Of a DNA stretch of 64,000 nucleotides, positions 1-64,000 are shown in pieces; position 1 is the first letter of the stretch, and every line of letters begins with the position of its first letter. Origin of the DNA: Trypanosoma brucei (taxonomy: Eukaryota); contig CH464491.1 of NCBI GenBank assembly GCA_000002445.1, positions 3,968,001 through 4,032,000 of the forward strand, in the 5' to 3' direction. The position numbers were made by a program, and so were the translations under genes. Below the pieces are notes generated by a model. That model saw only the letters and a program-made list of their open reading frames with translations. It searched no databases and was not told the origin of the DNA.

Positions 1-259
1 TTTCGCTCCTGCAGCACACGGTGGGGGAGCCGCTAATGGCTCCGGGCAACCACTTTCGGAAGAGGCGTTGTCTTTTTCCGAGGCGCCTTCCACACCTGCA
101 GAATCGGCGAAAGCTGATGGCACATCTGTGGGTTCGGGATGGTACGATTCCAAATTGGCACTCTTGTCAGAAGCCGCACCGAATGACTCACGGTCATGCG
201 TGCGAGCCGCTTCAGCACCATTGAGCGATTTGGGGCTGCCGCCACCATCAGATAACTGA
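1..259 (+). CDS. Possible 3' end of a plus-strand CDS running in from upstream of the window. It encodes a Ser/Ala/Pro-rich C-terminal tail with no recognisable domain.
   Basis: Frame 2 is open from nt 2 to a TAA/TGA stop near 257–259, 86 codons with no stop. It is G-rich at codon position 1 (RNY-like), and the S/A/P-rich peptide is typical of a disordered C-terminus. The overlapping minus-strand ORF 33..284 is Arg-rich, which is the usual look of an antisense artefact, and it starts at TTG. Confidence 0.25.
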   Translation, partial: FAPAAHGGGAANGSGQPLSEEALSFSEAPSTPAESAKADGTSVGSGWYDSKLALLSEAAPNDSRSCVRAASAPLSDLGLPPPSDN

Positions 260-614
260 CCAATGTTCGGCACCTCCTCGTCAAGGCGTTGGAACATGTA
301 CCTCCTTTTTCCCCCTTTGTTTAAAAATTTTTAAAAAAAAAAATAAGTATGTGATTTTTCCTTTGTCGTTGAAATATTATCTTACGTGGAACGGAACGGA
401 CGCCGACCTACAAGCAACTAAGAATAAAACTCAAAAAAAAACAATAAGTAAACGGGAGGAAGAGGAAGAGGAAACAGTGTACGAGCATTTTCTAGCATGT
501 GCGTCCGTACAAAAAAAAAATCCATTGTTTATTCTCCATTGTAACAAATTCTACAGATGCTCGTACAATGGCGAGCGCGACGAGAAAAAAGAGGGTCTCA
601 CACTGGCATCCACG

Positions 615-657
615 AACACACACACACACATGCATATATATATATATATATATATAT
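615..657. repeat. Compound microsatellite, (CA)8 followed by (TA)12
   Basis: Read directly: acacacacacacacac a tg c atatatatatatatatatatatat. Confidence 0.95.
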
Positions 658-1045
658 GCATAATGTTTAAAATCATGAAGAAGTATTACCATATGTAGGT
701 TGGCATTCACTTCGTAGGACTCACCTCCCTTCCAACTTGGGATGATGATTGAGTAAATCAGAAGGTGAGCCGAGTGCTCCGCTGTAAGATACACGGAGAA
801 GGAAGTGTTACTTCACAAAACACGAACCAACACAATGGGAGCCACACACACCAGCTCAGGGGTAAATCATTCTTCATACGCCTCCTCTCCCTCCTCTCCA
901 CCGTAGTTATGCCCTCTTCCACGTGACTAACGAACACATACGCACACACACATACAAACAAAACTCTATGCACTCCAACCTCCATCCATTTTTATTTATT
1001 TATTTATTTATTACACTGGTTCCCCCTACCACTGCCTCGTGGGCA

Positions 1046-1861
1046 CTAGCGGTCCTTGTGACTATTCTCCTTTGTTGAAGGGTGTGTTGAACGAAGATCC
1101 GTCACCGCATTCCACACGTAATCTACCAACTCTTCCACTGTATTAAAATTATTCGTTGCGATGGGGTCGCCGCAAGAAAAATACGCATGACCCACGTCCA
1201 TAAGAAACGAGTGCTTCGGCCAACAATCATCCGTTCCACTAATCGCAATGGGTACAATAGTTGCACCTTCTTCCTTTGCCAATGTGAAGAACCCCGGCCT
1301 GAACGGTTTCAATCCATTCTCAGGAGTGTCATTTCGAGCACCCTCAGGAAAAACAGCAAGCATGCGACCACGATGAATCTTAGCGCGGGCTGCCTCCATC
1401 ATTGGCGCAACAGTTCCCTTCACCGTTTCCAATCCCGCTTTTTTGTTCTTAAATTGTACGCAAAGATCATCCCCATTAGCCATGGCCCAACCACCAAAAG
1501 GAACACGGAAGAGGTCATTTTTTGCAACCCATGCGGCGTCACGTGGGAGCAATACACGAACCATAAGAAAAGGATCAGCACCACTGAGATGATTCATCAC
1601 CACAAGAACTTTTTTTTCCTGTACATTCGGGAAAGGTCGCAAAATAGTGCTCTTCCAGAATGGATTTAACGCGTCTAAGGACAAAAAGTTGGCGATTCGA
1701 AAGATCAGTGCACAACAATCGGCGCGTTGCTCGCTTGTCCAAAAGGGATAAGTGAAAGTAATGACAACCAACTGCAGAAGCCATGCTCCTATCCAACCGA
1801 TCAACATCAGGAGGAATAAATAAACTGTTGCAAGGCAACGAACCGCGTAGTTGGCTCCCAT
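1046..1861 (-). CDS. Lysophospholipid (1-acyl-sn-glycerol-3-phosphate) acyltransferase, PlsC/LPLAT family
   Basis: A true ATG sits at 1859-1861. The acyltransferase motif I (NHxxxxD) is present as 'VMNHLSGADPF', and motif III (FPEGTR) as 'FPEGARN'. The N-terminus has hydrophobic transmembrane segments. Confidence 0.8.
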   Translation of the reverse strand: MGANYAVRCLATVYLFLLMLIGWIGAWLLQLVVITFTYPFWTSEQRADCCALIFRIANFLSLDALNPFWKSTILRPFPNVQEKKVLVVMNHLSGADPFLMVRVLLPRDAAWVAKNDLFRVPFGGWAMANGDDLCVQFKNKKAGLETVKGTVAPMMEAARAKIHRGRMLAVFPEGARNDTPENGLKPFRPGFFTLAKEEGATIVPIAISGTDDCWPKHSFLMDVGHAYFSCGDPIATNNFNTVEELVDYVWNAVTDLRSTHPSTKENSHKDR

Positions 1862-3118
1862 AGCTTCTCTTTTTTTTTCTTTTTTTTCTTTTTTTTTGTT
1901 TTATGTGTGTTGCTATTACCGTTTCCGCTAGAGGTTGGTTGGAGTCGGTGCCACTGATCTTGGTCTTGATATTTATTTATTTATTTATTCGTTTTCTGTG
2001 CGATCACTTGTACCGCTTACTTTTTTTTTTTTTGATGTTGTTGTTTTTGTTTAAGTTTCTCCACGTGTATTTTAACCAGCACCTCACTGTAAGCACCGGT
2101 TGGAATGCCCCAAGCTAAAAAGTGTCAACTCCTCAAGCCTCGCTAGTGCGATAAATAAACTTATTTTTTTTTCTTTTCCTTTGTTTCTTCCGTATGTTTG
2201 TGTTGTGTCTTACCTTTAATGAACTGATTTGATTTTTTGTTTTCTTGTGAAGTTCATAAAATGGAAGAAAGTACGAAAGAAATATTCCGAGAGGGACAAA
2301 AAAAGCAGAATGAAATCACTTTTTTTTTTAAAAAAAAAAGAAAGAAAAAAAAAGGATATAAAAGCGCAGGGTTTTGGACAAAGGGTAAAAGCACCAAGAA
2401 AGGAAGGTAATATGGGGAGAAATAAATACATTTCATGACGCTGCAAAGTATGACTACTACATACACAAAAAAGTTTTCGAAAGGAAAAGAAAAAAACAAA
2501 TGGGGGTAATGACGAATTATTTCTTTTTTGTTTGTTCGTTTGTTTGTTTGTCTCATGACTGCTTCCTTTTTTGTTTTCTTCTTCTTTACTGTTGTTGTTG
2601 TCGTTTACAGCTCTGTCTTCTTTGATCAAAAATGAAAAAAAAAATAATAATAAGTGCTCATAAGCATCTGCTAGAGGTGTATAAGAAAAAACGTACAAAA
2701 TATATGTATATATATATATATATATTTAAATACTTTTTATATTTCGGAAACGCGATGCGCGCGTAAATAGAAGGAAAAAAAGTAAAAAAAAGACGAGGAG
2801 AGAACGGGAGGGAGAAAAAAAAAACAAGATCGAAACTAGAAAAAAGTAAGGCTGAAACGAAAGGATTTGACGCTGATTTGTTTCATATAAATCACGTACC
2901 TGTTTCTGATTTATAGTTGTGGGAATTCGTTTTGTGAGGCATAATTTGAAGAAGGTCAAAGCGAGCGGGTGAGTGAGTGGAGAGGTGTGTGTGTGTGTGA
3001 GGGGGGAGAAGAGATATATAAAAAAAGAAAAAAAGAAAAAAACACCCCCACACCTGGTTTGTATCACAACAACGTTAAGTTTTTTTTAAAAAAAAAGAAA
3101 AAAATGAAAAAGGGGGCA

Positions 3119-3166
3119 TATATATATATATATATACATACATACATACATACATACACATACACT
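3119..3166. repeat. Compound microsatellite, (TA)n followed by (TACA)n
   Basis: Read directly: atatatatatatatatatacatacatacatacatacatacacatacac. It sits in a 3.3-kb low-complexity intergenic region (1862-5153). Confidence 0.95.
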
Positions 3167-5153
3167 TATATATTTATATATTTATATAAATATGAAGTTG
3201 TTTCATCACTTTCCCCACACATACACACACTCCTCTCCCCCTCCCCCCTCTTCCCATCATTCGTCATTGCTCCCTCAGCAACAGAGGGTCAATCGCTTTA
3301 AGAAAGAAAAACAAAACAAAACAAAAGCACCATCAAAAAAAAAACGAAGAAGCAAATTATGCAAGTCACAAGCGTTCGAAAAAAACAAACGTAAATATGA
3401 ACTTGCGTCTTACTTCTTGTCGCTGGCACCACCGTTACGTCTTCTTTCTTTTTTTTTCTTCCGTTTTTTTTCTTTCCTCTCTCTCATCGATTGTCGAATC
3501 ACCCGCCCCGGAAACGAGGAAAACATACACAACAACAACAATAATAATTATTATTATTATTATTAAATAATAGGGGGAAAAAAGAGGGAAAAAGCTAACA
3601 ACGAAAAACAAAACGCACGCACTCGCAAGACACATCTATGCAAGTGACAATGAAATTTCTATTAGAGATGAACTGAAAAACATCTATCCAATTGTTCAAT
3701 CACTCTTCTTCTTTTTCTTCTTCTTTTCCTTTCCTCTTATATGCAGACAAGTACATAACACATACGCGTACATAAATGTAAATACATTCATAGATCATAA
3801 CCGTTTGCTCATACGATCAGAAATATATATTTGTCTTCATGTTAGTATTTGTTTATTTACGTGTAAAGATATATATATATATATAACAGAAACAAGAAAA
3901 CAATAAGTAAATAGATATAAACCAAAATGGTCACAACCTCACTTACACCTTCTCATCCATTTATGCTTTCGCGATATTTTAGCAACGATGTTGTGATTTG
4001 TCATGTTTCATTTATCTCACGTTTTGCAGATATTCATTTATTTATATGTTATTTTGCATTTTGCTTCTCTCTTTTTTTTTCTTTTTCCTTTTTTATTTTT
4101 CTTTTTTCTCTTGCCTCCCCTTTTCTCTCCATTTTCTCTTATTATCTCTAAATTTCTTCAACATCCACAGGCATTTCTCCACCACCTCTCTTGTCTCCAC
4201 CCCTTCCTTACAATCAACTGACTGTGGAGTGCAGCAAACTTTAGAAGGGAAAAAAACAATAATAATAATAACACGCCACATCATTCCTCCTTTCAATTCT
4301 TTTTTCATCGTTTTCTCTTTCTTTTCTTTTCTTTTCTTTATCTCAGTCATTCATTTTATTTATACTTTAACATAGTTTTCTCTGATTATTTTTTATTTGG
4401 TATTATTTTGTATATTTACACATTTTATTCATATATCCACTGGCGGCCGACATTTATGTTGCTTTTGTTGAGATTCGAGACTGTTCTTTTTCCTTTGTAA
4501 TAATACAAATTTTGTGACAAAAAAATCAGTGTTACTGTTGTTGTTGTTCCTATTATTATTATAATATATATTATTATATATATACAAAACAATTGGTTTA
4601 CGAAACATATACACATATATTTTTAAAAAAAAGAAATAAAATATATGGTAGATGAAGAAAAAAAATTAACTAAAAAGAAGTGAATGACTGAGCGTATGAA
4701 GGATATGATGCCCAACGGAAGGAAAAATGGTAGAGGGAAATAAGGAAAAGGAATGAGGATACGAAGAGAACAAAAAAAATTCATAAGTCATACAATCCCT
4801 GAAATATATATATATATTTTTATTTATTTACACAACTTGCAATGCGTACCGATGAATAATAACAATAACAATATAATCGAAAAAGATTACCTACAGGTGG
4901 AAAATAACACCCCCCCCCCTCCCCCTTCACTCACCAGGACACCTCTGCTGATGAAACTGCTTGAGAGATTTTGTGATAAGTGTGAGCAAGCTCAAAAAAA
5001 AAAAAATGAACACAGTGAAAGAAAGGGATATGCAACTAATTTATTGGGGGAGGGGGGTTCCGGGAGACATGCCGTCACATCCACACAAAATGCATAGGAA
5101 ACGCTTCCACCCCACACCTCACACCCATCCCTTTGTGTATGCTGGCATTACAA

Positions 5154-6284
5154 TTACTCCTCCTGTTCTTCAAGTTCATATACGCCCACATCACACCCGT
5201 CAAGTACTCCTTCTTCTTCATCTTCATCTTCATCCTCATCATCATCTACGCATGGATTGGCCAATATTTCACGAATGCTTCGGCCGTACCCCTTTTTTTT
5301 TACGTTCTCGACGGCAAGTCGGTACTGTTTGAGCGCATCACCAGCCTTTTGTGGGTCTACAGCCGCCTGTGACTTTCCATTGAAGGTTATGGGAACATCC
5401 TGCATACATTTGGAGGGTGAAGGCGCTTGAACTATGCGGGCCGCAGGGCTGCTGGTGCGAGCGCAAAAAGTCACTGGACAACTCCTCGACCGAGTTTGTA
5501 ACGACCCATAGCTATTACGAGACACAATTACTTCCCTCACAGCAAAGTTACCACTCAAGTTGGCAACTCTTTCGAGTCCTTTGCATGGAAGATTGTGGCT
5601 GCTGGACACCCCCACCTTCTGATCGACTCTCAATGGCGTTGTGCGTAGCGAACACGGGCGTTGTTGAACATGAGTCCTAGTTGCAGCAACATGATCAGAG
5701 GTCCAGAGCGAAAGAACATCTATATCCTCATGATTTACGTGGGACGGGGGTTGAACGGGTATACATTCTGCGGAAACTCCATAATCCACCATTGTCCTAT
5801 CTGAAGCAGTGGAGGACGACACTACTGGATGGTTGGAGCCACGGCGGTCCATTTGCAAACCTCTCAAGCGTACATCCTTCCTCAGTAAACTACCAGCAAG
5901 TGAGGGAATACTTGGGGTAGCGGCAGCGCATCTCCCAACCGAAGATGATGTTGCCCCCGGAGGAGGATGATGCGCCGTCGTGGAGCCGCCATAAGATTCC
6001 GGACTTGCATCCAACCAACTGACGCTTGTTGCCTCTACTAGAAGGGGCATGGCTGCGGGTATAACTCGGTTCATTTCCCTCATCTCGGCATCGCTGAAGA
6101 AACTCCCGGCCAAAATCGGTGGCACCTCATCTGCAATCCCCCTCGGCGAACTCCAGTGGTCCATTCCGCTCGAGGTTTCATTAGTTCGGCACCGGTCACT
6201 ACCCCGTGGGCTGTGTGTTGGTGTGCTGCTCTCAGAATAACGGGCGTAACCGGGCCTGCCGACGTCGTTGGTACCATAAAACAT
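5154..6284 (-). CDS. Hypothetical protein. It is rich in Ser/Thr/Pro and ends in an acidic tail (DDDEDEDEDEEE).
   Basis: The ORF-track start at 6305 is GTG. The first ATG is at 6282-6284 (MFYGTNDV…), and the frame then stays open for 377 codons. I recognise no domain. Confidence 0.5.
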   Translation of the reverse strand: MFYGTNDVGRPGYARYSESSTPTHSPRGSDRCRTNETSSGMDHWSSPRGIADEVPPILAGSFFSDAEMREMNRVIPAAMPLLVEATSVSWLDASPESYGGSTTAHHPPPGATSSSVGRCAAATPSIPSLAGSLLRKDVRLRGLQMDRRGSNHPVVSSSTASDRTMVDYGVSAECIPVQPPSHVNHEDIDVLSLWTSDHVAATRTHVQQRPCSLRTTPLRVDQKVGVSSSHNLPCKGLERVANLSGNFAVREVIVSRNSYGSLQTRSRSCPVTFCARTSSPAARIVQAPSPSKCMQDVPITFNGKSQAAVDPQKAGDALKQYRLAVENVKKKGYGRSIREILANPCVDDDEDEDEDEEEGVLDGCDVGVYELEEQEE

Positions 6285-6843
6285 TTGTACTTGAACCTCA
6301 GGCACACAAACTCAGAACAATACCTACAACAAATGTAACGGTACCACAATGAACAAAAAGGGGGAAATGGGCGAAAGAGAGAGAGAAAGATAGAGATGAT
6401 CTTTCGAATAGGCTACAGCCAGCCTCAGATTCACGCGCGTGCTCACAAGTAAGCCACGATTGAATTAATGGGAAGCAGATTGCACTAATGAAAAAAAAAA
6501 AAACGCAAACCACACAGCACAAGAAACCTCGAAAACGCAATGGATCTTCTCGGGGAACTTTCATCTACCGGTGAGCAATCATCGAGTTACGAAACTCAAG
6601 TGAGAAACCAAACCGTAAATCTCGTACGTTACCCCTCCTCCTGCCAACACAAATACACCAAACTACCGTGTCACACTAATGGCTCAAGGGTAAGCCAACA
6701 ACATCGTTCAATTCACCGCACAGACGAAATTACCGAAACAGACCCGTTTCGCAGTAATTATATGTAAAGACGTCGAAAAGCTATCATGAAAACTTCATCA
6801 AACGGCTATTAGAGCCCTTTACCACTACCTGCGTGATCTCCTG

Positions 6844-7638
6844 TCATACTCCGTTACACTCGCTAACCACTTGCTCTTCTTCCTCACTAGTTTCTTCATC
6901 GACCTTCCCCAACTCTTCGTCTGTTTCTTCACCGCAATCATCAGACGAGCTGCTGTTTTCTTCAGTATTTACTTCCCACGCATGTCTATTTTTGAGTTTA
7001 CCCCTCTTCACGTTGAGTGGACCAACATCCGAGAGATCAACATTGTCAAAATCCATTTCCCTTTGCGCAGTACTTCTCCTCTTCTCTGCTTCCACGTGCT
7101 GCTCCTGAAACTCAAGCACCTCAGCCGCATTACGGCACCCCCGGTACCCTTCCAGAAGTTCCGCGTTGATATCAAAGAAACTTGCACCCCATGAGAAATA
7201 CGACATGACAGCTCTTGCATCATCCATACGATCAGCGATAGCTAACGCTGCAGCGAGTGCCTCTGCGCAGTTTAGTTCTTGCGGCCGACCATAATTCACG
7301 GGGTTGGCTGCCACTAGGAACGGAAGCAGGCGTGGGGCGCCCATCTTCATCTGACGCCATGGCACGGCATCCAACTGATTCCACGAGCAATCAACAACAG
7401 CCACTCCAAGCTGTGCAATCAAACCCGCGTCTGCTGGGCTCAATGTTTCTACAGCTGTTGGTGTAAGAACTACACCTCGGAAAGGCTCTCGCAACTTCAG
7501 CAACCGCAGCGCATTCCGGCGATGTAGCCGGCGGCCAGAACAGGCGTTGGGGTCGCACTGCTCAAAATCCCACATGGCAAGTGGTACACTACAACGGCTC
7601 CCTTCCGCATCACATCGCGGCCCTTTGGACTTCCCCAT
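6844..7638 (-). CDS. TSR3: Tsr3-family 18S rRNA aminocarboxypropyltransferase (DUF367/RLI-N domain), a ribosome biogenesis protein
   Basis: ATG at 7636-7638. The N-terminal 'LAMWDFEQCDPNACSGRRL' matches the conserved Tsr3 signature (…W D x x x C D P x x C S/T G R K L…). The C-terminus is an acidic S/E-rich tail, typical of eukaryotic Tsr3. Confidence 0.75.
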   Translation of the reverse strand: MGKSKGPRCDAEGSRCSVPLAMWDFEQCDPNACSGRRLHRRNALRLLKLREPFRGVVLTPTAVETLSPADAGLIAQLGVAVVDCSWNQLDAVPWRQMKMGAPRLLPFLVAANPVNYGRPQELNCAEALAAALAIADRMDDARAVMSYFSWGASFFDINAELLEGYRGCRNAAEVLEFQEQHVEAEKRRSTAQREMDFDNVDLSDVGPLNVKRGKLKNRHAWEVNTEENSSSSDDCGEETDEELGKVDEETSEEEEQVVSECNGV

Positions 7639-8052
7639 ATGAGTAATGTCTGCTAGTGGTGGGAGTAGCCGTGGGATTTTTACCCTCTAACATGAAGAGG
7701 GGAAAAAGAACAATAACACACACACAAAAAAAAAAAGCAATAAGCGTAGTAAGAGAAGTGCATATATATATATTGCTTTGAATAAGTGGTTTTCATCACA
7801 AATTCTGTGCGTGTGCATGCATGCTTGTGCATAACGTAATCAGTGAATTTTGAAGAAAAATAAAAGTTTAACGGTGGTGAAGTGTTCAATACCGCATGTC
7901 AGACGAATCGCGGAGCCTGCAAGGGTGAAACTCATGAAGGTCCACCTGTTATCCTTTAAAATACTTTATTGTCGCAGCGGCACACAGGGTGGCAACTACT
8001 TTCGGGGCAACGTGCGCACGAGCAGAGATCCAATAGTGAAACAATGATTTCA

Positions 8053-8388
8053 TCAGTACTTCTTCCTCAAATGTTTGACCTTGCTTTGCTCAACTGAAGC
8101 TGCATCTGGCCTGGACCCCAACTTCGTGTTCGAGTCAGTGCTGACGGTTTTGGTGGATTCCTCGGCCCGTTTACCTTCAGACGCTGAAATGCCCACTTCT
8201 TTACGCTCCCGCTTCACATCACCTCCAGCGAGGTTATCAAGTGCCTCGCCGAAGAGTTCTCCCTCATTTCGCTCCCGGCGATCGCGTTTTGCCCTCTTGC
8301 GCTTTGCTAAGTACTCATCCCGTTCCCTTTCTAAACGTAGTAAATACTCGACTTGTTTCTGGCGCTTCACACGATGTTTCTTCGCCAT
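8053..8388 (-). CDS. Small, highly basic Lys/Arg-rich coiled-coil protein (111 aa), possibly nucleolar or involved in ribosome biogenesis
   Basis: ATG at 8386-8388 (MAKKHRVKRQKQ…). The sequence is dense in K/R/E with heptad-like spacing. No specific family recognised. Confidence 0.45.
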   Translation of the reverse strand: MAKKHRVKRQKQVEYLLRLERERDEYLAKRKRAKRDRRERNEGELFGEALDNLAGGDVKRERKEVGISASEGKRAEESTKTVSTDSNTKLGSRPDAASVEQSKVKHLRKKY

Positions 8389-8839
8389 ACCTGACTGTTT
8401 TAACCAGTCGAATCGTCTTCACCACAGGCTAACACGCACGAGTGGTACCTAAAAAAAAAACCAAAAAAAGATTTGGAAGACGGATAGGTACCACAAGAAT
8501 ACGGAGAGAACACTCACCTCGCGTACCGACAAATACACTAAAACATCATTTCACATCCGCCACAGTGGGTAAAGGAGTTCAAGATAGAAGGACACAGAGG
8601 TGAAAAAGCATCTACTAACAACATCACAACGAAGAGTCTGCACGGTAAACTCCATCATCTCGCTATACATTTATAAGGAATAAAATCACAGGAAAGCAGA
8701 AGAGCAGGGGAAATACGACGGCTAGTATCCTGCCTGGCCAACCGTTTTTCGCCAATAACTAACCCTTTCGTCAGCACTGACCACAACATAATGAACAATA
8801 CGCGTTGTATCCTTCCCATCATGATAAATAGAAATTTCC

Positions 8840-10888
8840 CTAGGCACGGAAGAACTCGTCATCCTGTTCGGGGTCTCTCGGTGCTGGGTTGTTTGGATCC
8901 ACCTCAGTGCGGCGGAGCGCGTTGGCTGGGGGTCTCGACCGCCACATTATGGGTTTGCCCCGATACTTCACCACTGTGGCCTGTGAACGCTCAAGAGCAC
9001 GTTGGTTGCGCTCCTCACGCTCCGCTAGCTGTTTAGCCAAGTGAAGTACACGAGCTGCATGTCGGCGCTCCTTATCACGAGTTTTCAAGACGGACATGAT
9101 CAGTGACTGCTCTACGCCATTCTTTGGGTCTGTGATGTACCGGTGGTACTCATCTACTTTATTTTCAATAATGGTAAGCATCTCCACTGGCCCCATGTTA
9201 GCACTTGTCTCACTTTCAGCTTGCGTGCCAGTTGGACCAGTGGCACCCGGTGCAACAGCCGATGCGGTCTGGCCTTTCTTCTTACCTTTAGCTGCATTCT
9301 TTTTATCGAGTGCTGGACCTCTATTTGCCACAACAGCAGAATGCTTCCGCTTTCCTGAAGGATGCACTGGGGAGTTCCCGCCATCAACACCATCTTGATG
9401 CCGCGAAGGGTTGGTAGGTCTTTGATTGATGCAGCGAAAAATATCACCTACCGTCTGTTCAATGCTTTTCTTTAGCACTTCTTGTGTCATGGCAACTTTC
9501 ACCGTCTTTGCATAACCCGCTACACCGCGTCCACCTGCACTATCGACCATCGACAGCCCGGCAGCGTCACTGCTTTCTAAATCTACCAGCCGTTCCTCCA
9601 ATTGGGCTAGACGATCTTGGGATTCCTTGATACGAGATACAAGTGAATCCATCTGGGTTTGCCTTTGCTTCACCATCGCATCCATTTCCTCCCGCTCGTG
9701 CAGGAACTCCATGGCAACACGTTCCAACTCCTCCTCCAACTCTTGACTGTTTTGAATAAGGAACAAATTTCCCTCTTCAACATTAATGAAGATGTCAAGA
9801 ATTTGCTCTGGCTCCGTAAAATACATGGGAATTTTATCGTGTGGGTAACTGTTGTGCAGCGCCTCACGAACCTCTTCAGCGGTGAGGGCGCTGATTTCAT
9901 TTCGAATGACTTCCACCTCCTCCGCCTGTCGTCGGTTCGCCTCCTCTTCGAACCTCCGGTGCAGTCCCTCCAACTGAGTCTCAAGGGGAATTAACTCCTC
10001 CTCCTCCTCGTCTTCTTTATTGCTATCATCCATATCATCAAATATAGCGTTGTTGTTCGAGTTTTTCTCAGCCTCTCTTGATGCACGCCGCGCTTCCGCT
10101 TCTTCGTACTGCTTCCTCAACTTTCTGGCCTGCCGGGCATACGCCGCTTCAGTCTCTTGCAATATTTTACCGTTGATTTCCTTGACGCGGAAGTTGGTCA
10201 GCACATCAAAAAAGAACTGAGGTGGCGTGAGGTTGTCCATAAATGTTTTATACTCCATACAGAGCTCCAGTTGCACCTCCGTTTTGCGCATATCTTGCTC
10301 TAAGTGATTTATTTGTGCCGAAAGCTTCTTAATATCAATGAGTCGTTTCTGTTTGGCCTTACTCTCACGTTCCGCCCGGCGCACGGCAGCGTCTTGTTCC
10401 AAGTTACTGTATTTGAGAAAGTTATTAAACTTCTCCTCCGTACTGGCAAGCTGCTCCTGTTGCTGGCGAAGTTTCTTGTCAACGCGGTCCATCTCCTCCT
10501 CAAGGTGCCGTATTTCCGACTCCTTATTTGCCAGGGCCAACCGCATCAGACCAACCTCTCTTTTTTTGGCAATAAATGTTCCTGTGTTGTGCATCTCCCT
10601 AATCTCCACCGTGTGCTGACCACTTTTATTGAGGTGCGATGGAGCAGAACCTGTAGTGGCATTCTCACGCTGCGTGAGCAGTTGCTTCACGGGGTTTTTT
10701 ACATTCGGCTGGCCGGTTAAGATGGCGAGATCTGCTGCCATTTTGGCATCGCCCTGTTTGATATCCTGCGCAACTGTAACCTCATGCTCATTAATCGTAC
10801 CGGGAAGGTCTCCGCCGCCGCCACCGCTGCTTCTTAAGGGTTCCTTAAAGGGATTACTCGCTAGAAGTGGAGACTTCTGGAAAGACAT
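8840..10888 (-). CDS. Hypothetical coiled-coil protein (~683 aa)
   Basis: The ORF-track start (GTG at 11014) runs through a (TA)n microsatellite, translated as 'IYIYIYIY'. The first ATG after the repeat is at 10886-10888 (MSFQKSPLL…). The protein has long E/K/Q/L-rich heptad regions (…LEQDMRKTEVQLELCMEY…, …QLEERLVDLESS…). Confidence 0.6.
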   Translation of the reverse strand: MSFQKSPLLASNPFKEPLRSSGGGGGDLPGTINEHEVTVAQDIKQGDAKMAADLAILTGQPNVKNPVKQLLTQRENATTGSAPSHLNKSGQHTVEIREMHNTGTFIAKKREVGLMRLALANKESEIRHLEEEMDRVDKKLRQQQEQLASTEEKFNNFLKYSNLEQDAAVRRAERESKAKQKRLIDIKKLSAQINHLEQDMRKTEVQLELCMEYKTFMDNLTPPQFFFDVLTNFRVKEINGKILQETEAAYARQARKLRKQYEEAEARRASREAEKNSNNNAIFDDMDDSNKEDEEEEELIPLETQLEGLHRRFEEEANRRQAEEVEVIRNEISALTAEEVREALHNSYPHDKIPMYFTEPEQILDIFINVEEGNLFLIQNSQELEEELERVAMEFLHEREEMDAMVKQRQTQMDSLVSRIKESQDRLAQLEERLVDLESSDAAGLSMVDSAGGRGVAGYAKTVKVAMTQEVLKKSIEQTVGDIFRCINQRPTNPSRHQDGVDGGNSPVHPSGKRKHSAVVANRGPALDKKNAAKGKKKGQTASAVAPGATGPTGTQAESETSANMGPVEMLTIIENKVDEYHRYITDPKNGVEQSLIMSVLKTRDKERRHAARVLHLAKQLAEREERNQRALERSQATVVKYRGKPIMWRSRPPANALRRTEVDPNNPAPRDPEQDDEFFRA

Positions 10889-10915
10889 GCGGTCGTAGGC
10901 CTTTCTACTCGTTCC

Positions 10916-10943
10916 ATATATATATATATATATATATATATAT
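10916..10943. repeat. (TA)14 microsatellite in the 5'UTR region of the coiled-coil gene
   Basis: Read directly. It produces the artefactual 'IYIYIYIY' in the ORF-track translation. Confidence 0.95.
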
Positions 10944-12034
10944 TTCACAAAGGTGTGAGAAAAGGAATGATTATATAAATGGTAAGGCGCCAGTGCAAGA
11001 GTTTCCGTGTGCACATATATAAATACTTACCCAACAACACTTGCGTAAGAAATAATTGAAGATAATATCTTTAAAAGAAAACACTTCACGACGTTATCAG
11101 CACTGCACGGGTGAGCACACCACACACTCACATTTTGACAGCACGACAACAAAAAATGCAAGAATTCGTGCCGGCAATATATATAAAAAAAGAAGTTAAA
11201 CGGAGAAGTGGTGAAAAAATGGAAAAAAAAGGCAAATAATGTTTAATAGTGAAAAAGAGGCCCTCTAACGGTTGGCAGTAAGGGGATGAAAGGGAGAAAC
11301 GGGTAAACGGAAAAAAGGGAATGATAAAACTGACAGCACTGACAGTTCCCCTATCCCTTTGCACTAAAAACGAAGCTGTAGGGAGTAAATAGGAGCTTTA
11401 CACACAAAGACACAAACATACACACACACAAAGAAAAAAACAACTCCAGTGTAATTTCACCAAGTCGCAGCAGGAAACAGCGGTAACGCTCATTAGCCCT
11501 TCACTTACTTCAGGTGTTGTAAATCTTACAAGTATTTGGACGGTACAAACCGAGAGGTGGGTGAGCAAAAGAAAGAATAACAATAATAAATGAAATATCC
11601 CTCTCTTCCCACCACCTCCTACACATTATCTATCGTCTCTCTCCTTTGTGTCCCCCCCTTTTTTTCTCTCCTACTTGGTCATGGTATAAGTTCACTACTC
11701 CAAAACAGAAAAGAAAAGAGAAGAGAAAAAAAGCAGAAACAACATACACATACACATAATACTCCCCTCCTCCCTCCCTCATCTCATCTCATCTCATCTC
11801 CTCTCGTGGATTGTGTGGTTGCAGTGGAGTTACCTCCGGCACAATAATACCCGGTGGTTTGTCGCCCTGTCGTCTCACTTCATAATCCGCTGAATCAAAA
11901 AACTGCTTTTGTCCCGGTTGCTGAAGATTACGCAAGCGGGGGTCGCGTTTCTTTGGCATCTTCACACCAGGAGGAGGTGAAGCATTGTCAGACATCACCA
12001 CCTCAGGTAAACAAGAGCTGCTAAGGTGTATTCT

Positions 12035-12072
12035 AAATAATAATAATAGTAATAATAATAATAATAATAAAA
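12035..12072. repeat. (ATA/TAA)n trinucleotide microsatellite
   Basis: Read directly: aataataataatagtaataataataataataataa. On the minus strand it is translated as a poly-Tyr run in a spurious ORF. Confidence 0.9.
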
Positions 12073-12863
12073 ACGATCAATGGCAACAGCGGTAGAGGCA
12101 CCGGGAGCAATTGAAACGGTAGCAAAAATGATCTTTTTTGCTAAAGACAAAAAAATAAATAAATAAAAATAGAAAAAGCAAGACAAGTCGCAGACCTTTG
12201 GATTGATTGTGAACCTTCTGTTTCTATTACTGTGTGATCTAGTGCAAGACAACAGAGTTCAAATACCTTTTCAACTTGAGTCCTGTCACCGCTGCAGGGC
12301 AAAGGTGAAAATAAAAAAAAAGAAGAAACGGATGAAGCTGTGAAAGTGAAACAATGTGAATCAACTTACAACGTAAAGAGATAATTAATAGCAAGCAAGA
12401 CAGTGTGAGTGAAGGTGGGGACAACAAATATGCACGGATAACGACCAAATGTGTGAATACACGGTGAGAACATCCTACCAATAAAAAAAAATGACTAATG
12501 TCTAGAGAGAGAGATGCCGCATCATGTCCCCCTTCTCACCTGTCACACATCAAGGCATGATCCCGAGAACAGAACCACGCGACTTCACACCTCATCCGGC
12601 GAAAAATGCACAACACAAAACAAGAAACTTTAAAGATTGCTGGGAACAGTGGGTGACACAACGAAAAAAAAAAAGGAGGGCAGCGAAGAATGAGAGCGTG
12701 ATAGAATAGAGAACAAAAAAGGAAAGAGTACTGAAGGACATATTCCAGCGCATCTTATTTCCCTCCACTATTCCCTTTGGGTGAGGCAACATCGCGTCCT
12801 CCCTTGCAGCAATGCGTGGGGGCGCATGACAATATTTAAAGTGAGTGACTTCAATAGAACGGA

Positions 12864-13820
12864 CTACAAGTCGAAATTCATGAACACTGAATCCTTATCA
12901 GGTTGTTTGCGAACGTCTTCAGCAGCGTCAGAGCCACCTTCAGTGGTGTCACCATTCGATTTAGCATTAGGCTTCCGTAAGACTGTGAAACTCAGCGGGT
13001 CATCCTTTGAGTACTGAACGCCCTTCACAACCACCGATTCCGCTCCTTCCGCCCCTTTCATTTTGTCCTGTGACGTACCTTTTGAAATAGATGCCTGCCA
13101 CTTCTCGTACTTCTCCAACCGTCTTACTTCTGCCTCTATGCTCGGCTCCACCCCAACGCAAACAGCCGTTACGGCCTTCTCTACAGGAAAAGGCGGAGCC
13201 GTAATATTTCGCATCTCCAAATACCCACCGCACAGTCGCTGCTCCAATTCACTCAGCAACTCAACCTCTCTCACAAGGCTTGTCATGGCATCTTCTTCTT
13301 CATCCATAACACGCGTGCAGAACACGTGAACGGCCTTTGTCTTGACAGCTTTGAGTATTCGTGAGTCCTCTTTGCTGTAGTGCTGCGCTAGTGGGTATTC
13401 CGATTCTCCATTATCGTACACACGAATGCGCATGTCGGCACGGAAGTGCAAAGCATAGTCATCAAACAAACTATCGTTACATATCTTTTCCAGCACCTCA
13501 GCGCCTCGAAGCTCGCTTGTGGCGTAATCACGTCGTTTTAATTTATTATCTTTTCCAAGGCGGTGGCTCGAAAGAAAAGTGGCACCACCTCTTCCACCGT
13601 AGCGGATAGATTCATTCATGCGTCTACCCAAATGTCCCGCGAATGCGATGCACGCAGAGCAATCCAGAAAGGCGTAAGTAGGTTCATGGATGCGGAAAAG
13701 TGGATCACCAACAGTCGCCGCCTCGACCAAAGATATAGAGCCAATAATTGCAAGCAGCTGGAATATCTTGGAAATGATGGAATAATAAGATTGCGAAGTG
13801 TTACTCAGTCGTGCATACAT
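12864..13820 (-). CDS. Hypothetical protein with an N-terminal signal peptide or signal anchor; secretory-pathway or ER-resident. It possibly resembles Canopy (saposin-like DUF3456) proteins.
   Basis: The ORF-track start at 13859 is GTG. The ATG at 13818-13820 yields 'MYARLSNTSQSYYSIISKIFQLLAIIGSISLVEAATV', a hydrophobic leader. Cys residues are spaced CSAC…KIC…VFC…RLCGG. The remainder is an acidic, coiled-coil-like region. Confidence 0.45.
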   Translation of the reverse strand: MYARLSNTSQSYYSIISKIFQLLAIIGSISLVEAATVGDPLFRIHEPTYAFLDCSACIAFAGHLGRRMNESIRYGGRGGATFLSSHRLGKDNKLKRRDYATSELRGAEVLEKICNDSLFDDYALHFRADMRIRVYDNGESEYPLAQHYSKEDSRILKAVKTKAVHVFCTRVMDEEEDAMTSLVREVELLSELEQRLCGGYLEMRNITAPPFPVEKAVTAVCVGVEPSIEAEVRRLEKYEKWQASISKGTSQDKMKGAEGAESVVVKGVQYSKDDPLSFTVLRKPNAKSNGDTTEGGSDAAEDVRKQPDKDSVFMNFDL

Positions 13821-14372
13821 TGGTTGCCAACACTTGTCTCTAAACAAACACCCTCTCACACCCTCGGTCCCTCGTAAGGCACGGGTGCAATGTGAATCCT
13901 CCCTGCGTACCTTAAGTTTTTCCTCCTTATCTAGCGCCCCTCAAGCGTATGCAATATTCATGTGACGTTAAGTTCCGACAACAAGAGAAGAATGTACGAA
14001 AGAAGAGAATATATCGCAAGTAGGAGTTATACCTCAATAGATATCCGATCAAAAGGAGACGAGCATGCAAACTGCTGGGAAACACGACAAGTAAACAAAA
14101 CGAGTCGGTTGTAGAAACAGGTAAAGATCTACGAAATAAGCATACGAAACACCCTTCTCCATGTCAGCTCTATCATCCTTTCAGTGGGAGATATGCTTAC
14201 GTGTCGTGCGGGTCTTTCCTCGCCACCCCCCCCCCCTTCTCTCTTACCAACGCCTTTTAACAACAGTAGTACTCAATTCTAAATAGCGTCATAGTTTACA
14301 TAGACACAGCACCGACAGATGTTAGTGCGTTGCCTCCTCCTCCCTCCTTGTTTTTGCTCCGCATCGCGTTGC

Positions 14373-15278
14373 TCACAGCTTGTCCCCGTTGGTGGACGTC
14401 ATAACCGACACCTCATTCTCTGCAACAGGAGTGGTAGTTTCACCCCCCTTCTCAACATCTCCTTCTCCATTTTCGCTGTGGACAAATGTCCAGTAGTTTT
14501 CATCTTTCATTGGACCACAAGGGGTGCCGGGATTGTTGACGAACCTCCCACAGCACACCTCGTTCTCTGGACCAAAGTCATTGAAAAACACGGCTTTCGA
14601 GCTCGCTAGAGGGGTATTTGTGTGGTTATGGCGTATTACTAACACGGCGTCAGCCTTGATGGGGAGATCCCGCATATCCTCTCGGTGGTCCGGGTTTGCA
14701 AAGTCAGCCACCCACATTGCCTCAGCAGACGCACCATCAGGTGAGAAAAATACATCCTGGTGCTTTCCGGTCACTTTAGATGCGCTGAGAGGTCCTTTGG
14801 GCTCGGACAGAAGCGAAAGGGGGTTGTCGCACAGCTCTGGTACTGTCATAATAAAGAAGGGCTGTCCATAATGCACAATATCCTGCTCATCAGGAGGTGC
14901 AGGGATCATGTCAGTGGGACCAGTGGGGGCGGGCACAAGTACAAAACAGTTGCGCAAAGCAGGTCCAGCAGCAGGTGCGGTGGAGCAGGCAACGTGCCAA
15001 CCAGTTGGTCTTAGAGTACGATCCTCAAGGTCAAGTGAGAGAAACCCAAGCGTCGCCGCATTTTGAAGCATAAGAGGAGCATAGAAATGTAAATAACCAT
15101 CCTCATGAGGTTCGGCCATTGGGTATGCTGAGTTGTGGTGCTTTACCTTCGCAATGATACGCTGTGTCTCACGGGCAGCATCTACAACACCACGGTCACA
15201 ACTATCCAGGAGGCGCTTGCGATCCCGCATATACGCCTCCTCCTCAAACCAGTTGCCCAAAAGCGCTTTCCTCGGCAT
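14373..15278 (-). CDS. Hypothetical protein (301 aa), no recognised domain
   Basis: ATG at 15276-15278 (MPRKALLGNWFEEE…). The open frame is clean with coding-like composition. The product looks globular with a Pro-rich linker. Confidence 0.5.
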   Translation of the reverse strand: MPRKALLGNWFEEEAYMRDRKRLLDSCDRGVVDAARETQRIIAKVKHHNSAYPMAEPHEDGYLHFYAPLMLQNAATLGFLSLDLEDRTLRPTGWHVACSTAPAAGPALRNCFVLVPAPTGPTDMIPAPPDEQDIVHYGQPFFIMTVPELCDNPLSLLSEPKGPLSASKVTGKHQDVFFSPDGASAEAMWVADFANPDHREDMRDLPIKADAVLVIRHNHTNTPLASSKAVFFNDFGPENEVCCGRFVNNPGTPCGPMKDENYWTFVHSENGEGDVEKGGETTTPVAENEVSVMTSTNGDKL

Positions 15279-15915
15279 AATGGCGCCTTTGATTTAATTG
15301 CTTCCTTCCCTTTCCACGCACACAGTCAGGCGCACAGATGGTAAAAGTAACAATTATGCAGACGAAAAAAACAAAAAGAAAAAGATGAAATCACGCTTGT
15401 GCTTAGTTACAGCTCCTATCCCTTTATGTCCAATCCACTTCTCAATCCCTCGCAGGCAAGACACAGATGATATATATATATATATATATTCCCTTCTTCT
15501 TTATATTCACTGTTGCTCCTCACAGCGCTTATATATCCTCCCAGCCGCTACGTTTTCCGCACGCTCAATTAGACCGTTGCAACTTAAAGGGAATCTAATC
15601 AGTGAAATAATGCGAGACTCACCGCAAAACAAAAAAAATGGACGGAAGAAAAAAAAAAGAAAGGTAATACTAAAGATAACAATATCACCGAGCCTAATAT
15701 GTAAGAAAGAAAAAAACACCAGAGAGTAAAGCACACGTGTGCAACCACCAAAAAGGAAACAAAATCTCACATTTTTTTTCCGCAACAGGTACACACATTT
15801 TCCCACGTGCACCTTAAGTACGCTCACACATGAACACTGATGTCTTAACAACCGTCCCTGACGCTCCTACTCCCCTTTAATGGAAAGTTAAACATCTTTA
15901 TTCCATACACCTACA

Positions 15916-16602
15916 CTATACAACTCTTCTTTTGTTGAAAATACGCCGCAGGTACCACACATTACCTAAACTCATTGCTATGATGATGAGAATTTCCGCC
16001 ATGGCCCAAACGAATACACGAGTGTTTGCCACCTCGGTAACGGCGCGATGTTTGTGTTCGCGGCCTCTGATGTACTGCTGAACCTCAAGTACCTCTCGTA
16101 ACCCATGTTGAATATTCCTCACAGCCAATTCAATGGGATCCATTCCCAAATCGCTTTTCTTATCCTTTTTACCATCCTCACCCTCCAACCCCTCATCCCC
16201 CACTGTAATGGAAAATGCAACCACCTTCGCGCTGATGGTACTCATCTTATTCGAGAAACAAAAGCGGTGGCGGCCGGAACCCCTCGATTTGAATAACACA
16301 CGACCCTCAGTATCACGGCCTGATGACCAAATCATCGAGTTGTCGGGATTTTTGATGGTCGCCTCAATATCTTGAGATCCTCCTGAGGTCACCAAGTAAT
16401 GCAAGAACACCTTTACCCCAGCTTTATTAATATCCTCAAAGAAACACAATTCTTTCTTGGGCGGCACTTGGACGGAAATCGCATCATCGTCTGCGCGAAC
16501 TGTGGTGATGAAAGTGGAAAGTGTTACTAACAACAAACCCAACGGCAAAGATAAGCGAGCAATCGTACCACTCACACGCAGAGGCATCGCGCGCATGGTC
16601 AT
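15916..16602 (-). CDS. p24/emp24/gp25L (TMED) family cargo receptor with a GOLD domain
   Basis: The ORF-track start is TTG. The ATG at 16600-16602 gives a signal peptide 'MTMRAMPLRVSGTIARLSLPLGLLLVTLSTFITTVRA'. A ~100-aa luminal GOLD-like β region follows ('LCFFEDINKAGVKVFLHYLV…RFCFSN'), then a coiled-coil and a single C-terminal transmembrane segment. The short basic cytosolic tail ends 'RRIFNKRRVV', a p24 COPI/COPII-binding type of tail. Confidence 0.8.
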   Translation of the reverse strand: MTMRAMPLRVSGTIARLSLPLGLLLVTLSTFITTVRADDDAISVQVPPKKELCFFEDINKAGVKVFLHYLVTSGGSQDIEATIKNPDNSMIWSSGRDTEGRVLFKSRGSGRHRFCFSNKMSTISAKVVAFSITVGDEGLEGEDGKKDKKSDLGMDPIELAVRNIQHGLREVLEVQQYIRGREHKHRAVTEVANTRVFVWAMAEILIIIAMSLGNVWYLRRIFNKRRVV

Positions 16603-19251
16603 TAAGAGTACTGCCAACTTAATCAGATCTATTCCTTTTAGTCCGTATTTGCTGTGGATACCGCTGTCTCTGTTTCTTTTTTTTTTTCTCTCCCTTCCTC
16701 CAGCAATCAATGACTTTATTCACTGAGGTGTCGCCCCCTGCTACCGATATCTGCTGTTACCCCCTTTGTTCTTTTGTCTAGCGTCTGCGATCAGAATGCA
16801 ACTACTTCCGATGCAAATAAATCAGTCAGCACACCGTGTGTCACTAACGAAATGCGGGGGGAATATAAATATATATAAATATATATAAATATATACAGAA
16901 AGATATACGAAAAGAAAGAAAGCGTGCGGGGTTCTTTCCTCCACGGCACAAACCGTTTATAATTTTGTCCCTCGCAGCCTACTTACTGTATCAGCTATTT
17001 AACCCCTCCCCCTAAAAAAAACTTGTGCTCGCGTTACCTCTAAATTTAAAAAATAATCGACCAAATTTACGAGGTTCAGTAGCGAGTAAAGAATAAAACA
17101 AATAAAAAGGAAAGGTAGAGAGAGAGAGAGAAAAAAAAAAAAGAGGAGATGAACGTCGGTTTTAAACAAAGACTCAGGCGCAAGTGCAAAAAAAGTAAAA
17201 GAGAAAAAGGAGCAGGGCAATATCTGCTAAGGTGTACGCCTCCGTGTGAAAATGAAAGCACATCAAGTAAGATATTTTTCAGTGTTTTGGTTCTCTCACG
17301 AGTCCGTTAGCTCCCAAGTACGCAGCCTTACTTACTGAGCAATAATAACAATAATAATAATAATAACAATAGGAAAAGAAGAAGCGGAAGCGACACACGT
17401 AAAAAAAAAAAAAAAGAAGCAGACATGGGCATATTTCATTTGACCTTCCGTAAGGTGACATTTACCTTTTGCTTGAACGCATTGTGTTACGTAGTACGTG
17501 TGCGAGGAATCTTCTAAGTACCTGCTGGCACCCGTGGCAAGCAGTTATGATTTAAAATAAAAAAAAGAAGGAAAGAAAGAAAGAAAAGAAAGGAAAAAGT
17601 CTGAAAAGAGTGAGGTCCGCACTCGAAACAACAGGGAAAAAAAGTAGCAGAGTCATTTGTGAGCAAAGCCACACAGCGAAGAAAAACAAAACACAGAAAA
17701 ATCGAAATAACAAGAAAATGTGTATAGTCTTCCGATTCGAATGCACAGATACGAAAAAAAAAAAACAGCAGCGCTCCAAAAGAAAAAAAAAGTGAATGGA
17801 TTTATTGATACTTTTTTTTTTCTTGTATCATCCCTCTTCCATCAACAACTTCTTTTCTTTTCCCCACTTAACCACAATTTCTTCATATAAGCCTGCCCAT
17901 GTGTATCACACTCTTCTCTTTTTTTTTTCTTTTTATTTCAGAAGTGCACAACATAAAGAACCGCCGTCGGTAGCCCACGTGCGGGTGATAATATTTTCCA
18001 TTACTCCACCACAAGGATGGAAGAAAAAGAGAAAATAAAAAAGGAAAAGATGAAAAGGGAAAGAAAACACAAAATTGAAGTTTCCCCCTCCACACACACA
18101 CATTTTTCTCTCCCTCTTCTGCAGACCTTTCATTCTCACTTTCACAATGTGGTAGCGGCTTTCATGAAGTTATAACCGCACCGATATTGTCATTTACGCC
18201 ATATTGTTTGACTCGCATTGCTGACGCCAACATTTCTTTCCCTTTTCTCTCGTACTTCCATTCATTCATCCATACTTTCCACCTCGGCACCATCCACAGG
18301 TAAAGGGAAAAAAAAAGAAGTAAAAGAAAAGACACACAAACACACAGATACCACAACGCATTTGCAGTGCGTAGAAAGGATAGGAAGAAAGTGAGAAAAA
18401 AACAAATATATATATATATAACAATACACTGCTCTCGTCAGCAAAAAGAAAAACAGCAACAGAACTAAGTGACGTACAAGGCTACCTTCGCACGCTGAGC
18501 AACTGGGGAAAAATATGTGGGGACATTCCTCTCTTATTTCTCTTCCGTTCCCGTTTATCGGCTACAACCCGACTTCCGCTCCCCCACACGTCAAATAAAC
18601 TTTCCTCACTTTCGTTTCACACAACTTATATTTCATCTCTTTTCCATTCACATTTTCTCCTCTCTTCTCCTCTCCCCTATTCATTCTCTACTCGCCCAGC
18701 CACGCATAGAAGCAGGAAAAGACAGGAAAATGAAGAGAACGGTAAATAGCACCAAAAAGTAAACAAAAATTTGTATGATATATAAATATATAACACGACC
18801 CAGAAGCATACGGCACTCGCGCCGGCATATACACACATCTCCTTTCCTTCAACACAAGCTCAGGTGAGTGAATTGACAACAAATAAAATTATTCAACTAC
18901 TGAGTGACTTTTTGTTTTACTTCCACTCATAAAGACCGTTTGGTCCCGCCCGCCCATACTCGCACATTTCAATGGAATTCGACCATAGAAAAGGTACTCA
19001 TAAAACCACACCGCCTTCGCGCAACAAAAAAAAAAGAAAAGAAAAGTGTAGACGCGAGGTAATTTTGCCTTCCCTTTCATTTCCATCCTTCGACTCCCAC
19101 TTATCCCACTGTTCCCTTCACCCCTAAACAAATGAACACACAAAAACACACTCTCACACATTTCTTCTTTTTCATGCATCTACTTCCCATTTTCCCCACG
19201 CCTTCCTTGGATTTCTTCCGCTTTATTGCTTACAATCCACCCTATTCTCGC

Positions 19252-20010
<759 letters not shown>

Positions 20011-20545
20011 TTACCAACTAAATTCCAGTGTGATGCACCCGCTTTTGCTGTCACTGTTCTGCACGAATAAATTCTACACGACTCGTTCTCCCTATATGTA
20101 GGCGGTCGACGTAAGTGCCTTGCTATCAAGTGTAGTAGTCAACTTCGCAATTGGAACCTGTGTAGTTCTATTAGACGAAAAAAAAAATACGTGTATACAA
20201 TCTAAGATAGTGAAAACGGAAATAAATAAAGCAGAAGGGGATACGTATAATTCGCAACCGAAAGGGTTGCAGCTGAGCATAGCCCCCCCCCCCCCGAAAA
20301 AAAAAAAATCCCGGGAAGCAGAGGCCAAGCCGAAGCCCCCAGTTTATTTGTAGTAGGCTGGCCTACCAATCACGGAAGTGAGACTAACAATTGGCATGCA
20401 AGCATCAAAAAGAGCCTTGGAGTGGAGACTGCAACATCTACTGTTGTTGTTAGCCACTTTTACACACCATGTGCTCGCGTGTTGATGTTGTTTGCACTGA
20501 CCATATACCCAGTGTACATTGAACCATAACAAAATACATCTGATA

Positions 20546-22411
20546 TCATGACAAAGACACCCTCCCTTCAAGAAAAGAGATGAGTTTTCTGACACTTGCC
20601 AACAAGGCATCCGCCTCCCCCGAGCCTTCGCTCATTAAGGTTCCTGTGCCTCTTTCAGGAGTTCCTCCAGCAGTATTCACGGCACCGCCCGGTCCCGCCG
20701 AGCATTCACCGATGCTTGTGTTCCCCCCTTCAGAACCGCTCAACTCTGCCCATGGGCTTCCCTCTCCAACACCTCTTTCATGCAAACTTCCCCTTGGGCT
20801 GCTCTCACTCGTGCTCCCCTCCTCCGTAGTTGCATTCCCCCGTGGGGCATTGCTATCGGATGTTGGGGTACCCTCTAAACGCACCTCCTCGGATTCCTCT
20901 CTACCTCCGCCAGTAGACCCACCTTCATTTGTGGGACGCCGGCGAAGTCGTACAATCCCACGAAGTAATCCCCGCAACAGCACAGTAAGACGCGTATCTG
21001 CCGTGTTCGTATCACTCAAATCGGTACTTCCACCCGCATGTATGTCTCCTCGAGACATATGAGCACTGTCCACAGGCCCCACCGATGACTCAACTCGCGA
21101 CGCTAGGCGAGAACGAGAAATGGAAGCCTGGAAAATACTTTCGGTTAAGGGCGGACTGTCAGCCACCGAATGCGCACCAGATCGACGCCAATTGCGGCAT
21201 TGCTTCGCCTTCAAGAGGTAGGGGTTGCACCAAAACTGCGCGACTCGCATTTCAACAGAATCAACACGGGGGTTTATCTCCTCGTGAGAAGACGGCAGAG
21301 ACGACGACACGGATCCCATTGTTAAGGGGGTATGTGGCCGCATCGTGTGCAAGTTCATTTGGTACGTGCTGCTTCCTCTCCTCAAACCACTTGTGGTCCG
21401 CAGTAACGGATCAGTTGAGTGTAGAGACGCCTGAGGGGCACGCAGTGACGCCGCTTTAGATGTTAAGGGCGATGCGCTCTCTGTCTCCAGGGATATCGGG
21501 AAACCTCCTGTACATGCCGGGTGCTGTCTCTCGTAGAGAAAGGAAGACCAAAGGCGGCACTGCGCTTCATACGAAGCAAGTCGTGTCCTTAAGGCCTGTA
21601 GTTGGTCCTCAGCAACCTTCTGTCGCTTCTCCTGCGCAGTGAGCACCTCCTTCTGTTCAATCAACTGCTCTCGTGCATTTCCCAGTTCATACGCTGTAGC
21701 CTTGTTTAGGCACTTCTCACATGCCTCATACTGCTTGAGATGGCTCAGGGCAGCAGCGTGGCACCGGGAGAGGTGCTGCGAATGCACCGAAATTACTTTC
21801 ATTTCGTCTACTATAGGCGATCCCGCCTTGCGAGCCAACATGGACAGTTTGAGCATTACACTGTCAGTCGCGTCAAGAATCTTAAAAGCGCTTTGAGATA
21901 CAATTTCCAGCACAAATGTCAGAGATGTCGATGAGAACTTAATTGGTGGTTGCGGCGTCTCCAATACTGACTCTTTCAGTTGAAAATGTGGTTTGGTGTT
22001 CAACTCGGCTGCCTTTCTCTGCTCAGCTCGCATCACAGTAAGAGTTCTAAGCTTCTGAATCGTTTCGTGTTCGAGCGCACTTTCCAGTGAAACAGAAAAG
22101 GGTCCAGCACCCAGGGACATAACGGGATCATCAGAAATGACCACCTTCTCCCCACCATTAGCTCCCGAGGTTTCCACCAGTGTGTTTAGGTCTTCTAGCA
22201 ACATTGTTGTCATACTACTCTCGTAAACAGCTTCAGATAGGTTGTTTATCCTCTTGACCATCGACTTGGAAATATTCGAAGCTGTCTCCATCCGCCGCCG
22301 CCGGGTGCGGAACATGCTCAGTAGTGTACTATCATCTATCTGAACTACACTATCTGTTCCGCATCTTGCGGTACGTGGCTTTTGGTTCTTGGGTAACGGT
22401 GGAAGGTGCAT
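20546..22411 (-). CDS. Hypothetical protein (621 aa) with a central coiled-coil and a Ser/Gly/Thr-rich C-terminal half
   Basis: ATG at 22409-22411 (MHLPPLPKNQKPRTARCG…). The long open frame has coding-like composition. The coiled-coil segment is '…EQLIEQKEVLTAQEKRQKVAEDQLQALRTRLASYEAQ…'. No known domain recognised. Confidence 0.55.
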   Translation of the reverse strand: MHLPPLPKNQKPRTARCGTDSVVQIDDSTLLSMFRTRRRRMETASNISKSMVKRINNLSEAVYESSMTTMLLEDLNTLVETSGANGGEKVVISDDPVMSLGAGPFSVSLESALEHETIQKLRTLTVMRAEQRKAAELNTKPHFQLKESVLETPQPPIKFSSTSLTFVLEIVSQSAFKILDATDSVMLKLSMLARKAGSPIVDEMKVISVHSQHLSRCHAAALSHLKQYEACEKCLNKATAYELGNAREQLIEQKEVLTAQEKRQKVAEDQLQALRTRLASYEAQCRLWSSFLYERQHPACTGGFPISLETESASPLTSKAASLRAPQASLHSTDPLLRTTSGLRRGSSTYQMNLHTMRPHTPLTMGSVSSSLPSSHEEINPRVDSVEMRVAQFWCNPYLLKAKQCRNWRRSGAHSVADSPPLTESIFQASISRSRLASRVESSVGPVDSAHMSRGDIHAGGSTDLSDTNTADTRLTVLLRGLLRGIVRLRRRPTNEGGSTGGGREESEEVRLEGTPTSDSNAPRGNATTEEGSTSESSPRGSLHERGVGEGSPWAELSGSEGGNTSIGECSAGPGGAVNTAGGTPERGTGTLMSEGSGEADALLASVRKLISFLEGRVSLS

Positions 22412-22911
22412 ACTATCGCGGTCGCTAATTTCTCGCCGGCTTCCCTATGGAATTCCTGCCGTAGTAACGCAAATTGTATTCGTCCGCTCCCACACACACC
22501 TACCACTGTAAATTTCAGGTGAATATGCAACGCCTACGCACGCCTTTGCTCAAAAGGGAAGAAAAGAAAAAATGCGCACCAGCAATGTGGCAGTACAGTA
22601 GCGGTTAGACGCGTGGAACTACGAAGTCATTGGGCACAAAAAGTATGGCAGTAATTCACAACCGATAGAAATAACGAACGAAACGGCTGGAGGAAACTCC
22701 GTAAAATAAAAAACCGCTAAACACTTTAACAGAAAGTCCTGTAGCACTCCACCAATGGTATAATTAAAAGGATTGAAACATAAAAGCATTGTCAACGGCG
22801 GACCGACAACAACACACTTTTGCTGCACGGCCGCAGCACACCCCAATACGCGGGGGAAAAAAAAAGGAAGTATCCATGGCAACGGATGTCAGAGCATCTG
22901 CGGTGAAGCCA

Positions 22912-23088
22912 TTAAATATTGTTGTTACTTGCTTCCCTAATCAGTGCAGCCTCCTTCAGCTGCCTCTCCTTTGCATCGTCAACGATTGTTCGGAGGTTTT
23001 GGGTTGAGTAACGGTTCCATAACGTCATTGCAGTAATTATGATCGCACTGCCGGCATATATCTTCCCAGGGGTCATACGCATGCTCAT
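22912..23088 (-). CDS. Possible small single-pass membrane protein (58 aa); speculative
   Basis: The ORF-track start is GTG. The internal ATG at 23086-23088 gives 'MSMRMTPGKIYAGSAIIITAMTLWNRYSTQ…' with one hydrophobic helix and a charged tail. It lies in a gap between two better-supported genes. Confidence 0.2.
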   Translation of the reverse strand: MSMRMTPGKIYAGSAIIITAMTLWNRYSTQNLRTIVDDAKERQLKEAALIREASNNNI

Positions 23089-23667
23089 TCTGTCAAAACT
23101 AACAAATTTCTTGTGACCCTCGAACAGCACGATCACAGCGGATACACTGCGAGTCACCTATCGTCTTCCTTTTTGACTGGAGGTGGGCCAAAATTAAAGA
23201 AGAAAACAGCATATAAAACATTCACGTGGCAGAGCATGCCTTCCGAGAATTTAAGTGAGTGTGCTTACATCCGAAAAAGCAGCATGACATGAGCTGCAGG
23301 AACGAAATCGTGACAGGCATACATATTTTAACAATGTTGACGAAGTGAATAAACAGAAAGTGGGATTTTACTAGCCACGGCAACTGCGACCCAAGTGACA
23401 CCGCGTATGAAAAACGAGCACCGTTCACTCGTTCCATGAAAAACTGAACAGCATCACAGAGAAATCCGCTGGTAGTAAACGGGGTTCCACCTGTGAAGAA
23501 ATACACGGCGGCCCGCCGCTACAAAGCGCACCAGACTCTAGAATAATTCCACCATAAGTTGCCACACTGCGGACGCATTGCCACGATCACCAAGCCGCTG
23601 TCGCTTTTCCTCGATGCGCGAGGCGGCTCACAATGAAAAAAAGAAAAAGCCTCCAAACAACCAAGCC

Positions 23668-24150
23668 TCATATCAGCATCGATAATAACACAGATAACAG
23701 CAAGAACACAAACAAACGAAAGGGGTAAAACGTAGTATCGCCATTAATCTCTGGAGAGAAGCGTGACCCACAAGCTACCCAGATCTGCAGGCGCATAACC
23801 GGTGCTTCCCATAACAAAAAAAAAAGTTGAGCCACAACGGGGTACTCATACCACGCAAAAACCAAGATCAGTGCGGTAAACCGAAAACGATCTTGAAGTA
23901 AGAAGAACCCCAGGTGCTGCTCCCCTTCCACAACAATTGTGAAGCCTCCGCTGATGAGGGCTAATGGTTTGCTGGCCAAAAACACATGTGTTACATGAAT
24001 TGTGCCACGAGCCTGATGGTGTGTATCACGTATATAATCCAAGTAACTTGCTACGCGTGCACACAGAATACTCGATATAGAAGAAAACAGGGAAAAAGCG
24101 GGATTACCATGGCATGTAAATCCTGCAGAAAATTGCTTCGTCGCTTGCAT
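23668..24150 (-). CDS. Hypothetical multi-pass membrane protein (~160 aa)
   Basis: The ORF-track start (GTG) extends through an A-run. The ATG at 24148-24150 gives 'MQATKQFSAGFTC…', followed by 3–4 hydrophobic helices (…LALISGGFTIVVEG…ALILVFAWYEY…FRLFVFLLLSVLLSMLI). No family recognised. Confidence 0.35.
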   Translation of the reverse strand: MQATKQFSAGFTCHGNPAFSLFSSISSILCARVASYLDYIRDTHHQARGTIHVTHVFLASKPLALISGGFTIVVEGEQHLGFFLLQDRFRFTALILVFAWYEYPVVAQLFFLLWEAPVMRLQIWVACGSRFSPEINGDTTFYPFRLFVFLLLSVLLSMLI

Positions 24151-24464
24151 TTTTGAATATTTGCAGCACCACTGACCCTCTCCACCAGAGGAGTTGATTT
24201 TACGTTTTTTCTTCGTTAAAAAAAAAAAAGTGTCGTAGTACATAAAGATACCACTACCATTAGAGACGTGACACCGCACGCAGCGGAATGGGAGCGCGTC
24301 GCCGGATACAACGGTCGTGACGAACCCCCTGCCAGAATGGAGAAACCGTCACTCATCGGTGTTCCCGCCTGCCCACCACACACACACACAGAAAAAAAAA
24401 AGAGCCACCTCTGAGAAAATGCTTCGGTTCTTTATAACCAACAGGCTCTCCCATTTTTGTTGGG

Positions 24465-24953
24465 TCAGGTACTCAACTCACATAACCGCTTTCGTATGTT
24501 GGTGGAACTCACTCTACTCTCCTCATCATCGCAGACTCCTACATAAGGAACCAACACACACTCTAGCGGCTTAAGACCCACCGACAGTCGTGCTGTGTTG
24601 ATGGAAGGCAAAGCGCCAACAGTTTCCGGTGAAACCACAAGTGCCTCCAACGAGGGATCACTATCGGCCCCACCAGCGCGGTCTGCAATGCCGGCCACCT
24701 CAAGGCCAAGGTCTGGCCGTAGCAAATGGGCAAACTTTGTAACAGCTGCGCAGCGTACTTCAAACGGCTCGATGAGGTCGGCATGAATCTTTGTAGTTAG
24801 CATCGTGGACACCGTTACACCAATCCGAAGGACCTGCGTGGCGTGCAGCAAAGCAGTAGTAAGCAACAGTTTGTGACCTCCGTGCAGACGATCGAAAGTC
24901 CCACCGACTGCAACACCTTTGTACACCGGATTGAAGCCGCAATTAGGTGTCAT
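24465..24953 (-). CDS. Phosphopantetheine adenylyltransferase (eukaryotic PPAT/COASY-type cytidylyltransferase fold)
   Basis: 'VAVGGTFDRLHGGHKLLL' is the (H/T)xGH nucleotidyltransferase motif, in the form seen in eukaryotic PPAT (GGTFDRLHxxHKxLL). The C-terminal 'ISSTNIR' fits the cytidylyltransferase family. The ORF track ran to 25415; I placed the start at ATG 24951-24953 (MTPNCGFNPVYKG…), just upstream of the motif, because the upstream 154 codons have no PPAT-like features. The start position is uncertain. Confidence 0.65.
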   Translation of the reverse strand: MTPNCGFNPVYKGVAVGGTFDRLHGGHKLLLTTALLHATQVLRIGVTVSTMLTTKIHADLIEPFEVRCAAVTKFAHLLRPDLGLEVAGIADRAGGADSDPSLEALVVSPETVGALPSINTARLSVGLKPLECVLVPYVGVCDDEESRVSSTNIRKRLCELST

Positions 24954-25532
24954 TAATGAGGCCGTAAAGAGTGGTAACTTGTGTCCCTCCCGGCTATTTG
25001 TATTGCGATTAGGCGTCTCATAGTACTCTAAAGGCGCCAGTGGGACAACAGTGACAGATGTCCTTGGATTATGTCGTACAGCCACATCGTATAATACCTT
25101 TATGTGCTGGAGCGCCGTATCCCGATGGCCGTCATCTACTCGCAAGTGGACCTGCAGCGGGTTGTGAGGCTCTCCAGCTGGTTTTGTGCCACAGAGCGCG
25201 GTAAGGTGGGAAAACAACACGGTGCAATTCCTTTCCAGACCTGCGGAGGTGCCTAACAGAAGCGGATCCATCTGAATTTGTGGTAAACCTAAACGTAACA
25301 ACTTGCCGTTATGGCCAATTTCACGCTGGTGATGGACAATTACGAATGTGAGAGGGGAAGGAAGCAGGAAAGAGTCTACGTGGACGCAAGGGAAAACGTG
25401 TAGCAATACACGCACACGCTTTCATTCTCAACTGACCCCCACAAGATGGTTACAACACAAAAAAAAAAGACACTGAATGGTTGTTCGCTTCGACTCAGCA
25501 CGCTTTTCATGAGACACGCCGAGAGTCCTCAA

Positions 25533-26630
25533 TCAAGGCACCGTAAGGTCCTCCCAGTACGGATTGTCATGATCACTGGACACACCCTCTGGATCGCTCA
25601 GCCAACGCGAGTCACAGCGAAACACTCGGAAGTGATGGTTCAGTTCTTGAATAGCGTGAATTGAGACAGTGGAACCCAAACCACCGTGCACAGGGTTGGG
25701 GAAACAGTAGAAAACACGCCTCACCCTGCTGTGAACAAGGGCCATGGAGCACATTACGCAAGGCTCATGACTAACAAACATGTCCATACCATTGGCGAGG
25801 TACGACGCGTCGCCTTCAACCTCTCGGTCTTTACACTGCTTGCGAGTGACTTCCTTTAACACGAATGTTACAGGATGATCCAGCACCACTCGATTGGATT
25901 TGCGGCACCCGGAATTGGAAACATAACCAAGACACGCTGCACTATTCCCCCGTTTAAGTGCGTGCTCCTCACCACTAGAAACAAGCACGCGGTAACCATC
26001 AGAGGGATCAACTAATACCGCCGCAATCCCAAGGGTTTCGTCCGTGCGAAGCCGCTTTGCTAACGGCATAACCACCGTACGAAAAATGCGCTGGATGCTC
26101 CCCATCTCGCACTCCGACAACTGTGTCGGTGCACGTGGCTTTGGTGTGGCGAAAGGCCAAATCTGACACCATTTGGTCCATTCCTCGGCGGAACTGCGCG
26201 GTGCCCTATCCGGAACCCACACCCTGTGCACGGCAACAGTAGTATCCGCTGCTGACTCAAGTTCTTTCAACGCACTGCTGTCTACGGGACCGCCAACGCT
26301 CAAAAGGAGCTCCAGTATGTGGCTATTTTCTGCCGCTGGGGTACCTAAAGCGGCACTGTTTCTCTCACAGCCGTCAGAGATCGTACTAGTGGCAACGGAG
26401 CTGTCACGTTTATCGCAAATAACACCCCCAGCAAAGCCATCCATGGGAGCAGTGGCAACTCGGGTCGCCGAAGAACGGCGGATACGCTTCAGATGGCAAG
26501 CATGTGGCTTGAGGGGGAGTAATTTGTTGGCAATACTCAGGAACATGGTGCACAAGCGTTCCTGCTGCACGTACGTGGCCAAAGCACTTACAAGTTTGGG
26601 GGGTTCCTCCGGTACCACCACCTCCTCCAT
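25533..26630 (-). CDS. tRNA-specific adenosine-34 deaminase subunit (CDA fold, ADAT/Tad family), probably the non-catalytic ADAT3/Tad3-like subunit
   Basis: ATG at 26628-26630. The C-terminal deaminase domain has zinc-ligand motifs 'DHPV…' (~38 aa gap) '…SHEPCVMCSMALVHSRVRRVFY'. This is a PCxxC motif, and the HAE glutamate is replaced in an H-P-V arrangement, as in ADAT3/Tad3. The long N-terminal extension is typical of ADAT3. Confidence 0.6.
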   Translation of the reverse strand: MEEVVVPEEPPKLVSALATYVQQERLCTMFLSIANKLLPLKPHACHLKRIRRSSATRVATAPMDGFAGGVICDKRDSSVATSTISDGCERNSAALGTPAAENSHILELLLSVGGPVDSSALKELESAADTTVAVHRVWVPDRAPRSSAEEWTKWCQIWPFATPKPRAPTQLSECEMGSIQRIFRTVVMPLAKRLRTDETLGIAAVLVDPSDGYRVLVSSGEEHALKRGNSAACLGYVSNSGCRKSNRVVLDHPVTFVLKEVTRKQCKDREVEGDASYLANGMDMFVSHEPCVMCSMALVHSRVRRVFYCFPNPVHGGLGSTVSIHAIQELNHHFRVFRCDSRWLSDPEGVSSDHDNPYWEDLTVP

Positions 26631-27030
26631 CTCTGAGGAACTTAGTCACGAACAGTGATGAAAACAGCAAAACGCATGGTGAAAAACGGCACACATGATA
26701 GAGATCACCAATAAGGATAACAATTGCACAGCCTCATTACCGTGTATACCTCCAGAAATAGAAGGGAGACTCCCTGCTGCTCAAGGGACCTGAAGAGCCA
26801 CAACTGAGTTCTCAGCAACCGTTACTTGCACAACAGGTCGTTAAACTACCCCTTACATACACTCCCATCACCCGTACACCGCCCTCCGTTGTATGAACCG
26901 CCCAAAACGACAACCGAACCGTAGCCTTTCCGTCCGCAAGGAAAGGTGATGAAGGAATGAATCGTACCTACAGAACCGATAGAAAGAGAGTGATATATTC
27001 CTTTCAACCAATTAATCCACACTCTCACAA

Positions 27031-27855
27031 CTACTTGGCAGATTGCTGGTCATGTGAGACACGAATCACCCTCAGATGCTCCCCCGTGTAGCGCTCCGCC
27101 GTTACAGTAACATTCACGGGATAACACCTATCATTAGGGAACGTACCTCGAATCACCTCCATCAACTCCTCAACATCATTTTCGCGTATGGCGACAATAT
27201 AGCAAACTCCACGGCTAGATAGAAAAGATGGAAGTTTCGAAATAAAGCGATCAACCACCACGCGGCCCCGAGGTCCCCCACACCATGCCGCCGTTATGAG
27301 ATCCTTCCCAGCTTCCGCGCTCTGAAGTTCCTCCATTGTCGTTGGGACGTACGGAGGATTGAAGAGTATCACATCGAATGTGAACTCCTCCTTTTCCTCC
27401 TTTGTGTATTCTGTAATGTCACTCGCTTCATGTTCAAAAGGACTGAACAAATCACCTCGGTGAAGGTGAAGTGGCAAGATTGTGTCTCCTCCAATAATGC
27501 GTTTTTGCGTATTGTGCCAAGTAATACTCGTTGCCTCGAGAGCAACTGGGTTCACATCAACAGCGTGAAACTCTGCTGTTGACTTCTCAGCACTGCCACT
27601 ACCTAAGTTACCACCCTCCGTAGCTCCCAAGAGAAGGAGCATCAAATGCGAAATGACAGTGCCCGACCCGCAGCCAATTTCTACACAGCGCCGAGGTTGC
27701 AGCGCGCGGAGAAGATGAGCATCCTTGTCAAGCGCCTCCAGCAACAGAAATGTGTCCGCCTCCGGTTCGTAGACGTTAGTCCGAAAGCGCTCCTCCGTGA
27801 TGCAGTGGAGGTAGTCTGGGGTAACTGCCATGAGCGGGAACCACTGCTGTGTCAT
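27031..27855 (-). CDS. HemK2/Mtq2/N6AMT1-type SAM-dependent methyltransferase (eRF1 glutamine N5-methyltransferase family)
   Basis: ATG at 27853-27855. 'NVYEPEADTFLLLEAL' matches the N6AMT1/Mtq2 N-terminus (VYEPAEDTFLLLDAL). The SAM-binding motif I is 'VEIGCGSGTV', and the catalytic 'DVILFNPPYVPT' contains the NPPY motif. Confidence 0.8.
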   Translation of the reverse strand: MTQQWFPLMAVTPDYLHCITEERFRTNVYEPEADTFLLLEALDKDAHLLRALQPRRCVEIGCGSGTVISHLMLLLLGATEGGNLGSGSAEKSTAEFHAVDVNPVALEATSITWHNTQKRIIGGDTILPLHLHRGDLFSPFEHEASDITEYTKEEKEEFTFDVILFNPPYVPTTMEELQSAEAGKDLITAAWCGGPRGRVVVDRFISKLPSFLSSRGVCYIVAIRENDVEELMEVIRGTFPNDRCYPVNVTVTAERYTGEHLRVIRVSHDQQSAK

Positions 27856-28131
27856 ATAACAATAGAGAAATCATAAAAAATAGCAGTAAACAAGAAGTGC
27901 TCATGAGGCGGGAAAACAGTTCACCGGGCACACCCTCATACATTTTTTTTTCCGATCGAGCGCCGGGGTCAACAAGATATTTGAAAAAAAGAAAAACGCA
28001 ACAATAAGTTTGCCCTCATTCCGCCAGCGCGTAGGCATACAAAAGAGACCAGGTAATAGCAGCACGCTCCAAAAACACACGATCATCCTTTGCCTTAGCA
28101 CAACCCGGTGTAATGTCATGCACAAAAGTGC

Positions 28132-29175
28132 CTACACCATATCAAGTCCCACACATGTAAGGGGAGGAATGCGAATGCGCTTTAATTCATCCAAAAGCAA
28201 CAACTCACTACGTTCGTTCAACTGCATGACCGAAGTTTCCGAAAATGCCTGTACAATATCATGCCTACTGATTCCTGTCAAACCGTCAAAGACAGTAACC
28301 TCCCCGACATCGCCAACATCATCACAGGTATCGCTAACACATTCAACAAAACTTTCCACGCATTGTTTCCTGCGGCCCCGCACATGAAGTTCGCCGATGT
28401 GGAGGTACGCTCCCAGTTTCTCTAAAAAAGTGTCGGACACGCATGGCCCCTTCTTTACATCGTTTCCAATCACCAACGTGCGCCGCAACACTAAACTGTC
28501 CACCTTATTGACACCACCCTCACCGCCAGCGGGGCACTCGGAGATTTTCGTAAGATTAGAGACGAACAAATTGCGCAACAGTACCCACGGTGAATGAGGA
28601 AGGTACGCGATGAGCAACGCATGCGGGTGACCAGGAATATATGCACCGTACAGATTGCACTCTTCCATCACCACTCCCAATTTATCGCAGCACTTCGTGT
28701 GCACTTCAGTAGCCACAGGGTCAAAGAAACAAGCCCTGACGGTGGGCGTAGAAGGTTGCAGACCATCCCCATTGTTAGAAGGGACTGATGATAACTTCGA
28801 TCTGATCAGATGTCGGACGAAGGACTCGCACTCCGATTGTAAAACAATAAATAGAGCCATCTGTAGAAACCCTGCACGTGACTCCTCATACGTAAACGGT
28901 CCAATACCTAAAGCAACGAGTTTGATTCCGGTGAGACCATTGGAATGCGCATTCAGAAAATGTCGTAGTGGGGAGATGACATCCCTCCGCACGAACGCCA
29001 ACCCCCGGAGGAACCGCGCAGCCTTGCGAAGATGCTTCACCTCTGCTGCGGTACTTCGGGACGGGATTGTTGTAACTAATGAGGAGACGCCTTTGCCACC
29101 ACCCGCTGATTTCGCGGCATTGGCTTCTCGACGTCTGCGTGAGGGTTGCTGCCGCTGCTGCACAACGGTCCACAT
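28132..29175 (-). CDS. SRR1-like domain protein
   Basis: The ORF-track start (TTG at 29367) adds a hydrophobic leader that is probably not coding. The ATG is at 29173-29175 (MWTVVQQRQQ…). 'IKLVALGIGPFTYEESRAGFLQMALFIVL', '…ACFFDPVATEVHTKCCDKLGVVM…' and '…ALLIAYLPHSPWVLLRNLFVSN' match the SRR1-family blocks (LGxGs…QLA…; YDPvf…E…LG; …lPHc…lynNLl). Confidence 0.55.
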   Translation of the reverse strand: MWTVVQQRQQPSRRRREANAAKSAGGGKGVSSLVTTIPSRSTAAEVKHLRKAARFLRGLAFVRRDVISPLRHFLNAHSNGLTGIKLVALGIGPFTYEESRAGFLQMALFIVLQSECESFVRHLIRSKLSSVPSNNGDGLQPSTPTVRACFFDPVATEVHTKCCDKLGVVMEECNLYGAYIPGHPHALLIAYLPHSPWVLLRNLFVSNLTKISECPAGGEGGVNKVDSLVLRRTLVIGNDVKKGPCVSDTFLEKLGAYLHIGELHVRGRRKQCVESFVECVSDTCDDVGDVGEVTVFDGLTGISRHDIVQAFSETSVMQLNERSELLLLDELKRIRIPPLTCVGLDMV

Positions 29176-29577
29176 GAGGCAAACACCACAGACACAGAGT
29201 GCCAGCGTGCAACTTATAATGCATAGTAAATAAAAAAGAGGAAAGGCCAAGAGAAAGGAGAACACCTGACAACAAAAAAAAACGGAAGGAACAATCACGT
29301 TGCAGGGGACATAACGTACTTCCCTCGTTGACCACCTCCGGCGGTCCCTGTAGTGAAGTGCCAACAAGCAAAGGAGTTAAATGACTAATAACGGAAAAGT
29401 GAACAAGGAGCTACATGAGGGGAGAAGCATAAGCGATCTTGCAAATGCAACCCACGTCCGCCTCTACGCGCTTTTACCACTAACTCTCCAGCATTTCCTC
29501 GGAGAAAAGTTTTTTTTTTTAAGGCACAGAAAACTGGTTCTAAGTGAAGAAATAAAACAAGTAACAGTGACACCAAC

Positions 29578-31806
29578 TCAACTATCAGCCGCTTCCGTGA
29601 TTAGACGCAGCCGTTCAACGGCCATTGCGAGCAAGGCAAATGTAGGAATGAATGCACGAAGGTGCGCGCCACGTTCCAATTCAAAAGTTAGAATATCCGA
29701 AATTTTATCAAAGTCTTCTACTGTCTGCGCTACTGGGATTGCCGTCCCAAAACTTTCCAAACCTTCGTAACGCCGTTTAATTATATCATTCACGGAATTC
29801 TGTAAGGCAATAACAGCTTCCTTATGCTCACGAAGGGAACACTCTGAAAGTTGGCACTTTTCCTGCCGGAGTTTGCCGGAAGCTCCCCGGCATTTTAGCT
29901 CTTTTTCCATTTTCCCAAGTTGATCAAGCAGAGACTTGCATCCGCCTGTGAGCGAAGTGGCAACAGCCTCGACGGTATCGCATGGTCCAGTAGCGAAGTT
30001 CATTGCGACAGGGTTGCCATCACAGGCAGCATTGCTACACCCACTTCTCCGTTGGACTTCCCGAAGCTTCAGTTCAAGTGATGCATTCCTCTGACGGAGC
30101 TCCTCAAGTGCCCACGAGAGTGCCGAGTTGTTGTCGCGGTCGCGGGTTAAATTAAGGTCGCTTCCCCTCACCTTTTTTTCAGGACTGCGCACAGCGTCTT
30201 TTATTGGGATCGATTCACCTGTTCCTTCAACTGGTGCACTAAAAAGGGGATTATTCCCTTCCCCACACTGCAGCCGTTCCCGTAGCCGCTGATTAGCTTT
30301 GACAGCCTCATTCAACTTGCTATGCCATTCCTGGGTTGCACGCCGAAGCGCACCTTGACCCTCTTCCAGTTTCCCAACTCTAAGAACTAAACTGGATACC
30401 ACCTGCCTCACACGGTCCATACCCTCCTCTCCATTCGACGATCCCTCTGCAGTGGGAATTTTCATATCTTCCCGGTTAACTTGCACTGAGTGATTGGGGG
30501 GTTTGCACATGGCCGGAATCTGCCTTTTATCCACCTTCTCCCCTGGGGTGAGGACATCACCCATCAAATTCGTGTCGTCGCATAAAACTTCCCCTTTTGG
30601 CATCGGCTTTTTGGATGAACCGACATTGATTTCTGTTTCTCGCACTTCGGGTGAGGCAGCCGCACTAATCTTCCCTTTCATTGTAGCGTCACGCGACCCG
30701 GCACATGAACCGCGCGCAGTAGATGACTTGTCCGAAGGTTTGTGAAGGCAACTCGCATAGCTGCCATTTTCTATCCCTCTAGGTATCTGCGTGCACCTCT
30801 GACCACTCTCCCTTCGCTCCAGCTGTCGCGCCCCTCTCACGGAATCATCCGCCCCACAGGGCCCAAAACTGGAGGCAGAAAGCAAAACCTGACTACTGGA
30901 AAGCGAAGGTCCGCCAGAAGCACCCACCTGTTTTCGTCGCAGCCTTCCCTCTGCGGTGGTGTAGTATATTACCGACATAAACCGAATAAGCCGCAAACTT
31001 CCACGGGGAGCGGGCTGTGGATCAGGAATAGCTACGAGGTGGGTCACAGCGGCAGGTGGAATGAAATCACGCATTGCGGAAGTGAAGAACTTGCAAGACT
31101 GAAAAGTTTGGCTTTTACCCACACCACCGCTGCGCAGCAACAAAGACAACTGGAGCAAAGCCCCAGAGTCGCACCCCATTTCGGCAACCACAAGTGAACC
31201 ACCACCTTCGAGTTCAATCCGAAGCAGTAAAACCGATTCCCGCTGCAACGTTCCTCGAATCAGATGCACATGCCGCTCGTGGATGAGCTGCACGAACGCG
31301 CCCCACTCTGAGGATAATCCCCCACAATTCACGTCGAAGCGCTGCACCTCCTCCCACCAATGTATATCCTGCTGCTTCAATAAGTCCCGAGCCTTCGTCC
31401 CCTTCACCCTGAACGATATCGCGGATACCAGTACTTGCGATGGGTGCTGAGCACCCGTAAAAACTGCTGACAGCAACCGTGTAAAGAGATCCATCGCAAC
31501 TTCCAGCTTCTCTCCCGCTGCCTTTACAGCCCCTTTTATAATTTTGCTGCCGCAACCTCCCTCGTCATCGTCTTCAGGCAACACAACCACCAGGGCAGCA
31601 TTTCCGCCGTCCCGAAGCCTTGCGAGTAGGGGATCAACCACGTGTCCCACTGCGTCGTGGGCCGGGCTCAACACGTGCGAAAAGAAATGGGGACCTGAGC
31701 ACTGGTCGTGCCGTACCACCAAACCATCTTCAAATACGCCATCGAAGAAGTCCGTACAGCGAGCCTCGTGAGGAATAATGCAAAAAGTGCGTAAGGTCGG
31801 GTCCAT
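29578..31806 (-). CDS. Hypothetical 742-aa protein with a C-terminal coiled-coil and an N-terminal ~220 aa that may be a degenerate, probably ATPase-dead, kinesin-like motor
   Basis: ATG at 31804-31806. The N-terminal region carries kinesin-like blocks in the right order. They are 'FFDGVFEDG' (~res 21), a P-loop-like 'DDDEGGCGSKIIKG' (res ~80-92, against GQTGSGKTYTMxG), a switch-I-like 'NCGGLSSEWGAFVQLI' (against NxxSSRSHxIFxI) and a switch-II-like 'LLLRIELEGGGS' (against LxLVDLAGSE). The C-terminal third is heptad-rich (…LRQRNASLELKLREVQRR…KELKCRGASGKLRQEKCQL…). Confidence 0.5.
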   Translation of the reverse strand: MDPTLRTFCIIPHEARCTDFFDGVFEDGLVVRHDQCSGPHFFSHVLSPAHDAVGHVVDPLLARLRDGGNAALVVVLPEDDDEGGCGSKIIKGAVKAAGEKLEVAMDLFTRLLSAVFTGAQHPSQVLVSAISFRVKGTKARDLLKQQDIHWWEEVQRFDVNCGGLSSEWGAFVQLIHERHVHLIRGTLQRESVLLLRIELEGGGSLVVAEMGCDSGALLQLSLLLRSGGVGKSQTFQSCKFFTSAMRDFIPPAAVTHLVAIPDPQPAPRGSLRLIRFMSVIYYTTAEGRLRRKQVGASGGPSLSSSQVLLSASSFGPCGADDSVRGARQLERRESGQRCTQIPRGIENGSYASCLHKPSDKSSTARGSCAGSRDATMKGKISAAASPEVRETEINVGSSKKPMPKGEVLCDDTNLMGDVLTPGEKVDKRQIPAMCKPPNHSVQVNREDMKIPTAEGSSNGEEGMDRVRQVVSSLVLRVGKLEEGQGALRRATQEWHSKLNEAVKANQRLRERLQCGEGNNPLFSAPVEGTGESIPIKDAVRSPEKKVRGSDLNLTRDRDNNSALSWALEELRQRNASLELKLREVQRRSGCSNAACDGNPVAMNFATGPCDTVEAVATSLTGGCKSLLDQLGKMEKELKCRGASGKLRQEKCQLSECSLREHKEAVIALQNSVNDIIKRRYEGLESFGTAIPVAQTVEDFDKISDILTFELERGAHLRAFIPTFALLAMAVERLRLITEAADS

Positions 31807-33488
31807 ACCTCCAACATGCAGTCACACGAAGAAGGAATAAACAAGTGAAGCACAAATAAATGGGTTAGAAACAACTGATGAATCAAAAGGAAAAGGCAGG
31901 ATGAAAAGGGGGGGGAAACACTGCGGAGTCACGTCTATGTCAACGCCTTCAACGAGCTGTAGTGATATTGAAACTGTGAGTGCACTTTACGTGCTTTCCA
32001 ATCTATTTTGCTTCTAATACTGCTTCCGGTTGCAGACCACAACCTCACCGCTACCACACTCACGCGAGCACAGTGAAGCGGACCACTTAAAGATTACAAA
32101 GCAACCGGTGAAGAAGGAGATGTGAAGGCTGAGAAAAAAACCACTCATAGAAAAAAAAAAACGGCAACGCAGGAAGGGGTTAAGTCGCACACATGCTTCG
32201 AGCATGAACAAGCAACGACATTTCTTGTTTTTCTTTTGTTTTGAGGGGGAAAAAGAAAAAAGAAAGGAACCGGGCGATCACCCACACACACTGGCAGCAA
32301 TAATGGTGCAAAACATAGATTGCACAGTGCATTAACTTCGAGGAAGTTATCATCTACCTCTGGACGCAAACTTACGTCCACACGAGGCTGAACATAAAAG
32401 AAAAAATGTTTGTTCGGCCAAATGTCCGTTTACACCCTTATATATATATATACGTATAAGAATCAGGTTTCGCGCGGGTGCAGGTGTGAAGTGGATAAAT
32501 ACTTGGTGCACCATTCACAACACTTGAAAAAAATGCGATAAGAAAAAAAGATAAATGTACAACGTAAACAAATAAAGTACGTAATAATTACACACTAAGA
32601 AGGAAAAAATAATAGCAACAATAAAAATAATTATTGCAATATACGTAACTCCCCTGAAATGGTAGGGACACAGCACCCCGATAGAATCATGTTCCCCACA
32701 CCTTCTTTGCCTTTTGGTATTTTTCATTCCGCTGCCCAATTATCCGTACTCCTGTCGATTGCTCAACTGTTACAGTGAAGAAGGAAAAGATGGAAGCTGT
32801 AAAGAGCGAAAAAAAGAAAAAGAAAAAGAAAAAGAAGCCAAGGAAGGCAACCACACGCACGCCCCCCCCCCGCACTGCTATTCCGCATCAGCCATTGGAA
32901 TTCACACACACATACATACAAGTACCGTAATACTCTATCCTCATCCACTACACCACGCACAAGAGCAAACCCCCGGCCCGTATCACAACAATTTCTTTCC
33001 TCATGAAACTGGCCGTGCGGAAGGGGATCCCCTTGCGTAGGGGATGGAATAGTGTTGACCGCAACAAAAGAAAAAAAAATCAAAAGAGAGAAAAAAATAA
33101 TGATAAGTATCCCAAGTGCCACGAAACACTCGCATATGGAAATGCACACGGTTCGTGACACGATGGCGCGACAAAGCAACCAACCGGAGACCAGAGAAAC
33201 GAGAGTAACTTCAATGCACGTTGAAGAAGTTAGAGAAATCAGAAAACACTCACGAAATGCCGTAACAACGAAAGCGAAGGGAACATATAGATATAGATAG
33301 TTTTATTTATATCTATTCTTTTTTTAAAAAAAAAAAAGCAGCAAAAACATTCCGGGGACGGCACACACATATCTCGAAAGAAAAAAATAGCATAAGTTAA
33401 GCACTAAAAAATTGGCCGCCAAATGTAATCGAATGTTACTGTCGTGTGTGCACAACTGTGTGCCCGTACCGCGCGGCAAACCACGGAC

Positions 33489-35354
33489 CTAGCTGTTTCC
33501 CTTTGGATTGAGGACGAGCACCGATAAACATTTCTTCTTCAGCACTCCGCTTGCAGGAACCATACCGTTCATTAGCGCCTGTATTTCTTTTTTTAATTCC
33601 AACAAGGTGCTCGGCAGTATTCGGTGGTTTACCGTAGAAATGTAAAAGAGTATTAGAGCAACACGCTCAATGAGGAACGGGTCAACGACCAACTGCTGTC
33701 TAACTAATCGTTTGTAGAGAGTTGCTGACTCTCGCTTCATGACATGATCTCGCTCATCAACAGGGAGTTGAGGTACTTTAACAAGCATAATTCTGTTTAT
33801 GTCCCTGCAGATTGGCACGTATTGATCCCGCAGGGACGCCAATTGTTTCCGGTACTCGGGCCGCAAACAGCGTACCAAACCGATGCTCGGCTCCCAACCC
33901 GGAACAGGCCGACCAAAGAACCCGAATTTCTCTTCTCCCTGCAAAATCTCCCTTTCGTAGTCCCGAAAGTCCTCCAGTAATCTTGCAATCTGCTCGTCCC
34001 TGCACACAGCACCAGATGAAAAAGCAGGGTGATACGAAAAATGCACCTCATGCTGGAATGCGGGAGGCACTAGTCGTCTATACATGTTAAACTTCTCCGC
34101 CTCCATGTGAAAATGACCCACTATGATTTTCACCACCTGCTCATCCTCCTTCGGGTAACCCTCAACTGCACTCCCAAACCCGCTACTTACGCCAGGGCTC
34201 TCTTCTCCCGAAATCCCGGGTTCACGATGAACTTCAATGAAGTTACCTTGCGAAAAAGTATTGTCGGAACCTAATTCGCCGCACGATAAGGCACCACTTC
34301 CCGGGGAGCACGTGCCGCTCACCTTCAGTTTGGGTGTGTGACGTCTATGGGATCTGTCGGCCAACGCTGATGATGCCCTGAGCAACAAAAAATCCGAAAG
34401 GAAAAACTTTCGTAGCTCTCCTGCAGCCTTGAACCGATGATAATCCCCTATCCCGAGCCCAGGACGCACTACACCAAGTTCGGAGAGGTTGTTGTCAACG
34501 AAGAAAACAACGTCCCACAACCCACTCATTGCAAGTGAACGCACGATATCCATCTTTCGAAATATTGCACCATCTAAAAAAGCGGTGTGTGGTGACGGAA
34601 CAACGAGACTAGACAGACTGGAAAGGGAAATCCCCCACAAAGAAGGCCGGAATGCCAACCACCGTACACAACTTTCGTCTTCCTCCATCGTGTATTGCTC
34701 GGTGGCAGTAAAAAGAGCTTCGATACCCATCGACACTTTCCTTGGGGCATGCGCTGTGGCAATTCGTATGATGGGAACGTCACTGCCATCAAGAGGACTT
34801 TTCTTCACGCTAGTAACAACTAACGGTCGTGAGCAACAACTACCATCGACGCGGCCTTTTTTCGCTTTGACACCTCCCGGTGTGTCACCATGAAATTTTG
34901 CATCTCCCGTAAAGAATGAAGTAAATCGCTGAAGTTTTCCGCCCCTGGGCCCTGGAACAAACAAGTCATCCACACTACCCCGTGTCAACAGTAAATGTCT
35001 TGCTGGGCAGCTACCAAATGTATGAAGGAGATTATCAGTCTCAAACAGCACATGCTGACGACTGCCCTCCCGACCAGATGTCACAAACGTATCGTCTACA
35101 TCCCAAACGCATAAAACACTTGGAGAACGCGAGGCATTACCATGGAATTGTCGTGAAATGGAGGGTGATATGACACCGTTATCCTGTCCAGATTCTGCTT
35201 GTCCACCTTCAACGGCTCCGCTGAAGGACATCATAGTTTTCCGGACATCTGCAAATGACCTCAACTGCACGAGTTCGGTACTGATGGTTACGTAAGGTGG
35301 TGCAACTCCCGATGTAACACGCTCAGATTCCGAGGCCGGAGAAGATGCGATCAT
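33489..35354 (-). CDS. Large hypothetical protein with a HAD-like phosphatase signature (DxDxT)
   Basis: The ORF-track start is TTG inside an A/T homopolymer region. The candidate ATGs are 35382-35384, 35352-35354 (MIASSPASESER…) and 35232-35234, and a polypyrimidine tract plus AG lies between the first two. 'SVLCVWDVDDTFVTSG' is HAD motif I (hhhhDhDxT), and a downstream '…WDVVFFVDNNLSE…' is a possible motif IV. The rest is unrecognised. The start is uncertain to within ±120 nt. Confidence 0.5.
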   Translation of the reverse strand: MIASSPASESERVTSGVAPPYVTISTELVQLRSFADVRKTMMSFSGAVEGGQAESGQDNGVISPSISRQFHGNASRSPSVLCVWDVDDTFVTSGREGSRQHVLFETDNLLHTFGSCPARHLLLTRGSVDDLFVPGPRGGKLQRFTSFFTGDAKFHGDTPGGVKAKKGRVDGSCCSRPLVVTSVKKSPLDGSDVPIIRIATAHAPRKVSMGIEALFTATEQYTMEEDESCVRWLAFRPSLWGISLSSLSSLVVPSPHTAFLDGAIFRKMDIVRSLAMSGLWDVVFFVDNNLSELGVVRPGLGIGDYHRFKAAGELRKFFLSDFLLLRASSALADRSHRRHTPKLKVSGTCSPGSGALSCGELGSDNTFSQGNFIEVHREPGISGEESPGVSSGFGSAVEGYPKEDEQVVKIIVGHFHMEAEKFNMYRRLVPPAFQHEVHFSYHPAFSSGAVCRDEQIARLLEDFRDYEREILQGEEKFGFFGRPVPGWEPSIGLVRCLRPEYRKQLASLRDQYVPICRDINRIMLVKVPQLPVDERDHVMKRESATLYKRLVRQQLVVDPFLIERVALILFYISTVNHRILPSTLLELKKEIQALMNGMVPASGVLKKKCLSVLVLNPKGNS

Positions 35355-36786
35355 GAAGATGTCTTCGCTAAAGAGATATAACATAAAAAGAAAATGTAGA
35401 GTATACCCATTTCCCAACAAAGGGTTTGAGTGCTTGTCATCGAAAGATTTAATTGTTGGGTGGCGGGAATATCTTAAGAGACAGGACACAAGTTTCTCCA
35501 ACTTGGAAAGTGGAGGTCGTGCAGTAGCGGCAAAAAAAAAAAGAAAAAAAGCGACCTGCATATCCACCAACAGTAACGACGGAGCTTCACAAGATAAACA
35601 GTTAAACACAACAAAAAGCAACCTCAAAAAAAAAAAAATAAAAAACAAAATAAAAAAAAGGCATGCGCCAACAAGAAAACAAAGTGAGACTTGTGTGAGA
35701 CGAGCAACTCCTCTTTAGTGAGCACATGGCAGCTGTCCACTTCGTGCAACGCCAAAGGTGGTACAGACTGAAAAAGCGCGGTGGTGAAAACCTGATAGCG
35801 TAGCCACAGGACAACGGCACACAGTTAGTGCCCCTCACACCATTTTAACACATCCGCCAAACACTCATCAAATATTCACATCCTCAACGGGGCCACCGGA
35901 ACCGCCAACGGATTGCACGAAACTCACAGACGACACCGTATGCCGCGCACCACTGGAAAAAAAAAAGGCATATCAAGGTCTCTATCTTCCCTGAAAGCAT
36001 ACGCCCAGTTTAACAATTCACACACTCACTTGCATCACACACAAGCTCCTACTCTTCTTTTTTTTCTTTTTCTTTTTTTTTTTTGCTATCCCCTTCACCC
36101 GCCATACGCATAGAGACAACTTCACACAGTTGATTCAAGTGATTTCAAAGGTTTCATCACAACACAACCACACACGCACGTAACATTTGTTGCGGTGCAT
36201 GAGCGAAAGTGACAAAAAAGCATTACCACTGAGAACCCACATTAAGTGAGAGGAACTATTTGTATTAAAGAGGAAGGAAGGGACTGGCGAGTGGAAACAA
36301 AAAAAGAAAAAAAAAAAGAAGCGCACGACCACTGAATGGAAGGCAAACACAACCCGGAGTGAATAAATGTTATCATCCCTCGCTCATGGTTTAATAGTCC
36401 ATCGAGTATTCTCATATGACACAGAAATACGTCCGACTACAAACCACAAGATAGAGATTTTAAACATACAGTAACAAAATTGCCAGGCTATGAAATGTAA
36501 AAATATACATATGCACTCAGAAGACGCTAGGTCCTCTACCCCTACTGCGGGGAAAGCAAAGAGAGAAAAAAACACTTTGTTACTCCGTACACAAACTCTA
36601 CTGTCAACTTTGTTCGCACTATCTTACTGTGATGTTTCAGACTAAACAACAACATGATGGGTATTCCCTCCTTAACTCTTCGTACATACTCATTTTGCAC
36701 GTTGGAGGTCCGATTTATTCCCAGTTTTTTTCCAAAAAGGAGTACATCGCAACGGTTTTTTTTTTTTTGGTGGGGTAGGAAAAATG

Positions 36787-39700
36787 TCATTTTGTTTGAT
36801 TTCGTGCATCCACGCCGATGGGGTGTAAACTCATAAGCTTATATAACCACTTGAAGCCACGCTCCATAGCTTGTTGGGTCCACTTATGAGTATCATGGGT
36901 AATGTCCTTTAGCCATGTTCGTCCACGTGAATCCTTCACTCGCTTGCAGAAGGTTTCTTTGCAACTTTCTTCCGCAAGGCTCCGCATTAGCGTTAAGTTC
37001 ATCAGCGCTGTCAACTCTCCTATGTGTTTAATTCCGTCGAGCGCATTACGGCGGACAATGTGAGAAAGAAGTTGGTGCATAATGCCCGCGTACGACCGCA
37101 CTTCGAGAAACCAATCAGCAGTTTGTATAATAAATCTCGTACAGGAATCGTCTTGTTCCCCCTCAGTCTGCACTTCCGGCGCGGGTTCTTCTTTCATAAA
37201 GTATTCAATGCAACCCTCGAGGTCAGAGTCGAATCGGACATAGGAAGGTAGGACATGCTCGGCTAACGTCCGTGTTGTTAAAAGCATACCATAATCGATG
37301 TGGAATATAGCACCACTCGGATGAATCATAACATTCTCACGATGTCGATCACCGATTGCAAATATATAATTCAGCAATATGAAAAACTTTGCGGAGCACA
37401 TGAAACACTCACGGGCAAGAGCAGCTGATTTTTGACTATCGAAGTCTTTAACTATCAAACTATTAGGTTGTCCACACTGATGTCCCGCTCCTCGTACCCT
37501 TTCATGAAGTTGAGGTTCCGACACCGAGTCCCCCAGCTGGCCTTGTGTCTTCTCAAGTGACACAAGGTGCTGAAGCAGGCGACCCTCTTTGTCCTTTCCA
37601 ATCACACGGTGAATTGTCTGCCCGTCCTTTACCACCTCTATCAAACCCGAAGACGGCGAAAGCAAAATAACGCGATACGTGGGAAGGACCACGTTGCCTA
37701 TTTGCTTGTAGAGCACCCACCGCAAAAACCGCGAGGTGACACACATCACTTTATCCTTTTCAAGGTTTTCCCTCTTGACAAGAATACCCCGCGTCACACC
37801 TTCTGCATCAACGAGCGGAATCGAAACAGGCCGTTGACTAGATTCCATTATCTTGATACCCCCCAAGTCGATGTGTGTTATAACCACACTACTGTCAAAC
37901 GGAAACAGCATAGGCGATACGGCACACAGCCCATTGCGTTCCTGCGCAATCCTCGATGAAGTTGACAAACAACCAGAGACGGATTCGCCGGTCGTTTCCG
38001 CCAAACCCCCCATTAGCCCACTGTTCGAGAGCTGAGTAACAAGCGCCCTCTGATACTCCCTGGCATCCCCACCCACCGGGACAAGATTCACCTCAGGTGT
38101 GATCAAGTTTAAAAACTTAAGTGTATTGAGAAATTTCTGATGTGATTCCGGGAATGTGTCAGCGTTTCTTTCAATGACGCGCTCCTGTAGTGTGCGGTAG
38201 CTGAATTCATTGACCCTCATTCGCGCTGACGCCTCTTGACAAATAACGATCGCCAACTGTGGATCGAGCTTCGACAAGGAGAGTAGAACGGACACAACAC
38301 GGGGCTGGCAGCTCTCGAGATCAAAGATATCCAACAGGAGCAACACAACACATTCTCGTATGCACGTATCCAGCGACGTAATCCAATCTCGCAGCAGGTG
38401 CTTTGTCACTATTTTCCGTATTTTTTCCGCTGTTGCATGGCCTTGTGGTGCACGGTGCAAACACTCCAGAATTTTGATACCAAAGAACGGTGGTAGCATC
38501 CGACCGCAAGTGCGTGTGCACAACATATACCAGTGGCTCAATGGCGGCTTCCAATAGAAGTCACGAAGCTGTGGTGACATTGGCGGCGGTGCGGCTCCCT
38601 TTGCCGTTTGCTCGATTGCTGCGCAGGCCTTCTCAACAAGTTCATTGTTCTCCCAGTCAATAGATATGAAGAGAAATATGAGAGGCTCGGGGTGGCCAAC
38701 CAAAAGATTAACGCTACTGGCAAGGATCTGTGCTGTCCGTTTTGGTATCTTCATGTTCCACATGTTCTCGTAGAGAGATGATCTGTAGTCACTGAGGCAC
38801 AACTCGGCTGCAGCCCTCCACTGCTCGTTGACGGTACGTAAGAGTGCGATATCCACGATAGATAGGCCGGCACAAACGAATGTGGTGCAAAGAAATGTGT
38901 GTTTATTTATCATCATTGCTTGATCGTAGCACCTCTTGCATGCGTGACGCATTCTGCCCTCCTCCGGTTGACCAGGCTTACTTAACTTGGCCAATGACTT
39001 GTCTAGCATCCATGACGTGCACTGCTCACACATGCGCCGGCCACAGCAACGGCAGTTACGCGCCCGAACCGCAGCAAACAACAGAGCCGGCCATGAGGAG
39101 AAAGATCTCTTGCACTCTGAGCACGTCTTAGCCGAGTCTTCCCCCTCCCACACAGGGTTCTGGTAAAGGGTGTGGCCTTTTTTTGCGAAGTCCTCCCCAA
39201 GATACGATGCTTCAGTCATAGTCGTCGAACTGGGGTCAATGGATTGCGTCAAATCCCCAACGTGATAAAATTCGGGATAGAAATAGCGATCCTTCTTCAA
39301 CCATGCCACACATGGGAGCTGATGGTTGGATTTGTCAGCTCCCGTGGCTATTAGCACATCTTTTGATGGCTGGAGCGACCGTGGCTGGGGCGAACCCGGT
39401 TCAGCACTGCCACCACCGATTCTAAATGCAGTCATGACCTTCTCCCGGAAAGCTAAGACTTCACATAACTTCTCTTTGCTGTTTAATGACGCAAGCGAAC
39501 GGATATCAGTGTCACAAAACACTTCCTCCTTGTATATTCGACCAAATTCACCACAAAGGACGGCAAACGTTTTTTCCATTTCTAGACGCGCACTTAACTC
39601 TAAAACCTCCATAAATAATTCCCTGTTGCGTGTCAATTCGCACGCATTGTAGCACGATACGGTTCCGTTCCGGGACAATGTTGTCTCGGAAAAAAAAACA

Positions 39701-40128
39701 CAAGCCTGGCTGTCTTCTCTATGTGGTGCCGCGCTCGTGGAAAAAGAAGACAAAACTTCGTCATCTGCTTCCGACATTCTCGACTTAACATCAGCGCGGG
39801 TCTGACGCCGAGCACGGGAGAGTTTTGAACCTCTCAGATCTAACGCTACTATCCTTTTTAACTCCTCTATGGCAACTTGAGAGCCAAATTCAAGCTGTAC
39901 TGGTTGCTTCTGAGATATCAGTCGCTTGAGATAAGCGCTCTCAGCGAAGTCCAGTGCGCAGTGGGTCCCGTCTCCAAGAATCACATCTACCGCAAGCATG
40001 TCGAACTCCTGTGTGGAATCCCGTACTCCATCTGCGTCCCGAGGTAAATCGGCGCCCACACCATCAGTCGGACGGCCCGGCAGTGGCTGCTCATACGAAG
40101 TCACGGAAACTTCCGCCGACTGGGTCAT
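36787..40128 (-). CDS. Phosphatidylinositol 3-/4-kinase family protein with an internal FYVE-like zinc finger
   Basis: The ORF-track start (40269) lies in the 5'UTR polypyrimidine tract. The ATG at 40126-40128 (MTQSAEVSVTSYEQ…) follows the tract and AG dinucleotides. The PI3K/PI4K catalytic loop is 'FAIGDRHRENVMI' (GDRHxxN) and the activation segment 'IFHIDYGMLL' (HIDFG-type). The FYVE-like Cys cluster is 'CSECKRSFSSW…RARNCRCCGRRMCEQCTSW…RHACKRCYD', eight Cys in a C-x2-C…C-x2-CG…C-x2-C…C-x2-C arrangement. Confidence 0.8.
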   Translation of the reverse strand: MTQSAEVSVTSYEQPLPGRPTDGVGADLPRDADGVRDSTQEFDMLAVDVILGDGTHCALDFAESAYLKRLISQKQPVQLEFGSQVAIEELKRIVALDLRGSKLSRARRQTRADVKSRMSEADDEVLSSFSTSAAPHREDSQACVFFSETTLSRNGTVSCYNACELTRNRELFMEVLELSARLEMEKTFAVLCGEFGRIYKEEVFCDTDIRSLASLNSKEKLCEVLAFREKVMTAFRIGGGSAEPGSPQPRSLQPSKDVLIATGADKSNHQLPCVAWLKKDRYFYPEFYHVGDLTQSIDPSSTTMTEASYLGEDFAKKGHTLYQNPVWEGEDSAKTCSECKRSFSSWPALLFAAVRARNCRCCGRRMCEQCTSWMLDKSLAKLSKPGQPEEGRMRHACKRCYDQAMMINKHTFLCTTFVCAGLSIVDIALLRTVNEQWRAAAELCLSDYRSSLYENMWNMKIPKRTAQILASSVNLLVGHPEPLIFLFISIDWENNELVEKACAAIEQTAKGAAPPPMSPQLRDFYWKPPLSHWYMLCTRTCGRMLPPFFGIKILECLHRAPQGHATAEKIRKIVTKHLLRDWITSLDTCIRECVVLLLLDIFDLESCQPRVVSVLLSLSKLDPQLAIVICQEASARMRVNEFSYRTLQERVIERNADTFPESHQKFLNTLKFLNLITPEVNLVPVGGDAREYQRALVTQLSNSGLMGGLAETTGESVSGCLSTSSRIAQERNGLCAVSPMLFPFDSSVVITHIDLGGIKIMESSQRPVSIPLVDAEGVTRGILVKRENLEKDKVMCVTSRFLRWVLYKQIGNVVLPTYRVILLSPSSGLIEVVKDGQTIHRVIGKDKEGRLLQHLVSLEKTQGQLGDSVSEPQLHERVRGAGHQCGQPNSLIVKDFDSQKSAALARECFMCSAKFFILLNYIFAIGDRHRENVMIHPSGAIFHIDYGMLLTTRTLAEHVLPSYVRFDSDLEGCIEYFMKEEPAPEVQTEGEQDDSCTRFIIQTADWFLEVRSYAGIMHQLLSHIVRRNALDGIKHIGELTALMNLTLMRSLAEESCKETFCKRVKDSRGRTWLKDITHDTHKWTQQAMERGFKWLYKLMSLHPIGVDARNQTK

Positions 40129-40134
40129 CAAATC

Positions 40135-40205
40135 TCGGCTGCCTCCACACACCGCGACGAAATTATAGTAAACAGGGGAAAAGAAAAAACAAACGGGGGA
40201 AAAGT
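40135..40205 (-). promoter_or_regulatory. Polypyrimidine tract plus candidate AG splice-acceptor upstream of the PI-kinase CDS
   Basis: On the minus strand, the tract 'ctacttttcccccgtttgttttttcttttcccctgtttac' is followed by 'ggAGgcAGccgAGatttgATG'. This supports the ATG at 40128 and not the ORF-track start at 40269, which lies inside the tract. Confidence 0.45.
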
Positions 40206-40574
40206 AGTTAAACACAGAAAGTATCGCTAGTGATGGGACTCGAATTATCGACAGGGGATATATACACATGTATGAGTTCTAACATGGAGTATGAAAAAAG
40301 AAAAATAACATAGTCCGTGAACGTCAATGGAAAAAAAAAAAGGAAAAAGTCTGGTCCCTTATGCAAACACGTGCCGACGCAAGTCAACCCCCCACCACTC
40401 AACTACAACTCACCGTACGATGTAACAACGCGACCACCTCACAGAAATGCTACAAGAACCAGATTAACTGGGCAGACAACAACTGGAGGTCGGAATCAAC
40501 TTAGGCGAGAACTCCGCTTCGTATGATTTATATTGTTTGCGGGCACCCACTGTATTTCACTGTCAACCACCCCT

Positions 40575-42452
40575 TCACCTTCGCATCGACCAGAAGTAAT
40601 AACTGTCCCACATGACCTCACGGCCTCCAGTTACCTTGTCGTAGATGAAAACCCCAATTCCTGCCAAAATGGAGAGACACAAAAACCCAAAAGTAACGTA
40701 TGTTAAAATTGGAACTGAAGAAGATGTTAATGAAAAAAACGAACACCCCAGTGGATCATCCATCAACTTTCCGCTGTAGATGTAAACAATGGTGAAGACT
40801 ACTTGCACAGCCGCGGCTGGCCAACAAGCAGCCCAGATAACCCTGTGTGCATCGAACACGAGAACTACAACTAACAACACGAAACCAACCACAGTGGCGA
40901 AGGAAGCGGTTGATACAAAGACGACGGTCTCTGTGTGGCACTGACCGATTACCGGAAACGTTAACAGAACGGCGAATAAGCAGCACTCCAAATAACAAGA
41001 AGTAGTTGCAATGAGTATACGGTTCGTGACACTCCTCGGCCTCAGCGAAACCTGCTTCGTGGCTACAACCGCAAAACCGAAGCGGTTACAAGAGAAGTTG
41101 CATATCGCGTTCCGGAGAAACAGGTACGTGGATACACCATACGAGGTATAGTTTGTGATGGCTAAGATTGTGTGCCCAATGAAAGAATCACCGTACGCAT
41201 AGAAAGCTGCGAGGTAATACTGTAAAAGCAGCTGGGGTATGGAAAACAAACAGGTGTGAAGAAGCAAAACATTCGTCAGACCGTTGTATAAATCATACCG
41301 TATAACGAAATACTTAGCCTTGTTCTTTAACAATTCGTACCTTAGCGTGACGTACACGAGCCAGACCTCGAACACGGGGACACACGGAACCACTTTTGTT
41401 GTGTTGTCCGGGTAGTCCCACACGCGATCCTCATAGTCACGTATTCGCCCCTCCTCAGATGTCATCACCGCCACAATACTCACAACGTACCCAACCACAT
41501 AACACACAATTGTCCAACTACTGCATTCAATGTGTCCCACCACCCGCCAATGATAGATAACCCATCCCACACACGCAAGATGCAAAAACACAGCGATCAA
41601 ACCCACCCATGTTAGCGCCATATCCAACACAAAACAAATATGTAAAAAGAACCCCAACAGCCAATTGGGGGGTGGTAGGTTCCGCAAGAGGTGTGGGTTG
41701 TCGTACAGCATTTTCACAAACTCGAGACCCGCGTAGCGGCACGAAAGTGCCTGCTCTTTTGTAAAGGTAGCACTGGGAGCATTGCACAGCACTTTTAGAT
41801 AATCAATGTTTCCTGGGTTAATACGGCCCCCGAAGTTTTCGTCGCCCACCATCAGAGAATCAATCTCCTCTTGGATAATTTGCTGTACACCGACATCATT
41901 CACATCAACACGTCCGGACTTCAATAGCGTCTTCGTAAGATGGCGATCCCCTACTGCAGCCTGCAAAATATCCCCGTTGATTCTGAAATTTTCAGCGTGA
42001 AGCGATGCCTGTATAATACCCATATATGAATCATTTGGTGTCCGCCGATACTGAAGAATTACTTCGCGGAGGTCGACACCTACGTCGTCCGAAGAGCACA
42101 AGGAATTGTCATTGCACAGTAAGGGGGGCCGGGCAGGACCAAATGGATCATGGACCGCTCTATCGTCCCACTGTTCATCGTTAGACGTGGAATCATGGGG
42201 AACTTGCGCAACATTGAAGGGTTCGCTACTCCCCAGGTCCCGCCTTCCAATCAGCGCGGACATTATATAAGATCCTGCGGTGTCAAACAGTCTTCGAAGC
42301 TGTGAGGGACTCCCCGCTTGATCACCAAACGATGGTTGAAGTGGGATAGTGGTCTGACTGTCCTCCATAACCGGCTCCACCCTCGCGATGTGTGAATTCT
42401 GTTCATCGTCAGATGAGTCATAGAAAGCCACATTAAACGGATCCCGTGGCAT
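40575..42452 (-). CDS. Hypothetical polytopic membrane protein (625 aa). It has a ~240-aa N-terminal soluble region followed by at least 8 predicted transmembrane helices.
   Basis: ATG at 42450-42452 (MPRDPFNVAFYDSSDDEQ…). The C-terminal two-thirds is a run of hydrophobic segments (…WLLGFFLHICFVLDMALTWVGLIAVFLHLACVGWVIY…LLTFPVIGQCH…FVLLVVVLVFDAH…). No family recognised. Confidence 0.6.
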   Translation of the reverse strand: MPRDPFNVAFYDSSDDEQNSHIARVEPVMEDSQTTIPLQPSFGDQAGSPSQLRRLFDTAGSYIMSALIGRRDLGSSEPFNVAQVPHDSTSNDEQWDDRAVHDPFGPARPPLLCNDNSLCSSDDVGVDLREVILQYRRTPNDSYMGIIQASLHAENFRINGDILQAAVGDRHLTKTLLKSGRVDVNDVGVQQIIQEEIDSLMVGDENFGGRINPGNIDYLKVLCNAPSATFTKEQALSCRYAGLEFVKMLYDNPHLLRNLPPPNWLLGFFLHICFVLDMALTWVGLIAVFLHLACVGWVIYHWRVVGHIECSSWTIVCYVVGYVVSIVAVMTSEEGRIRDYEDRVWDYPDNTTKVVPCVPVFEVWLVYVTLRYELLKNKAKYFVIRYDLYNGLTNVLLLHTCLFSIPQLLLQYYLAAFYAYGDSFIGHTILAITNYTSYGVSTYLFLRNAICNFSCNRFGFAVVATKQVSLRPRSVTNRILIATTSCYLECCLFAVLLTFPVIGQCHTETVVFVSTASFATVVGFVLLVVVLVFDAHRVIWAACWPAAAVQVVFTIVYIYSGKLMDDPLGCSFFSLTSSSVPILTYVTFGFLCLSILAGIGVFIYDKVTGGREVMWDSYYFWSMRR

Positions 42453-42938
42453 CTACATCCAGGTGGTTGATGCAGTCGCTGCTCCCCCTACCCTAAAATC
42501 GGTACCTAGACGGTAATTTCTTGTCAACGACAGGACCCCACTAAACACCTTCCTCCTCTCTTGGCCCTCTTCTTGTGACAAAAGATTGGAAGAAAGCCTT
42601 CTAACCACAAGCATGACACGAAGTGGGAGAACAAGCAGGAAACGACAACTCTATCGCACATGCAACGGGTACAAAGAATGATGCAACAGGGTGAACGCAA
42701 TAACACGCTCGAGAATGGATGGGCTCCCGAGGTAAACAGAGTAAATTGAAAACAATACGAACATAGTAACAACTGGAAGGAACCCCATATGCACCTCGTG
42801 TTAGAAGTCACAAAAAGCCATGTGACACACAAAAATGAAACTTTACAACTGTGAGCAGTCGCATCGATATCGCCGTCCCATCATCGGAGACGCAGATTAC
42901 AGTCCACGAGGAAAATTATGTGGCACTCAGAAGGGTTC

Positions 42939-43760
42939 CTACTCAAGGTCTGCCGCAAGCTCCAGCAACCGTTCTCTCAGTACACCTATTTGTTGACGTT
43001 GCGAAACGTCGGGAATACGATTGAGATCCTCGTCCGTCATGCTCACGATGCGCTCTACTTCTTCCTCGCTCAGCTTCGATAGGATTTCTATTATCTCATC
43101 ATTCTGCTCCCGCGGTGGCTCTACCTTCTCGCCCTCCCCCTCGGCTGGAGCCGCTGGAACCGGTGCATCCACTCTAATCCCTCCGTGCTGAATGGCCTCT
43201 GGTGGCAACGGTCCGAAAGGAAGCCGACCGGCATGCTGTAAAATCATAACAACAGCCAGTCGCAACGCAGGATTATTTTCCAGCAACTTGCGAGCCTCAT
43301 TCTTACGCTCCAACACCAGAACCCGTAACTGCTCCACGGCCTCATAGGCATCTGACTGTTGCATTCCCTGCAAGCACTCAAAAATGCTAGTATCATCGCG
43401 ACCGAGAACCGGATCGGTGTATCCACGAGGAAATGTCATCCCCCCGCGCGGGGCTGGTTGCTGTTGATGGGAAGCGTTCTGTTGACGTTGCCTCTTGCGG
43501 CCCCGCGTGGCCGCTGCGGACATAACTTTCATTGGTCGACCACCAAAGGATGTCCCGTTGAGGCGAGCAATGGCTTCCTCTGCACTAGTAGAATCCAAGT
43601 ACTCGGCAAAGCCGTAGCGAAAATCTTTCCCCACGGGCGGACCAAGCAACCGGAAGTCCGTTATGTGGCCCACACTTTCAAAGTGCTTACGCAAACTTCG
43701 CTCCTCCACAAAAAGCGGAACATCCGTGAAGAACACACTCGTCGTCTGTGTGGAGGACAT
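42939..43760 (-). CDS. Cleavage stimulation factor 64-kDa subunit-like protein (RRM, hinge and CstF-64 C-terminal domain)
   Basis: ATG at 43758-43760. The N-terminal RRM contains 'VFFTDVPLFVEERSLRKHFESVGHITDFRL…YGFAEYLDSTSAEEAIARLNG'. The hinge-like helical block is '…AYEAVEQLRVLVLERKNEARKLLENNPALRLAVVMILQHAG…'. The C-terminal 'EIIEILSKLSEEEVERIVSMTDEDLNRIPDVSQRQQIGVLRERLLEL' resembles the CstF-64 CTD (…LTPEQIxxLPPEQRQxIxxL…). Confidence 0.65.
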   Translation of the reverse strand: MSSTQTTSVFFTDVPLFVEERSLRKHFESVGHITDFRLLGPPVGKDFRYGFAEYLDSTSAEEAIARLNGTSFGGRPMKVMSAAATRGRKRQRQQNASHQQQPAPRGGMTFPRGYTDPVLGRDDTSIFECLQGMQQSDAYEAVEQLRVLVLERKNEARKLLENNPALRLAVVMILQHAGRLPFGPLPPEAIQHGGIRVDAPVPAAPAEGEGEKVEPPREQNDEIIEILSKLSEEEVERIVSMTDEDLNRIPDVSQRQQIGVLRERLLELAADLE

Positions 43761-44149
43761 GCTCGACAGTTAAAGCACGAAAATATATATATGTATACAA
43801 TCCTCACCCCTGTGCCTTCCTCTTCCTTTTTCTCGGTACTACCTAGTACGGACAACGCGAAACAGAAAAGTCGGTGGAAGGATAGAGCAATGGCACTGAA
43901 GTGGGGGGAAAGTGTAGTGGAAAGCGCAAATGAAAACAGAGCGAAAGAAGTGGCACATTATTTATCAAACAACACTACATACTATGCGTTACGGAAAGCT
44001 CACCACACGTTTTTCACTTACGAAGCGGTATTCCCGCAGTGTGTAACAACGTGGCAGCAAAACAGAAGAAGCCGCGCCGCTTTACCCTCTCACTGACACA
44101 TCTTTATTGACCTTTGTTACCCACACAAGCACCTATGTGCACAAATAAA

Positions 44150-44545
44150 TTATTCGGCCACCTCGTCTTCCATCGCATCCTCCCAAGCGTGCACCTCAGA
44201 ATACCATTGTAAGGAATGATACGCGATGTACACCGACCCAATGCCGTATCGCACGTAATCTGGGAACAAACGTTGCAGATAAATGAGCCGCAGATTAGGC
44301 CCAAATGTGAACCCCAACGCCGCCGCGATACCAACCTTCGCTCCCCAAATTGGTTGCTGCATGACTGTGGAAAGTCCTGTCGAGAAGCCTAACGCGTATA
44401 TAAGAATGAGGTTGTTAAAAACATTGGACGAACGCAGCGTTCTGCCCTGGACACTGTTAAACATTATCGACGCTAAACAGATACCCATGAGGGGGGTGTT
44501 AACAGCGTAGGGGTTCATCATTTCACGACTCGAACTACCCCCCAT
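44150..44545 (-). CDS. Small membrane protein (131 aa) with Gly-zipper-like helices and a possible N-myristoylation signal. Membership of the Tim17/OEP16-like family is speculative.
   Basis: ATG at 44543-44545. The N-terminus is 'MGGSSS…'. There are three hydrophobic helices with small-residue motifs (GICLASIM…LILIYALGFSTGLSTV…AKVGIAAALGFTFG) and an acidic C-terminus. Confidence 0.45.
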   Translation of the reverse strand: MGGSSSREMMNPYAVNTPLMGICLASIMFNSVQGRTLRSSNVFNNLILIYALGFSTGLSTVMQQPIWGAKVGIAAALGFTFGPNLRLIYLQRLFPDYVRYGIGSVYIAYHSLQWYSEVHAWEDAMEDEVAE

Positions 44546-46061
44546 GGTGGTCCCGACACACCCCTAATCAATACCGCCTCACTGTGATCACAGAAATTGC
44601 TGATACAACAAAGGTGTCACCTTTAGTTCAACACCAATTGCTGCACGTATGCTTCCCTGATCTCCGGCGCTGTCGCTCCCTACGCGACGGCGCAAATGGA
44701 CACGGAAACTAACGCAACTGAGTTTGACAAGAGTTTCCTGCTCCTTCAGTGGTCCTCCACGAGCGGAGAAAGGCACCGAAGAACCGCTGAAGGCAAACGG
44801 AAGGTGGCTACAAAGCGAGTATATATCCCAGCAAGCGCATGCAATTGCCCCTATGCGTTGGGTCAAAAAGAAGAGCTAAACCCAAAACAACAAGCGGAAG
44901 AAAATGAAAAAGGTGCACTGTGACATTGCAAAGTACGAAAAAAATTATCCGTGACTGATCTTCGAGCTAGCAAAGCACACAGTGTAGTTTAAAGATAAAA
45001 TTATATTTAAAAGCTCATGGCGGCATCTGCCCTTCCTACGTGCCGCAGTTGCTCTCTCCCCCTCTACCTTACGTTATTGGCGGTACTACGCAAGGGGGGG
45101 CACACCGCTCCACATTTTTCCTTTTGGTTGCTATGTAATCCCCAACCTCAGCCTCCCTTCTTCATTTCCTCTCCTACACTAAATCCCCTCACCACCACAA
45201 CCGAGTCCTTTTCAACACTCCTTGTTTTAATTATATTTTCTTCCATCCCCCGACTCCGATACAACGGCACGATTGTCCTCCTGGACGGGCTCTCAAGGTC
45301 ATGGATGCCGCACTCACACAGGTAAGACCTTCGAACGTGGACGCCATGGAAGAAAGAAAAAAGGTTATTAAATAAATTGATTCATCTACCCACATATACA
45401 AATATACTTATATGTATATATGTATAGTGTTCAAATTATTGTGTTCGCTTTGCTTATTCGAAATATCGCATGCCATTGGTTGATTCCTTAAAGGGAAGAA
45501 ACGGAATGGCGTGGTAAATGCCGACGAATGTGTGTCCAACACCCAAATAACTGACCCTCCTATCACAAGTTGCTGCGCGAAATGTATTTACTTTACTACG
45601 ACCGAGGTATCACCACTTCTTCTCCGCCCTTGCTTCCTCGCTCTCATTACTGCTTTTATCTCTCCAAATAACCCTTCTGCCCACGAAGTACACAGCCCGT
45701 CCTACGAATCTCAGAGTTTTAAACGACATACTTTTAACGATTTGAAGACCGTGGTTCACAGCCGTAAAGTACCACCGCTAGTGACATAGACAGAGGAATC
45801 AGTAACTGCAGGTGAAACAGCCAACGTGGCAAAAGGGTATTAGGGGTACTTCCGTTGCTCGCCACCTCAAAAAAAAAAATCTGATACTATTTTCCCCTCG
45901 CTCCTCCTTCCGTCGCATAAGGTTAAGAAATTTCCAGAGTCTTACGGGACCAATCTCATTCTACAACCAACCTGTATACGACCTCTTGCCACGCTGCACT
46001 GACGACTCGCGCCTTGTTATCCATCTCCCAGGCAATACCACCGCGCTTCTCATTGAGATCC

Positions 46062-49000
46062 TCACATCGCTGCAAGTTGATTTTTTGTTACTTCGTTCAA
46101 CACATCCTGGTCGGCCGCCTTCATGCGCGCCACGATTTCGCCCGCGTGCCTACCTCGGCCCTGAATCACGGGGTGCTGCTGCACGACCCACATTAACACC
46201 TTCTCGTGCACGCGGCGGGCCTCTACGTCATCGCCTCGAACGGGAAGGTTGCTGACGACTAGTGTAAGAACCTCCACCAGTCCCTGCTCCGGAAGAGTGG
46301 AGTGAAACAAGGAAAGAAGCGTGGTCGCTGCACTTACCGCGTTGCACGTAGTAGACTCATAGTCTCCTGTGCGCTGAACAGCAATGAAGCGAGTGAAGAG
46401 AGAACTTACCCGATGCACGAACTCCGGTGTACTCGGGTCGGGGTTACGGCCAAAGTACTGCAACAACAAGTTCATGAGGTAAAAAGCAGACTGCAAGAGA
46501 TCACAGTCTTCACGGCTCTGCGCGAAGTCCAAACAACTCTCGACAATTGTCGGGATGAAGCTTCCAATATGATTCGGCGCATGCTCCACTAATCCGCAAA
46601 GCAGCGCGAGACCGCAAGTAACCACGGAATCCTTCTCATTCTTCTGCAGCAGTTTCTCTAGAACGGGTGCGAACATGACCAAGAAGACAGGGGCAAATAC
46701 GTCACCCGCCCGCTCAAGCATTTTATCGAGGACATTGCAGGTGTCCGAAATGAGTGTGTCGGCCTCTTCCTCCTCACCCTGAAGCCTATCCAGCTCGTCC
46801 TCGTCGTTCTCACCAACCTGGCTCTCCAAACTTTGCACCCGATTCTCCATGGCCCGTTCTAGCACAGCGAGAACCTTTTCACCAATAACGGTAACCGTAT
46901 CTTGTGAGACAAGGCCTGGGGCACTGTCAATGCAACGGCTAATCACCACCGACATCGCACTTGACGCATCCAACTCATCCTCGTCGGCGAACTGGTTCAA
47001 CAACGGATCCATGATGGCAACAGCCAAGTGAGCCCGCTCATCAACTTCATAAGCGTTTAGAACCTCATCCAAAATCGCCGCCCCACTCTCGCGAATAGAT
47101 GAGTTTGACTGGAAACTGAGCAACTTCACTGCGGATTCTGCGATTGCCGGGAGGTGCGGCCCTAGGTGCTTTCCTAAGTACGTGAGCATGGCGCTGAGTA
47201 CACTAGCCGCAAGGTCCTTCTCCTCAATAAGACCGGTGTGCAGCTTAATCTTTTTCACACCCACGCCAGGGACAACAACCCGCATTGTTGCCACTTCTCC
47301 CCCACTCTTTCTTCCTTGCTCATCCTCGTCATCTTCCTCCCCCACCTCAGCGTTTTCCACCTCCATATCGCACTCCATATTCACCATCGAAAGAAGCACA
47401 GGCAGGACGACCTGCAGATAAGGGACCACATCCTCCCTCAGGCAGTCCGTCATGCAAGTCCACCCGCGCATGACATAACGCAACCGCATGTCGTCCTTGC
47501 ATTCTTCTTGCGACAGATGTTGTAGAAGATCACGCAAGTAGTTGCACATATGCTCCGCATACGGCCCGAACCCTTCTCTTCCAACACCACAGGCGAGAAG
47601 CGTTGTGCACTCGATGGCTTTGCACTTCATTTGAATAACATCCGGGGAGTCAGGAACTGCCAGTACCTCTTGAAACACGGGGACAAGGTTATTAACATAC
47701 GGTTTTAGCATGTCTTTGCAGGTTGATATGATAGAGGAAAGCGCCCCCAGGCAATCTTCACGGAGAAACTGATGCGGCGTTTGCCTCAGAAGAGACACTA
47801 GAGAAGCACATAGCCCCTCGACATAGCGTTCAAATTCTTTAACGAAGTGTGGGCTATCCTCTTCATCCTCTTCACATCGATCAAAGAAAGAGTCTAGGCA
47901 GCGTGCTGCCCTCGTTGCTACGGCAGGTATGGGGTCCTCGAGGCACTGAACGACAGCAGGTAAGATCATGTGGCATAGATTCTCCTGGAGTTGAGGGGCA
48001 AAGTCGGTAGACATCTGGGTAAGGCAATCCAACGCACTCGCACGGACATACTTCATATCATCCCGAAGAGCTGGTAGCACCATGCAAACAATGGACTTCA
48101 GGTGCTTTTCAAGCACAGAAGACATCCCTTCAGCGACATAAGTAATTAGAAGTAATGCCGCATTACGTTGCTTCCAGTCGGGGGACTGGATGTTTTCCGA
48201 GAAAAGCTGTTGAGCGAGAGCTTCCAGCTTTCTACCCCCGAGGGCGGAGGCTAATCGGTCGATACCACTGCTGCCGACGGTCTCGTCAAGGTCTTCATCA
48301 AGATCGTCCTCGTCAGTGTTCACACCTTTGACATCCCAGTCGTCAGGAATCGCGGGGTTAACGGTGTATTCGAAGAGCAAACGCAAAAATGATGTTGAAA
48401 AGTCTGGTACCTTCCGCGCTGTTTTTGGTTCACTCTCACAGTAGGTTAAGAGGGCCTCAATAGCCATGTGTCGAGCACCTGGTGCCACAGATGGTGCGGA
48501 AGCCACCTCCATCAGCCCTTGCAGCAATGGAGCAGTGTGCCGCTCAAAAAGCGTTGCAGAGTGAGACACACCCTCCGCCAACTTGCCAGTTAAAGCTTCC
48601 GCGTCCCCCCAATTCGATGCGTTGAGGGCATCTTGCACAGCCTGCAGTATCAGCGGAACCAAATCGGCAAGCTCACGAGACGGTCTGCACATGGTGAGAT
48701 TAAAAATCGCATCCAAAGCTGCTTTTCGCGAATCCACGGACGGGTCGAGAAGGCAGTTCTTCAGGCCTGCCGCTACCCGAACCACATTCGCCTCAAAATG
48801 CTCCGTTAAGGAAGGACCCGTCGCAGCAATAATCTCACAGCAGATTGTTTTCAGCTGATGCGCGGATTCTAAATCTTCAATTATCTGAAAGATAGACTTC
48901 CAAAGCTCATCCCATTCCTTTTCTATGTTTTTCAACTTAACAACAAGGGCACTCACACAGGCAGCAGCCAATGCACGCTGTGCACCAAATGCTGCTTTCC

Positions 49001-49280
49001 CCAGCACCTGTAGCATCAAACCCTTTACAGCGTTCTGCGTCTCAGCGTCTGCTGTGTCAAAACAGTCAGATTTATTTCCAAAAAGTTTTTTTAACAAGAC
49101 AAGGCCCATTTGCATAGTGGAGGTGTTTTCCGTTGACGCGCATAGCTCTGACAAGCAGCACATCATCCAAGTAGCATTCCCGTGAACAAGGGAATCATAC
49201 TGAGCCTCTGCGGATTTTCGAACCTCATTGTCCGCGGAGAGCAGGTTGGTGACAAGCTGGTTCAGCTGCTCTTGGTTCAT
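46062..49280 (-). CDS. Importin-β family nuclear transport receptor (karyopherin β3 / IPO5 / Kap121-like), 1072 aa
   Basis: ATG at 49278-49280. The N-terminal importin-N domain is 'QLVTNLLSADNEVRKSAEAQYDSL' (against IPO5 '[23 protein letters not shown]'). HEAT/ARM-like repeat character runs throughout. The length matches the Kapβ3 class, and an acidic loop (EDDEDEQ) is present. Confidence 0.85.
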   Translation of the reverse strand: MNQEQLNQLVTNLLSADNEVRKSAEAQYDSLVHGNATWMMCCLSELCASTENTSTMQMGLVLLKKLFGNKSDCFDTADAETQNAVKGLMLQVLGKAAFGAQRALAAACVSALVVKLKNIEKEWDELWKSIFQIIEDLESAHQLKTICCEIIAATGPSLTEHFEANVVRVAAGLKNCLLDPSVDSRKAALDAIFNLTMCRPSRELADLVPLILQAVQDALNASNWGDAEALTGKLAEGVSHSATLFERHTAPLLQGLMEVASAPSVAPGARHMAIEALLTYCESEPKTARKVPDFSTSFLRLLFEYTVNPAIPDDWDVKGVNTDEDDLDEDLDETVGSSGIDRLASALGGRKLEALAQQLFSENIQSPDWKQRNAALLLITYVAEGMSSVLEKHLKSIVCMVLPALRDDMKYVRASALDCLTQMSTDFAPQLQENLCHMILPAVVQCLEDPIPAVATRAARCLDSFFDRCEEDEEDSPHFVKEFERYVEGLCASLVSLLRQTPHQFLREDCLGALSSIISTCKDMLKPYVNNLVPVFQEVLAVPDSPDVIQMKCKAIECTTLLACGVGREGFGPYAEHMCNYLRDLLQHLSQEECKDDMRLRYVMRGWTCMTDCLREDVVPYLQVVLPVLLSMVNMECDMEVENAEVGEEDDEDEQGRKSGGEVATMRVVVPGVGVKKIKLHTGLIEEKDLAASVLSAMLTYLGKHLGPHLPAIAESAVKLLSFQSNSSIRESGAAILDEVLNAYEVDERAHLAVAIMDPLLNQFADEDELDASSAMSVVISRCIDSAPGLVSQDTVTVIGEKVLAVLERAMENRVQSLESQVGENDEDELDRLQGEEEEADTLISDTCNVLDKMLERAGDVFAPVFLVMFAPVLEKLLQKNEKDSVVTCGLALLCGLVEHAPNHIGSFIPTIVESCLDFAQSREDCDLLQSAFYLMNLLLQYFGRNPDPSTPEFVHRVSSLFTRFIAVQRTGDYESTTCNAVSAATTLLSLFHSTLPEQGLVEVLTLVVSNLPVRGDDVEARRVHEKVLMWVVQQHPVIQGRGRHAGEIVARMKAADQDVLNEVTKNQLAAM

Positions 49281-51330
49281 GGGATGTAGATACTTTTGAT
49301 CTTAAGAAATCTTTTTACAAGAAAAGGGAAAGACTCTCCCGTTCTGTCCCTTTGATCGTTCCCCTGGACGTTCACAAGGTCGATGTTTATTTCGTTAAAG
49401 ATAACCAATTGTTTCTTTCTTATTTCCTTCTTACTCCTTAATTTCTCTTCCGGTTTACAGCTGTCTCCCTTTGTTCACACCTTACGTTTGCAATCGTACT
49501 CGTGGCTATACCACGCGGTAAACCCAAGTGGAGAAAAAGTGTTTCAGAGAAAATTTGATTGGTGTGCTGTTGGGGGGGGGGGAGAGTTGCGCACCAATTC
49601 ATATTGAAGCGAAAACGGTAGCAGAAGTAACAGCAACAATTTGTTTTAAAAGGGAAGCAATGCCCCAGAAGCATTACCCAAAATAAACTACTGTGTAAAT
49701 ACAGGGGGTTCATAATTATGCAGTCGATAAATAAACTAAGAGGACGTGGAATCGCCGTAGAAACCAAACCAACACACGAAAAAAAAAAGAGACTGTGTAA
49801 AAACACGAACTAATAACAAAAGCAGGACAGGCAGTAGAAAATATGCTGTTATTTGTTTCATAGTAGCATATATTACTTCCATGCTAAAACAAAAAGATGG
49901 TTGATGTGTCCGTGGTCGTAGACAAACCCCCGGCGTAGCAACTTGCAAAACGGAAAAAACAGGCAACATGGTAAGTGTTTCACGCACGTTAGAACACAGT
50001 TTACATAGAGGGAGAGCAGGCCACATGCAATTAATTTCGAAATAAAAAAAACTGTTATCCGAGAAAAATTGGTGGGAGAGTAGCTATCCTGTGAGTTGCA
50101 CCAGTTCAGTTACAGTCAAAGGATATGTCACACTGCGCCTGTAAGTTGTTCAAAATGCTCTGACCGCTCCATCTGAGGGTCAGATAAACCACTTACGAAG
50201 AGCCCATCTTTGCTTTGTCGTCTACGTGGGTTCAGTCATACAACAGCATATGGTACGTCCGTGACCCACCGCGGAAAACGAAAACTGTCACTGCACAGAA
50301 CATCGCATAACTTCGGCAACCGAGGTCACTGGAAGTGCGTATGATAGTGGAACAAGTATAGATACAAGTGTGCACCGGGTAACGTCACTTGTGGTGCCGA
50401 AACCGAGACGACTGTATTCGGTAGCAACATCATTTCTCGCATCACTGCGTGATCAAGAATGCACAACAGCCATTTTATTGTATAAATGCGAGCGTACACA
50501 CAACAGTACGAACTTTTTTAAAATTTAAGCTGCAGAGTTTAGTACACAGAATGTGAGGAGGCTAATCCCTTGGGACCGTTACCTAACAAGATTCCAGAAA
50601 ATTTAACTTTCTAGAAACGATTGTACAATGTAGTCTCCACCCTTAACCCTGTAGCAGTAAAAGCTGCAGGTACTCGAGAGGTAGGTCACTATTCTGTCAA
50701 GCTGTCCCCTGCTCGAACCATAATAGAAGATCGGGTGTGCAAATGCGTGAGAGAAGTAAATTTCTTCATCCGCTGGCCTGGGGCGAGGGTCTCGGAAGCC
50801 GTGACAGCATACGACAAACGTATGACACATTGTAGCGCCCTTCTTTATCACCTGTATCCATGATAATCCCGTTTAGTCATACTGTATAAACTAGTCCAGC
50901 AAAATTACGCAATCACACCTTCAATAACCTACAGCGGTACTCTGCAGTGGGCAGGCTCCGGCGTTAGCGTGGGTTCCAACGGCATGAACGAGTGATAGAA
51001 ACCCTCCCTCGCTACGTAGAAAAGAACACAGTTTTGCGCATGCAAACTACACACAATATTCAACAACGAGAAAAAAACTAACACTTGGTCGCGGCGCAAT
51101 GTCCTTTGGAAAAGCTGTATATATGGCAAAAGCAGGGTCACAAATTTTTGAAAGCAAGGTCGTCCCATTTGTTGCAGGTTGTAATTTTGGCATTATCACA
51201 TGAGAAGATAGTGCGTGAAGAGGCGACACTTCTAGTAGAGCCCGGTTACCCAAGAAAAAAACAAGGAACACAAAATAAGAGAGTACCTTCTTAGCCAAAG
51301 AAGTGGAAGAAACGACATAAAATACATATA

Positions 51331-51723
51331 TCACGATTCTTTCGTTCTTGTTCCTTTTTCCTTCCTAAGCAACTCGTTGTTGACCATAACATAAGGATGT
51401 CCACATATTTTTTTGCTGTGCCGCGTATTGTTTCTAAGAAGGTACTGGGATAGCCAAGATATAGGGTGCGTATTTCCAGTAGGTCCGTAGCGATGGGAAA
51501 CCTCGTCGGGTTCCAAAGCGCACTGCTGCTGACGCTTTACTAATTCGTACAGGGCTGGAACGAGTGTTGGGAAGACGTTTTCACGCAAATATGTGACATT
51601 TTCTCCCTCACACGATGCATTGACAGCTGTCTCGACATCCTCATATCCGCACCAAATCTGCTCTTCAATCAGCCGAATCATCATAGCCTCACTAAGAGCC
51701 TGTGTATCCGCCGATACCTCCAT
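51331..51723 (-). CDS. Small Dpy-30-motif (RIIα-like dimerisation/docking) protein
   Basis: The ORF-track start is TTG. The ATG is at 51721-51723 (MEVSADTQALSEAMMIRLIEEQ…). 'VTYLRENVFPTLVPALYELVKRQQQ' fits the Dpy-30 motif (YLxxxVxPxLxxGLxxLxK). Confidence 0.5.
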   Translation of the reverse strand: MEVSADTQALSEAMMIRLIEEQIWCGYEDVETAVNASCEGENVTYLRENVFPTLVPALYELVKRQQQCALEPDEVSHRYGPTGNTHPISWLSQYLLRNNTRHSKKICGHPYVMVNNELLRKEKGTRTKES

Positions 51724-54700
51724 TGTAGTTACGTCTATCAACCCCTAAAAAGAATCAAAAAGTAAGAGGTTGTTATGTTTAAGAATTGATGTGCGTGCAA
51801 GTAGGGGCAAACATCCATAGGTACATTGTGTTTAAGCGGTCGCATCACAGCTCAGCTTCAAAAAAAACGATCCCATTATTATAAATAACTGGCAGTTAAG
51901 CACCCCCAGGTTATGTGTATATGTGTACGTGCGTTTGTGCATATGAATGTGCGTACTTATATAGTGGGTAAATTGGAAACGCAAGGAAACGTGTTGACAA
52001 AAAATTAAACGCATCAGCAACGACGAAGAGAAAAATCCAAATAAACAACAGGGAAGTCTTTTGTAAACCACGCACGTTCCTCCACGTACTATGCGACAGA
52101 AATTTTTATTTATCGATACACCAAGACAGTATTTGCTAAGGAATTGCCACGCAGGTTGATGTGAAGGATAAGATATATCCATTTATTAACTAAATGGACG
52201 AAAGCGGATGGAAGTGTCAAACAATCAAGGAAAAATTAAATGCGCCCAGAAAATCAACGATTTTCACTGGTCGTACGAATAGCAACTTCCATTATACCTC
52301 AATAAAGAAAAAATAGCCCTGGGAAAGTGAGGTAGCTAGAACTGTTACTACTTGCATAGTACGCCTTTTCAAGCAAGCAACTTCAGGCGGTATACCTACC
52401 AACTTATCAAGTCACCTGAGATCAGTGGGGAAATCAAGATATCTAGTAACAGAAAACATGTCCACAATGCAGAGAGAGTGAATTAGATCCACAACATGAA
52501 GAAAAGGATGATTGAGTCAGGAAAAAAAAATCACGGCAAACGTGAGTTTAGTTTTGACATAGCGGTGGAGCGGTACATCAATCCCGAAAAAATACGAAGC
52601 GCAACTCCGTGTGTCCGATGATCAAACGACACTTCTTCACCACGGCACAAATCATAGGAAGGGCACCAAACGACGATGCTACAAAACCTTCAGACCATTG
52701 CATAAGTTCATTACCCCATAGCTCACCGTCGGAAACAAGTTTGCAGAGATATGAGTTACTCAGCCCTGCTTACCGGTAATTTCCGTGATGTCAAAAACGT
52801 CGAAGGTGAAAGAAGGACGAAAACCCCACCCTCGGCAGCTGTCGCTTCCCATTACACGCACCTTGCAGATAATCTTCCAGTTTGTCGCAAACAGGGCAAC
52901 AGCTGCGCCAACAGCACACAAATACAAAGCCACGAAACCGCCTCCTCCTCTGCCTCCCCCCCCCCCAAATATCACACACAATACACTCAAAGGTGTGTGG
53001 TAACGTCAAAATTCTGACGTCTTTTTCGGTGATGCAGCATGCCAAGCCTGAGACTCCTGATGAAATACTGAAGAAGAAAATTAACATTAGCAGGTCAAAT
53101 TTTCGTAGGTTTAATCTCGAGTTTTCCTACAAACTTCAGGAAACCAAGGTTCATAAAGATCATTAGCAACATTTGTTACATAAGCCAAACAGATGCATTA
53201 CTTCAAATAACGAGGACATATACAACCAAAGGCACTGTGCACCGATGGGTGGCACCGTCGTGCAACGACACAAACGCTTTCTGCCGGATGACATATGTCG
53301 GGAAATGCATTTTATCTACTGAAGAGGGAGATAGTGCAACCCTCTTTGATGAGACTGGCCCCTTCGTATATACGCCCTTCCTCCTTACCACCTGAAACGG
53401 TACGACATCGTAACTGTTGCGTCGTTATTATTCCACTCTCATACGTCGACTTCTTCTCATCACAAAACTGGCGCCACGGAACCATTACACAGGGGTGGTA
53501 CAACCCGTGAGCAACAAATAACATACGCAACATCAGTTTTAGAGGGACGTTACAAATTATTTTGGATCATTTCCGGGAAGAGTGAATTTTGACTCAACAA
53601 ACTAAGCGTTGCGCAGCCAATAAATGAGAAATAAGACCCCCTGGCCAACTCGCAGACAAGTGCTCACCACACAAAAGGTTGGTTGTGCAGGGGGGAACGT
53701 GTGAAGACATGAAAATAACGTGGTGACGTCAATACTGGAGTTGTGGTGTCACATATGACTTCCGCTTCACCATATACTTTGCCAACCCACATATCGCTCT
53801 TATACCTAATGGAAAGTAGTGGAGCGCCCAAGAAATACGAAAACTCGCCAACAAGCAACTTCCAAGACATTACAATCACTGTCTACATGTGCTCGAACGG
53901 TCTTCAAACGAACCTCTTCTTGAGGTAGATAGGCTACATTCAGACATAAGCGCATGTTCTTCGAGTAATGAAAGGATGCAAGTTGTATGACAGCACGACT
54001 CTTGTGACCACCAAAGGGTGGCACCCGTTCAAAAGTAAAAAAAAGATTGACGCGTCCACCCAAGATATTTGTCCGCTGCATTATTGCATGGAGACAGGAA
54101 ACGGCAATCGGTTCTTTCGACCGCGCTAGGTGAAAATGCCAACTTCCCGAAGTCTCAGCTCTATCGCCTTTAGTGGAGCCGTTTTCCCCTTCATGCGCTT
54201 TACGACCACAAAGGGCACACAGATCTGTATACCGAATAGCAAGTTCTACCACGTTTGAATAAAGGTGCACAGATGATTGTACAGAGGGGAATGTCATTGC
54301 ACAACCTTTCTACCCTTTAAGCCCCTTGTCCCTGCTGCCCCTCAGCACCCAGTTAATTGACCGTTCAGCCAGGTTCATCCTATTTTTCCAATGGAAACAA
54401 CACTGCCGGATGCAAAAGAGTCAAAACAGGGGAGCAGAAACCAGATTCCTCCCCCTCCTTCCCCCTGAGAATTAATAGCGATACATGAGCTCCCATGTTG
54501 CCCCTAAAGGCATACAAGAAACTAGGCCAAAGGTGAACCACATGGGAAGCGGCCGGAGTAGCAGAAAAACAAATCGATTCTGACCACTTCAACACAGAGC
54601 CAGGGCTCCGCACCTCCCCAAGGTAAGGCGAGACAACTACTCACAACCACCTCACCATAATTATCCTGTGGAGGAAAGACCGAGGTCTTGGTCCGCCGCG

Positions 54701-55361
54701 GGCGGCGCAGCACATCCACAGAGGGACAAATATCGCAGCTAGCGGCTTCGCGGGAGCGGAGTCACCAACAACAACACCAACGGCACCGAATTACCACCTA
54801 CACACCCCTGGAAGAACGCCACTGGGCTCGTGGCGGGGACGGCGCCTAACCATCCTCTCGCCCACTGTTTCCATCACTTTTCTTCAGGGCCTCTCCCTCC
54901 CATTCTCATTTCTCTTGCCCTTAGGCGTCGGCGGCCCTTCGTTTGCGACCATTGTGGGATGCGCCTGTGTTTCCAAACCCCACATGGGGCTAAGCAAACG
55001 CGACGCAAGTGGGGGACGGGCGCGGCACTCGGCGGCACCGTTCCACTGCGGGGGGAGAGACCATGCAGACTTTCTCGAACCCGCATAAATCGTACGATCG
55101 GGCCCTTTACAAAACATTGTTCACGACGAGAACGTTCCAACCAGCAGCGGTTCAGTAAGTGCGACAACGTTTCCCCCCAGTCGTTGCGCTGGCTTATGCC
55201 TTCGAGTGTCGCATGGAAGTGCTGGCCCCCCTCTTATCAAGTGTACGGCTCATCCGATTGCACGCTGTAGCGCGCGCATTGAGCACACCGCCGCCGCGGC
55301 GCGCGTCTGACTAGCAAGTGAAGTCCACCGGCGCCAACTTAATGCACTAGAACCCCCTGGC

Positions 55362-55900
55362 GATGCCGGCCACCTCAACGTGGTGCCAGGGTCCAGTCTC
55401 CCGTATCATCGGGGGAAGCCAAGAGCCAGCAGCGTTCCTTTCATGGGGAACACTGCTGTGCTCCGGCTACAGCGTCATACAGCACGGGGATCAGAAGCGT
55501 CTTGCTGGGACACCGTTTTTCATTTGTCGGTCCCTGGGCACGTGACAGCGTTGCCATCGACGGTATCCGGAGTTTTCCCTATGACGTTGTGTACGTTTGG
55601 AAAACATCCAGTGACATTCTCGCACCCTTTTCTATTGTCAGGGATTCTGTTGGGTTACTGCGGGCCGATGGGGCTGCATTTGCCCGCTTCACGAATATCA
55701 GTCTGTTGCCGTTGCATGTTGTCGAAGCGACCACATATTTCTTTCCAAACAATACAGATTTCTCGGTTCATAATCCGTGGCATCCACCAGGCGGTGATTG
55801 TACACTGTTTCCACTGAATCGTTGTGCAACCTGCCTGTCCCACACTTCCATTTTCATATCTTTGTAATCTTCCGCACGTATGAGTCTTATTCAAGCGTGG
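55362..55900 (+). mobile_element. 5' end of an ingi/RIME/DIRE-family non-LTR retroposon (Pr77-like hallmark). The element's downstream extent is undetermined and it is probably degenerate.
   Basis: 'CCCTGGCGATGCCGGCCACCTCAACGTGGTGCCAGGGTCCAGTCTCCCGTATCATCGGGGGAAGCCAAGAGCCAGCAGCG' at 55362-55441 matches the conserved ~77-nt 5' signature shared by ingi/RIME, DIRE, L1Tc/NARTc and SIDER elements; this is recalled from memory and not verified. The downstream sequence has only short, frame-shifted ORFs, and I found no poly(A) tail or target-site duplication. Confidence 0.45.
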
Positions 55901-57597
55901 GAGAGGGGTTTACAGCCGCATCGGAGGTTTGCGCAACGTCGACAGCCCTCATGGACATACGCGATGGCGGTAAGATCCGACTAAGGGCTGCTAGCAATTG
56001 TTGAAGCCGTATTGCTGTGCGGCAACTTTGTTGAAGTTCCAAATGCTGTGTTGTAAGCCGAACCTTAACGGTTCTTTCCACCGATCTTCATAGGCACCTC
56101 GTGAGCGTCAGTAGTTCGTATGAGTTTTCATATTTCATTTTCTTACAAGCTGCTAGGGCATGGATGTTCAGACGACACATGATTCTGTTTTGATGTTTCG
56201 ATTCTCTTCTACGGACTCATATCAAACAGTTAAAGCAAGAGCGTAAATTATTTGTTTCTGGGATGTTACTGTGTTTCGCTGCCCAGATAAGGGGAGGCAG
56301 CCGCCGAGACACGTGGTAGCTGATGCGGTGATATCATGAGTTGAAAAAGTGTTATCGTTCGGAGCTATATCATTTTTGTGTTTATAAACACTAACTATTG
56401 TGAGTAGCTATGCCGCTTGAGAGACGAAGGGCATAGGTCAGGGAAGTGCCTCACCCGTTACCGGCCACTGGCAGAAACTTCGTCCGCCATAGCCAGCGGA
56501 GTGCTGTGAAACATTGGAGTATATATACATATACATATGCTGGTGATGCATCACCCATATGGGTCTTAAACCTTTAGTCGTCACAAAAGTGCACACCACC
56601 TCTTCAATGCCACAGGATCCAGCGGTTGCTTCCGCATAGCACTCAGCCCTTCCTCAATTTAGTGAGATCAAGCTCTTAGTAGCGTTTATCTACAGGGTTA
56701 AGAAAGTTCGTGTTCCCAGTGTTGTATTGTACTGTGGTGTTCCCCTACTCACTCGTGGGGCAGCTCCAGCAGGTTGAAATAAGATCGTGGGGTAGAAGTC
56801 AATCGTTTGCCCAACCCACATAAACTCCGCCATTTCTGCCCTTTTTTTCCTTGTACGTTCCCTCGGTCTCCCTTCCGAATTCACCCCACTTAAGTTTTGT
56901 TCATACATGAAAAAGAGGTATCCGACACTGGAGGTTCAGGTTATCCATTGTGTTTTTCCGCTAAATTACACAGGATAAGATAGGGTGATGGTACATATTT
57001 GCTGAAGTGTAGTGATATCCATGCGTACACCCCGCGCCATCTTTACAGGGGATGCATCATGTTCGGGCTTCGCCGCTCAGTGCGGGCACTTGGTGCCATG
57101 GCCAGTTTTTGGTTGACTCGAAAATGGTTGTTGATGCAGCGCCGCATTAAAGTTTCTCCTTTGGTATGTGGTTGGATGGTGCGGCATCAGGAAAGCGCGT
57201 TGGCAAGAGCACCGGCACCAATGAGTTACGCAAGTCAGGTTACGCGCATTGGCTTATTTACCCCTAGCATTAAAGTGTGGCGTGACAGAGTTACTAGTGA
57301 AAGCGGCAATTTGCATCCTATCTTGTAGATGGGCGATGGCCCGCGTATCTTAGACGTGTGAAATGACTTCTATTCATGGCTCTGCTAGAAGGTCTTCCAT
57401 AATGAGTATACGAGCATGCCGCTACCTTCTTACACATGTAAGTTGTCCTGTGATGTGTTGGTAAAAGGTAGAGCTTATGGACCTTGATTATGCAGTTGTT
57501 ATACTAGTTCTATTCACGGCACAGAAGGTTGAAAATGCATCAACGAGCGTTTTATAGAATATACTGGGATTACTTTCCTCTAGAACGTGGTGCAACT

Positions 57598-58899
57598 CTA
57601 TTGATGTTCCAATGCCAGAACTTTTATAGACCCCCCTTTACGTGAATGGACAGAGGTGTTCTTTGTAGTGGGAAATCGTCGGATAATGCGTTCCCAGGGA
57701 TCGAAGAGTGCATAGTTGTATTCCAGAAAGATGCAACCCTCAAGTATTCCGTGTTTTGTGTAATTCCGTAGCCGTATTATAGTGGTGTTTTCTAGGTGAG
57801 AAACGCTGCCTGCTTTTGGCTTCTTCTGAACACCGTAAAGTACAGGAAAGCGTGCCAAGGCGCTCAGGCAGCCGGCGCCGAGAGGGTGTAACGAAGCAAA
57901 TACTGTGGAAGTGAGTGGTAAAGCTGTGCCACATTGATGTGGAAGGAGAGGGGGAAATACTGTGCGGCGCCCTTCCTTGTTTCGATGGATGCAAATTTTC
58001 AGAACCCGCAACCATTGATACTCGCAAAGTGCGCATTTACACAAAGGCGAAGAGTGACAACACTTTGACTAGTGATTGAAACGTTACAAAAAAGGTGCCC
58101 CCAACATGGGTATGAAAGATATTTAGAAACTCTAAGAAGGTCAGTGCCAGCCACGCCATCGTGATGCCAGGGGTTGCTGCAAGAAGGGGAAGGCCAAGCA
58201 TTTACACGCATCCCTGCTTGTATGAATTGCGGCAGCAGGCGGCAGTCCAGCACACACGACACAACCCTCCTGAAAAAAATTACGGATGGAGGCGCAAAGA
58301 AGTGGAACCTGGTAACGGAAAGTCCCTAGTGTCCGGAGGCAATTTTTCAGAAAGGCTGCCCTGGCACGACACCAAAAAATAGTAGCACATGATTGTGAGG
58401 GAAAGAAAGGCCACAACGAACCAATAGCCTAGTACCAGGAGATATTCGCTTATTTATTCTGATACCCAAAGCTTGTAAGTGCGATGAAATAAATGGAGCC
58501 AATGGGCACAGTGGAACATGAAGGAGGCCAATCCGAGGAGCCGGAGCAACCCCTTCTGAAACTTTTCAAACTTCCAGATTAAAGCAAGAAAAATCCCATC
58601 GTGAAGAACAACTACGTGGCCGCAGAAGAGAGCCTCGGAATCCCTTACTACAGTTTTGTGGCTCGCCACCAACTCTCTGAGCCCAAACAAAATGTTGCGC
58701 TGCTAAAAGGGGCCGAAAGGATTACCAAATCCTGAAATGAGCACGCAGGGAAACGAGAGCGCACCCTACCTACACAGTTTTCATGCAGAGAAAAAGTTCT
58801 AGGGAACCGCTCGATCCTTCTGTAAGCAAGCGAATGAAAATCAAGCGGCAATGGGGCACGTTCCGGTTGAACGGACGGGGAAGGAAAAGTGCTGTGCAC
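57598..58899 (-). pseudogene. Possible frameshifted pseudogene or degenerate retroelement ORF. It is a chain of abutting minus-strand ORFs in alternating frames.
   Basis: Six consecutive minus-strand ORFs (57598-58044, 57740-58036, 57999-58262, 58141-58416, 58454-58690, 58648-58899) tile 1.3 kb in shifting frames. The sequence is high-complexity with no homopolymers. No motif recognised. Confidence 0.2.
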
Positions 58900-61800
58900 T
58901 ATGCATTCGCAAGTGTGTGAATCTTCTTGCCTTCATCTTGAGCATTCACTCGCGGGCCCCCTATGGGAGGCACATTTGTGCAGAGCCTCTTAGTGAAATC
59001 CAAGGTACCTGATTTATGAGGCGCATCCCAACCACTGGAGCACCATCCCCCCACAAAACTCAGTCGTTGGTGTATTGGGTGATTGTGAAAATGAAGTCAA
59101 CCTCTTATGCCTACGAAATGCTCTCCTGTATCCCTCGATGTCAGGTAGTATCCCACAGCCATTTCATATGCAACTTTATCAACGCATCCCAGTCCCGCCT
59201 CTTTGGGCGTGTGCACTCTCTCCATCCACCGGAAGGTGAGGCTGAGAACCACTAGGCGATGACACCCTAGCACACCCTTGCTTGGGTGATTCCAAAGTAG
59301 GAGGTTCTAGGCGTTTCATTCTCGGGAATTCCACTCTGACGACGCTACTGCTCCGAGTTCTATGAATATTTTTCCCTTCTGACTTTACTGTTTATTGAAC
59401 GTGCTCTAACACTCCCCCTTGGCGGCTTCAACGCGAGTGCCGAAAGCGTTTGGTACCTTTACATTATCAATTTCCCTTCACATAGCAGTGAGATGCAACA
59501 AATCACGAGTACGTACAACACCCGACCGACACTCTGTTGTTCACCATGGTGACCCACGGTGCAGGTTAAACGCACCACGCACTGCCGTACCCTTGAAGTG
59601 ACAGCCTCCGCACCTTTTACTTCTTAGAAGATACCACAAACAGAATTGCCATCCTCCTCCAATTTCCAACCTAGTCCCTCTTTTTCTAACCTCGGACTCA
59701 GCGTTAAAGGGAGAAATAACATTGGGTGCAAAGGGAAAACTTGTACACGCGTTGATTCAGATGCAAGCCCATCCAACTGACTAATGAAAACTAGGGCTTG
59801 AGGGGGGGGGGCACATTTTTATGCAATACACGACAAGCTAATTCCACAGAAGCTGAAGAATTACGGCAAAAAGTGGCATCAACCCCAGCACACTATGCGG
59901 TTAACCTGCAAAATGGAGGCTGTGCCTATTATCACAGTGGAATAAAATCTCTGGTTGGACGTGATTCTGCTTCTTTGCCCCCCTTTTTGGCCATATGCAC
60001 GCCCTCTCCCGTTTTTTATTCTACACTGCGAATATTTACTTCCAACAATGTAGAGCATCAGCAAGCAAAACGCACATATTATCACCAAGCATTGTGACCC
60101 TTCACCCATGCTGTTACTTTCCTCGTCAACGCCATAATGACCCATATGCACTCTTTTTTTTTCTGTCTCAAGAAATTCGTTCGCTTCACCTAGTTAAGCA
60201 TAAATTTCACGACAAAATTTCATCGCCACCACCACCTCCTCCCTATTGAAGTATTGCACTTCTTTATTGACCCGGATACTGCATGTTACGGTGGATGAAC
60301 CCCCGCTTTTGTTTGGGATTTTCGTGAAACGAAGGAGTACAGCTCCACCCTCGCTTCCTTCCCCCGTGCACTTCGATGATGCAACATCCTTGCGTGTTCC
60401 AACAGATAATGCAAACTGGTATTCCACATTCATTTGACAGCGACCAAAAAGAAATCGACAGCGCGTTAAATCACCATTAACCCGATCTGAATCCGATTCC
60501 GAGACTCCCGATTCGCAACTTCCCGTTACGTTATGATGCCACGGCAACAACCGTAAGAAGGCCTCCTCCCGTACCGGCATCCGTTTAAGGTCCTCTGAAC
60601 GAGATCGCTTCTTAAGCCTAAAATAACGGTTGTTAAATTCATTTAGCAATCTTCCTAAGCTCACACTGTAAACGGTAATATTTGTCTTTAACGCCTTCAT
60701 ATATTCCCTCACCCGTCGTCTCCCCTTTATCTTCAGCTCACTCGTGGGATCAATTACTCCCTTAATGTGCTGTTCCAACCAATAGGAATGCTACTCAAAG
60801 AGAGTGATATTGGCTAATAGTTGCCTCTTTATCTGTGCCTTGCGATAGAAGACTTCGTAACCGAAAACCCCCGGATTGTTCATATCTATCTGTGTAGCCC
60901 ATCCTGTATTTTTTTCCGTTGCTCCACAACTGTAAAATATGTGTAACACGAAATAACAAGCATATACCCTTTTCATTCCAGGAATTATCTGCCTCTTCCG
61001 CTTGATTTCGGTGTTACACGTCCAAACCTACTTTGTCCCACCCACCCCCTACGCACACACTGAATAAGTAAATAACCTAATCAATTGACGTCAAGGCTTA
61101 AACCCCCCCTAAAACTGGCGAAGGCGCGAAACCAAGGGGAGAACGAGGTCACATATGTGTTGGGTGGAAAGTAATAACTGGCGCGGGAGCTGTTACATTA
61201 TTTGACATGCGTATGTTTGTTTGGTAGGGCACCGGAAAGAACTGCAGCCCCAGGGCCAAGAACTTTATCCGTGGAATTGGTGATAAGGGCATCCTGTTTG
61301 TTGAAGCATTGCTTTTCTAGCCGTTGCAACTCCCATCATAACCCGCACAAATTGCCCTAATATCCTGAATGTAATTCTACCTACCAAATATCGGAACGTT
61401 GGGGGTGCTTTCGCTAGGCGGGTGAGAAAAAATACTTCACACAATGTAGTAGCACCCGCATCAGATGAATGCTTGATCCTGCTTAATCTTTGCTGTGCGC
61501 ACCAAACATCCAAACTCCACTAGCATCGATATTCTTCCCGCGACAAACGAGGTTCACGTTGTCATCAGAGTCAAATAACTGTGGGAGAGGAAGCCGCCAC
61601 CGCAATCGGACCCATCATGCCGCGCAAATTCTACTCAATAAGAGGCATGTGAGGGGGCGGTGGCGACGTGACGGGTAAAAGTTACGACGAAAAGAGTGTT
61701 ATGTGTGTCTTTGAAAGTGTGGCGAGCGTTGAAGCGACAGCTCTTTAAGTTGTTCCCCAAGTTTGTTTGAGGGGACTGTCGGTGCGGGAATGAAAGCAGA

Positions 61801-61970
61801 CAGTTCACGCGGAGAATGGTAAAGACGAAAAGTTGTAATCTTCTTTTAGAAGCACTACACAAATGAAAGCTAACGTGTGCAGGTGGTGACGCATGCGCTT
61901 GGATACTCAGTTCTCCGGGAGACGACGCTTTGCGTACACGAGAATACGCAAGAGCCTGTGAGTGGAAGGG

Positions 61971-64000
61971 TTAGAACCAGCTATTTTTTTGCTTCTGATT
62001 TAACTTCCGGGCCAATGCCTCAAACGTGGTCGCTTCCTGCGCCAACTCACGCGATTTACTTTCAATTTGGGAAATTTTTTCACCTCGCTCATGCACCTTG
62101 ACTTCGTTCTCCCTCATCATCTGCAGCGCCTCGGTCACACTGACGTTCTCCCGCGCGGCGACAGCCTTGAGCTCGCTGTACCGGCTTCCTCTCCTTTCCT
62201 CGCTTCCCTCCCTTTCAGATCTCCTTTGGGACAGGACCGCTCCGTCTCTCCCTCTCTCAACAATGGAATCGGGCCGAGGGTGCTGTGGTGCAGCCCCCTC
62301 CATCTTTTTCACCAAGACATTTGTTTCAATCTTCGTAGCTGCCTCCTCCCAGGACTGTGTGGTCAACCGTTTCAGCAGCCCCTGCTCTTGCTTTACTGCC
62401 GGCGGGGGTGGCAAAAACTGCAAGTAAGACCGGAAGGTTGGTGGTGCGGGTACGTGGCGGATGCCTTCCAAAGGTTCCGCAGTCAAACGAAGCTGGTCAC
62501 TAACATTGCTTTCAGCTGAAACGATAAGATGTCCAAGTGCTCCCGACACTCCTACCACGTAGATGTGAAGCCCACTTCCTTCTATGTAGTGTGTGTGGAG
62601 GCGGAGGTCGTTTTCATCACAAAGACAGAGCATCGTATGCTCCGCCAGTCGCTGACCACTCTCGAGGTCTAATACGTTGAACCATCGCCATCCATTTGCG
62701 TCCCGACTCATCACGACCACCACGCGGAGAGACATGCAAACCCCCACATGCTCAACGGAGCGTCCCCGCCCCACCACAGGGGGTTGCATGCGGTTCGATG
62801 GAGCTTCTCCCGACAAAAGCCGCTCAGCAAGATATAAGTGAACCTTGCGTCCATTCCAAAGAACAACCGTTGTGTCAGGCGGGGAGTCTTCACCCAGTAC
62901 GTTTCTCAGGCGGCTTCTTTCCTCTTCCTGTTTTTCCTGCTCGTCTTCTGCATGAAGATCACACTGCAAGGCATCATAGGGCCATCCGGGATTCACTTCC
63001 ACCGCGACAATTCGACTACCTGGTGTGACAACTCCTCTCAAGGTGTACTCGCCGTCTGCACTCACAACCACTTCCCCACCAGAGACAACAACACTCAGGC
63101 GAAGGTCTTTTGAATTAGACGAGGGGAGCAATGTCCACTCCGTATCGGTCCCACCAACTCTCCCGTACCATAAACCTCCGGGGGGTTCTGCACACCACCG
63201 TAGCTCAACAGCAAAAATGACGCGGCCGAATACATCGCGGAAACTGACGGTGCCTCGAAAATCAGAATTTTTCTCGGCACTGGGGTCGCTTTTACCATCT
63301 GAAACATCGGCATGGGGAGCTCTAACCACAAGGCTGGCGGCCCCTGCCGATACCGAAAACCGTGGAGTTGAACTGCACAACATGACTTTGTCGTAGCTCC
63401 ACCTACCATCATCCTCCCGGTGATAGCCGAGCATCTGCATGTCGGACATGTTCCAGATTATTAGCCCTCGATCGTTTGAGAGAGTACAAAACAAGGCCAA
63501 AAAGCTGTTCTTACCCTCACAAACAGGGCCAGTACTGCCGGCTGAACAACTTCGACCCATCCAAACTGTGTCAAAAGATGTTACAGATGCGCCCGCTGGA
63601 AATAGGCCTCCCGGATAATGAACCATGGCGGGCGCATTCCCTTCCCCAGTGACCCCGCCGCTTAGGTCAACGATGACCAAGTTCCCATTACGCAGTTGCA
63701 GAAGGATGCTCATCCCACCACGCACCAACTGGAAGGCTTGCGGTGTAAGTTCCCGCTGTTCAATTCGGCAGTCTGCCAACTTTGCGGTCCGCGCGATAAT
63801 CTCAGCTTCTCCATCTTGTCCATCGTCCCCGACACTAGCTCCGCCAAATATGAGTTGCTCTTTTGAGAGGGTCATAATATGTTCCACATGTGGTGGTGAG
63901 AATCGCACGGCATTTACTGATACCCCCATTTCGTCAGCCAAAACGCGTAGTATAAACTCAGTCCTGCAAGGATGCTTTGGAAGGGCTTCCTCGAGTATGA
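61971..64000 (-). CDS. Tomosyn/Lgl/Sro7-family protein with a C-terminal R-SNARE-like motif. It is partial: the 5' end lies beyond the window.
   Basis: The frame stays open from 63941 to the window edge, and the ORF-track 'M' at 63941 is a TTG. The body is rich in β-strand and WD-like segments. The C-terminus 'RENVSVTEALQMMRENEVKVHERGEKISQIESKSRELAQEATTFEALARKLNQKQKNSWF' has a heptad R-SNARE pattern with a central Arg (zero-layer candidate) and ends like tomosyn (…KDKKWYQF). Confidence 0.6.
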   Translation of the reverse strand, partial: ILEEALPKHPCRTEFILRVLADEMGVSVNAVRFSPPHVEHIMTLSKEQLIFGGASVGDDGQDGEAEIIARTAKLADCRIEQRELTPQAFQLVRGGMSILLQLRNGNLVIVDLSGGVTGEGNAPAMVHYPGGLFPAGASVTSFDTVWMGRSCSAGSTGPVCEGKNSFLALFCTLSNDRGLIIWNMSDMQMLGYHREDDGRWSYDKVMLCSSTPRFSVSAGAASLVVRAPHADVSDGKSDPSAEKNSDFRGTVSFRDVFGRVIFAVELRWCAEPPGGLWYGRVGGTDTEWTLLPSSNSKDLRLSVVVSGGEVVVSADGEYTLRGVVTPGSRIVAVEVNPGWPYDALQCDLHAEDEQEKQEEERSRLRNVLGEDSPPDTTVVLWNGRKVHLYLAERLLSGEAPSNRMQPPVVGRGRSVEHVGVCMSLRVVVVMSRDANGWRWFNVLDLESGQRLAEHTMLCLCDENDLRLHTHYIEGSGLHIYVVGVSGALGHLIVSAESNVSDQLRLTAEPLEGIRHVPAPPTFRSYLQFLPPPPAVKQEQGLLKRLTTQSWEEAATKIETNVLVKKMEGAAPQHPRPDSIVERGRDGAVLSQRRSEREGSEERRGSRYSELKAVAARENVSVTEALQMMRENEVKVHERGEKISQIESKSRELAQEATTFEALARKLNQKQKNSWF

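What the first reader, a model, noticed from the sequence alone, without database searches (positions are those of the whole stretch)
29578..31806. Possible pseudo-kinesin, with motor-like motifs present in order but catalytic residues degenerate
The N-terminal ~220 aa of this 742-aa coiled-coil protein carry degenerate versions of the kinesin N1 P-loop (GGCGSKIIKG against GQTGSGKTYTMxG), switch I (GGLSSEWGA against NxxSSRSH) and switch II (LEGGGS against DLAGSE), with appropriate spacing between switch I and II. Trypanosomatids are known to carry highly divergent and inactive kinesin-like proteins; some chromosomal-passenger-associated kinesins have degenerate P-loops. A dead motor fused to a coiled-coil would be a structural or regulatory microtubule-associated protein, not a transporter.
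Basis: inference. Interest (0 to 1): 0.5.

Follow-up and report, generated by a model that had tools for sequence, protein, structure and literature searches.

The report
Dead kinesin-like protein of trypanosomes
This Trypanosoma brucei gene encodes a protein whose first ~295 residues are predicted with high confidence to fold like a kinesin motor but have lost every ATP-binding motif, so it is a "pseudokinesin", a known kind of non-motor protein, here in an uncharacterised family shared by trypanosomes, Leishmania and Bodo.

Summary
The 742-aa ORF at 29578-31806 (-) is real and identical to T. brucei TREU927 XP_829589.1. By gene counting it is probably Tb927.11.15310, annotated "hypothetical protein, conserved".

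Its three motifs score no better than shuffled sequence. "GGCGSKIIKG" lies in a hypervariable insert with no counterpart in orthologues. "GGLSSEWGA" is the start of helix alpha3. "LEGGGS" is the beta6-beta7 hairpin. Pfam finds no kinesin domain, and profile comparisons are only marginal (E 0.03-0.06, but colinear).

None of 20 members has a Walker A motif. The switch I motif is absent, the loop between switch II and alpha4 (L11) is almost deleted, and switch II survives only as "DxGS" (E209 in T. brucei). Structural kinesin hallmarks are kept.

A weakly conserved Ser/Gly/Pro-rich linker (likely flexible), short coiled-coil-like segments and a strongly conserved novel C-terminal domain follow.

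Verdict: new member of a known kind (compare Vik1, KIN-B, TbPH1). Microtubule binding and any partner are untested.

The parts
29578..31806 (-). Complete CDS (742 codons plus stop). Identical to T. brucei brucei TREU927 XP_829589.1 / UniProt Q381Q4. Inferred locus Tb927.11.15310.
   Evidence: 0 differences. The locus number is inferred by counting ORFs between ADAT3 = Tb927.11.15280 and PI3K 1 = Tb927.11.15330, using the Pfam assignments.
30922..31806 (-). Kinesin motor-homology domain, residues 1-295. Predicted order: beta1 5-10, alpha1 52-65, beta3 69-76, alpha2 98-118, beta4 124-133, alpha3 161-184, beta6 191-199, beta7 204-211, alpha4 214-225, alpha5 239-248, beta8 253-259, alpha6 plus extension 267-295.
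31516..31578 (-). beta3-alpha2 loop, residues 77-97 (PEDDDEGGCGSKIIKGAVKAA). This is the topological slot of the P-loop, but it has no Walker A motif and is a hypervariable, indel-rich insert.
   Evidence: 0 of 20 members with G....GK[ST]; stretch from beta3 to the start of alpha2 is 19-76 aa; lowest conservation within the domain core, 0.28. pLDDT 58-69.
31531..31560 (-). It lies in the right loop but has no counterpart in orthologues and scores at chance level.
31297..31323 (-). It is actually the N-terminus of helix alpha3. W168 and G169 are family-conserved but are not switch I.
31237..31254 (-). Actual switch I (L9) slot, residues 185-190 (GTLQRE). A short loop with no SSRSH.
31195..31212 (-). 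It is actually the beta6-beta7 hairpin (L10).
31165..31185 (-). Actual switch II slot, residues 208-214 (AEMGCDS). The family consensus is V-D-x-G-S, with Asp kept in 16 of 20 members but replaced by E209 in T. brucei. Alpha4 follows almost at once, so L11 is nearly deleted.
31063..31167 (-). alpha4-L12-alpha5 region, residues 214-248. This is the microtubule-binding face in true kinesins. It is moderately conserved in the family (LLQQLTLIL ... RTYPPRxPL), and the T. brucei copy is more divergent.
   Evidence: The link to microtubule binding rests on established kinesin knowledge and was not tested here.
30421..30921 (-). Poorly conserved Ser/Gly/Pro-rich linker, residues 296-462. Probably flexible or disordered (inferred from composition and low conservation; no structure prediction was run on it).
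   Evidence: Three of the six intraspecific substitution sites fall here.
30007..30420 (-). Basic stalk, residues 463-600, with short coiled-coil-like segments at about 463-490 and 550-590. It is shorter than in orthologues.
   Evidence: (crude heptad heuristic), plus sub-threshold coiled-coil Pfam hits in orthologues.
29581..30006 (-). Conserved C-terminal domain, residues 601-742. Three blocks: SLxxGCxSLxxQL; EHxxAVxxL; ATAxD..L.FE.ER..HLRAF.PTFAQLAVA.EHL.MR. It contains the most conserved stretch of the protein and has no known homologue.

Best explanation
The gene encodes a pseudokinesin. Its N-terminal domain (residues 1-295) is predicted with high confidence to keep the kinesin motor fold, but its nucleotide pocket has been dismantled. 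The P-loop is replaced by an acidic, variable insert. The switch I motif is absent from a short, unrelated loop. Switch II is reduced to a remnant, and loop L11 is almost deleted. It therefore cannot bind or hydrolyse ATP the way kinesins do, and cannot step along microtubules.

Inferred, not shown: the head serves as a nucleotide-independent binding module, for the microtubule lattice or for a partner. A roughly 170-residue, probably flexible linker tethers it to short dimerising coiled-coil segments and to a conserved C-terminal docking domain that sets localisation or cargo.

Both characterised dead kinesin-like proteins of T. brucei work with an active kinesin (KIN-B with KIN-A, TbPH1 with KifX2A), as does yeast Vik1 with Kar3. 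By that precedent the most likely mode is as the non-motor subunit or adaptor of a microtubule-based complex.

My step probabilities: kinesin fold about 0.95; catalytically dead about 0.9; microtubule-associated about 0.5; paired with an active kinesin about 0.3.
For: Fold:
- AF2 model from a 20-sequence family alignment: pLDDT 86.7, pTM 0.87.
- Foldseek: all top 50 hits are kinesins, E 3.8e-14 to 8e-12, 284 hits at E <= 1e-3.

Sequence support:
- The family profile's five best PDB hits are all kinesin-5 motors (E 0.03-0.19), and the alignments are colinear.
- hhalign against three real kinesins aligns 236 columns colinearly from beta2 to alpha6.
- Structural kinesin hallmarks are retained and conserved: IP after beta1, FxxV, PLL (kinesin PLV), DLL, an Arg at the alpha3 end, IPDP (kinesin ISP) and LRF (kinesin LRFA).
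- UniRef already names four orthologues 'Kinesin' or 'Kinesin motor domain-containing'.

Dead motor: 0 of 20 members have a Walker A motif, none has SSRSH or DxxGxE, and the P-loop slot is hypervariable.

Real gene under constraint:
- Orthologues occur in Trypanosoma, Leishmania, Leptomonas, Angomonas and Bodo.
- The Leptomonas locus is syntenic.
- All six substitution sites among T. brucei-group sequences lie outside the head.

Precedents: PMC10987093 (KIN-B) and bioRxiv 10.1101/2021.09.29.462327 (TbPH1-KifX2A and Vik1-Kar3).
Against: - No sequence method reaches significance. Pfam PF00225 gives no hit in any of 20 members even at E <= 10. hhalign gives E 0.062 with probability under 1%. The profile against PDB gives E 0.03.
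- The fold assignment rests on a predicted model. With only 3 sequences the same method gave pLDDT 45.6.
- Residue-level slot assignments come from secondary-structure order plus weak alignments, not from a superposition I could inspect.
- Nothing here tests microtubule binding. L11, an important microtubule contact in kinesins, is nearly absent, and the T. brucei L12 region has diverged from the family consensus.
- The coiled coil lies about 170 residues from the head, unlike dimeric motors.
- No partner, localisation or phenotype data were found.
Confidence: 0.8

Rival explanations
1. Static homodimeric microtubule-associated protein. Two dead heads bind the lattice in a rigor-like, nucleotide-independent way and crosslink or anchor microtubules, with no active kinesin partner. 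This is essentially the reader's version.
For: The architecture is a kinesin-fold head, coiled-coil-like segments and a conserved tail. The alpha4/L12/alpha5 region is moderately conserved in the family. The stalk is basic, pI 9.5.
Against: L11 is nearly deleted and the T. brucei L12 has diverged. The KIN-B dead head did not localise to the spindle (PMC10987093). The head is slightly acidic, pI 6.6. There is no direct evidence.
Confidence: 0.25
2. The kinesin fold has been repurposed as a pure protein-protein interaction domain. Both ATPase activity and microtubule binding are lost. The protein is a scaffold whose localisation is set by the C-terminal domain and may not be cytoskeletal at all.
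For: The C-terminal block is the most conserved part of the protein. The catalytic loops and L11 are erased. In KIN-B the dead head alone does not bind the spindle (PMC10987093).
Against: The head is conserved from Bodo to Trypanosoma, including kinesin-like alpha4 and L12 features. No alternative ligand is suggested by any data.
Confidence: 0.25
3. A highly divergent but still active ATPase motor that uses a non-canonical nucleotide site.
For: Only that Asp of switch II is kept in 16 of 20 family members, and that some divergent Walker A motifs retain activity (mentioned in bioRxiv 10.1101/2021.09.29.462327).
Against: No GK[ST] occurs in the P-loop slot of any member. That slot varies from about 19 to 76 residues, and there is no switch I. 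In T. brucei even the switch II Asp is lost.
Confidence: 0.03
4. Not kinesin-related at all. The similarity would be a modelling artefact, or a generic P-loop-NTPase-like alpha/beta sandwich.
For: A 3-sequence model had low confidence.
Confidence: 0.04

Closest known systems
Vik1 / Cik1 motor-homology-domain proteins of budding yeast (partners of kinesin-14 Kar3)
T. brucei KIN-B (chromosomal passenger complex, partner of KIN-A)
   Same: [quoted passage not shown]
   Different: It is a different gene. KIN-B is a named, characterised protein, which I recall as located on chromosome 7. This ORF is an unnamed hypothetical on chromosome 11. KIN-B has been recognised as a kinesin by sequence since 2006-2008, whereas this family escapes Pfam. 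I could not obtain the KIN-B sequence, so a direct comparison was not done.
TbPH1 (kinesin-like PH-domain protein, partner of kinesin KifX2A at the microtubule quartet)
   Same: A kinetoplastid kinesin-like protein with a probably dead N-terminal motor and a coiled coil, and a precedent for pairing a dead head with an active kinesin (bioRxiv 10.1101/2021.09.29.462327).
   Different: TbPH1 keeps a recognisable Walker A motif with just two substitutions and has a C-terminal PH domain. Here the whole P-loop is gone and the C-terminal domain is unrelated to any Pfam family.
Canonical kinesin motor domains (Pfam PF00225), such as KIF9, Kip3 and KIF2C
   Different: No P-loop, switch I or complete switch II, and L11 is nearly absent. 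The sequence is below every sequence-based detection threshold.

Membership tests
Kinesin superfamily (motor domain) | Kinesin motor-domain fold: a central beta-sheet flanked by three helices on each side, with elements in the order beta1...alpha6. | tested here: met
   [not shown]
Kinesin superfamily (motor domain) | Sequence membership: a Pfam PF00225 match above the gathering score. | tested here: not met
   No PF00225 hit even at E <= 10 for the T. brucei protein or any of the 20 family N-terminal domains.
Kinesin superfamily (motor domain) | P-loop / Walker A motif GxxxxGK[ST]. | tested here: not met
   0 of 20 members. The slot is a hypervariable stretch of 19-76 residues.
Kinesin superfamily (motor domain) | Switch I motif NxxSSRSH. 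| tested here: not met
   The slot at 185-190 reads GTLQRE. The best SSRSH match anywhere in the domain is worse than in 95% of shuffles.
Kinesin superfamily (motor domain) | Switch II motif DxxGxE, followed by loop L11. | tested here: not met
   The family consensus is DxGS, with Asp in 16 of 20 members. T. brucei reads AEMGCDS. No member has D..G.E, and alpha4 follows within about 2 residues.
Kinesin superfamily (motor domain) | Microtubule-stimulated ATPase activity or motility. | not testable with these tools
   Needs biochemistry.
Pseudokinesins / motor-homology-domain proteins (Vik1-like in function) | Kinesin fold lacking a nucleotide-binding site. | tested here: met
   [not shown]
Pseudokinesins / motor-homology-domain proteins (Vik1-like in function) | Heterodimerises through a coiled coil with a catalytically active kinesin. 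| not testable with these tools
   No partner data. The search with the C-terminal block found only a 64-aa fragment.
Pseudokinesins / motor-homology-domain proteins (Vik1-like in function) | Nucleotide-independent microtubule binding by the dead head. | not testable with these tools
   There is only indirect sequence conservation of alpha4, L12 and alpha5.
Vik1/Cik1 family proper | Sequence homology to Vik1/Cik1 and a C-terminal position of the motor-homology domain. | tested here: not met
   [not shown]
TbPH1-type kinesin-like proteins | C-terminal PH domain. | tested here: not met
   No PH domain or any other Pfam domain in the protein.

The most novel reading that the evidence does not exclude
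This would be the founding, still undescribed member of an ancient kinetoplastid-wide pseudokinesin family, present from Bodo to Trypanosoma and Leishmania. In it the nucleotide pocket was completely erased: the P-loop was replaced by a freely evolving insert and L11 was deleted. The head became coupled to a novel, more strongly conserved C-terminal domain. It would act as the obligate non-catalytic partner or targeting subunit of one of the orphan kinetoplastid kinesins. That would make it a third case of a dead head paired with a live head in trypanosomes. It would suggest that such pairing is a general design principle behind their expanded kinesin repertoire.
Probability: 0.3. Interest if true: 0.5.

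Novelty: new member of a known kind. Interest (0 to 1): 0.35.

Why it matters
[quoted passage not shown] Most of those are uncharacterised.

This gene shows that some "hypothetical conserved" proteins are kinesin-fold pseudo-motors that Pfam cannot see but structure prediction recovers. The two dead kinesin-like proteins studied so far, KIN-B and TbPH1, both turned out to be functional partners of active kinesins in parasite-specific processes: chromosomal passenger complex targeting and the microtubule quartet.

A kinetoplastid-conserved third example with a novel C-terminal domain gives a concrete candidate for tagging and IP-MS. It also corrects the annotation of Tb927.11.15310 and its orthologues. 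It does not change any general concept, because pseudokinesins are an established category.

Tried and rejected
- Pfam scans of the full protein, the N-terminal 300 aa, two orthologues and all 20 family heads gave no kinesin hit.
- phmmer of the head and of the full protein against PDB sequences found nothing.
- A profile word-index search with the 3-sequence alignment returned nothing. Candidates were probably swamped by low-complexity words.
- The first AF2 run, with 3 sequences, gave an unusable model (pLDDT 45.6).
- The C-terminal domain has no PDB or Pfam relatives. A search with its most conserved block found only a 64-aa fragment.
- Literature searches for the locus tag, the accession numbers and PF28159 found nothing. 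The held TrypTag supplements do not contain the ID.
- A search for a Leishmania kinesin-repertoire paper found nothing.
- The idea that this is KIN-B was rejected, because this is a different, unnamed chromosome-11 gene (PMC10987093).
- Rfam and tandem-repeat scans of the window were empty.
Full report
**What is at the coordinates**

An uninterrupted 742-codon ORF lies at 29578-31806 on the minus strand. It sits within a run of same-strand ORFs typical of a trypanosomatid polycistron.

Its product is identical to T. brucei brucei TREU927 XP_829589.1 / EAN80477.1 / UniProt Q381Q4, "hypothetical protein, conserved", on the 5.26-Mb chromosome 11 contig. It is 99% identical to the T. b. gambiense and T. 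equiperdum proteins.

The deaminase ORF at 25533-26630 corresponds to ADAT3, Tb927.11.15280. The FYVE plus PI3/PI4-kinase ORF at 36787-40269 corresponds to PI3K 1, Tb927.11.15330. Four ORFs lie between them, so the target is most probably Tb927.11.15310. That is an inference from counting.

No paper in the held library mentions that ID or the protein accessions. The held TrypTag supplements do not contain it.

The three strings exist, but they are not evidence of anything. The best real matches to switch I and II are poorer than in 95-98% of shuffles.

In a 20-member family alignment (A2), GGCGSKIIKG lies in an indel-rich insert. The stretch from beta3 to the start of alpha2 spans 19-76 residues and has no conserved sequence.

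In the confident structural model:
- GGLSSEWGA (162-170) is the start of helix alpha3 (161-184).
- LEGGGS (199-204) is the beta6-beta7 hairpin.

Profile alignments together with the secondary-structure order give these positions:
- The P-loop slot is the loop at 77-97, after beta3 (…ALVVVLPEDDDEG…).
- The switch I slot is 185-190 (GTLQRE).
- The switch II slot is 208-214 (AEMGCDS).

So one of the three motifs was in the right loop by topology, and two were mis-registered, by about 22 and about 9 residues.

**What the domain is**

Sequence methods alone do not identify it:
- Pfam finds no kinesin domain in this protein, in two full-length orthologues or in any of the 20 family heads, even at E <= 10.
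- phmmer against PDB sequences finds nothing.
- An exhaustive HMMER search of 1.84 billion representatives with the family profile returns only 25 proteins and no canonical kinesin.

Weak signals do point one way:
- The family profile's five best PDB hits are all kinesin-5 motors (E 0.03-0.19). The alignment is colinear and places GQTGTGKT on the family's "lPaaeee…".
- hhalign against three real kinesins taken from PDB entries (KIF3B 3b6u, OSM-3 7a40, KIF5C 3wrd) aligns 236 columns from beta2 to alpha6 colinearly, at E 0.062. That is not significant.

The decisive evidence is structural. AlphaFold2 without templates gave an unusable model from 3 sequences (pLDDT 45.6). From the 20-sequence alignment it gave a confident one: pLDDT 86.7, pTM 0.87, with low confidence mainly at 81-100, 231-240 and the last ~20 residues.

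- Foldseek: all top 50 hits are kinesin motors, E 3.8e-14 to 8e-12, probability 1.0.

The non-catalytic hallmarks of kinesin heads are retained and conserved in order: IP after beta1, FxxV in beta2, PLL in alpha1, DLL after beta4, an Arg at the end of alpha3, IPDP after beta8 and LRF in alpha6.

Independent database pipelines already label four orthologues "Kinesin" or "Kinesin motor domain-containing protein": T. conorhini, Leptomonas seymouri, Leishmania martiniquensis and Angomonas deanei. The T. brucei entries remain "hypothetical" or "uncharacterized".

**Why it is dead**

- None of 20 family members has G....GK[ST] or the relaxed [AG]....GK[ST].
- None has SSRSH in the switch I slot, and none has D..G.E.
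- The P-loop slot is the least conserved part of the domain core, 0.28 against 0.45-0.77 for the other core elements.
- In short-loop members such as Bodo it reads "CPGSSGEAST". In Trypanosoma it starts with an acidic run (PEDDDEG, PEDEADG, PDDEKDE).
- Switch II survives as V-D-x-G-S in 16 of 20 members, plausibly a relic of DLAGSE. The Trypanosoma sequences have lost even the Asp (E209 in T. brucei).
- Alpha4 begins about two residues after this remnant, so L11 is nearly deleted.

**Rest of the protein**

Conservation along the full-length alignment gives this picture:
- The head (1-285) is conserved.
- A Ser/Gly/Pro-rich linker (296-462) is barely conserved and probably flexible.
- A basic stalk (463-600) has short coiled-coil-like segments, by a crude heuristic. 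It is shorter than in the orthologues, which carry about 100 more coiled-coil residues.
- A C-terminal domain (601-742) ends in the block FE.ER..HLRAF.PTFAQLAVA.EHL.MR, the most conserved stretch of the whole protein.

The C-terminal domain has no PDB or Pfam relative. A search with its core block found only one fragment.

All six substitution sites among T. brucei-group sequences lie outside the head and outside that last block. This is weak support for constraint.

The Leptomonas orthologue is syntenic, with a deaminase gene two genes downstream. Named members span Trypanosoma, Leishmania, Leptomonas, Angomonas and Bodo saltans, so the family predates the trypanosomatids.

**How it most likely works**

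Shown here: a confidently predicted kinesin fold, loss of all nucleotide-binding motifs, and conservation of the head and tail across kinetoplastids.

Inferred:
- The head is a nucleotide-independent binding module.
- The linker makes coordinated stepping impossible.
- The coiled coil dimerises.
- The C-terminal domain docks the protein.

Both characterised dead kinesin-like proteins of T. brucei pair with an active kinesin: KIN-B with KIN-A (PMC10987093) and TbPH1 with KifX2A (bioRxiv 10.1101/2021.09.29.462327). Vik1 does the same with Kar3. I therefore favour a non-motor subunit or adaptor role in a microtubule-based complex.

A static homodimeric MAP, or a scaffold with no microtubule binding at all, remain live alternatives. 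The near-absence of L11 and the divergent L12 in T. brucei caution against assuming microtubule binding.

**Novelty and score**

Pseudokinesins are an established category, and trypanosomes are known to have many sub-threshold kinesin-related proteins (bioRxiv 10.1101/2021.09.29.462327). Orthologues are already auto-labelled as kinesin.

What is new is modest. The T. brucei gene gets a fold-level annotation, a corrected map of where the catalytic slots are, the finding that the pocket is erased family-wide, and the recognition of a novel conserved C-terminal domain.

Verdict: new member of a known kind. Interest 0.35.

Noticed in passing
window 29581-30006 (-), residues 601-742: The C-terminal domain, especially FE.ER..HLRAF.PTFAQLAVA.EHL.MR, is more conserved across kinetoplastids than the kinesin-like head. 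It has no Pfam or PDB relative. It is probably the functionally defining localisation or partner-binding module.
   Followed up: partly
P0002 (T. conorhini orthologue): The precomputed annotation lists Pfam PF28159.1 for this orthologue. That family is absent from the local Pfam copy and from the searchable literature. I could not establish what it covers.
   Followed up: partly
window 30007-30921 (-), residues 296-600, against orthologues P0002-P0014: At 742 aa the T. brucei protein is the shortest complete full-length member retrieved. It lacks roughly 100 residues of coiled coil that other members have. It also shows extra degeneration of the head (switch II Asp to Glu; the L12 'PP' lost). 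This suggests relaxed constraint in the T. brucei lineage.
   Followed up: partly
[not shown]
   Followed up: no
P0020, P0037-P0039 (JGI/IMG metagenome proteins): Family members in JGI metagenomes are named 'regulator of replication initiation timing' or 'uncharacterized protein YukE'. Bacterial-style names on what look like eukaryotic pseudokinesins are likely mis-annotations, perhaps driven by the coiled-coil regions.
   Followed up: no
P0024 (EukProt, 2134 aa): In this protein the motor-homology domain sits at residues 1450-1688, behind a long N-terminal region rich in hydrophobic stretches. It is either a merged gene model or a different architecture for this domain.
   Followed up: no
window 33489-35648 (-), 40575-42452 (-), 20546-22411 (-), 5154-6305 (-): Four sizeable neighbouring ORFs (719, 625, 621 and 383 aa) have no Pfam match. 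The 719-aa upstream neighbour, probably Tb927.11.15320, also has no PDB sequence match.
   Followed up: partly
window 49300-61900: A stretch of about 12.6 kb with only short ORFs (194 aa or less), unlike the densely coding remainder of the window. GC skew, elsewhere negative, is about zero at 50-52 kb and positive at 56-58 kb. No Rfam hit or tandem repeat was found.
   Followed up: partly
window 2001-4000: A markedly AT-rich segment (GC 0.33, against 0.40-0.54 elsewhere), lying between the acyltransferase ORF and the next ORF.
   Followed up: no
window 8840-11014 (-) and 14373-15278 (-): Two probable flagellar or ciliary genes are in the same window: a DUF4200-domain protein (E 1.9e-24) and a CFAP161-like protein (E 1.8e-11). 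Trypanosome polycistrons are not functional operons, so no link to the pseudokinesin is implied.
   Followed up: no

What the first reader, a model, noticed from the sequence alone, without database searches (positions are those of the whole stretch)
51724..61970. 10-kb ORF-poor block of high-complexity sequence interrupting an otherwise dense unidirectional gene array
Elsewhere in the window, genes are 0.3-3 kb apart and the intergenic DNA is low-complexity (homopolymers and microsatellites). Between the Dpy-30 gene start and the tomosyn-like gene stop there is 10.2 kb with no ORF longer than 195 aa on either strand, very few homopolymers, and ORFs that tile in shifting frames. This texture suggests decayed coding sequence (a retroelement, and in T. 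brucei often also an RHS pseudogene) and not UTRs. Such blocks within a same-strand array also commonly mark head-to-tail transcription-unit boundaries (a termination or re-initiation site carrying histone-variant and base-J marks).
Basis: partly seen in the sequence, partly recalled or inferred. Interest (0 to 1): 0.55.

Follow-up and report, generated by a model that had tools for sequence, protein, structure and literature searches.

The report
Retroposon relic at trypanosome transcription-unit boundary
The 10-kb gene-free block is non-coding DNA specific to African trypanosomes on Trypanosoma brucei chromosome 11; it contains a decayed ingi-type retroposon and sits at a head-to-tail boundary between two transcription units that was already published, so it is real but already known.

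Summary
Between the Dpy-30 ATG (51723) and the tomosyn-like stop codon (61971) lie 10.2 kb with no ORF over 198 aa. Homopolymers are 5 times rarer than in other intergenic DNA, and ORFs of at least 100 aa are 3 times more common than in shuffled sequence.

The window is T. brucei brucei TREU927 chromosome 11, bases 3,968,001-4,032,000.

About 2.9 kb (55011-57889, minus strand) is a degenerate ingi-related element (DIRE). It keeps the 5' signature and frameshifted relics of the endonuclease and reverse transcriptase. Inside it, in the opposite orientation, sits a younger ingi/RIME 5' head of about 235 nt (94% identical, 3'-truncated).

I found no RHS relic, no Pfam domain in any frame, and no remnant of the Peptidase_S28 gene that fills this interval in T. 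theileri.

The two annotated "T. brucei spp.-specific" ORFs (Tb11.01.7030 and Tb11.01.7040) evolve like non-coding DNA.

Kolev et al. 2010 (Table S14) end one Pol II unit at Tb11.01.7040 and start the next, typed "Internal", at Tb11.01.7010. That places a mapped head-to-tail boundary in this block.

The feature is already known, so interest is low.

The parts
51331..51723 (-). Dpy-30-motif protein CDS (130 aa). It is the lower flank of the block and the first conserved gene of the downstream transcription unit.
   Evidence: Pfam Dpy-30 hit and translation. Orthologues exist in T. equiperdum, T. vivax, T. theileri and T. rangeli. The gene matches Kolev's novel transcript Tb11.NT.191, which maps to window 51744-51171.
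51860..54851 (-). Region upstream of Dpy-30 that appears in RNA-seq assemblies. It has no detectable homology to anything and contains the annotated ORF Tb11.01.7030. The strand shown follows the ORF-based orientation of the contigs; the RNA strand itself was not established.
   Evidence: Logan contigs L016 (54633 to 51860) and L017 (54851 to 52946) map here. The run series is RNA-seq, because L015 begins with the spliced-leader tail. Divergence between TREU927 and DAL972 is 15.5 per kb over 51724-55010, above ordinary intergenic DNA.
53806..54297 (-). Tb11.01.7030 (EAN80484), a 163-aa 'T. brucei spp.-specific' hypothetical ORF that is probably not protein-coding.
   Evidence: Exact match and source name. 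No Pfam hit. Divergence is 12.2 per kb, like non-coding DNA and unlike CDS at about 5 per kb. Codon-usage score is at background level.
54300..55351 (.). GC-rich island (56.6% GC). Its upper part overlaps the 3' end of the DIRE.
   Evidence: Composition profiles.
55011..55228 (-). 3' piece of the DIRE, aligned to ingi nt 4631-4798 (C-terminal region of the ingi ORF).
   Evidence: nhmmer E 9e-6, and 1.7e-6 against the block alone. No significant similarity to ingi below 55011.
55352..55588 (+). Young ingi/RIME 5' head: the first 225-235 nt, including the 79-bp signature (Pr77 region). It is 3'-truncated, antisense to the gene array and embedded in the DIRE.
   Evidence: 94.4% identity over 216 nt to a RIME in T. 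b. gambiense, and 92-94% to an ingi in T. b. equiperdum. Similarity ends abruptly near RIME position 222. No target-site duplication was found. The T. equiperdum contig L001 breaks 30 nt into it.
55610..55963 (-). Middle piece of the DIRE, aligned to ingi nt 2897-3240 (start of the RNase H region).
   Evidence: nhmmer E 6e-6. ingi domain positions come.
55957..57889 (-). 5' part of the DIRE (ingi nt 1-1876). It carries a degenerate 79-bp signature at 57889 and frameshifted relics of the AP-endonuclease and the N-terminal part of the reverse transcriptase.
   Evidence: nhmmer E 1.6e-52. tblastn places ingi aa 136-211, 227-317, 427-553 and 585-674 at 57559-55920, with 30-37% identity (E 5e-9 and 6e-8) in three frames. 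The head is 63% identical to RIME (E 2e-13; alignment).
57890..59830 (.). Unassigned high-complexity DNA (48.6% GC). It has no detectable homology, and none of the transcript contigs I retrieved covers it.
   Evidence: No Pfam, ingi or RHS hits. Composition.
59831..61491 (-). Transcribed region downstream of the mapped tomosyn-like poly(A) site. It contains Tb11.01.7040, the last annotated ORF of the upstream transcription unit.
   Evidence: Four RNA-seq contigs from four runs (L003-L006) all end at 59831-59847. Kolev Table S14 lists Tb11.01.7040 as the last ORF of its unit.
60194..60700 (-). Tb11.01.7040 (EAN80485), 168 aa here and 273 aa in DAL972. It is an orphan ORF with gene-like codon usage, but its substitutions look neutral.
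   Evidence: Exact match and names. The only homologue is the same locus in close relatives. Against the RNA-seq strain there are 2 synonymous and 8 non-synonymous differences, one of them a stop/Lys polymorphism. The codon log-likelihood score is 16 bits per 100 codons, at the low end of real genes.
61492..61970 (-). Mapped 3' UTR of the tomosyn-like mRNA (Tb11.01.7050).
   Evidence: Kolev Table S3 gives the transcript as 4033735-4029492 and the CDS end as 4029971. The window offset is +3,968,000.
61971..64000 (-). C-terminal 675 codons of the tomosyn-like large R-SNARE (Tb11.01.7050). It is the upper flank of the block.
   Evidence: Pfam Synaptobrevin hit. 36% identity to the T. theileri orthologue. 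The L. major orthologue LmjF32.2160 is described in PMC1626469.

Best explanation
The block is the spacer between two head-to-tail RNA polymerase II polycistronic transcription units on T. brucei TREU927 chromosome 11. It corresponds to Tb927_11_01_v4 positions 4,019,724-4,029,970.

The upstream unit ends after the tomosyn-like gene Tb11.01.7050 and the orphan ORF Tb11.01.7040. The downstream unit starts somewhere in the block and runs through the unannotated Dpy-30 gene and Kap123 (Tb11.01.7010).

The DNA itself is non-coding and specific to this lineage:
- An old, degenerate ingi-related retroposon (DIRE) lies in the same orientation as the genes. It has two internal deletions.
- A later ingi or RIME insertion sits inside it in the opposite orientation. 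Only its first ~235 nt survive. Inference: a single deletion removed the 3' part of this insertion together with the neighbouring DIRE segment (ingi nt 3240 to about 4600).
- The remaining roughly 7 kb is orphan sequence that drifts at the neutral rate. It contains two ORFs that annotation pipelines called 'T. brucei spp.-specific proteins'.

Shown here: the anatomy, the retroposon identities, the lack of any other coding ancestry, the neutral divergence, the synteny contrast with T. theileri and T. vivax, and the transcript contigs.

Taken from the literature: that Pol II initiates internally here (5'-triphosphate RNA-seq, Kolev et al. 2010).

Inferred: the order of insertion and deletion events, and that the retroposon is a passenger in a permissive, gene-free boundary and not its cause.
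For: Source. Ten of ten window proteins are exact TREU927 chromosome 11 products, EAN80463 to EAN80483.

Coordinates. The offset of +3,968,000 fits both the Tb11.01.7050 CDS end and the novel transcript Tb11.NT.191, which coincides with the Dpy-30 gene.

Boundary. Kolev Table S14 lists 'Tb11.01.7840 to Tb11.01.7040, minus strand' and 'Tb11.01.7010 to Tb11.01.6260, minus strand, Internal'. The main text states that the Table S14 sites show 5'-triphosphate tag enrichment and coincide with the histone-variant sites of Siegel 2009.

DIRE. nhmmer E 1.6e-52, plus two more pieces, plus endonuclease and RT relics by tblastn. Its GC content is 49.4%, against a published TbDIRE mean of 48.7% (PMC2323293).

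Head A. 94% identity over 216 nt, then an abrupt loss of similarity.

Nothing else. No Pfam domain in six frames at E<=1. No RHS. No Rfam family, tRNA or tandem repeat.

Neutral evolution. Divergence from DAL972 is 15.5-21.9 per kb in the block, against about 5 per kb in CDS and 9-14 per kb in intergenic DNA. Tb11.01.7040 shows 2 synonymous and 8 non-synonymous differences with a stop polymorphism.

Synteny. T. theileri has tomosyn-like, Peptidase_S28 and Dpy-30 within 3.7 kb. T. vivax has at least 10 kb upstream of Dpy-30 with no tomosyn-like gene, no S28, no ingi relic and no similarity to the T. brucei block.

Background. TSRs are described as broad 5-10 kb regions that often contain annotated hypothetical ORFs not joined to the neighbouring polycistrons (PMC9566855).
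Against: The position of initiation and termination inside the block is not known from anything I could read. Table S14 only brackets it between Tb11.01.7040 and Tb11.01.7010, so it could lie in the 2-kb Dpy-30 to Kap123 spacer. That is unlikely, because Tb11.NT.191 (Dpy-30) is a processed minus-strand mRNA.

I had no access to histone-variant or base-J tracks.

RNA-seq contigs cover about half of the block. This is compatible with a boundary, since TSRs are transcribed, but it does not prove one.

About 7 kb has no assigned origin. Tb11.01.7040 has gene-like codon usage, so a decayed or young gene there is not excluded.

The single-deletion history of head A is only the most economical reading of the alignment coordinates.
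Confidence: 0.78

Rival explanations
1. The block is just an oversized intergenic or UTR stretch inside one continuous transcription unit, inflated by a retroposon insertion. No initiation or termination happens there.
For: RNA-seq contigs cover 59831-61970 and 51860-54851 on what appears to be the gene strand. No sequence motif specific to T. brucei Pol II promoters could be scanned for; the SPARC paper reports heterogeneous promoters. G/C runs and polypyrimidine tracts in the block are not distinctive.
Against: Kolev Table S14 splits the array exactly here and types the downstream unit 'Internal'. The gap is four times the largest other gap in the window. It also matches the 5-10 kb size quoted for TSRs.
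Confidence: 0.12
2. Most of the block is decayed host coding sequence. Candidates are a pseudogenised Peptidase_S28 (the gene at this position in T. theileri) or other lost genes.
For: The block has coding-like texture and three times the expected number of 100-aa ORFs. On the minus strand, 61519 to 59882 stays in one frame with only 9 stops. The codon-usage score reaches 16 at 60000-60999. T. theileri has an S28 gene between the same flanking genes.
Against: tblastn of T. theileri S28 against the window gives no hit at E<=1. A Smith-Waterman alignment of the 756-codon frame against S28 scores 40, against 37.6 +/- 4.6 in shuffles. There is no PF05577 hit, nor any other Pfam hit, in six frames. 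tblastx against the T. theileri and T. vivax loci finds only the flanking genes. The 198-aa ORF has no real homologue among 1.84 billion representative proteins.
Confidence: 0.07
3. Tb11.01.7030 and Tb11.01.7040 are genuine protein-coding genes specific to T. brucei, so the block is a sparse gene region and not gene-free.
For: Both are annotated in TREU927 and DAL972, and Tb11.01.7040 also in T. equiperdum. Both are covered by RNA-seq contigs. Tb11.01.7040 has gene-like codon usage and is 273 aa long in DAL972 and in the RNA-seq strain, longer than any ORF in 100 shuffles of the block (largest 257).
Against: Tb11.01.7040 is cut to 168 aa by a stop in TREU927 and T. equiperdum. Of its 10 differences from the RNA-seq strain, 8 are non-synonymous. 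Tb11.01.7030 diverges at 12.2 per kb, against about 5 per kb for CDS, and scores at background for codon usage. Neither has a Pfam domain or a homologue outside Trypanozoon.
Confidence: 0.08
4. The block contains an RHS (retrotransposon hot spot) pseudogene, as often seen next to ingi/RIME in T. brucei.
For: A protein search with the head-A region returned two RHS (pseudo)gene products.
Against: Those matches cover only the RIME/ingi sequence inserted into the RHS genes, not the RHS sequence itself. tblastn with RHS N- and C-terminal ORFs gives nothing below E 0.7. RHS_N, RHSP and DUF7578 are absent from all six frames.
Confidence: 0.01

Closest known systems
TbDIRE (degenerate ingi/L1Tc-related elements of T. 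brucei; Bringaud and colleagues)
   Same: It has the 79-bp signature at the 5' end. It shows degenerate, frameshifted similarity to the ingi endonuclease, RT and C-terminal regions. It has no intact ORF. Its GC content is 49.4%, against a published family mean of 48.7%. It lies at a boundary between transcription units, a class of site that is comparatively rich in retroposons.
   Different: It is shortened to about 2.9 kb by two internal deletions (ingi nt 1876-2897 and 3240-4631). No A-rich tail or target-site duplication is recognisable. It carries a younger ingi/RIME head in antisense orientation. I could not check whether this copy is in the published DIRE annotation, although the authors state that all copies were annotated.
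ingi / RIME retroposons of T. brucei
   Same: Head A is 92-94% identical to the first 215-230 nt shared by ingi and RIME. From the alignment, about 77 of the 79 signature positions match. This is the Pr77 region, reported as an internal Pol II-dependent promoter in L1Tc (PMC1874656).
   Different: It is 3'-truncated after about 225 nt, whereas non-LTR retroposons are normally 5'-truncated. It has neither the RIME 3' half nor the ingi ORF, and no poly(A) or target-site duplication. It is a fragment, not an element.
Internal (unidirectional, head-to-tail) Pol II transcription start and termination regions of T. brucei (Siegel 2009; Kolev 2010; Staneva 2022)
   Same: It is a gene-free interval of about 10 kb in a same-strand array. 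It is listed as the start of an 'Internal' unit in Kolev Table S14. It contains orphan hypothetical ORFs, as described for TSRs.
   Different: Many head-to-tail termination regions coincide with Pol I or Pol III genes. This one has no tRNA, snRNA or rRNA gene. It holds retroposon relics instead.
GC-rich strand-switch domains made of degenerate retroelements (T. cruzi chromosome 3 centromere; T. brucei centromeric regions with DIRE/ingi plus AT-rich repeats; Obado 2007)
   Same: Degenerate ingi-family elements lie between transcription units, next to a local GC-rich island.
   Different: There is no strand switch here. There is also no AT-rich tandem array, which is the defining feature of T. 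brucei centromeric regions (one search found no tandem repeats). Nothing suggests centromere function.

Membership tests
DIRE (degenerate ingi-related element) | 79-bp retroposon signature at the 5' end | tested here: met
   Window 57889 to 57686 (minus strand) aligns to RIME/ingi nt 1-194 at 63% identity, E 2e-13. Alignment shown.
DIRE (degenerate ingi-related element) | Degenerate similarity to the ingi/L1Tc ORF (endonuclease, RT and further domains), broken by frameshifts and stops | tested here: met
   nhmmer E 1.6e-52 over ingi nt 5-1876, plus pieces at nt 2897-3240 and 4631-4798. tblastn gives 30-37% identity over ingi aa 136-674 in three frames. Domain map.
DIRE (degenerate ingi-related element) | A-rich 3' end and target-site duplication | tested here: inconclusive
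   No significant similarity to ingi below 55011, so the 3' end cannot be placed. No A-rich tail was recognised.
ingi / RIME (intact element) | First ~250 nt shared by ingi and RIME at high identity | tested here: met
   55352-55567 is 94.4% identical to a RIME and 92-94% identical to an ingi.
ingi / RIME (intact element) | 3' half (RIME) or 4.7-kb ORF body (ingi), ending in poly(A) | tested here: not met
   Similarity stops at about nt 222-230. The only plus-strand ingi similarity in the block is this 5' head, and the plus-strand frames have no Pfam hit.
ingi / RIME (intact element) | Target-site duplication of about 12 bp flanking the element | tested here: not met
   The 14 nt upstream of 55354 have no second copy near the block, even allowing 3 mismatches.
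RHS (retrotransposon hot spot) pseudogene | RHS_N / RHSP / DUF7578 protein similarity | tested here: not met
   Six-frame Pfam scans are negative at E<=1. tblastn with RHS ORFs from L007 is negative.
Internal Pol II transcription-unit boundary (sTSR/sTTR) | Published 5'-triphosphate RNA mapping splits the same-strand array at this point | tested here: met
   This was a literature look-up, not a computation. Kolev 2010 Table S14 lists units '...to Tb11.01.7040' and 'Tb11.01.7010 to..., Internal'. Window-to-chromosome mapping was checked with two independent features.
Internal Pol II transcription-unit boundary (sTSR/sTTR) | H2A.Z/H2B.V/H4K10ac enrichment (start) and H3.V/H4.V/base J enrichment (stop) | not testable with these tools
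   No ChIP tracks are available. Kolev et al. state in general terms that their sites coincide with the Siegel 2009 marks.
Peptidase_S28 pseudogene (syntenic gene in T. theileri) | Residual similarity to PF05577 or to the T. theileri orthologue | tested here: not met
   tblastn gives no hit at E<=1. The Smith-Waterman score is no better than shuffles. Pfam is negative.

The most novel reading that the evidence does not exclude
The internal Pol II start site of the unit beginning at Dpy-30/Kap123 may have been created by the retroposon insertions. The 5' heads of ingi-family elements carry Pr77, reported as an internal Pol II-dependent promoter in L1Tc (PMC1874656, abstract listed).

Here an old head points in the direction of the downstream unit and a nearly intact young head points the other way. 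That arrangement resembles the bidirectional initiation Kolev et al. saw at all start sites.

In T. theileri, which has no retroposon relic in the fetched locus, the same genes are packed 3.7 kb apart around a Peptidase_S28 gene. If this reading is right, retroposon heads would be a source of new transcription-unit boundaries in African trypanosomes.
Probability: 0.08. Interest if true: 0.6.

Novelty: already known. Interest (0 to 1): 0.18.

Why it matters
It matters little beyond annotation. The locus is a worked example of a T. brucei head-to-tail transcription-unit boundary: lineage-specific, neutrally drifting DNA with a DIRE and an ingi/RIME fragment. The published transcription-unit table already places the boundary here, and the DIRE belongs to a family that has been surveyed genome-wide.

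Three by-products are useful:
- Tb11.01.7030 and Tb11.01.7040 are probably not protein-coding.
- The conserved Dpy-30-motif gene is missing from the TREU927 and DAL972 GenBank protein sets.
- T. theileri carries an S28 peptidase gene at this position that has left no trace in T. brucei. This dates the boundary block to after the split from the T. theileri lineage, or implies complete turnover of the sequence since.

Tried and rejected
Searches that found nothing in the block:
- Rfam at gathering threshold over the whole window and at E<=1 over the block gave only a chance mir-297 match.
- No tRNA genes.
- No tandem repeats of note.
- No long direct or inverted repeats within the window. The only self-similarity in the block is the two retroposon heads.

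Pfam:
- The ten longest ORFs gave nothing.
- All six frames with stops masked as X gave nothing at E<=1. Pfam therefore missed the DIRE, which only a real ingi query revealed.

It returned only the same locus plus two spurious repetitive proteins.

Exact look-ups:
- Look-ups of the Kap123 protein and the 163-aa ORF in the contig index found nothing, although both are in the protein collection.

Ideas rejected:
- S28 relic hypothesis. A weak in-frame tblastn hit (E 3.2) prompted a shuffle test, which was negative.
- The non-matching first 26 nt of contig L002 looked like a possible spliced leader. They are not; they look like diverged genomic sequence, though this was not resolved.
- G/C homopolymer runs and polypyrimidine tracts as boundary markers were not discriminating.

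Literature searches that failed:
- A modern Tb927.11 gene ID and the identity of the ERR79291xx runs.
- The supplements of PMC5399786 are not held.


Full report
**Source and flanks.** Ten of ten long ORFs in the window are exact matches to T. brucei brucei TREU927 chromosome 11 proteins, EAN80463 to EAN80483. They include Tb11.01.7000 (an RRM protein) and Tb11.01.7010, which is TbKap123 (PMC2742445). All genes lie on the minus strand. The lower flank of the block is a 130-aa Dpy-30-motif CDS at 51331-51723. The upper flank is the C-terminal 675 codons of a large R-SNARE with a synaptobrevin domain, whose stop codon is at 61971-61973. This is Tb11.01.7050, the orthologue of LmjF32.2160 (PMC1626469). 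Two published features fix the window at Tb927_11_01_v4 positions 3,968,001-4,032,000. The Tb11.01.7050 CDS end at 4,029,971 equals window 61971. The novel transcript Tb11.NT.191 at 4,019,744-4,019,171 equals window 51744-51171 and coincides with the Dpy-30 gene.

The longest ORF in 51724-61970 is 194 aa from a start codon, or 198 aa stop-to-stop. The block has 47.5% GC, against 42.1% in the other intergenic DNA and 49.9% in coding sequence. Homopolymers of at least 8 nt occur at 0.59 per kb, against 2.99 per kb in intergenic DNA. It has no dinucleotide microsatellites. It holds 17 stop-to-stop ORFs of at least 100 aa, against 5.5 +/- 2.3 in shuffles. Other gaps between genes in the window are at most about 2.5 kb. 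The texture is therefore unlike ordinary T. brucei intergenic DNA.

**What can be assigned: a retroposon relic.** A protein search with plus-strand ORFs near 55.4 kb returned only two RHS (pseudo)gene products. Inspection showed that the match lay in a RIME/ingi inserted into those RHS genes, not in RHS itself. Window 55352-55567 on the plus strand is 94.4% identical to the first 216 nt of a RIME. I call this head A. Similarity stops abruptly at about nt 222-230, and no target-site duplication is present. A second, degenerate head (head B) lies on the minus strand from 57889 to 57686, at 63% identity and E 2e-13.

I then obtained a full 5.27-kb ingi from T. b. equiperdum (L012:10768-16040). 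Its Pfam domains are endonuclease at aa 121-326, RT at aa 594-785, then RNase H and a zinc finger. Using it as a query showed that head B begins a degenerate element on the minus strand:
- 57885 to 55984 aligns to ingi nt 5-1876 (E 1.6e-52).
- 55963 to 55610 aligns to ingi nt 2897-3240 (E 6e-6).
- 55203 to 55032 aligns to ingi nt 4631-4798 (E 9e-6).
- tblastn places ingi aa 136-211, 227-317, 427-553 and 585-674 at 57559-55920, with 30-37% identity in three different frames.

This is a DIRE of about 2.9 kb with 49.4% GC; the published TbDIRE mean is 48.7% (PMC2323293). Head A sits antisense exactly where DIRE positions 3240-4631 are missing. The simplest history, which is inference, is that an ingi or RIME inserted into the DIRE and one later deletion removed its 3' part together with the adjacent DIRE segment. 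No further similarity to ingi exists below 55011 or above 57889.

**What is not there.** Six-frame Pfam scans of the whole block, with stops masked, gave no family at E<=1. This excludes recognisable RHS, RT or other domains. It also shows that Pfam alone would have missed the DIRE. tblastn with RHS ORFs was negative. Rfam, tRNA and tandem-repeat searches were negative.

**Synteny.** In T. theileri the gene order is tomosyn-like (1226 aa), Peptidase_S28 (626 aa, PF05577 at E 3e-52), Dpy-30, a 986-aa gene, then Kap123. The tomosyn-like and Dpy-30 genes are only 3.7 kb apart. Neither the S28 gene nor the 986-aa gene left a detectable trace in the T. brucei window. In T. vivax, Dpy-30 and Kap123 are adjacent as in T. 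brucei. The 10 kb upstream of Dpy-30 contains no tomosyn-like gene, no S28, no ingi relic and nothing similar to the T. brucei block. It consists of non-coding islands of 62-69% GC followed by 3 kb of 33% GC DNA. The enlarged gene-free interval is thus present in two salivarian species, but with unrelated sequence, and absent in T. theileri. Within Trypanozoon the structure is fixed. T. b. gambiense is colinear with window 58853 to 36055 at 98.9% identity and then runs into an assembly gap. A T. equiperdum contig matches window 55382 to 41346 at 99.6% and breaks 30 nt into head A.

**Constraint.** Divergence between TREU927 and DAL972:

| Region | Differences per kb |
|---|---|
| Three CDSs | about 5 |
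| Ordinary intergenic DNA | 9-14 |
| Block, 51724-55010 | 15.5 |
| DIRE | 21.9 |
| Tb11.01.7030 ORF | 12.2 |

The public annotation places two "T. brucei spp.-specific" proteins in the block: Tb11.01.7030 (53806-54297, 163 aa) and Tb11.01.7040 (60194-60700, 168 aa; 273 aa in DAL972). Tb11.01.7040 is the only part of the block with gene-like codon usage, scoring 16 bits per 100 codons where real genes score 10-50. However, its differences from an RNA-seq strain are 2 synonymous and 8 non-synonymous, including a stop/Lys polymorphism. It has no homologue outside the locus in two very large protein searches. Both ORFs are best read as non-coding, with a decayed or very young gene not excluded for Tb11.01.7040.

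**Transcripts.** The Logan contigs from runs ERR7929156-64 are RNA-seq assemblies. They are gene-sized, and L015 begins with the spliced-leader tail TTAGAACAGTTTCTGTACTATATTG joined to the Kap123 5' UTR. Four contigs from four runs extend from the tomosyn-like CDS down to 59831-59847. Two others cover 54851 or 54633 down to 52946 or 51860. None that I could retrieve covers 54852-59830, which includes the DIRE. My retrieval depended on exact ORF matches, so this absence carries little weight. Kolev et al. map the tomosyn-like mRNA 3' end at window 61492.

**Transcription-unit boundary.** Kolev et al. [quoted passage not shown] One runs from Tb11.01.7840 to Tb11.01.7040. The next, typed "Internal", runs from Tb11.01.7010 to Tb11.01.6260. 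The text says these sites show enrichment of 5'-triphosphate RNA tags, in both sense and antisense, and coincide with the histone-variant sites of Siegel et al. 2009. In window coordinates the boundary lies between 60194 and 49280. Because Dpy-30 is a processed minus-strand mRNA (Tb11.NT.191), initiation most likely lies within 51744-60194, that is, inside the block. Tb11.01.7030 belongs to neither unit. This fits the remark in PMC9566855 that hypothetical ORFs annotated inside TSRs are not joined to the neighbouring polycistrons, and that TSRs span 5-10 kb. I could not view chromatin tracks, so the exact positions of termination and initiation remain unknown.

**Verdict.** The features belong to well-described kinds (DIRE, ingi/RIME fragment, internal Pol II start region), and the boundary is already in the literature. 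I rate novelty as "already known" and interest as low. The most novel reading still open is that the Pr77-bearing retroposon heads created the internal start site. I give this a probability of about 0.08.

Noticed in passing
window 51331-51723 (-): The conserved Dpy-30-motif gene has orthologues in T. equiperdum, T. vivax, T. theileri and T. rangeli, but it has no protein entry from TREU927 or DAL972 in the collection. It is also not among the called genes of the DAL972 locus. It corresponds to Kolev's 'novel transcript' Tb11.NT.191.
   Followed up: partly
window 49281-51330; L011:10736-13696: T. theileri has a 986-aa gene with no Pfam domain between Dpy-30 and Kap123. T. brucei and T. vivax lack it and show no relic. 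In T. brucei this 2-kb spacer produces the novel transcript Tb11.NT.190 (window 51114-49643).
   Followed up: partly
L008:1-4490 vs L009:1-4484 (T. vivax): Two T. vivax contigs of the same assembly are 99.2% identical from 5.5 kb upstream of Dpy-30 onwards, but share nothing further upstream. This could be haplotype divergence, a duplication or a misassembly at the GC-rich islands.
   Followed up: no
L009:1-7000 (T. vivax): Non-coding islands of 62-69% GC carry long overlapping ORFs on both strands (up to 589 aa) with no Pfam hits. They are followed by 3 kb of 33% GC DNA immediately upstream of Dpy-30.
   Followed up: partly
window about 49505-49510 (-); L015:1-25: An RNA-seq contig carries the last 25 nt of the spliced leader joined to the Kap123 5' UTR. 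This places a trans-splice acceptor about 225-230 nt upstream of the Kap123 ATG (49280).
   Followed up: partly
L013:1-410 (T. b. gambiense chr 11, equivalent to window about 58854-59263): The DAL972 assembly has a run of Ns just beyond the DIRE. The reference assembly of that subspecies is therefore unresolved inside this block.
   Followed up: no
L002:1-26: The first 26 nt of the Dpy-30 transcript contig (AAAGATTCTTACTTGTTTAATTATTG) match neither the spliced leader nor the TREU927 sequence upstream of the gene. This may be a strain-specific indel region or an assembly artefact.
   Followed up: partly
window 44150-44545 (-): A conserved 131-aa gene (EAN80482) with no Pfam domain lies between the RRM gene and Kap123. 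It is 68% identical to its T. theileri and T. vivax counterparts.
   Followed up: no

What the first reader, a model, noticed from the sequence alone, without database searches (positions are those of the whole stretch)
55362..55445. Pr77-like retroposon 5' hallmark (ingi/RIME/DIRE) inside the gene array
The segment CCCTGGCGATGCCGGCCACCTCAACGTGGTGCCAGGGTCCAGT…GTATCATCGGGGGAAGCCAAGAGCCAGCAGCG matches, to my recollection, the conserved 5' signature at the start of trypanosomatid ingi-clade non-LTR retroposons. The same signature is a Pol II promoter and HDV-like ribozyme motif in L1Tc. It is inserted antisense to the surrounding minus-strand transcription unit. If it is still active, it could drive antisense transcription into the upstream genes (Dpy-30, importin). 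No poly(A) end is visible, so the element is either a long degenerate DIRE-like copy or is 3'-truncated.
Basis: partly seen in the sequence, partly recalled or inferred. Interest (0 to 1): 0.6.

Follow-up and report, generated by a model that had tools for sequence, protein, structure and literature searches.

The report
Relic ingi/RIME retroposon 5' end
The flagged motif is a genuine, well-preserved 5' end of the common Trypanosoma brucei ingi/RIME retroposon family, but it is a tail-less relic with no coding part, sitting among other decayed retroposons in a gene-free gap, so it is an ordinary feature of this genome.

Summary
It matches a Pr77 profile (E=1.5e-16) and differs from bona fide T. 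brucei RIME/ingi copies at only 2 of the first 80 nt.

Similarity to RIME/ingi runs for about 218 nt at 91-95% (blastn alignment 55355-55567). The sequence then switches to a 320-nt segment (55573-55894) that is unrelated to RIME or the ingi 5' end. That segment recurs at the same junction in two strand-switch regions of other Trypanozoon chromosomes, at 80-84% identity.

There is no poly(A) tail, no target-site duplication, no RIME 3' half and no endonuclease or reverse-transcriptase remnant on the + strand. It is therefore neither a RIME, nor an ingi, nor a long DIRE.

A true DIRE does lie nearby, on the opposite strand (57886 to 57007). The insertion is shared with T. equiperdum and is absent from the syntenic loci of T. 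vivax and T. theileri.

The promoter motif (CGTG at +25..+28) and the helices of the HDV-like ribozyme fold are intact. However, published reporter tests of the ingi/RIME 5' end in T. brucei found no promoter activity. Any transcript would also run away from Dpy-30 and importin, not into them. Verdict: real, already known in kind, low interest.

The parts
55355..55434 (+). Pr77 hallmark, the 5'-terminal signature of ingi/L1Tc-clade retroposons. It contains CCACC at +16..+20 and the downstream promoter element CGTG at +25..+28. It also carries the helices of the HDV-like ribozyme fold: P1 1-7/31-37, P3 16-18/27-29, P4 44-49/56-61 and P2 10-15/72-77.
   Evidence: nhmmer E=1.5e-16. 78 of 80 nt are identical to the RIME copy L004 and the ingi 5' end L003; the differences are at nt 44-45 only. 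Helices paired: P1 7/7, P3 3/3, P4 6/6, P2 5/6. The minimum-free-energy fold gives P1, P3 and P4 in the same arrangement as L1Tc.
55355..55572 (+). Segment homologous to nt 1 to about 218 of T. brucei ingi/RIME (most of the 'RIME A' 5' half).
   Evidence: blastn over 55355-55567: 94.8% to L004 (RIME), 93.0% to L003 (ingi 5' end carrying the 2A-like DVEENPGP motif) and 90.6% to L002 (RIME). Alignment A1 shows the divergence point, about 218 nt in.
55573..55894 (+). A 320-nt 'X' segment. It is not RIME, not the ingi 5' end, not L1Tco and not TbSIDER1. It is joined to the ingi 5' part at the same point in two other Trypanozoon loci. It appears to be non-coding and its origin is unknown.
   Evidence: Window 55359/55365-55894 is 80-82% identical to L001 8224-8755 and L005 8046-8580. 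Within the X segment, identity to those copies is 82.6-84.1%. Substitutions are spread evenly over codon positions: 14/19/23 and 14/18/19. No Rfam match. No match to the RIME 3' half or to TbSIDER1.
57007..57886 (-). Neighbouring DIRE (degenerate ingi-related element) on the opposite strand. It has a decayed Pr77 plus 5' region (57886 to 57688) and an AP-endonuclease pseudogene (57559 to 57007). It points toward the + strand element.
   Evidence: Local alignment to RIME nt 1-188. blastn of RIME nt 61-136, E=5e-5. tblastn with the ingi endonuclease N-terminus P0020, E=2e-9, showing in-frame stops and a frameshift.
58140..58207 (+). A second, strongly decayed Pr77-like signature, about 250 nt from the head of the minus-strand DIRE. 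The P1 5' strand is lost and CGTG is retained.
   Evidence: nhmmer E=7.9e-4. Local alignment to RIME nt 10-37, 24/28 identical. Its fold is worse than all shuffles.
54575..54620 (+). Possible third Pr77-like remnant. This is weak and uncertain.
   Evidence: nhmmer E=0.031. Weak local alignment to RIME nt 7-70.

Best explanation
This is the intact 5' end of an ingi/RIME-lineage non-LTR retroposon of the Trypanosoma brucei group (subgenus Trypanozoon). It consists of the Pr77 hallmark plus about 140 nt more, followed by a 320-nt non-ingi tail.

The element has no coding capacity, no RIME 3' half, no poly(A) tail and no target-site duplication. The copy was inserted on the + strand into a roughly 10-kb gene-free stretch of a minus-strand gene array, after the Trypanozoon lineage separated from T. 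vivax and T. theileri.

The same stretch collected other retroposons that are now decayed. These are a DIRE on the minus strand and one or two further Pr77-like scraps.

Shown here: the element's identity, extent, orientation, the shared junction, the lack of retroposon 3' features, its presence in T. equiperdum and its absence from T. vivax and T. theileri.

Inferred: it is an immobile, functionally neutral relic. The ribozyme would form only in + sense RNA, which the host's minus-strand transcription does not make. The promoter function of this sequence was not detectable in T. brucei reporter assays. At most, the element contributes low-level antisense RNA that would feed the RNAi pathway, which already targets ingi sequences.
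For: - Identity: with E-values from 2e-13 to 6e-93.
- Extent and junction: alignment A1 and blastn. Identity to RIME/ingi is 91-95% up to about nt 218. After that, only L001 and L005 match, at 80-82%.
- No coding remnant on the + strand: tblastn with L1Tco peptides and with ingi-clade proteins, including the full-length endonuclease/RT/RNase H proteins P0041 and P0053.
- No poly(A) tail or target-site duplication. No RIME 3' half.
- Genuine RIMEs fetched for comparison do have both: L002 has the duplication TTGTTTCAATA and L004 has TGAAAGGAGGT.
- Lineage: the T. equiperdum contig L006 is 98.9% identical to window 49000-55382 and ends 28 nt inside the Pr77. The syntenic T. vivax and T. theileri loci have no Pr77 or ingi remnant.
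- Retroposon-rich surroundings.
- Literature: the ingi/RIME 5' end gave no reporter expression in T. brucei (PMC1874656, discussion). ingi/RHS sequences supply about 52% of siRNAs (PMC3447711). PMC3185411 notes that Pr77 is also found joined to sequences unrelated to retroelements in the T. brucei genome.
Against: - The Pr77 itself is unusually well kept: 78 of 80 nt match the RIME (L004) and ingi 5' (L003) copies fetched here, and the promoter element and all ribozyme helices are intact. This is compatible with recent insertion but also with retained function.
- The origin of the 320-nt tail is unexplained.
- No full-length T. brucei ingi DNA could be obtained. An origin of the tail from a diverged internal or 3' part of an ingi relative is therefore excluded only at protein level, and against the RIME 3' half.
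- No expression, small-RNA or chromatin data were available.
Confidence: 0.85

Rival explanations
1. The ingi-5'-plus-X unit of about 540 nt is a member of a distinct non-autonomous retroposon subfamily. Like RIME it would borrow the ingi 5' end, but with a different 3' module, and it would be mobilised in trans by ingi. This refines the main explanation rather than contradicting it.
For: The same junction occurs in the window and in L001/L005, on different chromosomes. Homology between the window and those loci begins exactly at the retroposon 5' end, as expected for independent retrotransposition rather than segmental duplication. Divergence is similar in the two parts, at about 20% and 17%.
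Against: Only two independent loci were found, because L001 and L005 are paralogous segments sharing about 2 kb at 95%. None has a poly(A) tail or a target-site duplication. The common 3' boundary at 55894 has no retroposon-like end.
Confidence: 0.25
2. One reading: the Pr77 is an active RNA polymerase II promoter that drives antisense transcription through neighbouring genes.
For: CGTG at +25..+28 and CCACC at +16..+20 are intact. These positions are essential for L1Tc Pr77 activity in T. cruzi (PMC4748587). TBP binds Pr77 (PMC8190864).
Against: In T. brucei, the first 500 bp of ingi, RIME A and the first 55 bp gave no reporter transcription (PMC1874656, citing its reference 39). The direction is away from Dpy-30 and importin; transcription would instead run toward the minus-strand DIRE and the synaptobrevin-like gene. 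ingi RNA is a major RNAi target (PMC3447711).
Confidence: 0.08
3. The element is the head of a long + strand DIRE or a full ingi whose coding part has decayed beyond recognition, spanning 55355 to about 60700.
For: The 12.6 kb from 49.3 to 61.9 kb has no ORF of at least 200 aa and is riddled with stops in all + frames.
Against: The sequence departs from ingi at about nt 218, before the 2A-like and endonuclease start that L003 shows. No + strand hit was obtained with any ingi-clade protein, although the same queries did detect the much more decayed minus-strand DIRE 1.1 kb away. Homology with L001/L005 stops at 55894.
Confidence: 0.04
4. The gene-free gap is an internal boundary between two same-direction transcription units. 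In this reading the retroposon relics, including this Pr77, are tolerated or used there as they are in strand-switch regions.
For: The related copies L001, L002 and L005 all sit in divergent strand-switch regions, with the Pr77 pointing the same way as the downstream gene cluster. The literature reports accumulation of these elements at such regions (PMC4748587, PMC1868937). In the window there is about 10 kb without annotated genes, whereas T. theileri has genes tightly packed there.
Against: Here the intact Pr77 points against the gene direction. There is no tRNA or other RNA gene. No chromatin data were available. T. brucei untranslated regions and intergenic stretches can be long.
Confidence: 0.1

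Closest known systems
T. brucei RIME (about 500-bp non-autonomous retroposon: ingi 5' ~250 nt plus ingi 3' ~250 nt plus poly(A), with a target-site duplication)
   Same: The first ~218 nt are 91-95% identical, including a complete Pr77 that starts at the canonical CCCTGG. Like RIME, the element has no coding capacity.
   Different: It lacks the last ~30 nt of the 5' half, the whole 3' half, the poly(A) tail and the target-site duplication. It carries a 320-nt unrelated tail instead.
T. brucei ingi (5.25-kb autonomous LINE; PMC3447711)
   Same: Same 5' untranslated region and Pr77 (93% to L003).
   Different: It diverges before the 2A-like peptide and the AP endonuclease. No endonuclease, RT or RNase H remnant follows on the + strand.
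DIRE (degenerate ingi/L1Tc-related elements)
   Same: A Pr77 at the 5' end of an immobile, decayed element, and co-location with other relics. The copies L001 and L005 lie in strand-switch regions, as is typical of DIREs.
   Different: DIREs are defined by recognisable, stop-ridden coding remnants, and none follows this Pr77. The neighbouring minus-strand element (57886 to 57007) does meet that definition. This Pr77 is also far less decayed than is typical for a DIRE.
L1Tc Pr77 / L1TcRz of T. cruzi (dual internal promoter and HDV-like ribozyme; PMC1874656, PMC3185411, PMC4748587)
   Same: 39 of the first 43 nt are identical. It has the same CGTG at +25..+28, the same P1 and P3, an equivalent P2 with a compensatory change (A-U in L1Tc, U-A here), and a P4 of different sequence that still pairs.
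   Different: It belongs to a different host and element lineage. Promoter activity of the ingi/RIME version was not detected in T. brucei (PMC1874656). No Rfam HDV-type model matches it.
TbSIDER1 / TSIDER1 (short degenerate retroposons of African trypanosomes)
   Same: It is short and non-coding, and starts with a Pr77-type signature.
   Different: There is no sequence similarity beyond the hallmark. TbSIDER1 carries a mutated promoter element (PMC4748587) and ends in poly(A) with a target-site duplication (supplement of PMC4035085).

Membership tests
Pr77 hallmark (5' signature of ingi/L1Tc-clade retroposons) | A conserved sequence of about 77-79 nt that starts with CCCTGG | tested here: met
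   nhmmer E=1.5e-16 over profile positions 1-79. blastn to L1Tco E=2e-13. 78 of 80 nt identical to the RIME (L004) and ingi 5' (L003) copies.
Pr77 hallmark (5' signature of ingi/L1Tc-clade retroposons) | Downstream promoter element CGTG at +25..+28, with the upstream CCACC at +16..+20 (PMC4748587) | tested here: met
   Both are present at exactly these positions.
Pr77 hallmark (5' signature of ingi/L1Tc-clade retroposons) | Promoter activity (RNA polymerase II, initiation at +1) | not testable with these tools
   The literature reports no reporter expression from the ingi/RIME 5' end in T. brucei (PMC1874656, discussion).
HDV-like ribozyme (L1TcRz type) | Nested double-pseudoknot helices P1, P2, P3 and P4 that can form | tested here: met
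   P1 7/7, P3 3/3, P4 6/6 and P2 5/6 pairs. Across 12 family sequences, 79.5% of cells pair, against 34-51% in slid controls. There are 29 double-change cells against 11.4±2.7 in shuffles. Caveat: the helices were derived by me from these same sequences, guided by the verbal description in PMC3185411.
HDV-like ribozyme (L1TcRz type) | Match to a curated HDV-type covariance model | tested here: not met
   No Rfam family matched at the gathering threshold or at E<=10 over 55200-55700.
HDV-like ribozyme (L1TcRz type) | Self-cleavage immediately 5' of nt 1 | not testable with these tools
   PMC3185411 mentions activity of the ingi/RIME versions only as unpublished data.
RIME | ingi 5' half of about 250 nt | tested here: inconclusive
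   Only nt 1 to about 218 are present, at 91-95% identity.
RIME | ingi 3' half of about 250 nt | tested here: not met
   No blastn match to RIME nt 250-520 anywhere near the element.
RIME | 3' poly(A) tail and a target-site duplication of about 12 bp | tested here: not met
   There is no A-run of at least 6 between 55355 and 58087. No repeat of the upstream flank lies next to a plausible 3' end. The control RIMEs L002 and L004 show both features.
ingi (autonomous) | A long ORF with a 2A-like peptide, AP endonuclease, reverse transcriptase and RNase H | tested here: not met
   The sequence leaves the ingi sequence before the 2A-like motif. There are no + strand tblastn hits.
DIRE | Degenerate but recognisable ingi/L1Tc coding remnants downstream of the Pr77 on the same strand | tested here: not met
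   None on the + strand. The same queries did detect the minus-strand DIRE at 57559-57007, E=2e-9.
TbSIDER1 | Similarity to the ~570-nt SIDER1 body | tested here: not met
   No blastn hit for TbSIDER1 or TvSIDER1 in the region. The same queries found the published TbSIDER1-alpha copy in L001 at 99.8%.

The most novel reading that the evidence does not exclude
The roughly 540-nt unit (ingi nt 1-218 fused to the 320-nt X segment) may be an undescribed RIME-like non-autonomous retroposon subfamily of the T. brucei group. Its older copies sit in divergent strand-switch regions. Its youngest copy, this one, keeps a fully intact promoter/ribozyme hallmark. Together with the convergent minus-strand DIRE it could form a local source of double-stranded RNA.
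Probability: 0.12. Interest if true: 0.3.

Novelty: already known. Interest (0 to 1): 0.12.

Why it matters
It matters little beyond annotation. The element marks a lineage-specific retroposon insertion in a gene-poor gap of a T. brucei-group chromosome, and it explains an assembly break in T. equiperdum. If the ingi-5'-plus-X unit proved to be a family of its own, it would add one more non-autonomous passenger of ingi. It would also give a handle on how the 5' hallmark is recruited by unrelated sequence, a point the literature mentions only in passing.

Tried and rejected
- Rfam searches, at the gathering threshold on the whole window and at E-value thresholds on 55200-55700 and 54300-60200, found nothing relevant.
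- Two attempts to fetch the same locus from other assemblies by exact protein (importin, and the 163-aa ORF) found nothing on record.
- A protein search with the ingi N-terminus returned only short T. theileri and T. grayi fragments. No full-length T. brucei ingi DNA could therefore be fetched. Full-length ingi-clade proteins from the representative library were used instead.
- A permissive tblastn (E<5, small word size) gave only noise and was discarded.
- The searches for a target-site duplication and a poly(A) tail were negative.
- No direct or inverted repeats of at least 30 nt lie in the 49.3-62.0 kb gap. Tandem-repeat scanning of the whole window found only short AT-rich arrays outside the gap.
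- The bacterial-type promoter and terminator scan is irrelevant to this organism.
- A test for coding constraint on the X segment found none.
- No pseudogene remnants of the T. theileri genes that occupy the syntenic interval (S28 peptidase and a 986-aa protein) were found.

Full report
**Observation**

The quoted sequence occurs once in the window, on the + strand.

Reference sequences were taken from papers, not from memory. These were the L1Tc Pr77 oligonucleotide (PMC1874656) and the T. congolense L1Tco, T. vivax ingi, and Leishmania and trypanosome SIDER sequences (supplement of PMC4035085).

- The first 43 nt match L1Tc Pr77 at 39 positions.
- blastn against L1Tco gives 82% over 77 nt, E=2e-13.
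- A profile built from 11 Pr77 sequences scores the site at E=1.5e-16.

**Organism and comparison copies**

A protein search with the open frame across the element returned five 'hypothetical, unlikely' proteins of T. brucei gambiense and T. equiperdum. Their loci were fetched as L001-L005.

The Dpy-30-motif protein of the window is 100% identical to that of T. equiperdum. The window therefore comes from the T. brucei group (Trypanozoon).

- L002 and L004 are textbook RIMEs of about 510 bp. Both have poly(A) tails, and their target-site duplications are TTGTTTCAATA and TGAAAGGAGGT.
- L003 is an ingi 5' end that runs into the 2A-like DVEENPGP motif and the start of the AP endonuclease.

**Anatomy of the element**

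Window 55355-55567 is 94.8%, 93.0% and 90.6% identical to L004, L003 and L002. That is close to the range the genuine copies show among themselves (94.7-97.2%).

In the first 80 nt the window differs from L003 and L004 only at nt 44-45 (AC to CU). These two changes extend rather than break helix P4.

About 218 nt into the element (around 55572) the sequence leaves ingi/RIME (alignment A1). The next 320 nt (55573-55894) match nothing in RIME, the ingi 5' end, L1Tco, TbSIDER1 or TvSIDER1.

The whole of 55359/55365-55894 is, however, 80-82% identical to L001 8224-8755 and L005 8046-8580, with the same junction. L001 and L005 are paralogous segments, sharing about 2 kb at 95%. They lie in divergent strand-switch regions of two different gene neighbourhoods. 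In those copies the P1 strands of the hallmark are destroyed.

Homology between the window and those loci starts at the retroposon 5' end. This fits independent insertion of a source element that already carried the junction.

Within the 320-nt tail, identity to L001 and L005 is 82.6-84.1%. Substitutions are spread evenly over codon positions (14/19/23 and 14/18/19), so there is no sign of coding constraint.

There is no A-run of at least 6 nt between 55355 and 58087, and no target-site duplication.

**Is it a long DIRE?**

No. tblastn with L1Tco peptides found nothing on the + strand downstream of the hallmark. Neither did tblastn with ingi-clade proteins from the representative library. That set includes two full-length proteins with endonuclease, RVT_1 and RNase H domains.

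The same queries did find a much more decayed element on the minus strand. Its AP-endonuclease pseudogene lies at 57559-57007 (E=2e-9, with in-frame stops and a frameshift). That is preceded by a decayed ingi 5' region, which aligns to RIME nt 1-188 from 57886 down to 57688. This is a genuine DIRE, and it converges on the + strand element with 1.1 kb between them.

A further decayed Pr77-like signature lies at 58140-58207 (+), E=7.9e-4. A doubtful one lies at 54575-54620 (+), E=0.03.

**Locus and age**

All ORFs of at least 200 aa in the window are on the minus strand, apart from one + strand frame (43359-44096) that overlaps the minus-strand RRM/CSTF2-hinge protein gene at 42939-43760.

The element sits in a stretch without convincing genes. 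On one side are the Dpy-30-motif gene (51334-51744) and importin (46062-49280). On the other is a synaptobrevin-domain gene (61971 to beyond 63941).

A T. equiperdum contig is 98.9% identical to window 49000-55382 and stops 28 nt inside the hallmark. So the insertion is shared within Trypanozoon, and it broke that assembly.

In T. theileri the syntenic interval is tightly packed: synaptobrevin-domain gene, S28 peptidase, Dpy-30, a 986-aa gene, importin. In T. vivax the Dpy-30/importin neighbourhood is conserved. Neither species has a Pr77 or any ingi remnant there. No remnants of the two extra T. theileri genes remain in the window.

**Function**

The sequence features needed for the published activities are present.

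- CCACC is at +16..+20 and CGTG at +25..+28 (PMC4748587).
- Helices P1, P2, P3 and P4 of the HDV-like fold can form.
- Across 12 family members these helices are supported by covariation. 79.5% of cells pair, against 34-51% when partners are slid. There are 29 double-change cells against 11.4±2.7 in shuffles.
- One caveat applies: I derived the helices from these sequences, guided by the verbal description in PMC3185411.
- RNAfold gives the same P1/P3/P4 arrangement as for L1Tc.
- No Rfam model matches.

Sequence competence is not activity. PMC1874656 reports that in T. brucei the first 500 bp of ingi, RIME A and the first 55 bp all failed to drive reporter transcription. ingi-type RNA is the largest siRNA source in T. 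brucei (PMC3447711).

The ribozyme can form only in + sense RNA, which host minus-strand transcription does not produce.

A transcript from this promoter would also run toward 64000. It would cross the minus-strand DIRE and then the synaptobrevin-domain gene.

**Comparison with known families**

The feature is a member of the Pr77-bearing ingi/RIME lineage at its 5' end. It fails the defining 3' features of RIME (3' half, poly(A) tail, target-site duplication). It also fails the coding features of ingi and DIRE, and it is unrelated to TbSIDER1.

PMC3185411 already notes that Pr77 occurs joined to sequences unrelated to retroelements at several places in the T. brucei genome, and this looks like one of them.

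The one open point is whether the ingi-5'-plus-X unit is a small family of its own. This could not be counted, because no T. brucei genome DNA collection was searchable.

**Verdict**

It is ordinary: a tail-less retroposon relic in a retroposon-rich, gene-free gap. The proposed regulatory effect points the wrong way and lacks support in T. brucei. Interest is low.

Noticed in passing
window 57007-57886 (-): A degenerate ingi-related element (DIRE) lies on the minus strand. It has a decayed Pr77 and 5' region, and an AP-endonuclease pseudogene with stops and a frameshift. It converges on the flagged + strand element.
   Followed up: yes
window 58140-58207 (+) and 54575-54620 (+): Two further Pr77-like scraps (nhmmer E=7.9e-4 and 0.03). 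The first lies about 250 nt from the head of the minus-strand DIRE, in a head-to-head arrangement.
   Followed up: partly
window 51745-61970: About 10 kb without convincing genes sits inside a same-strand gene array. In T. theileri (L011) the syntenic interval holds an S28 peptidase gene and is compact. A 986-aa gene between Dpy-30 and importin is also missing from the window. No pseudogene remnants of either were found.
   Followed up: partly
L006 1-28 (T. equiperdum CZPT02000409.1): The T. equiperdum OVI contig ends 28 nt inside this Pr77, so the repeat broke that assembly at the orthologous site.
   Followed up: yes
L001 6302-6872 (-) and L001 7603-9567 / L005 7431-9392: L001 is the T. b. 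gambiense chromosome-10 strand-switch region that carries the published TbSIDER1-alpha copy (99.8% match). About 2 kb around the ingi-5'-plus-X copy is duplicated at 95% in a different strand-switch region of T. equiperdum (L005).
   Followed up: partly
L002 5421-5614 (+): A second, decayed ingi 5' region (about 66% identical to RIME) lies 2.6 kb upstream of the intact RIME in the same divergent strand-switch region.
   Followed up: no
window 55311-55864 (+): Two overlapping + strand reading frames stay open for about 170 codons across the element. The frame that starts at element nt 1 is also open for about 154 codons in L001 and L005, despite 17-20% divergence. Substitution positions show no coding signal, so this is probably a composition effect.
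   Followed up: partly
window 55006-55079 vs L005 6923-6994: A weak 74-nt similarity (74%, E=1e-5) links sequence upstream of the window element to sequence about 1 kb upstream of the L005 copy. It is unexplained.
   Followed up: no
window 2001-4000, and 3117-3193: An AT-rich stretch (33% G+C, against 45-53% elsewhere) containing an (AT)n microsatellite.
   Followed up: no
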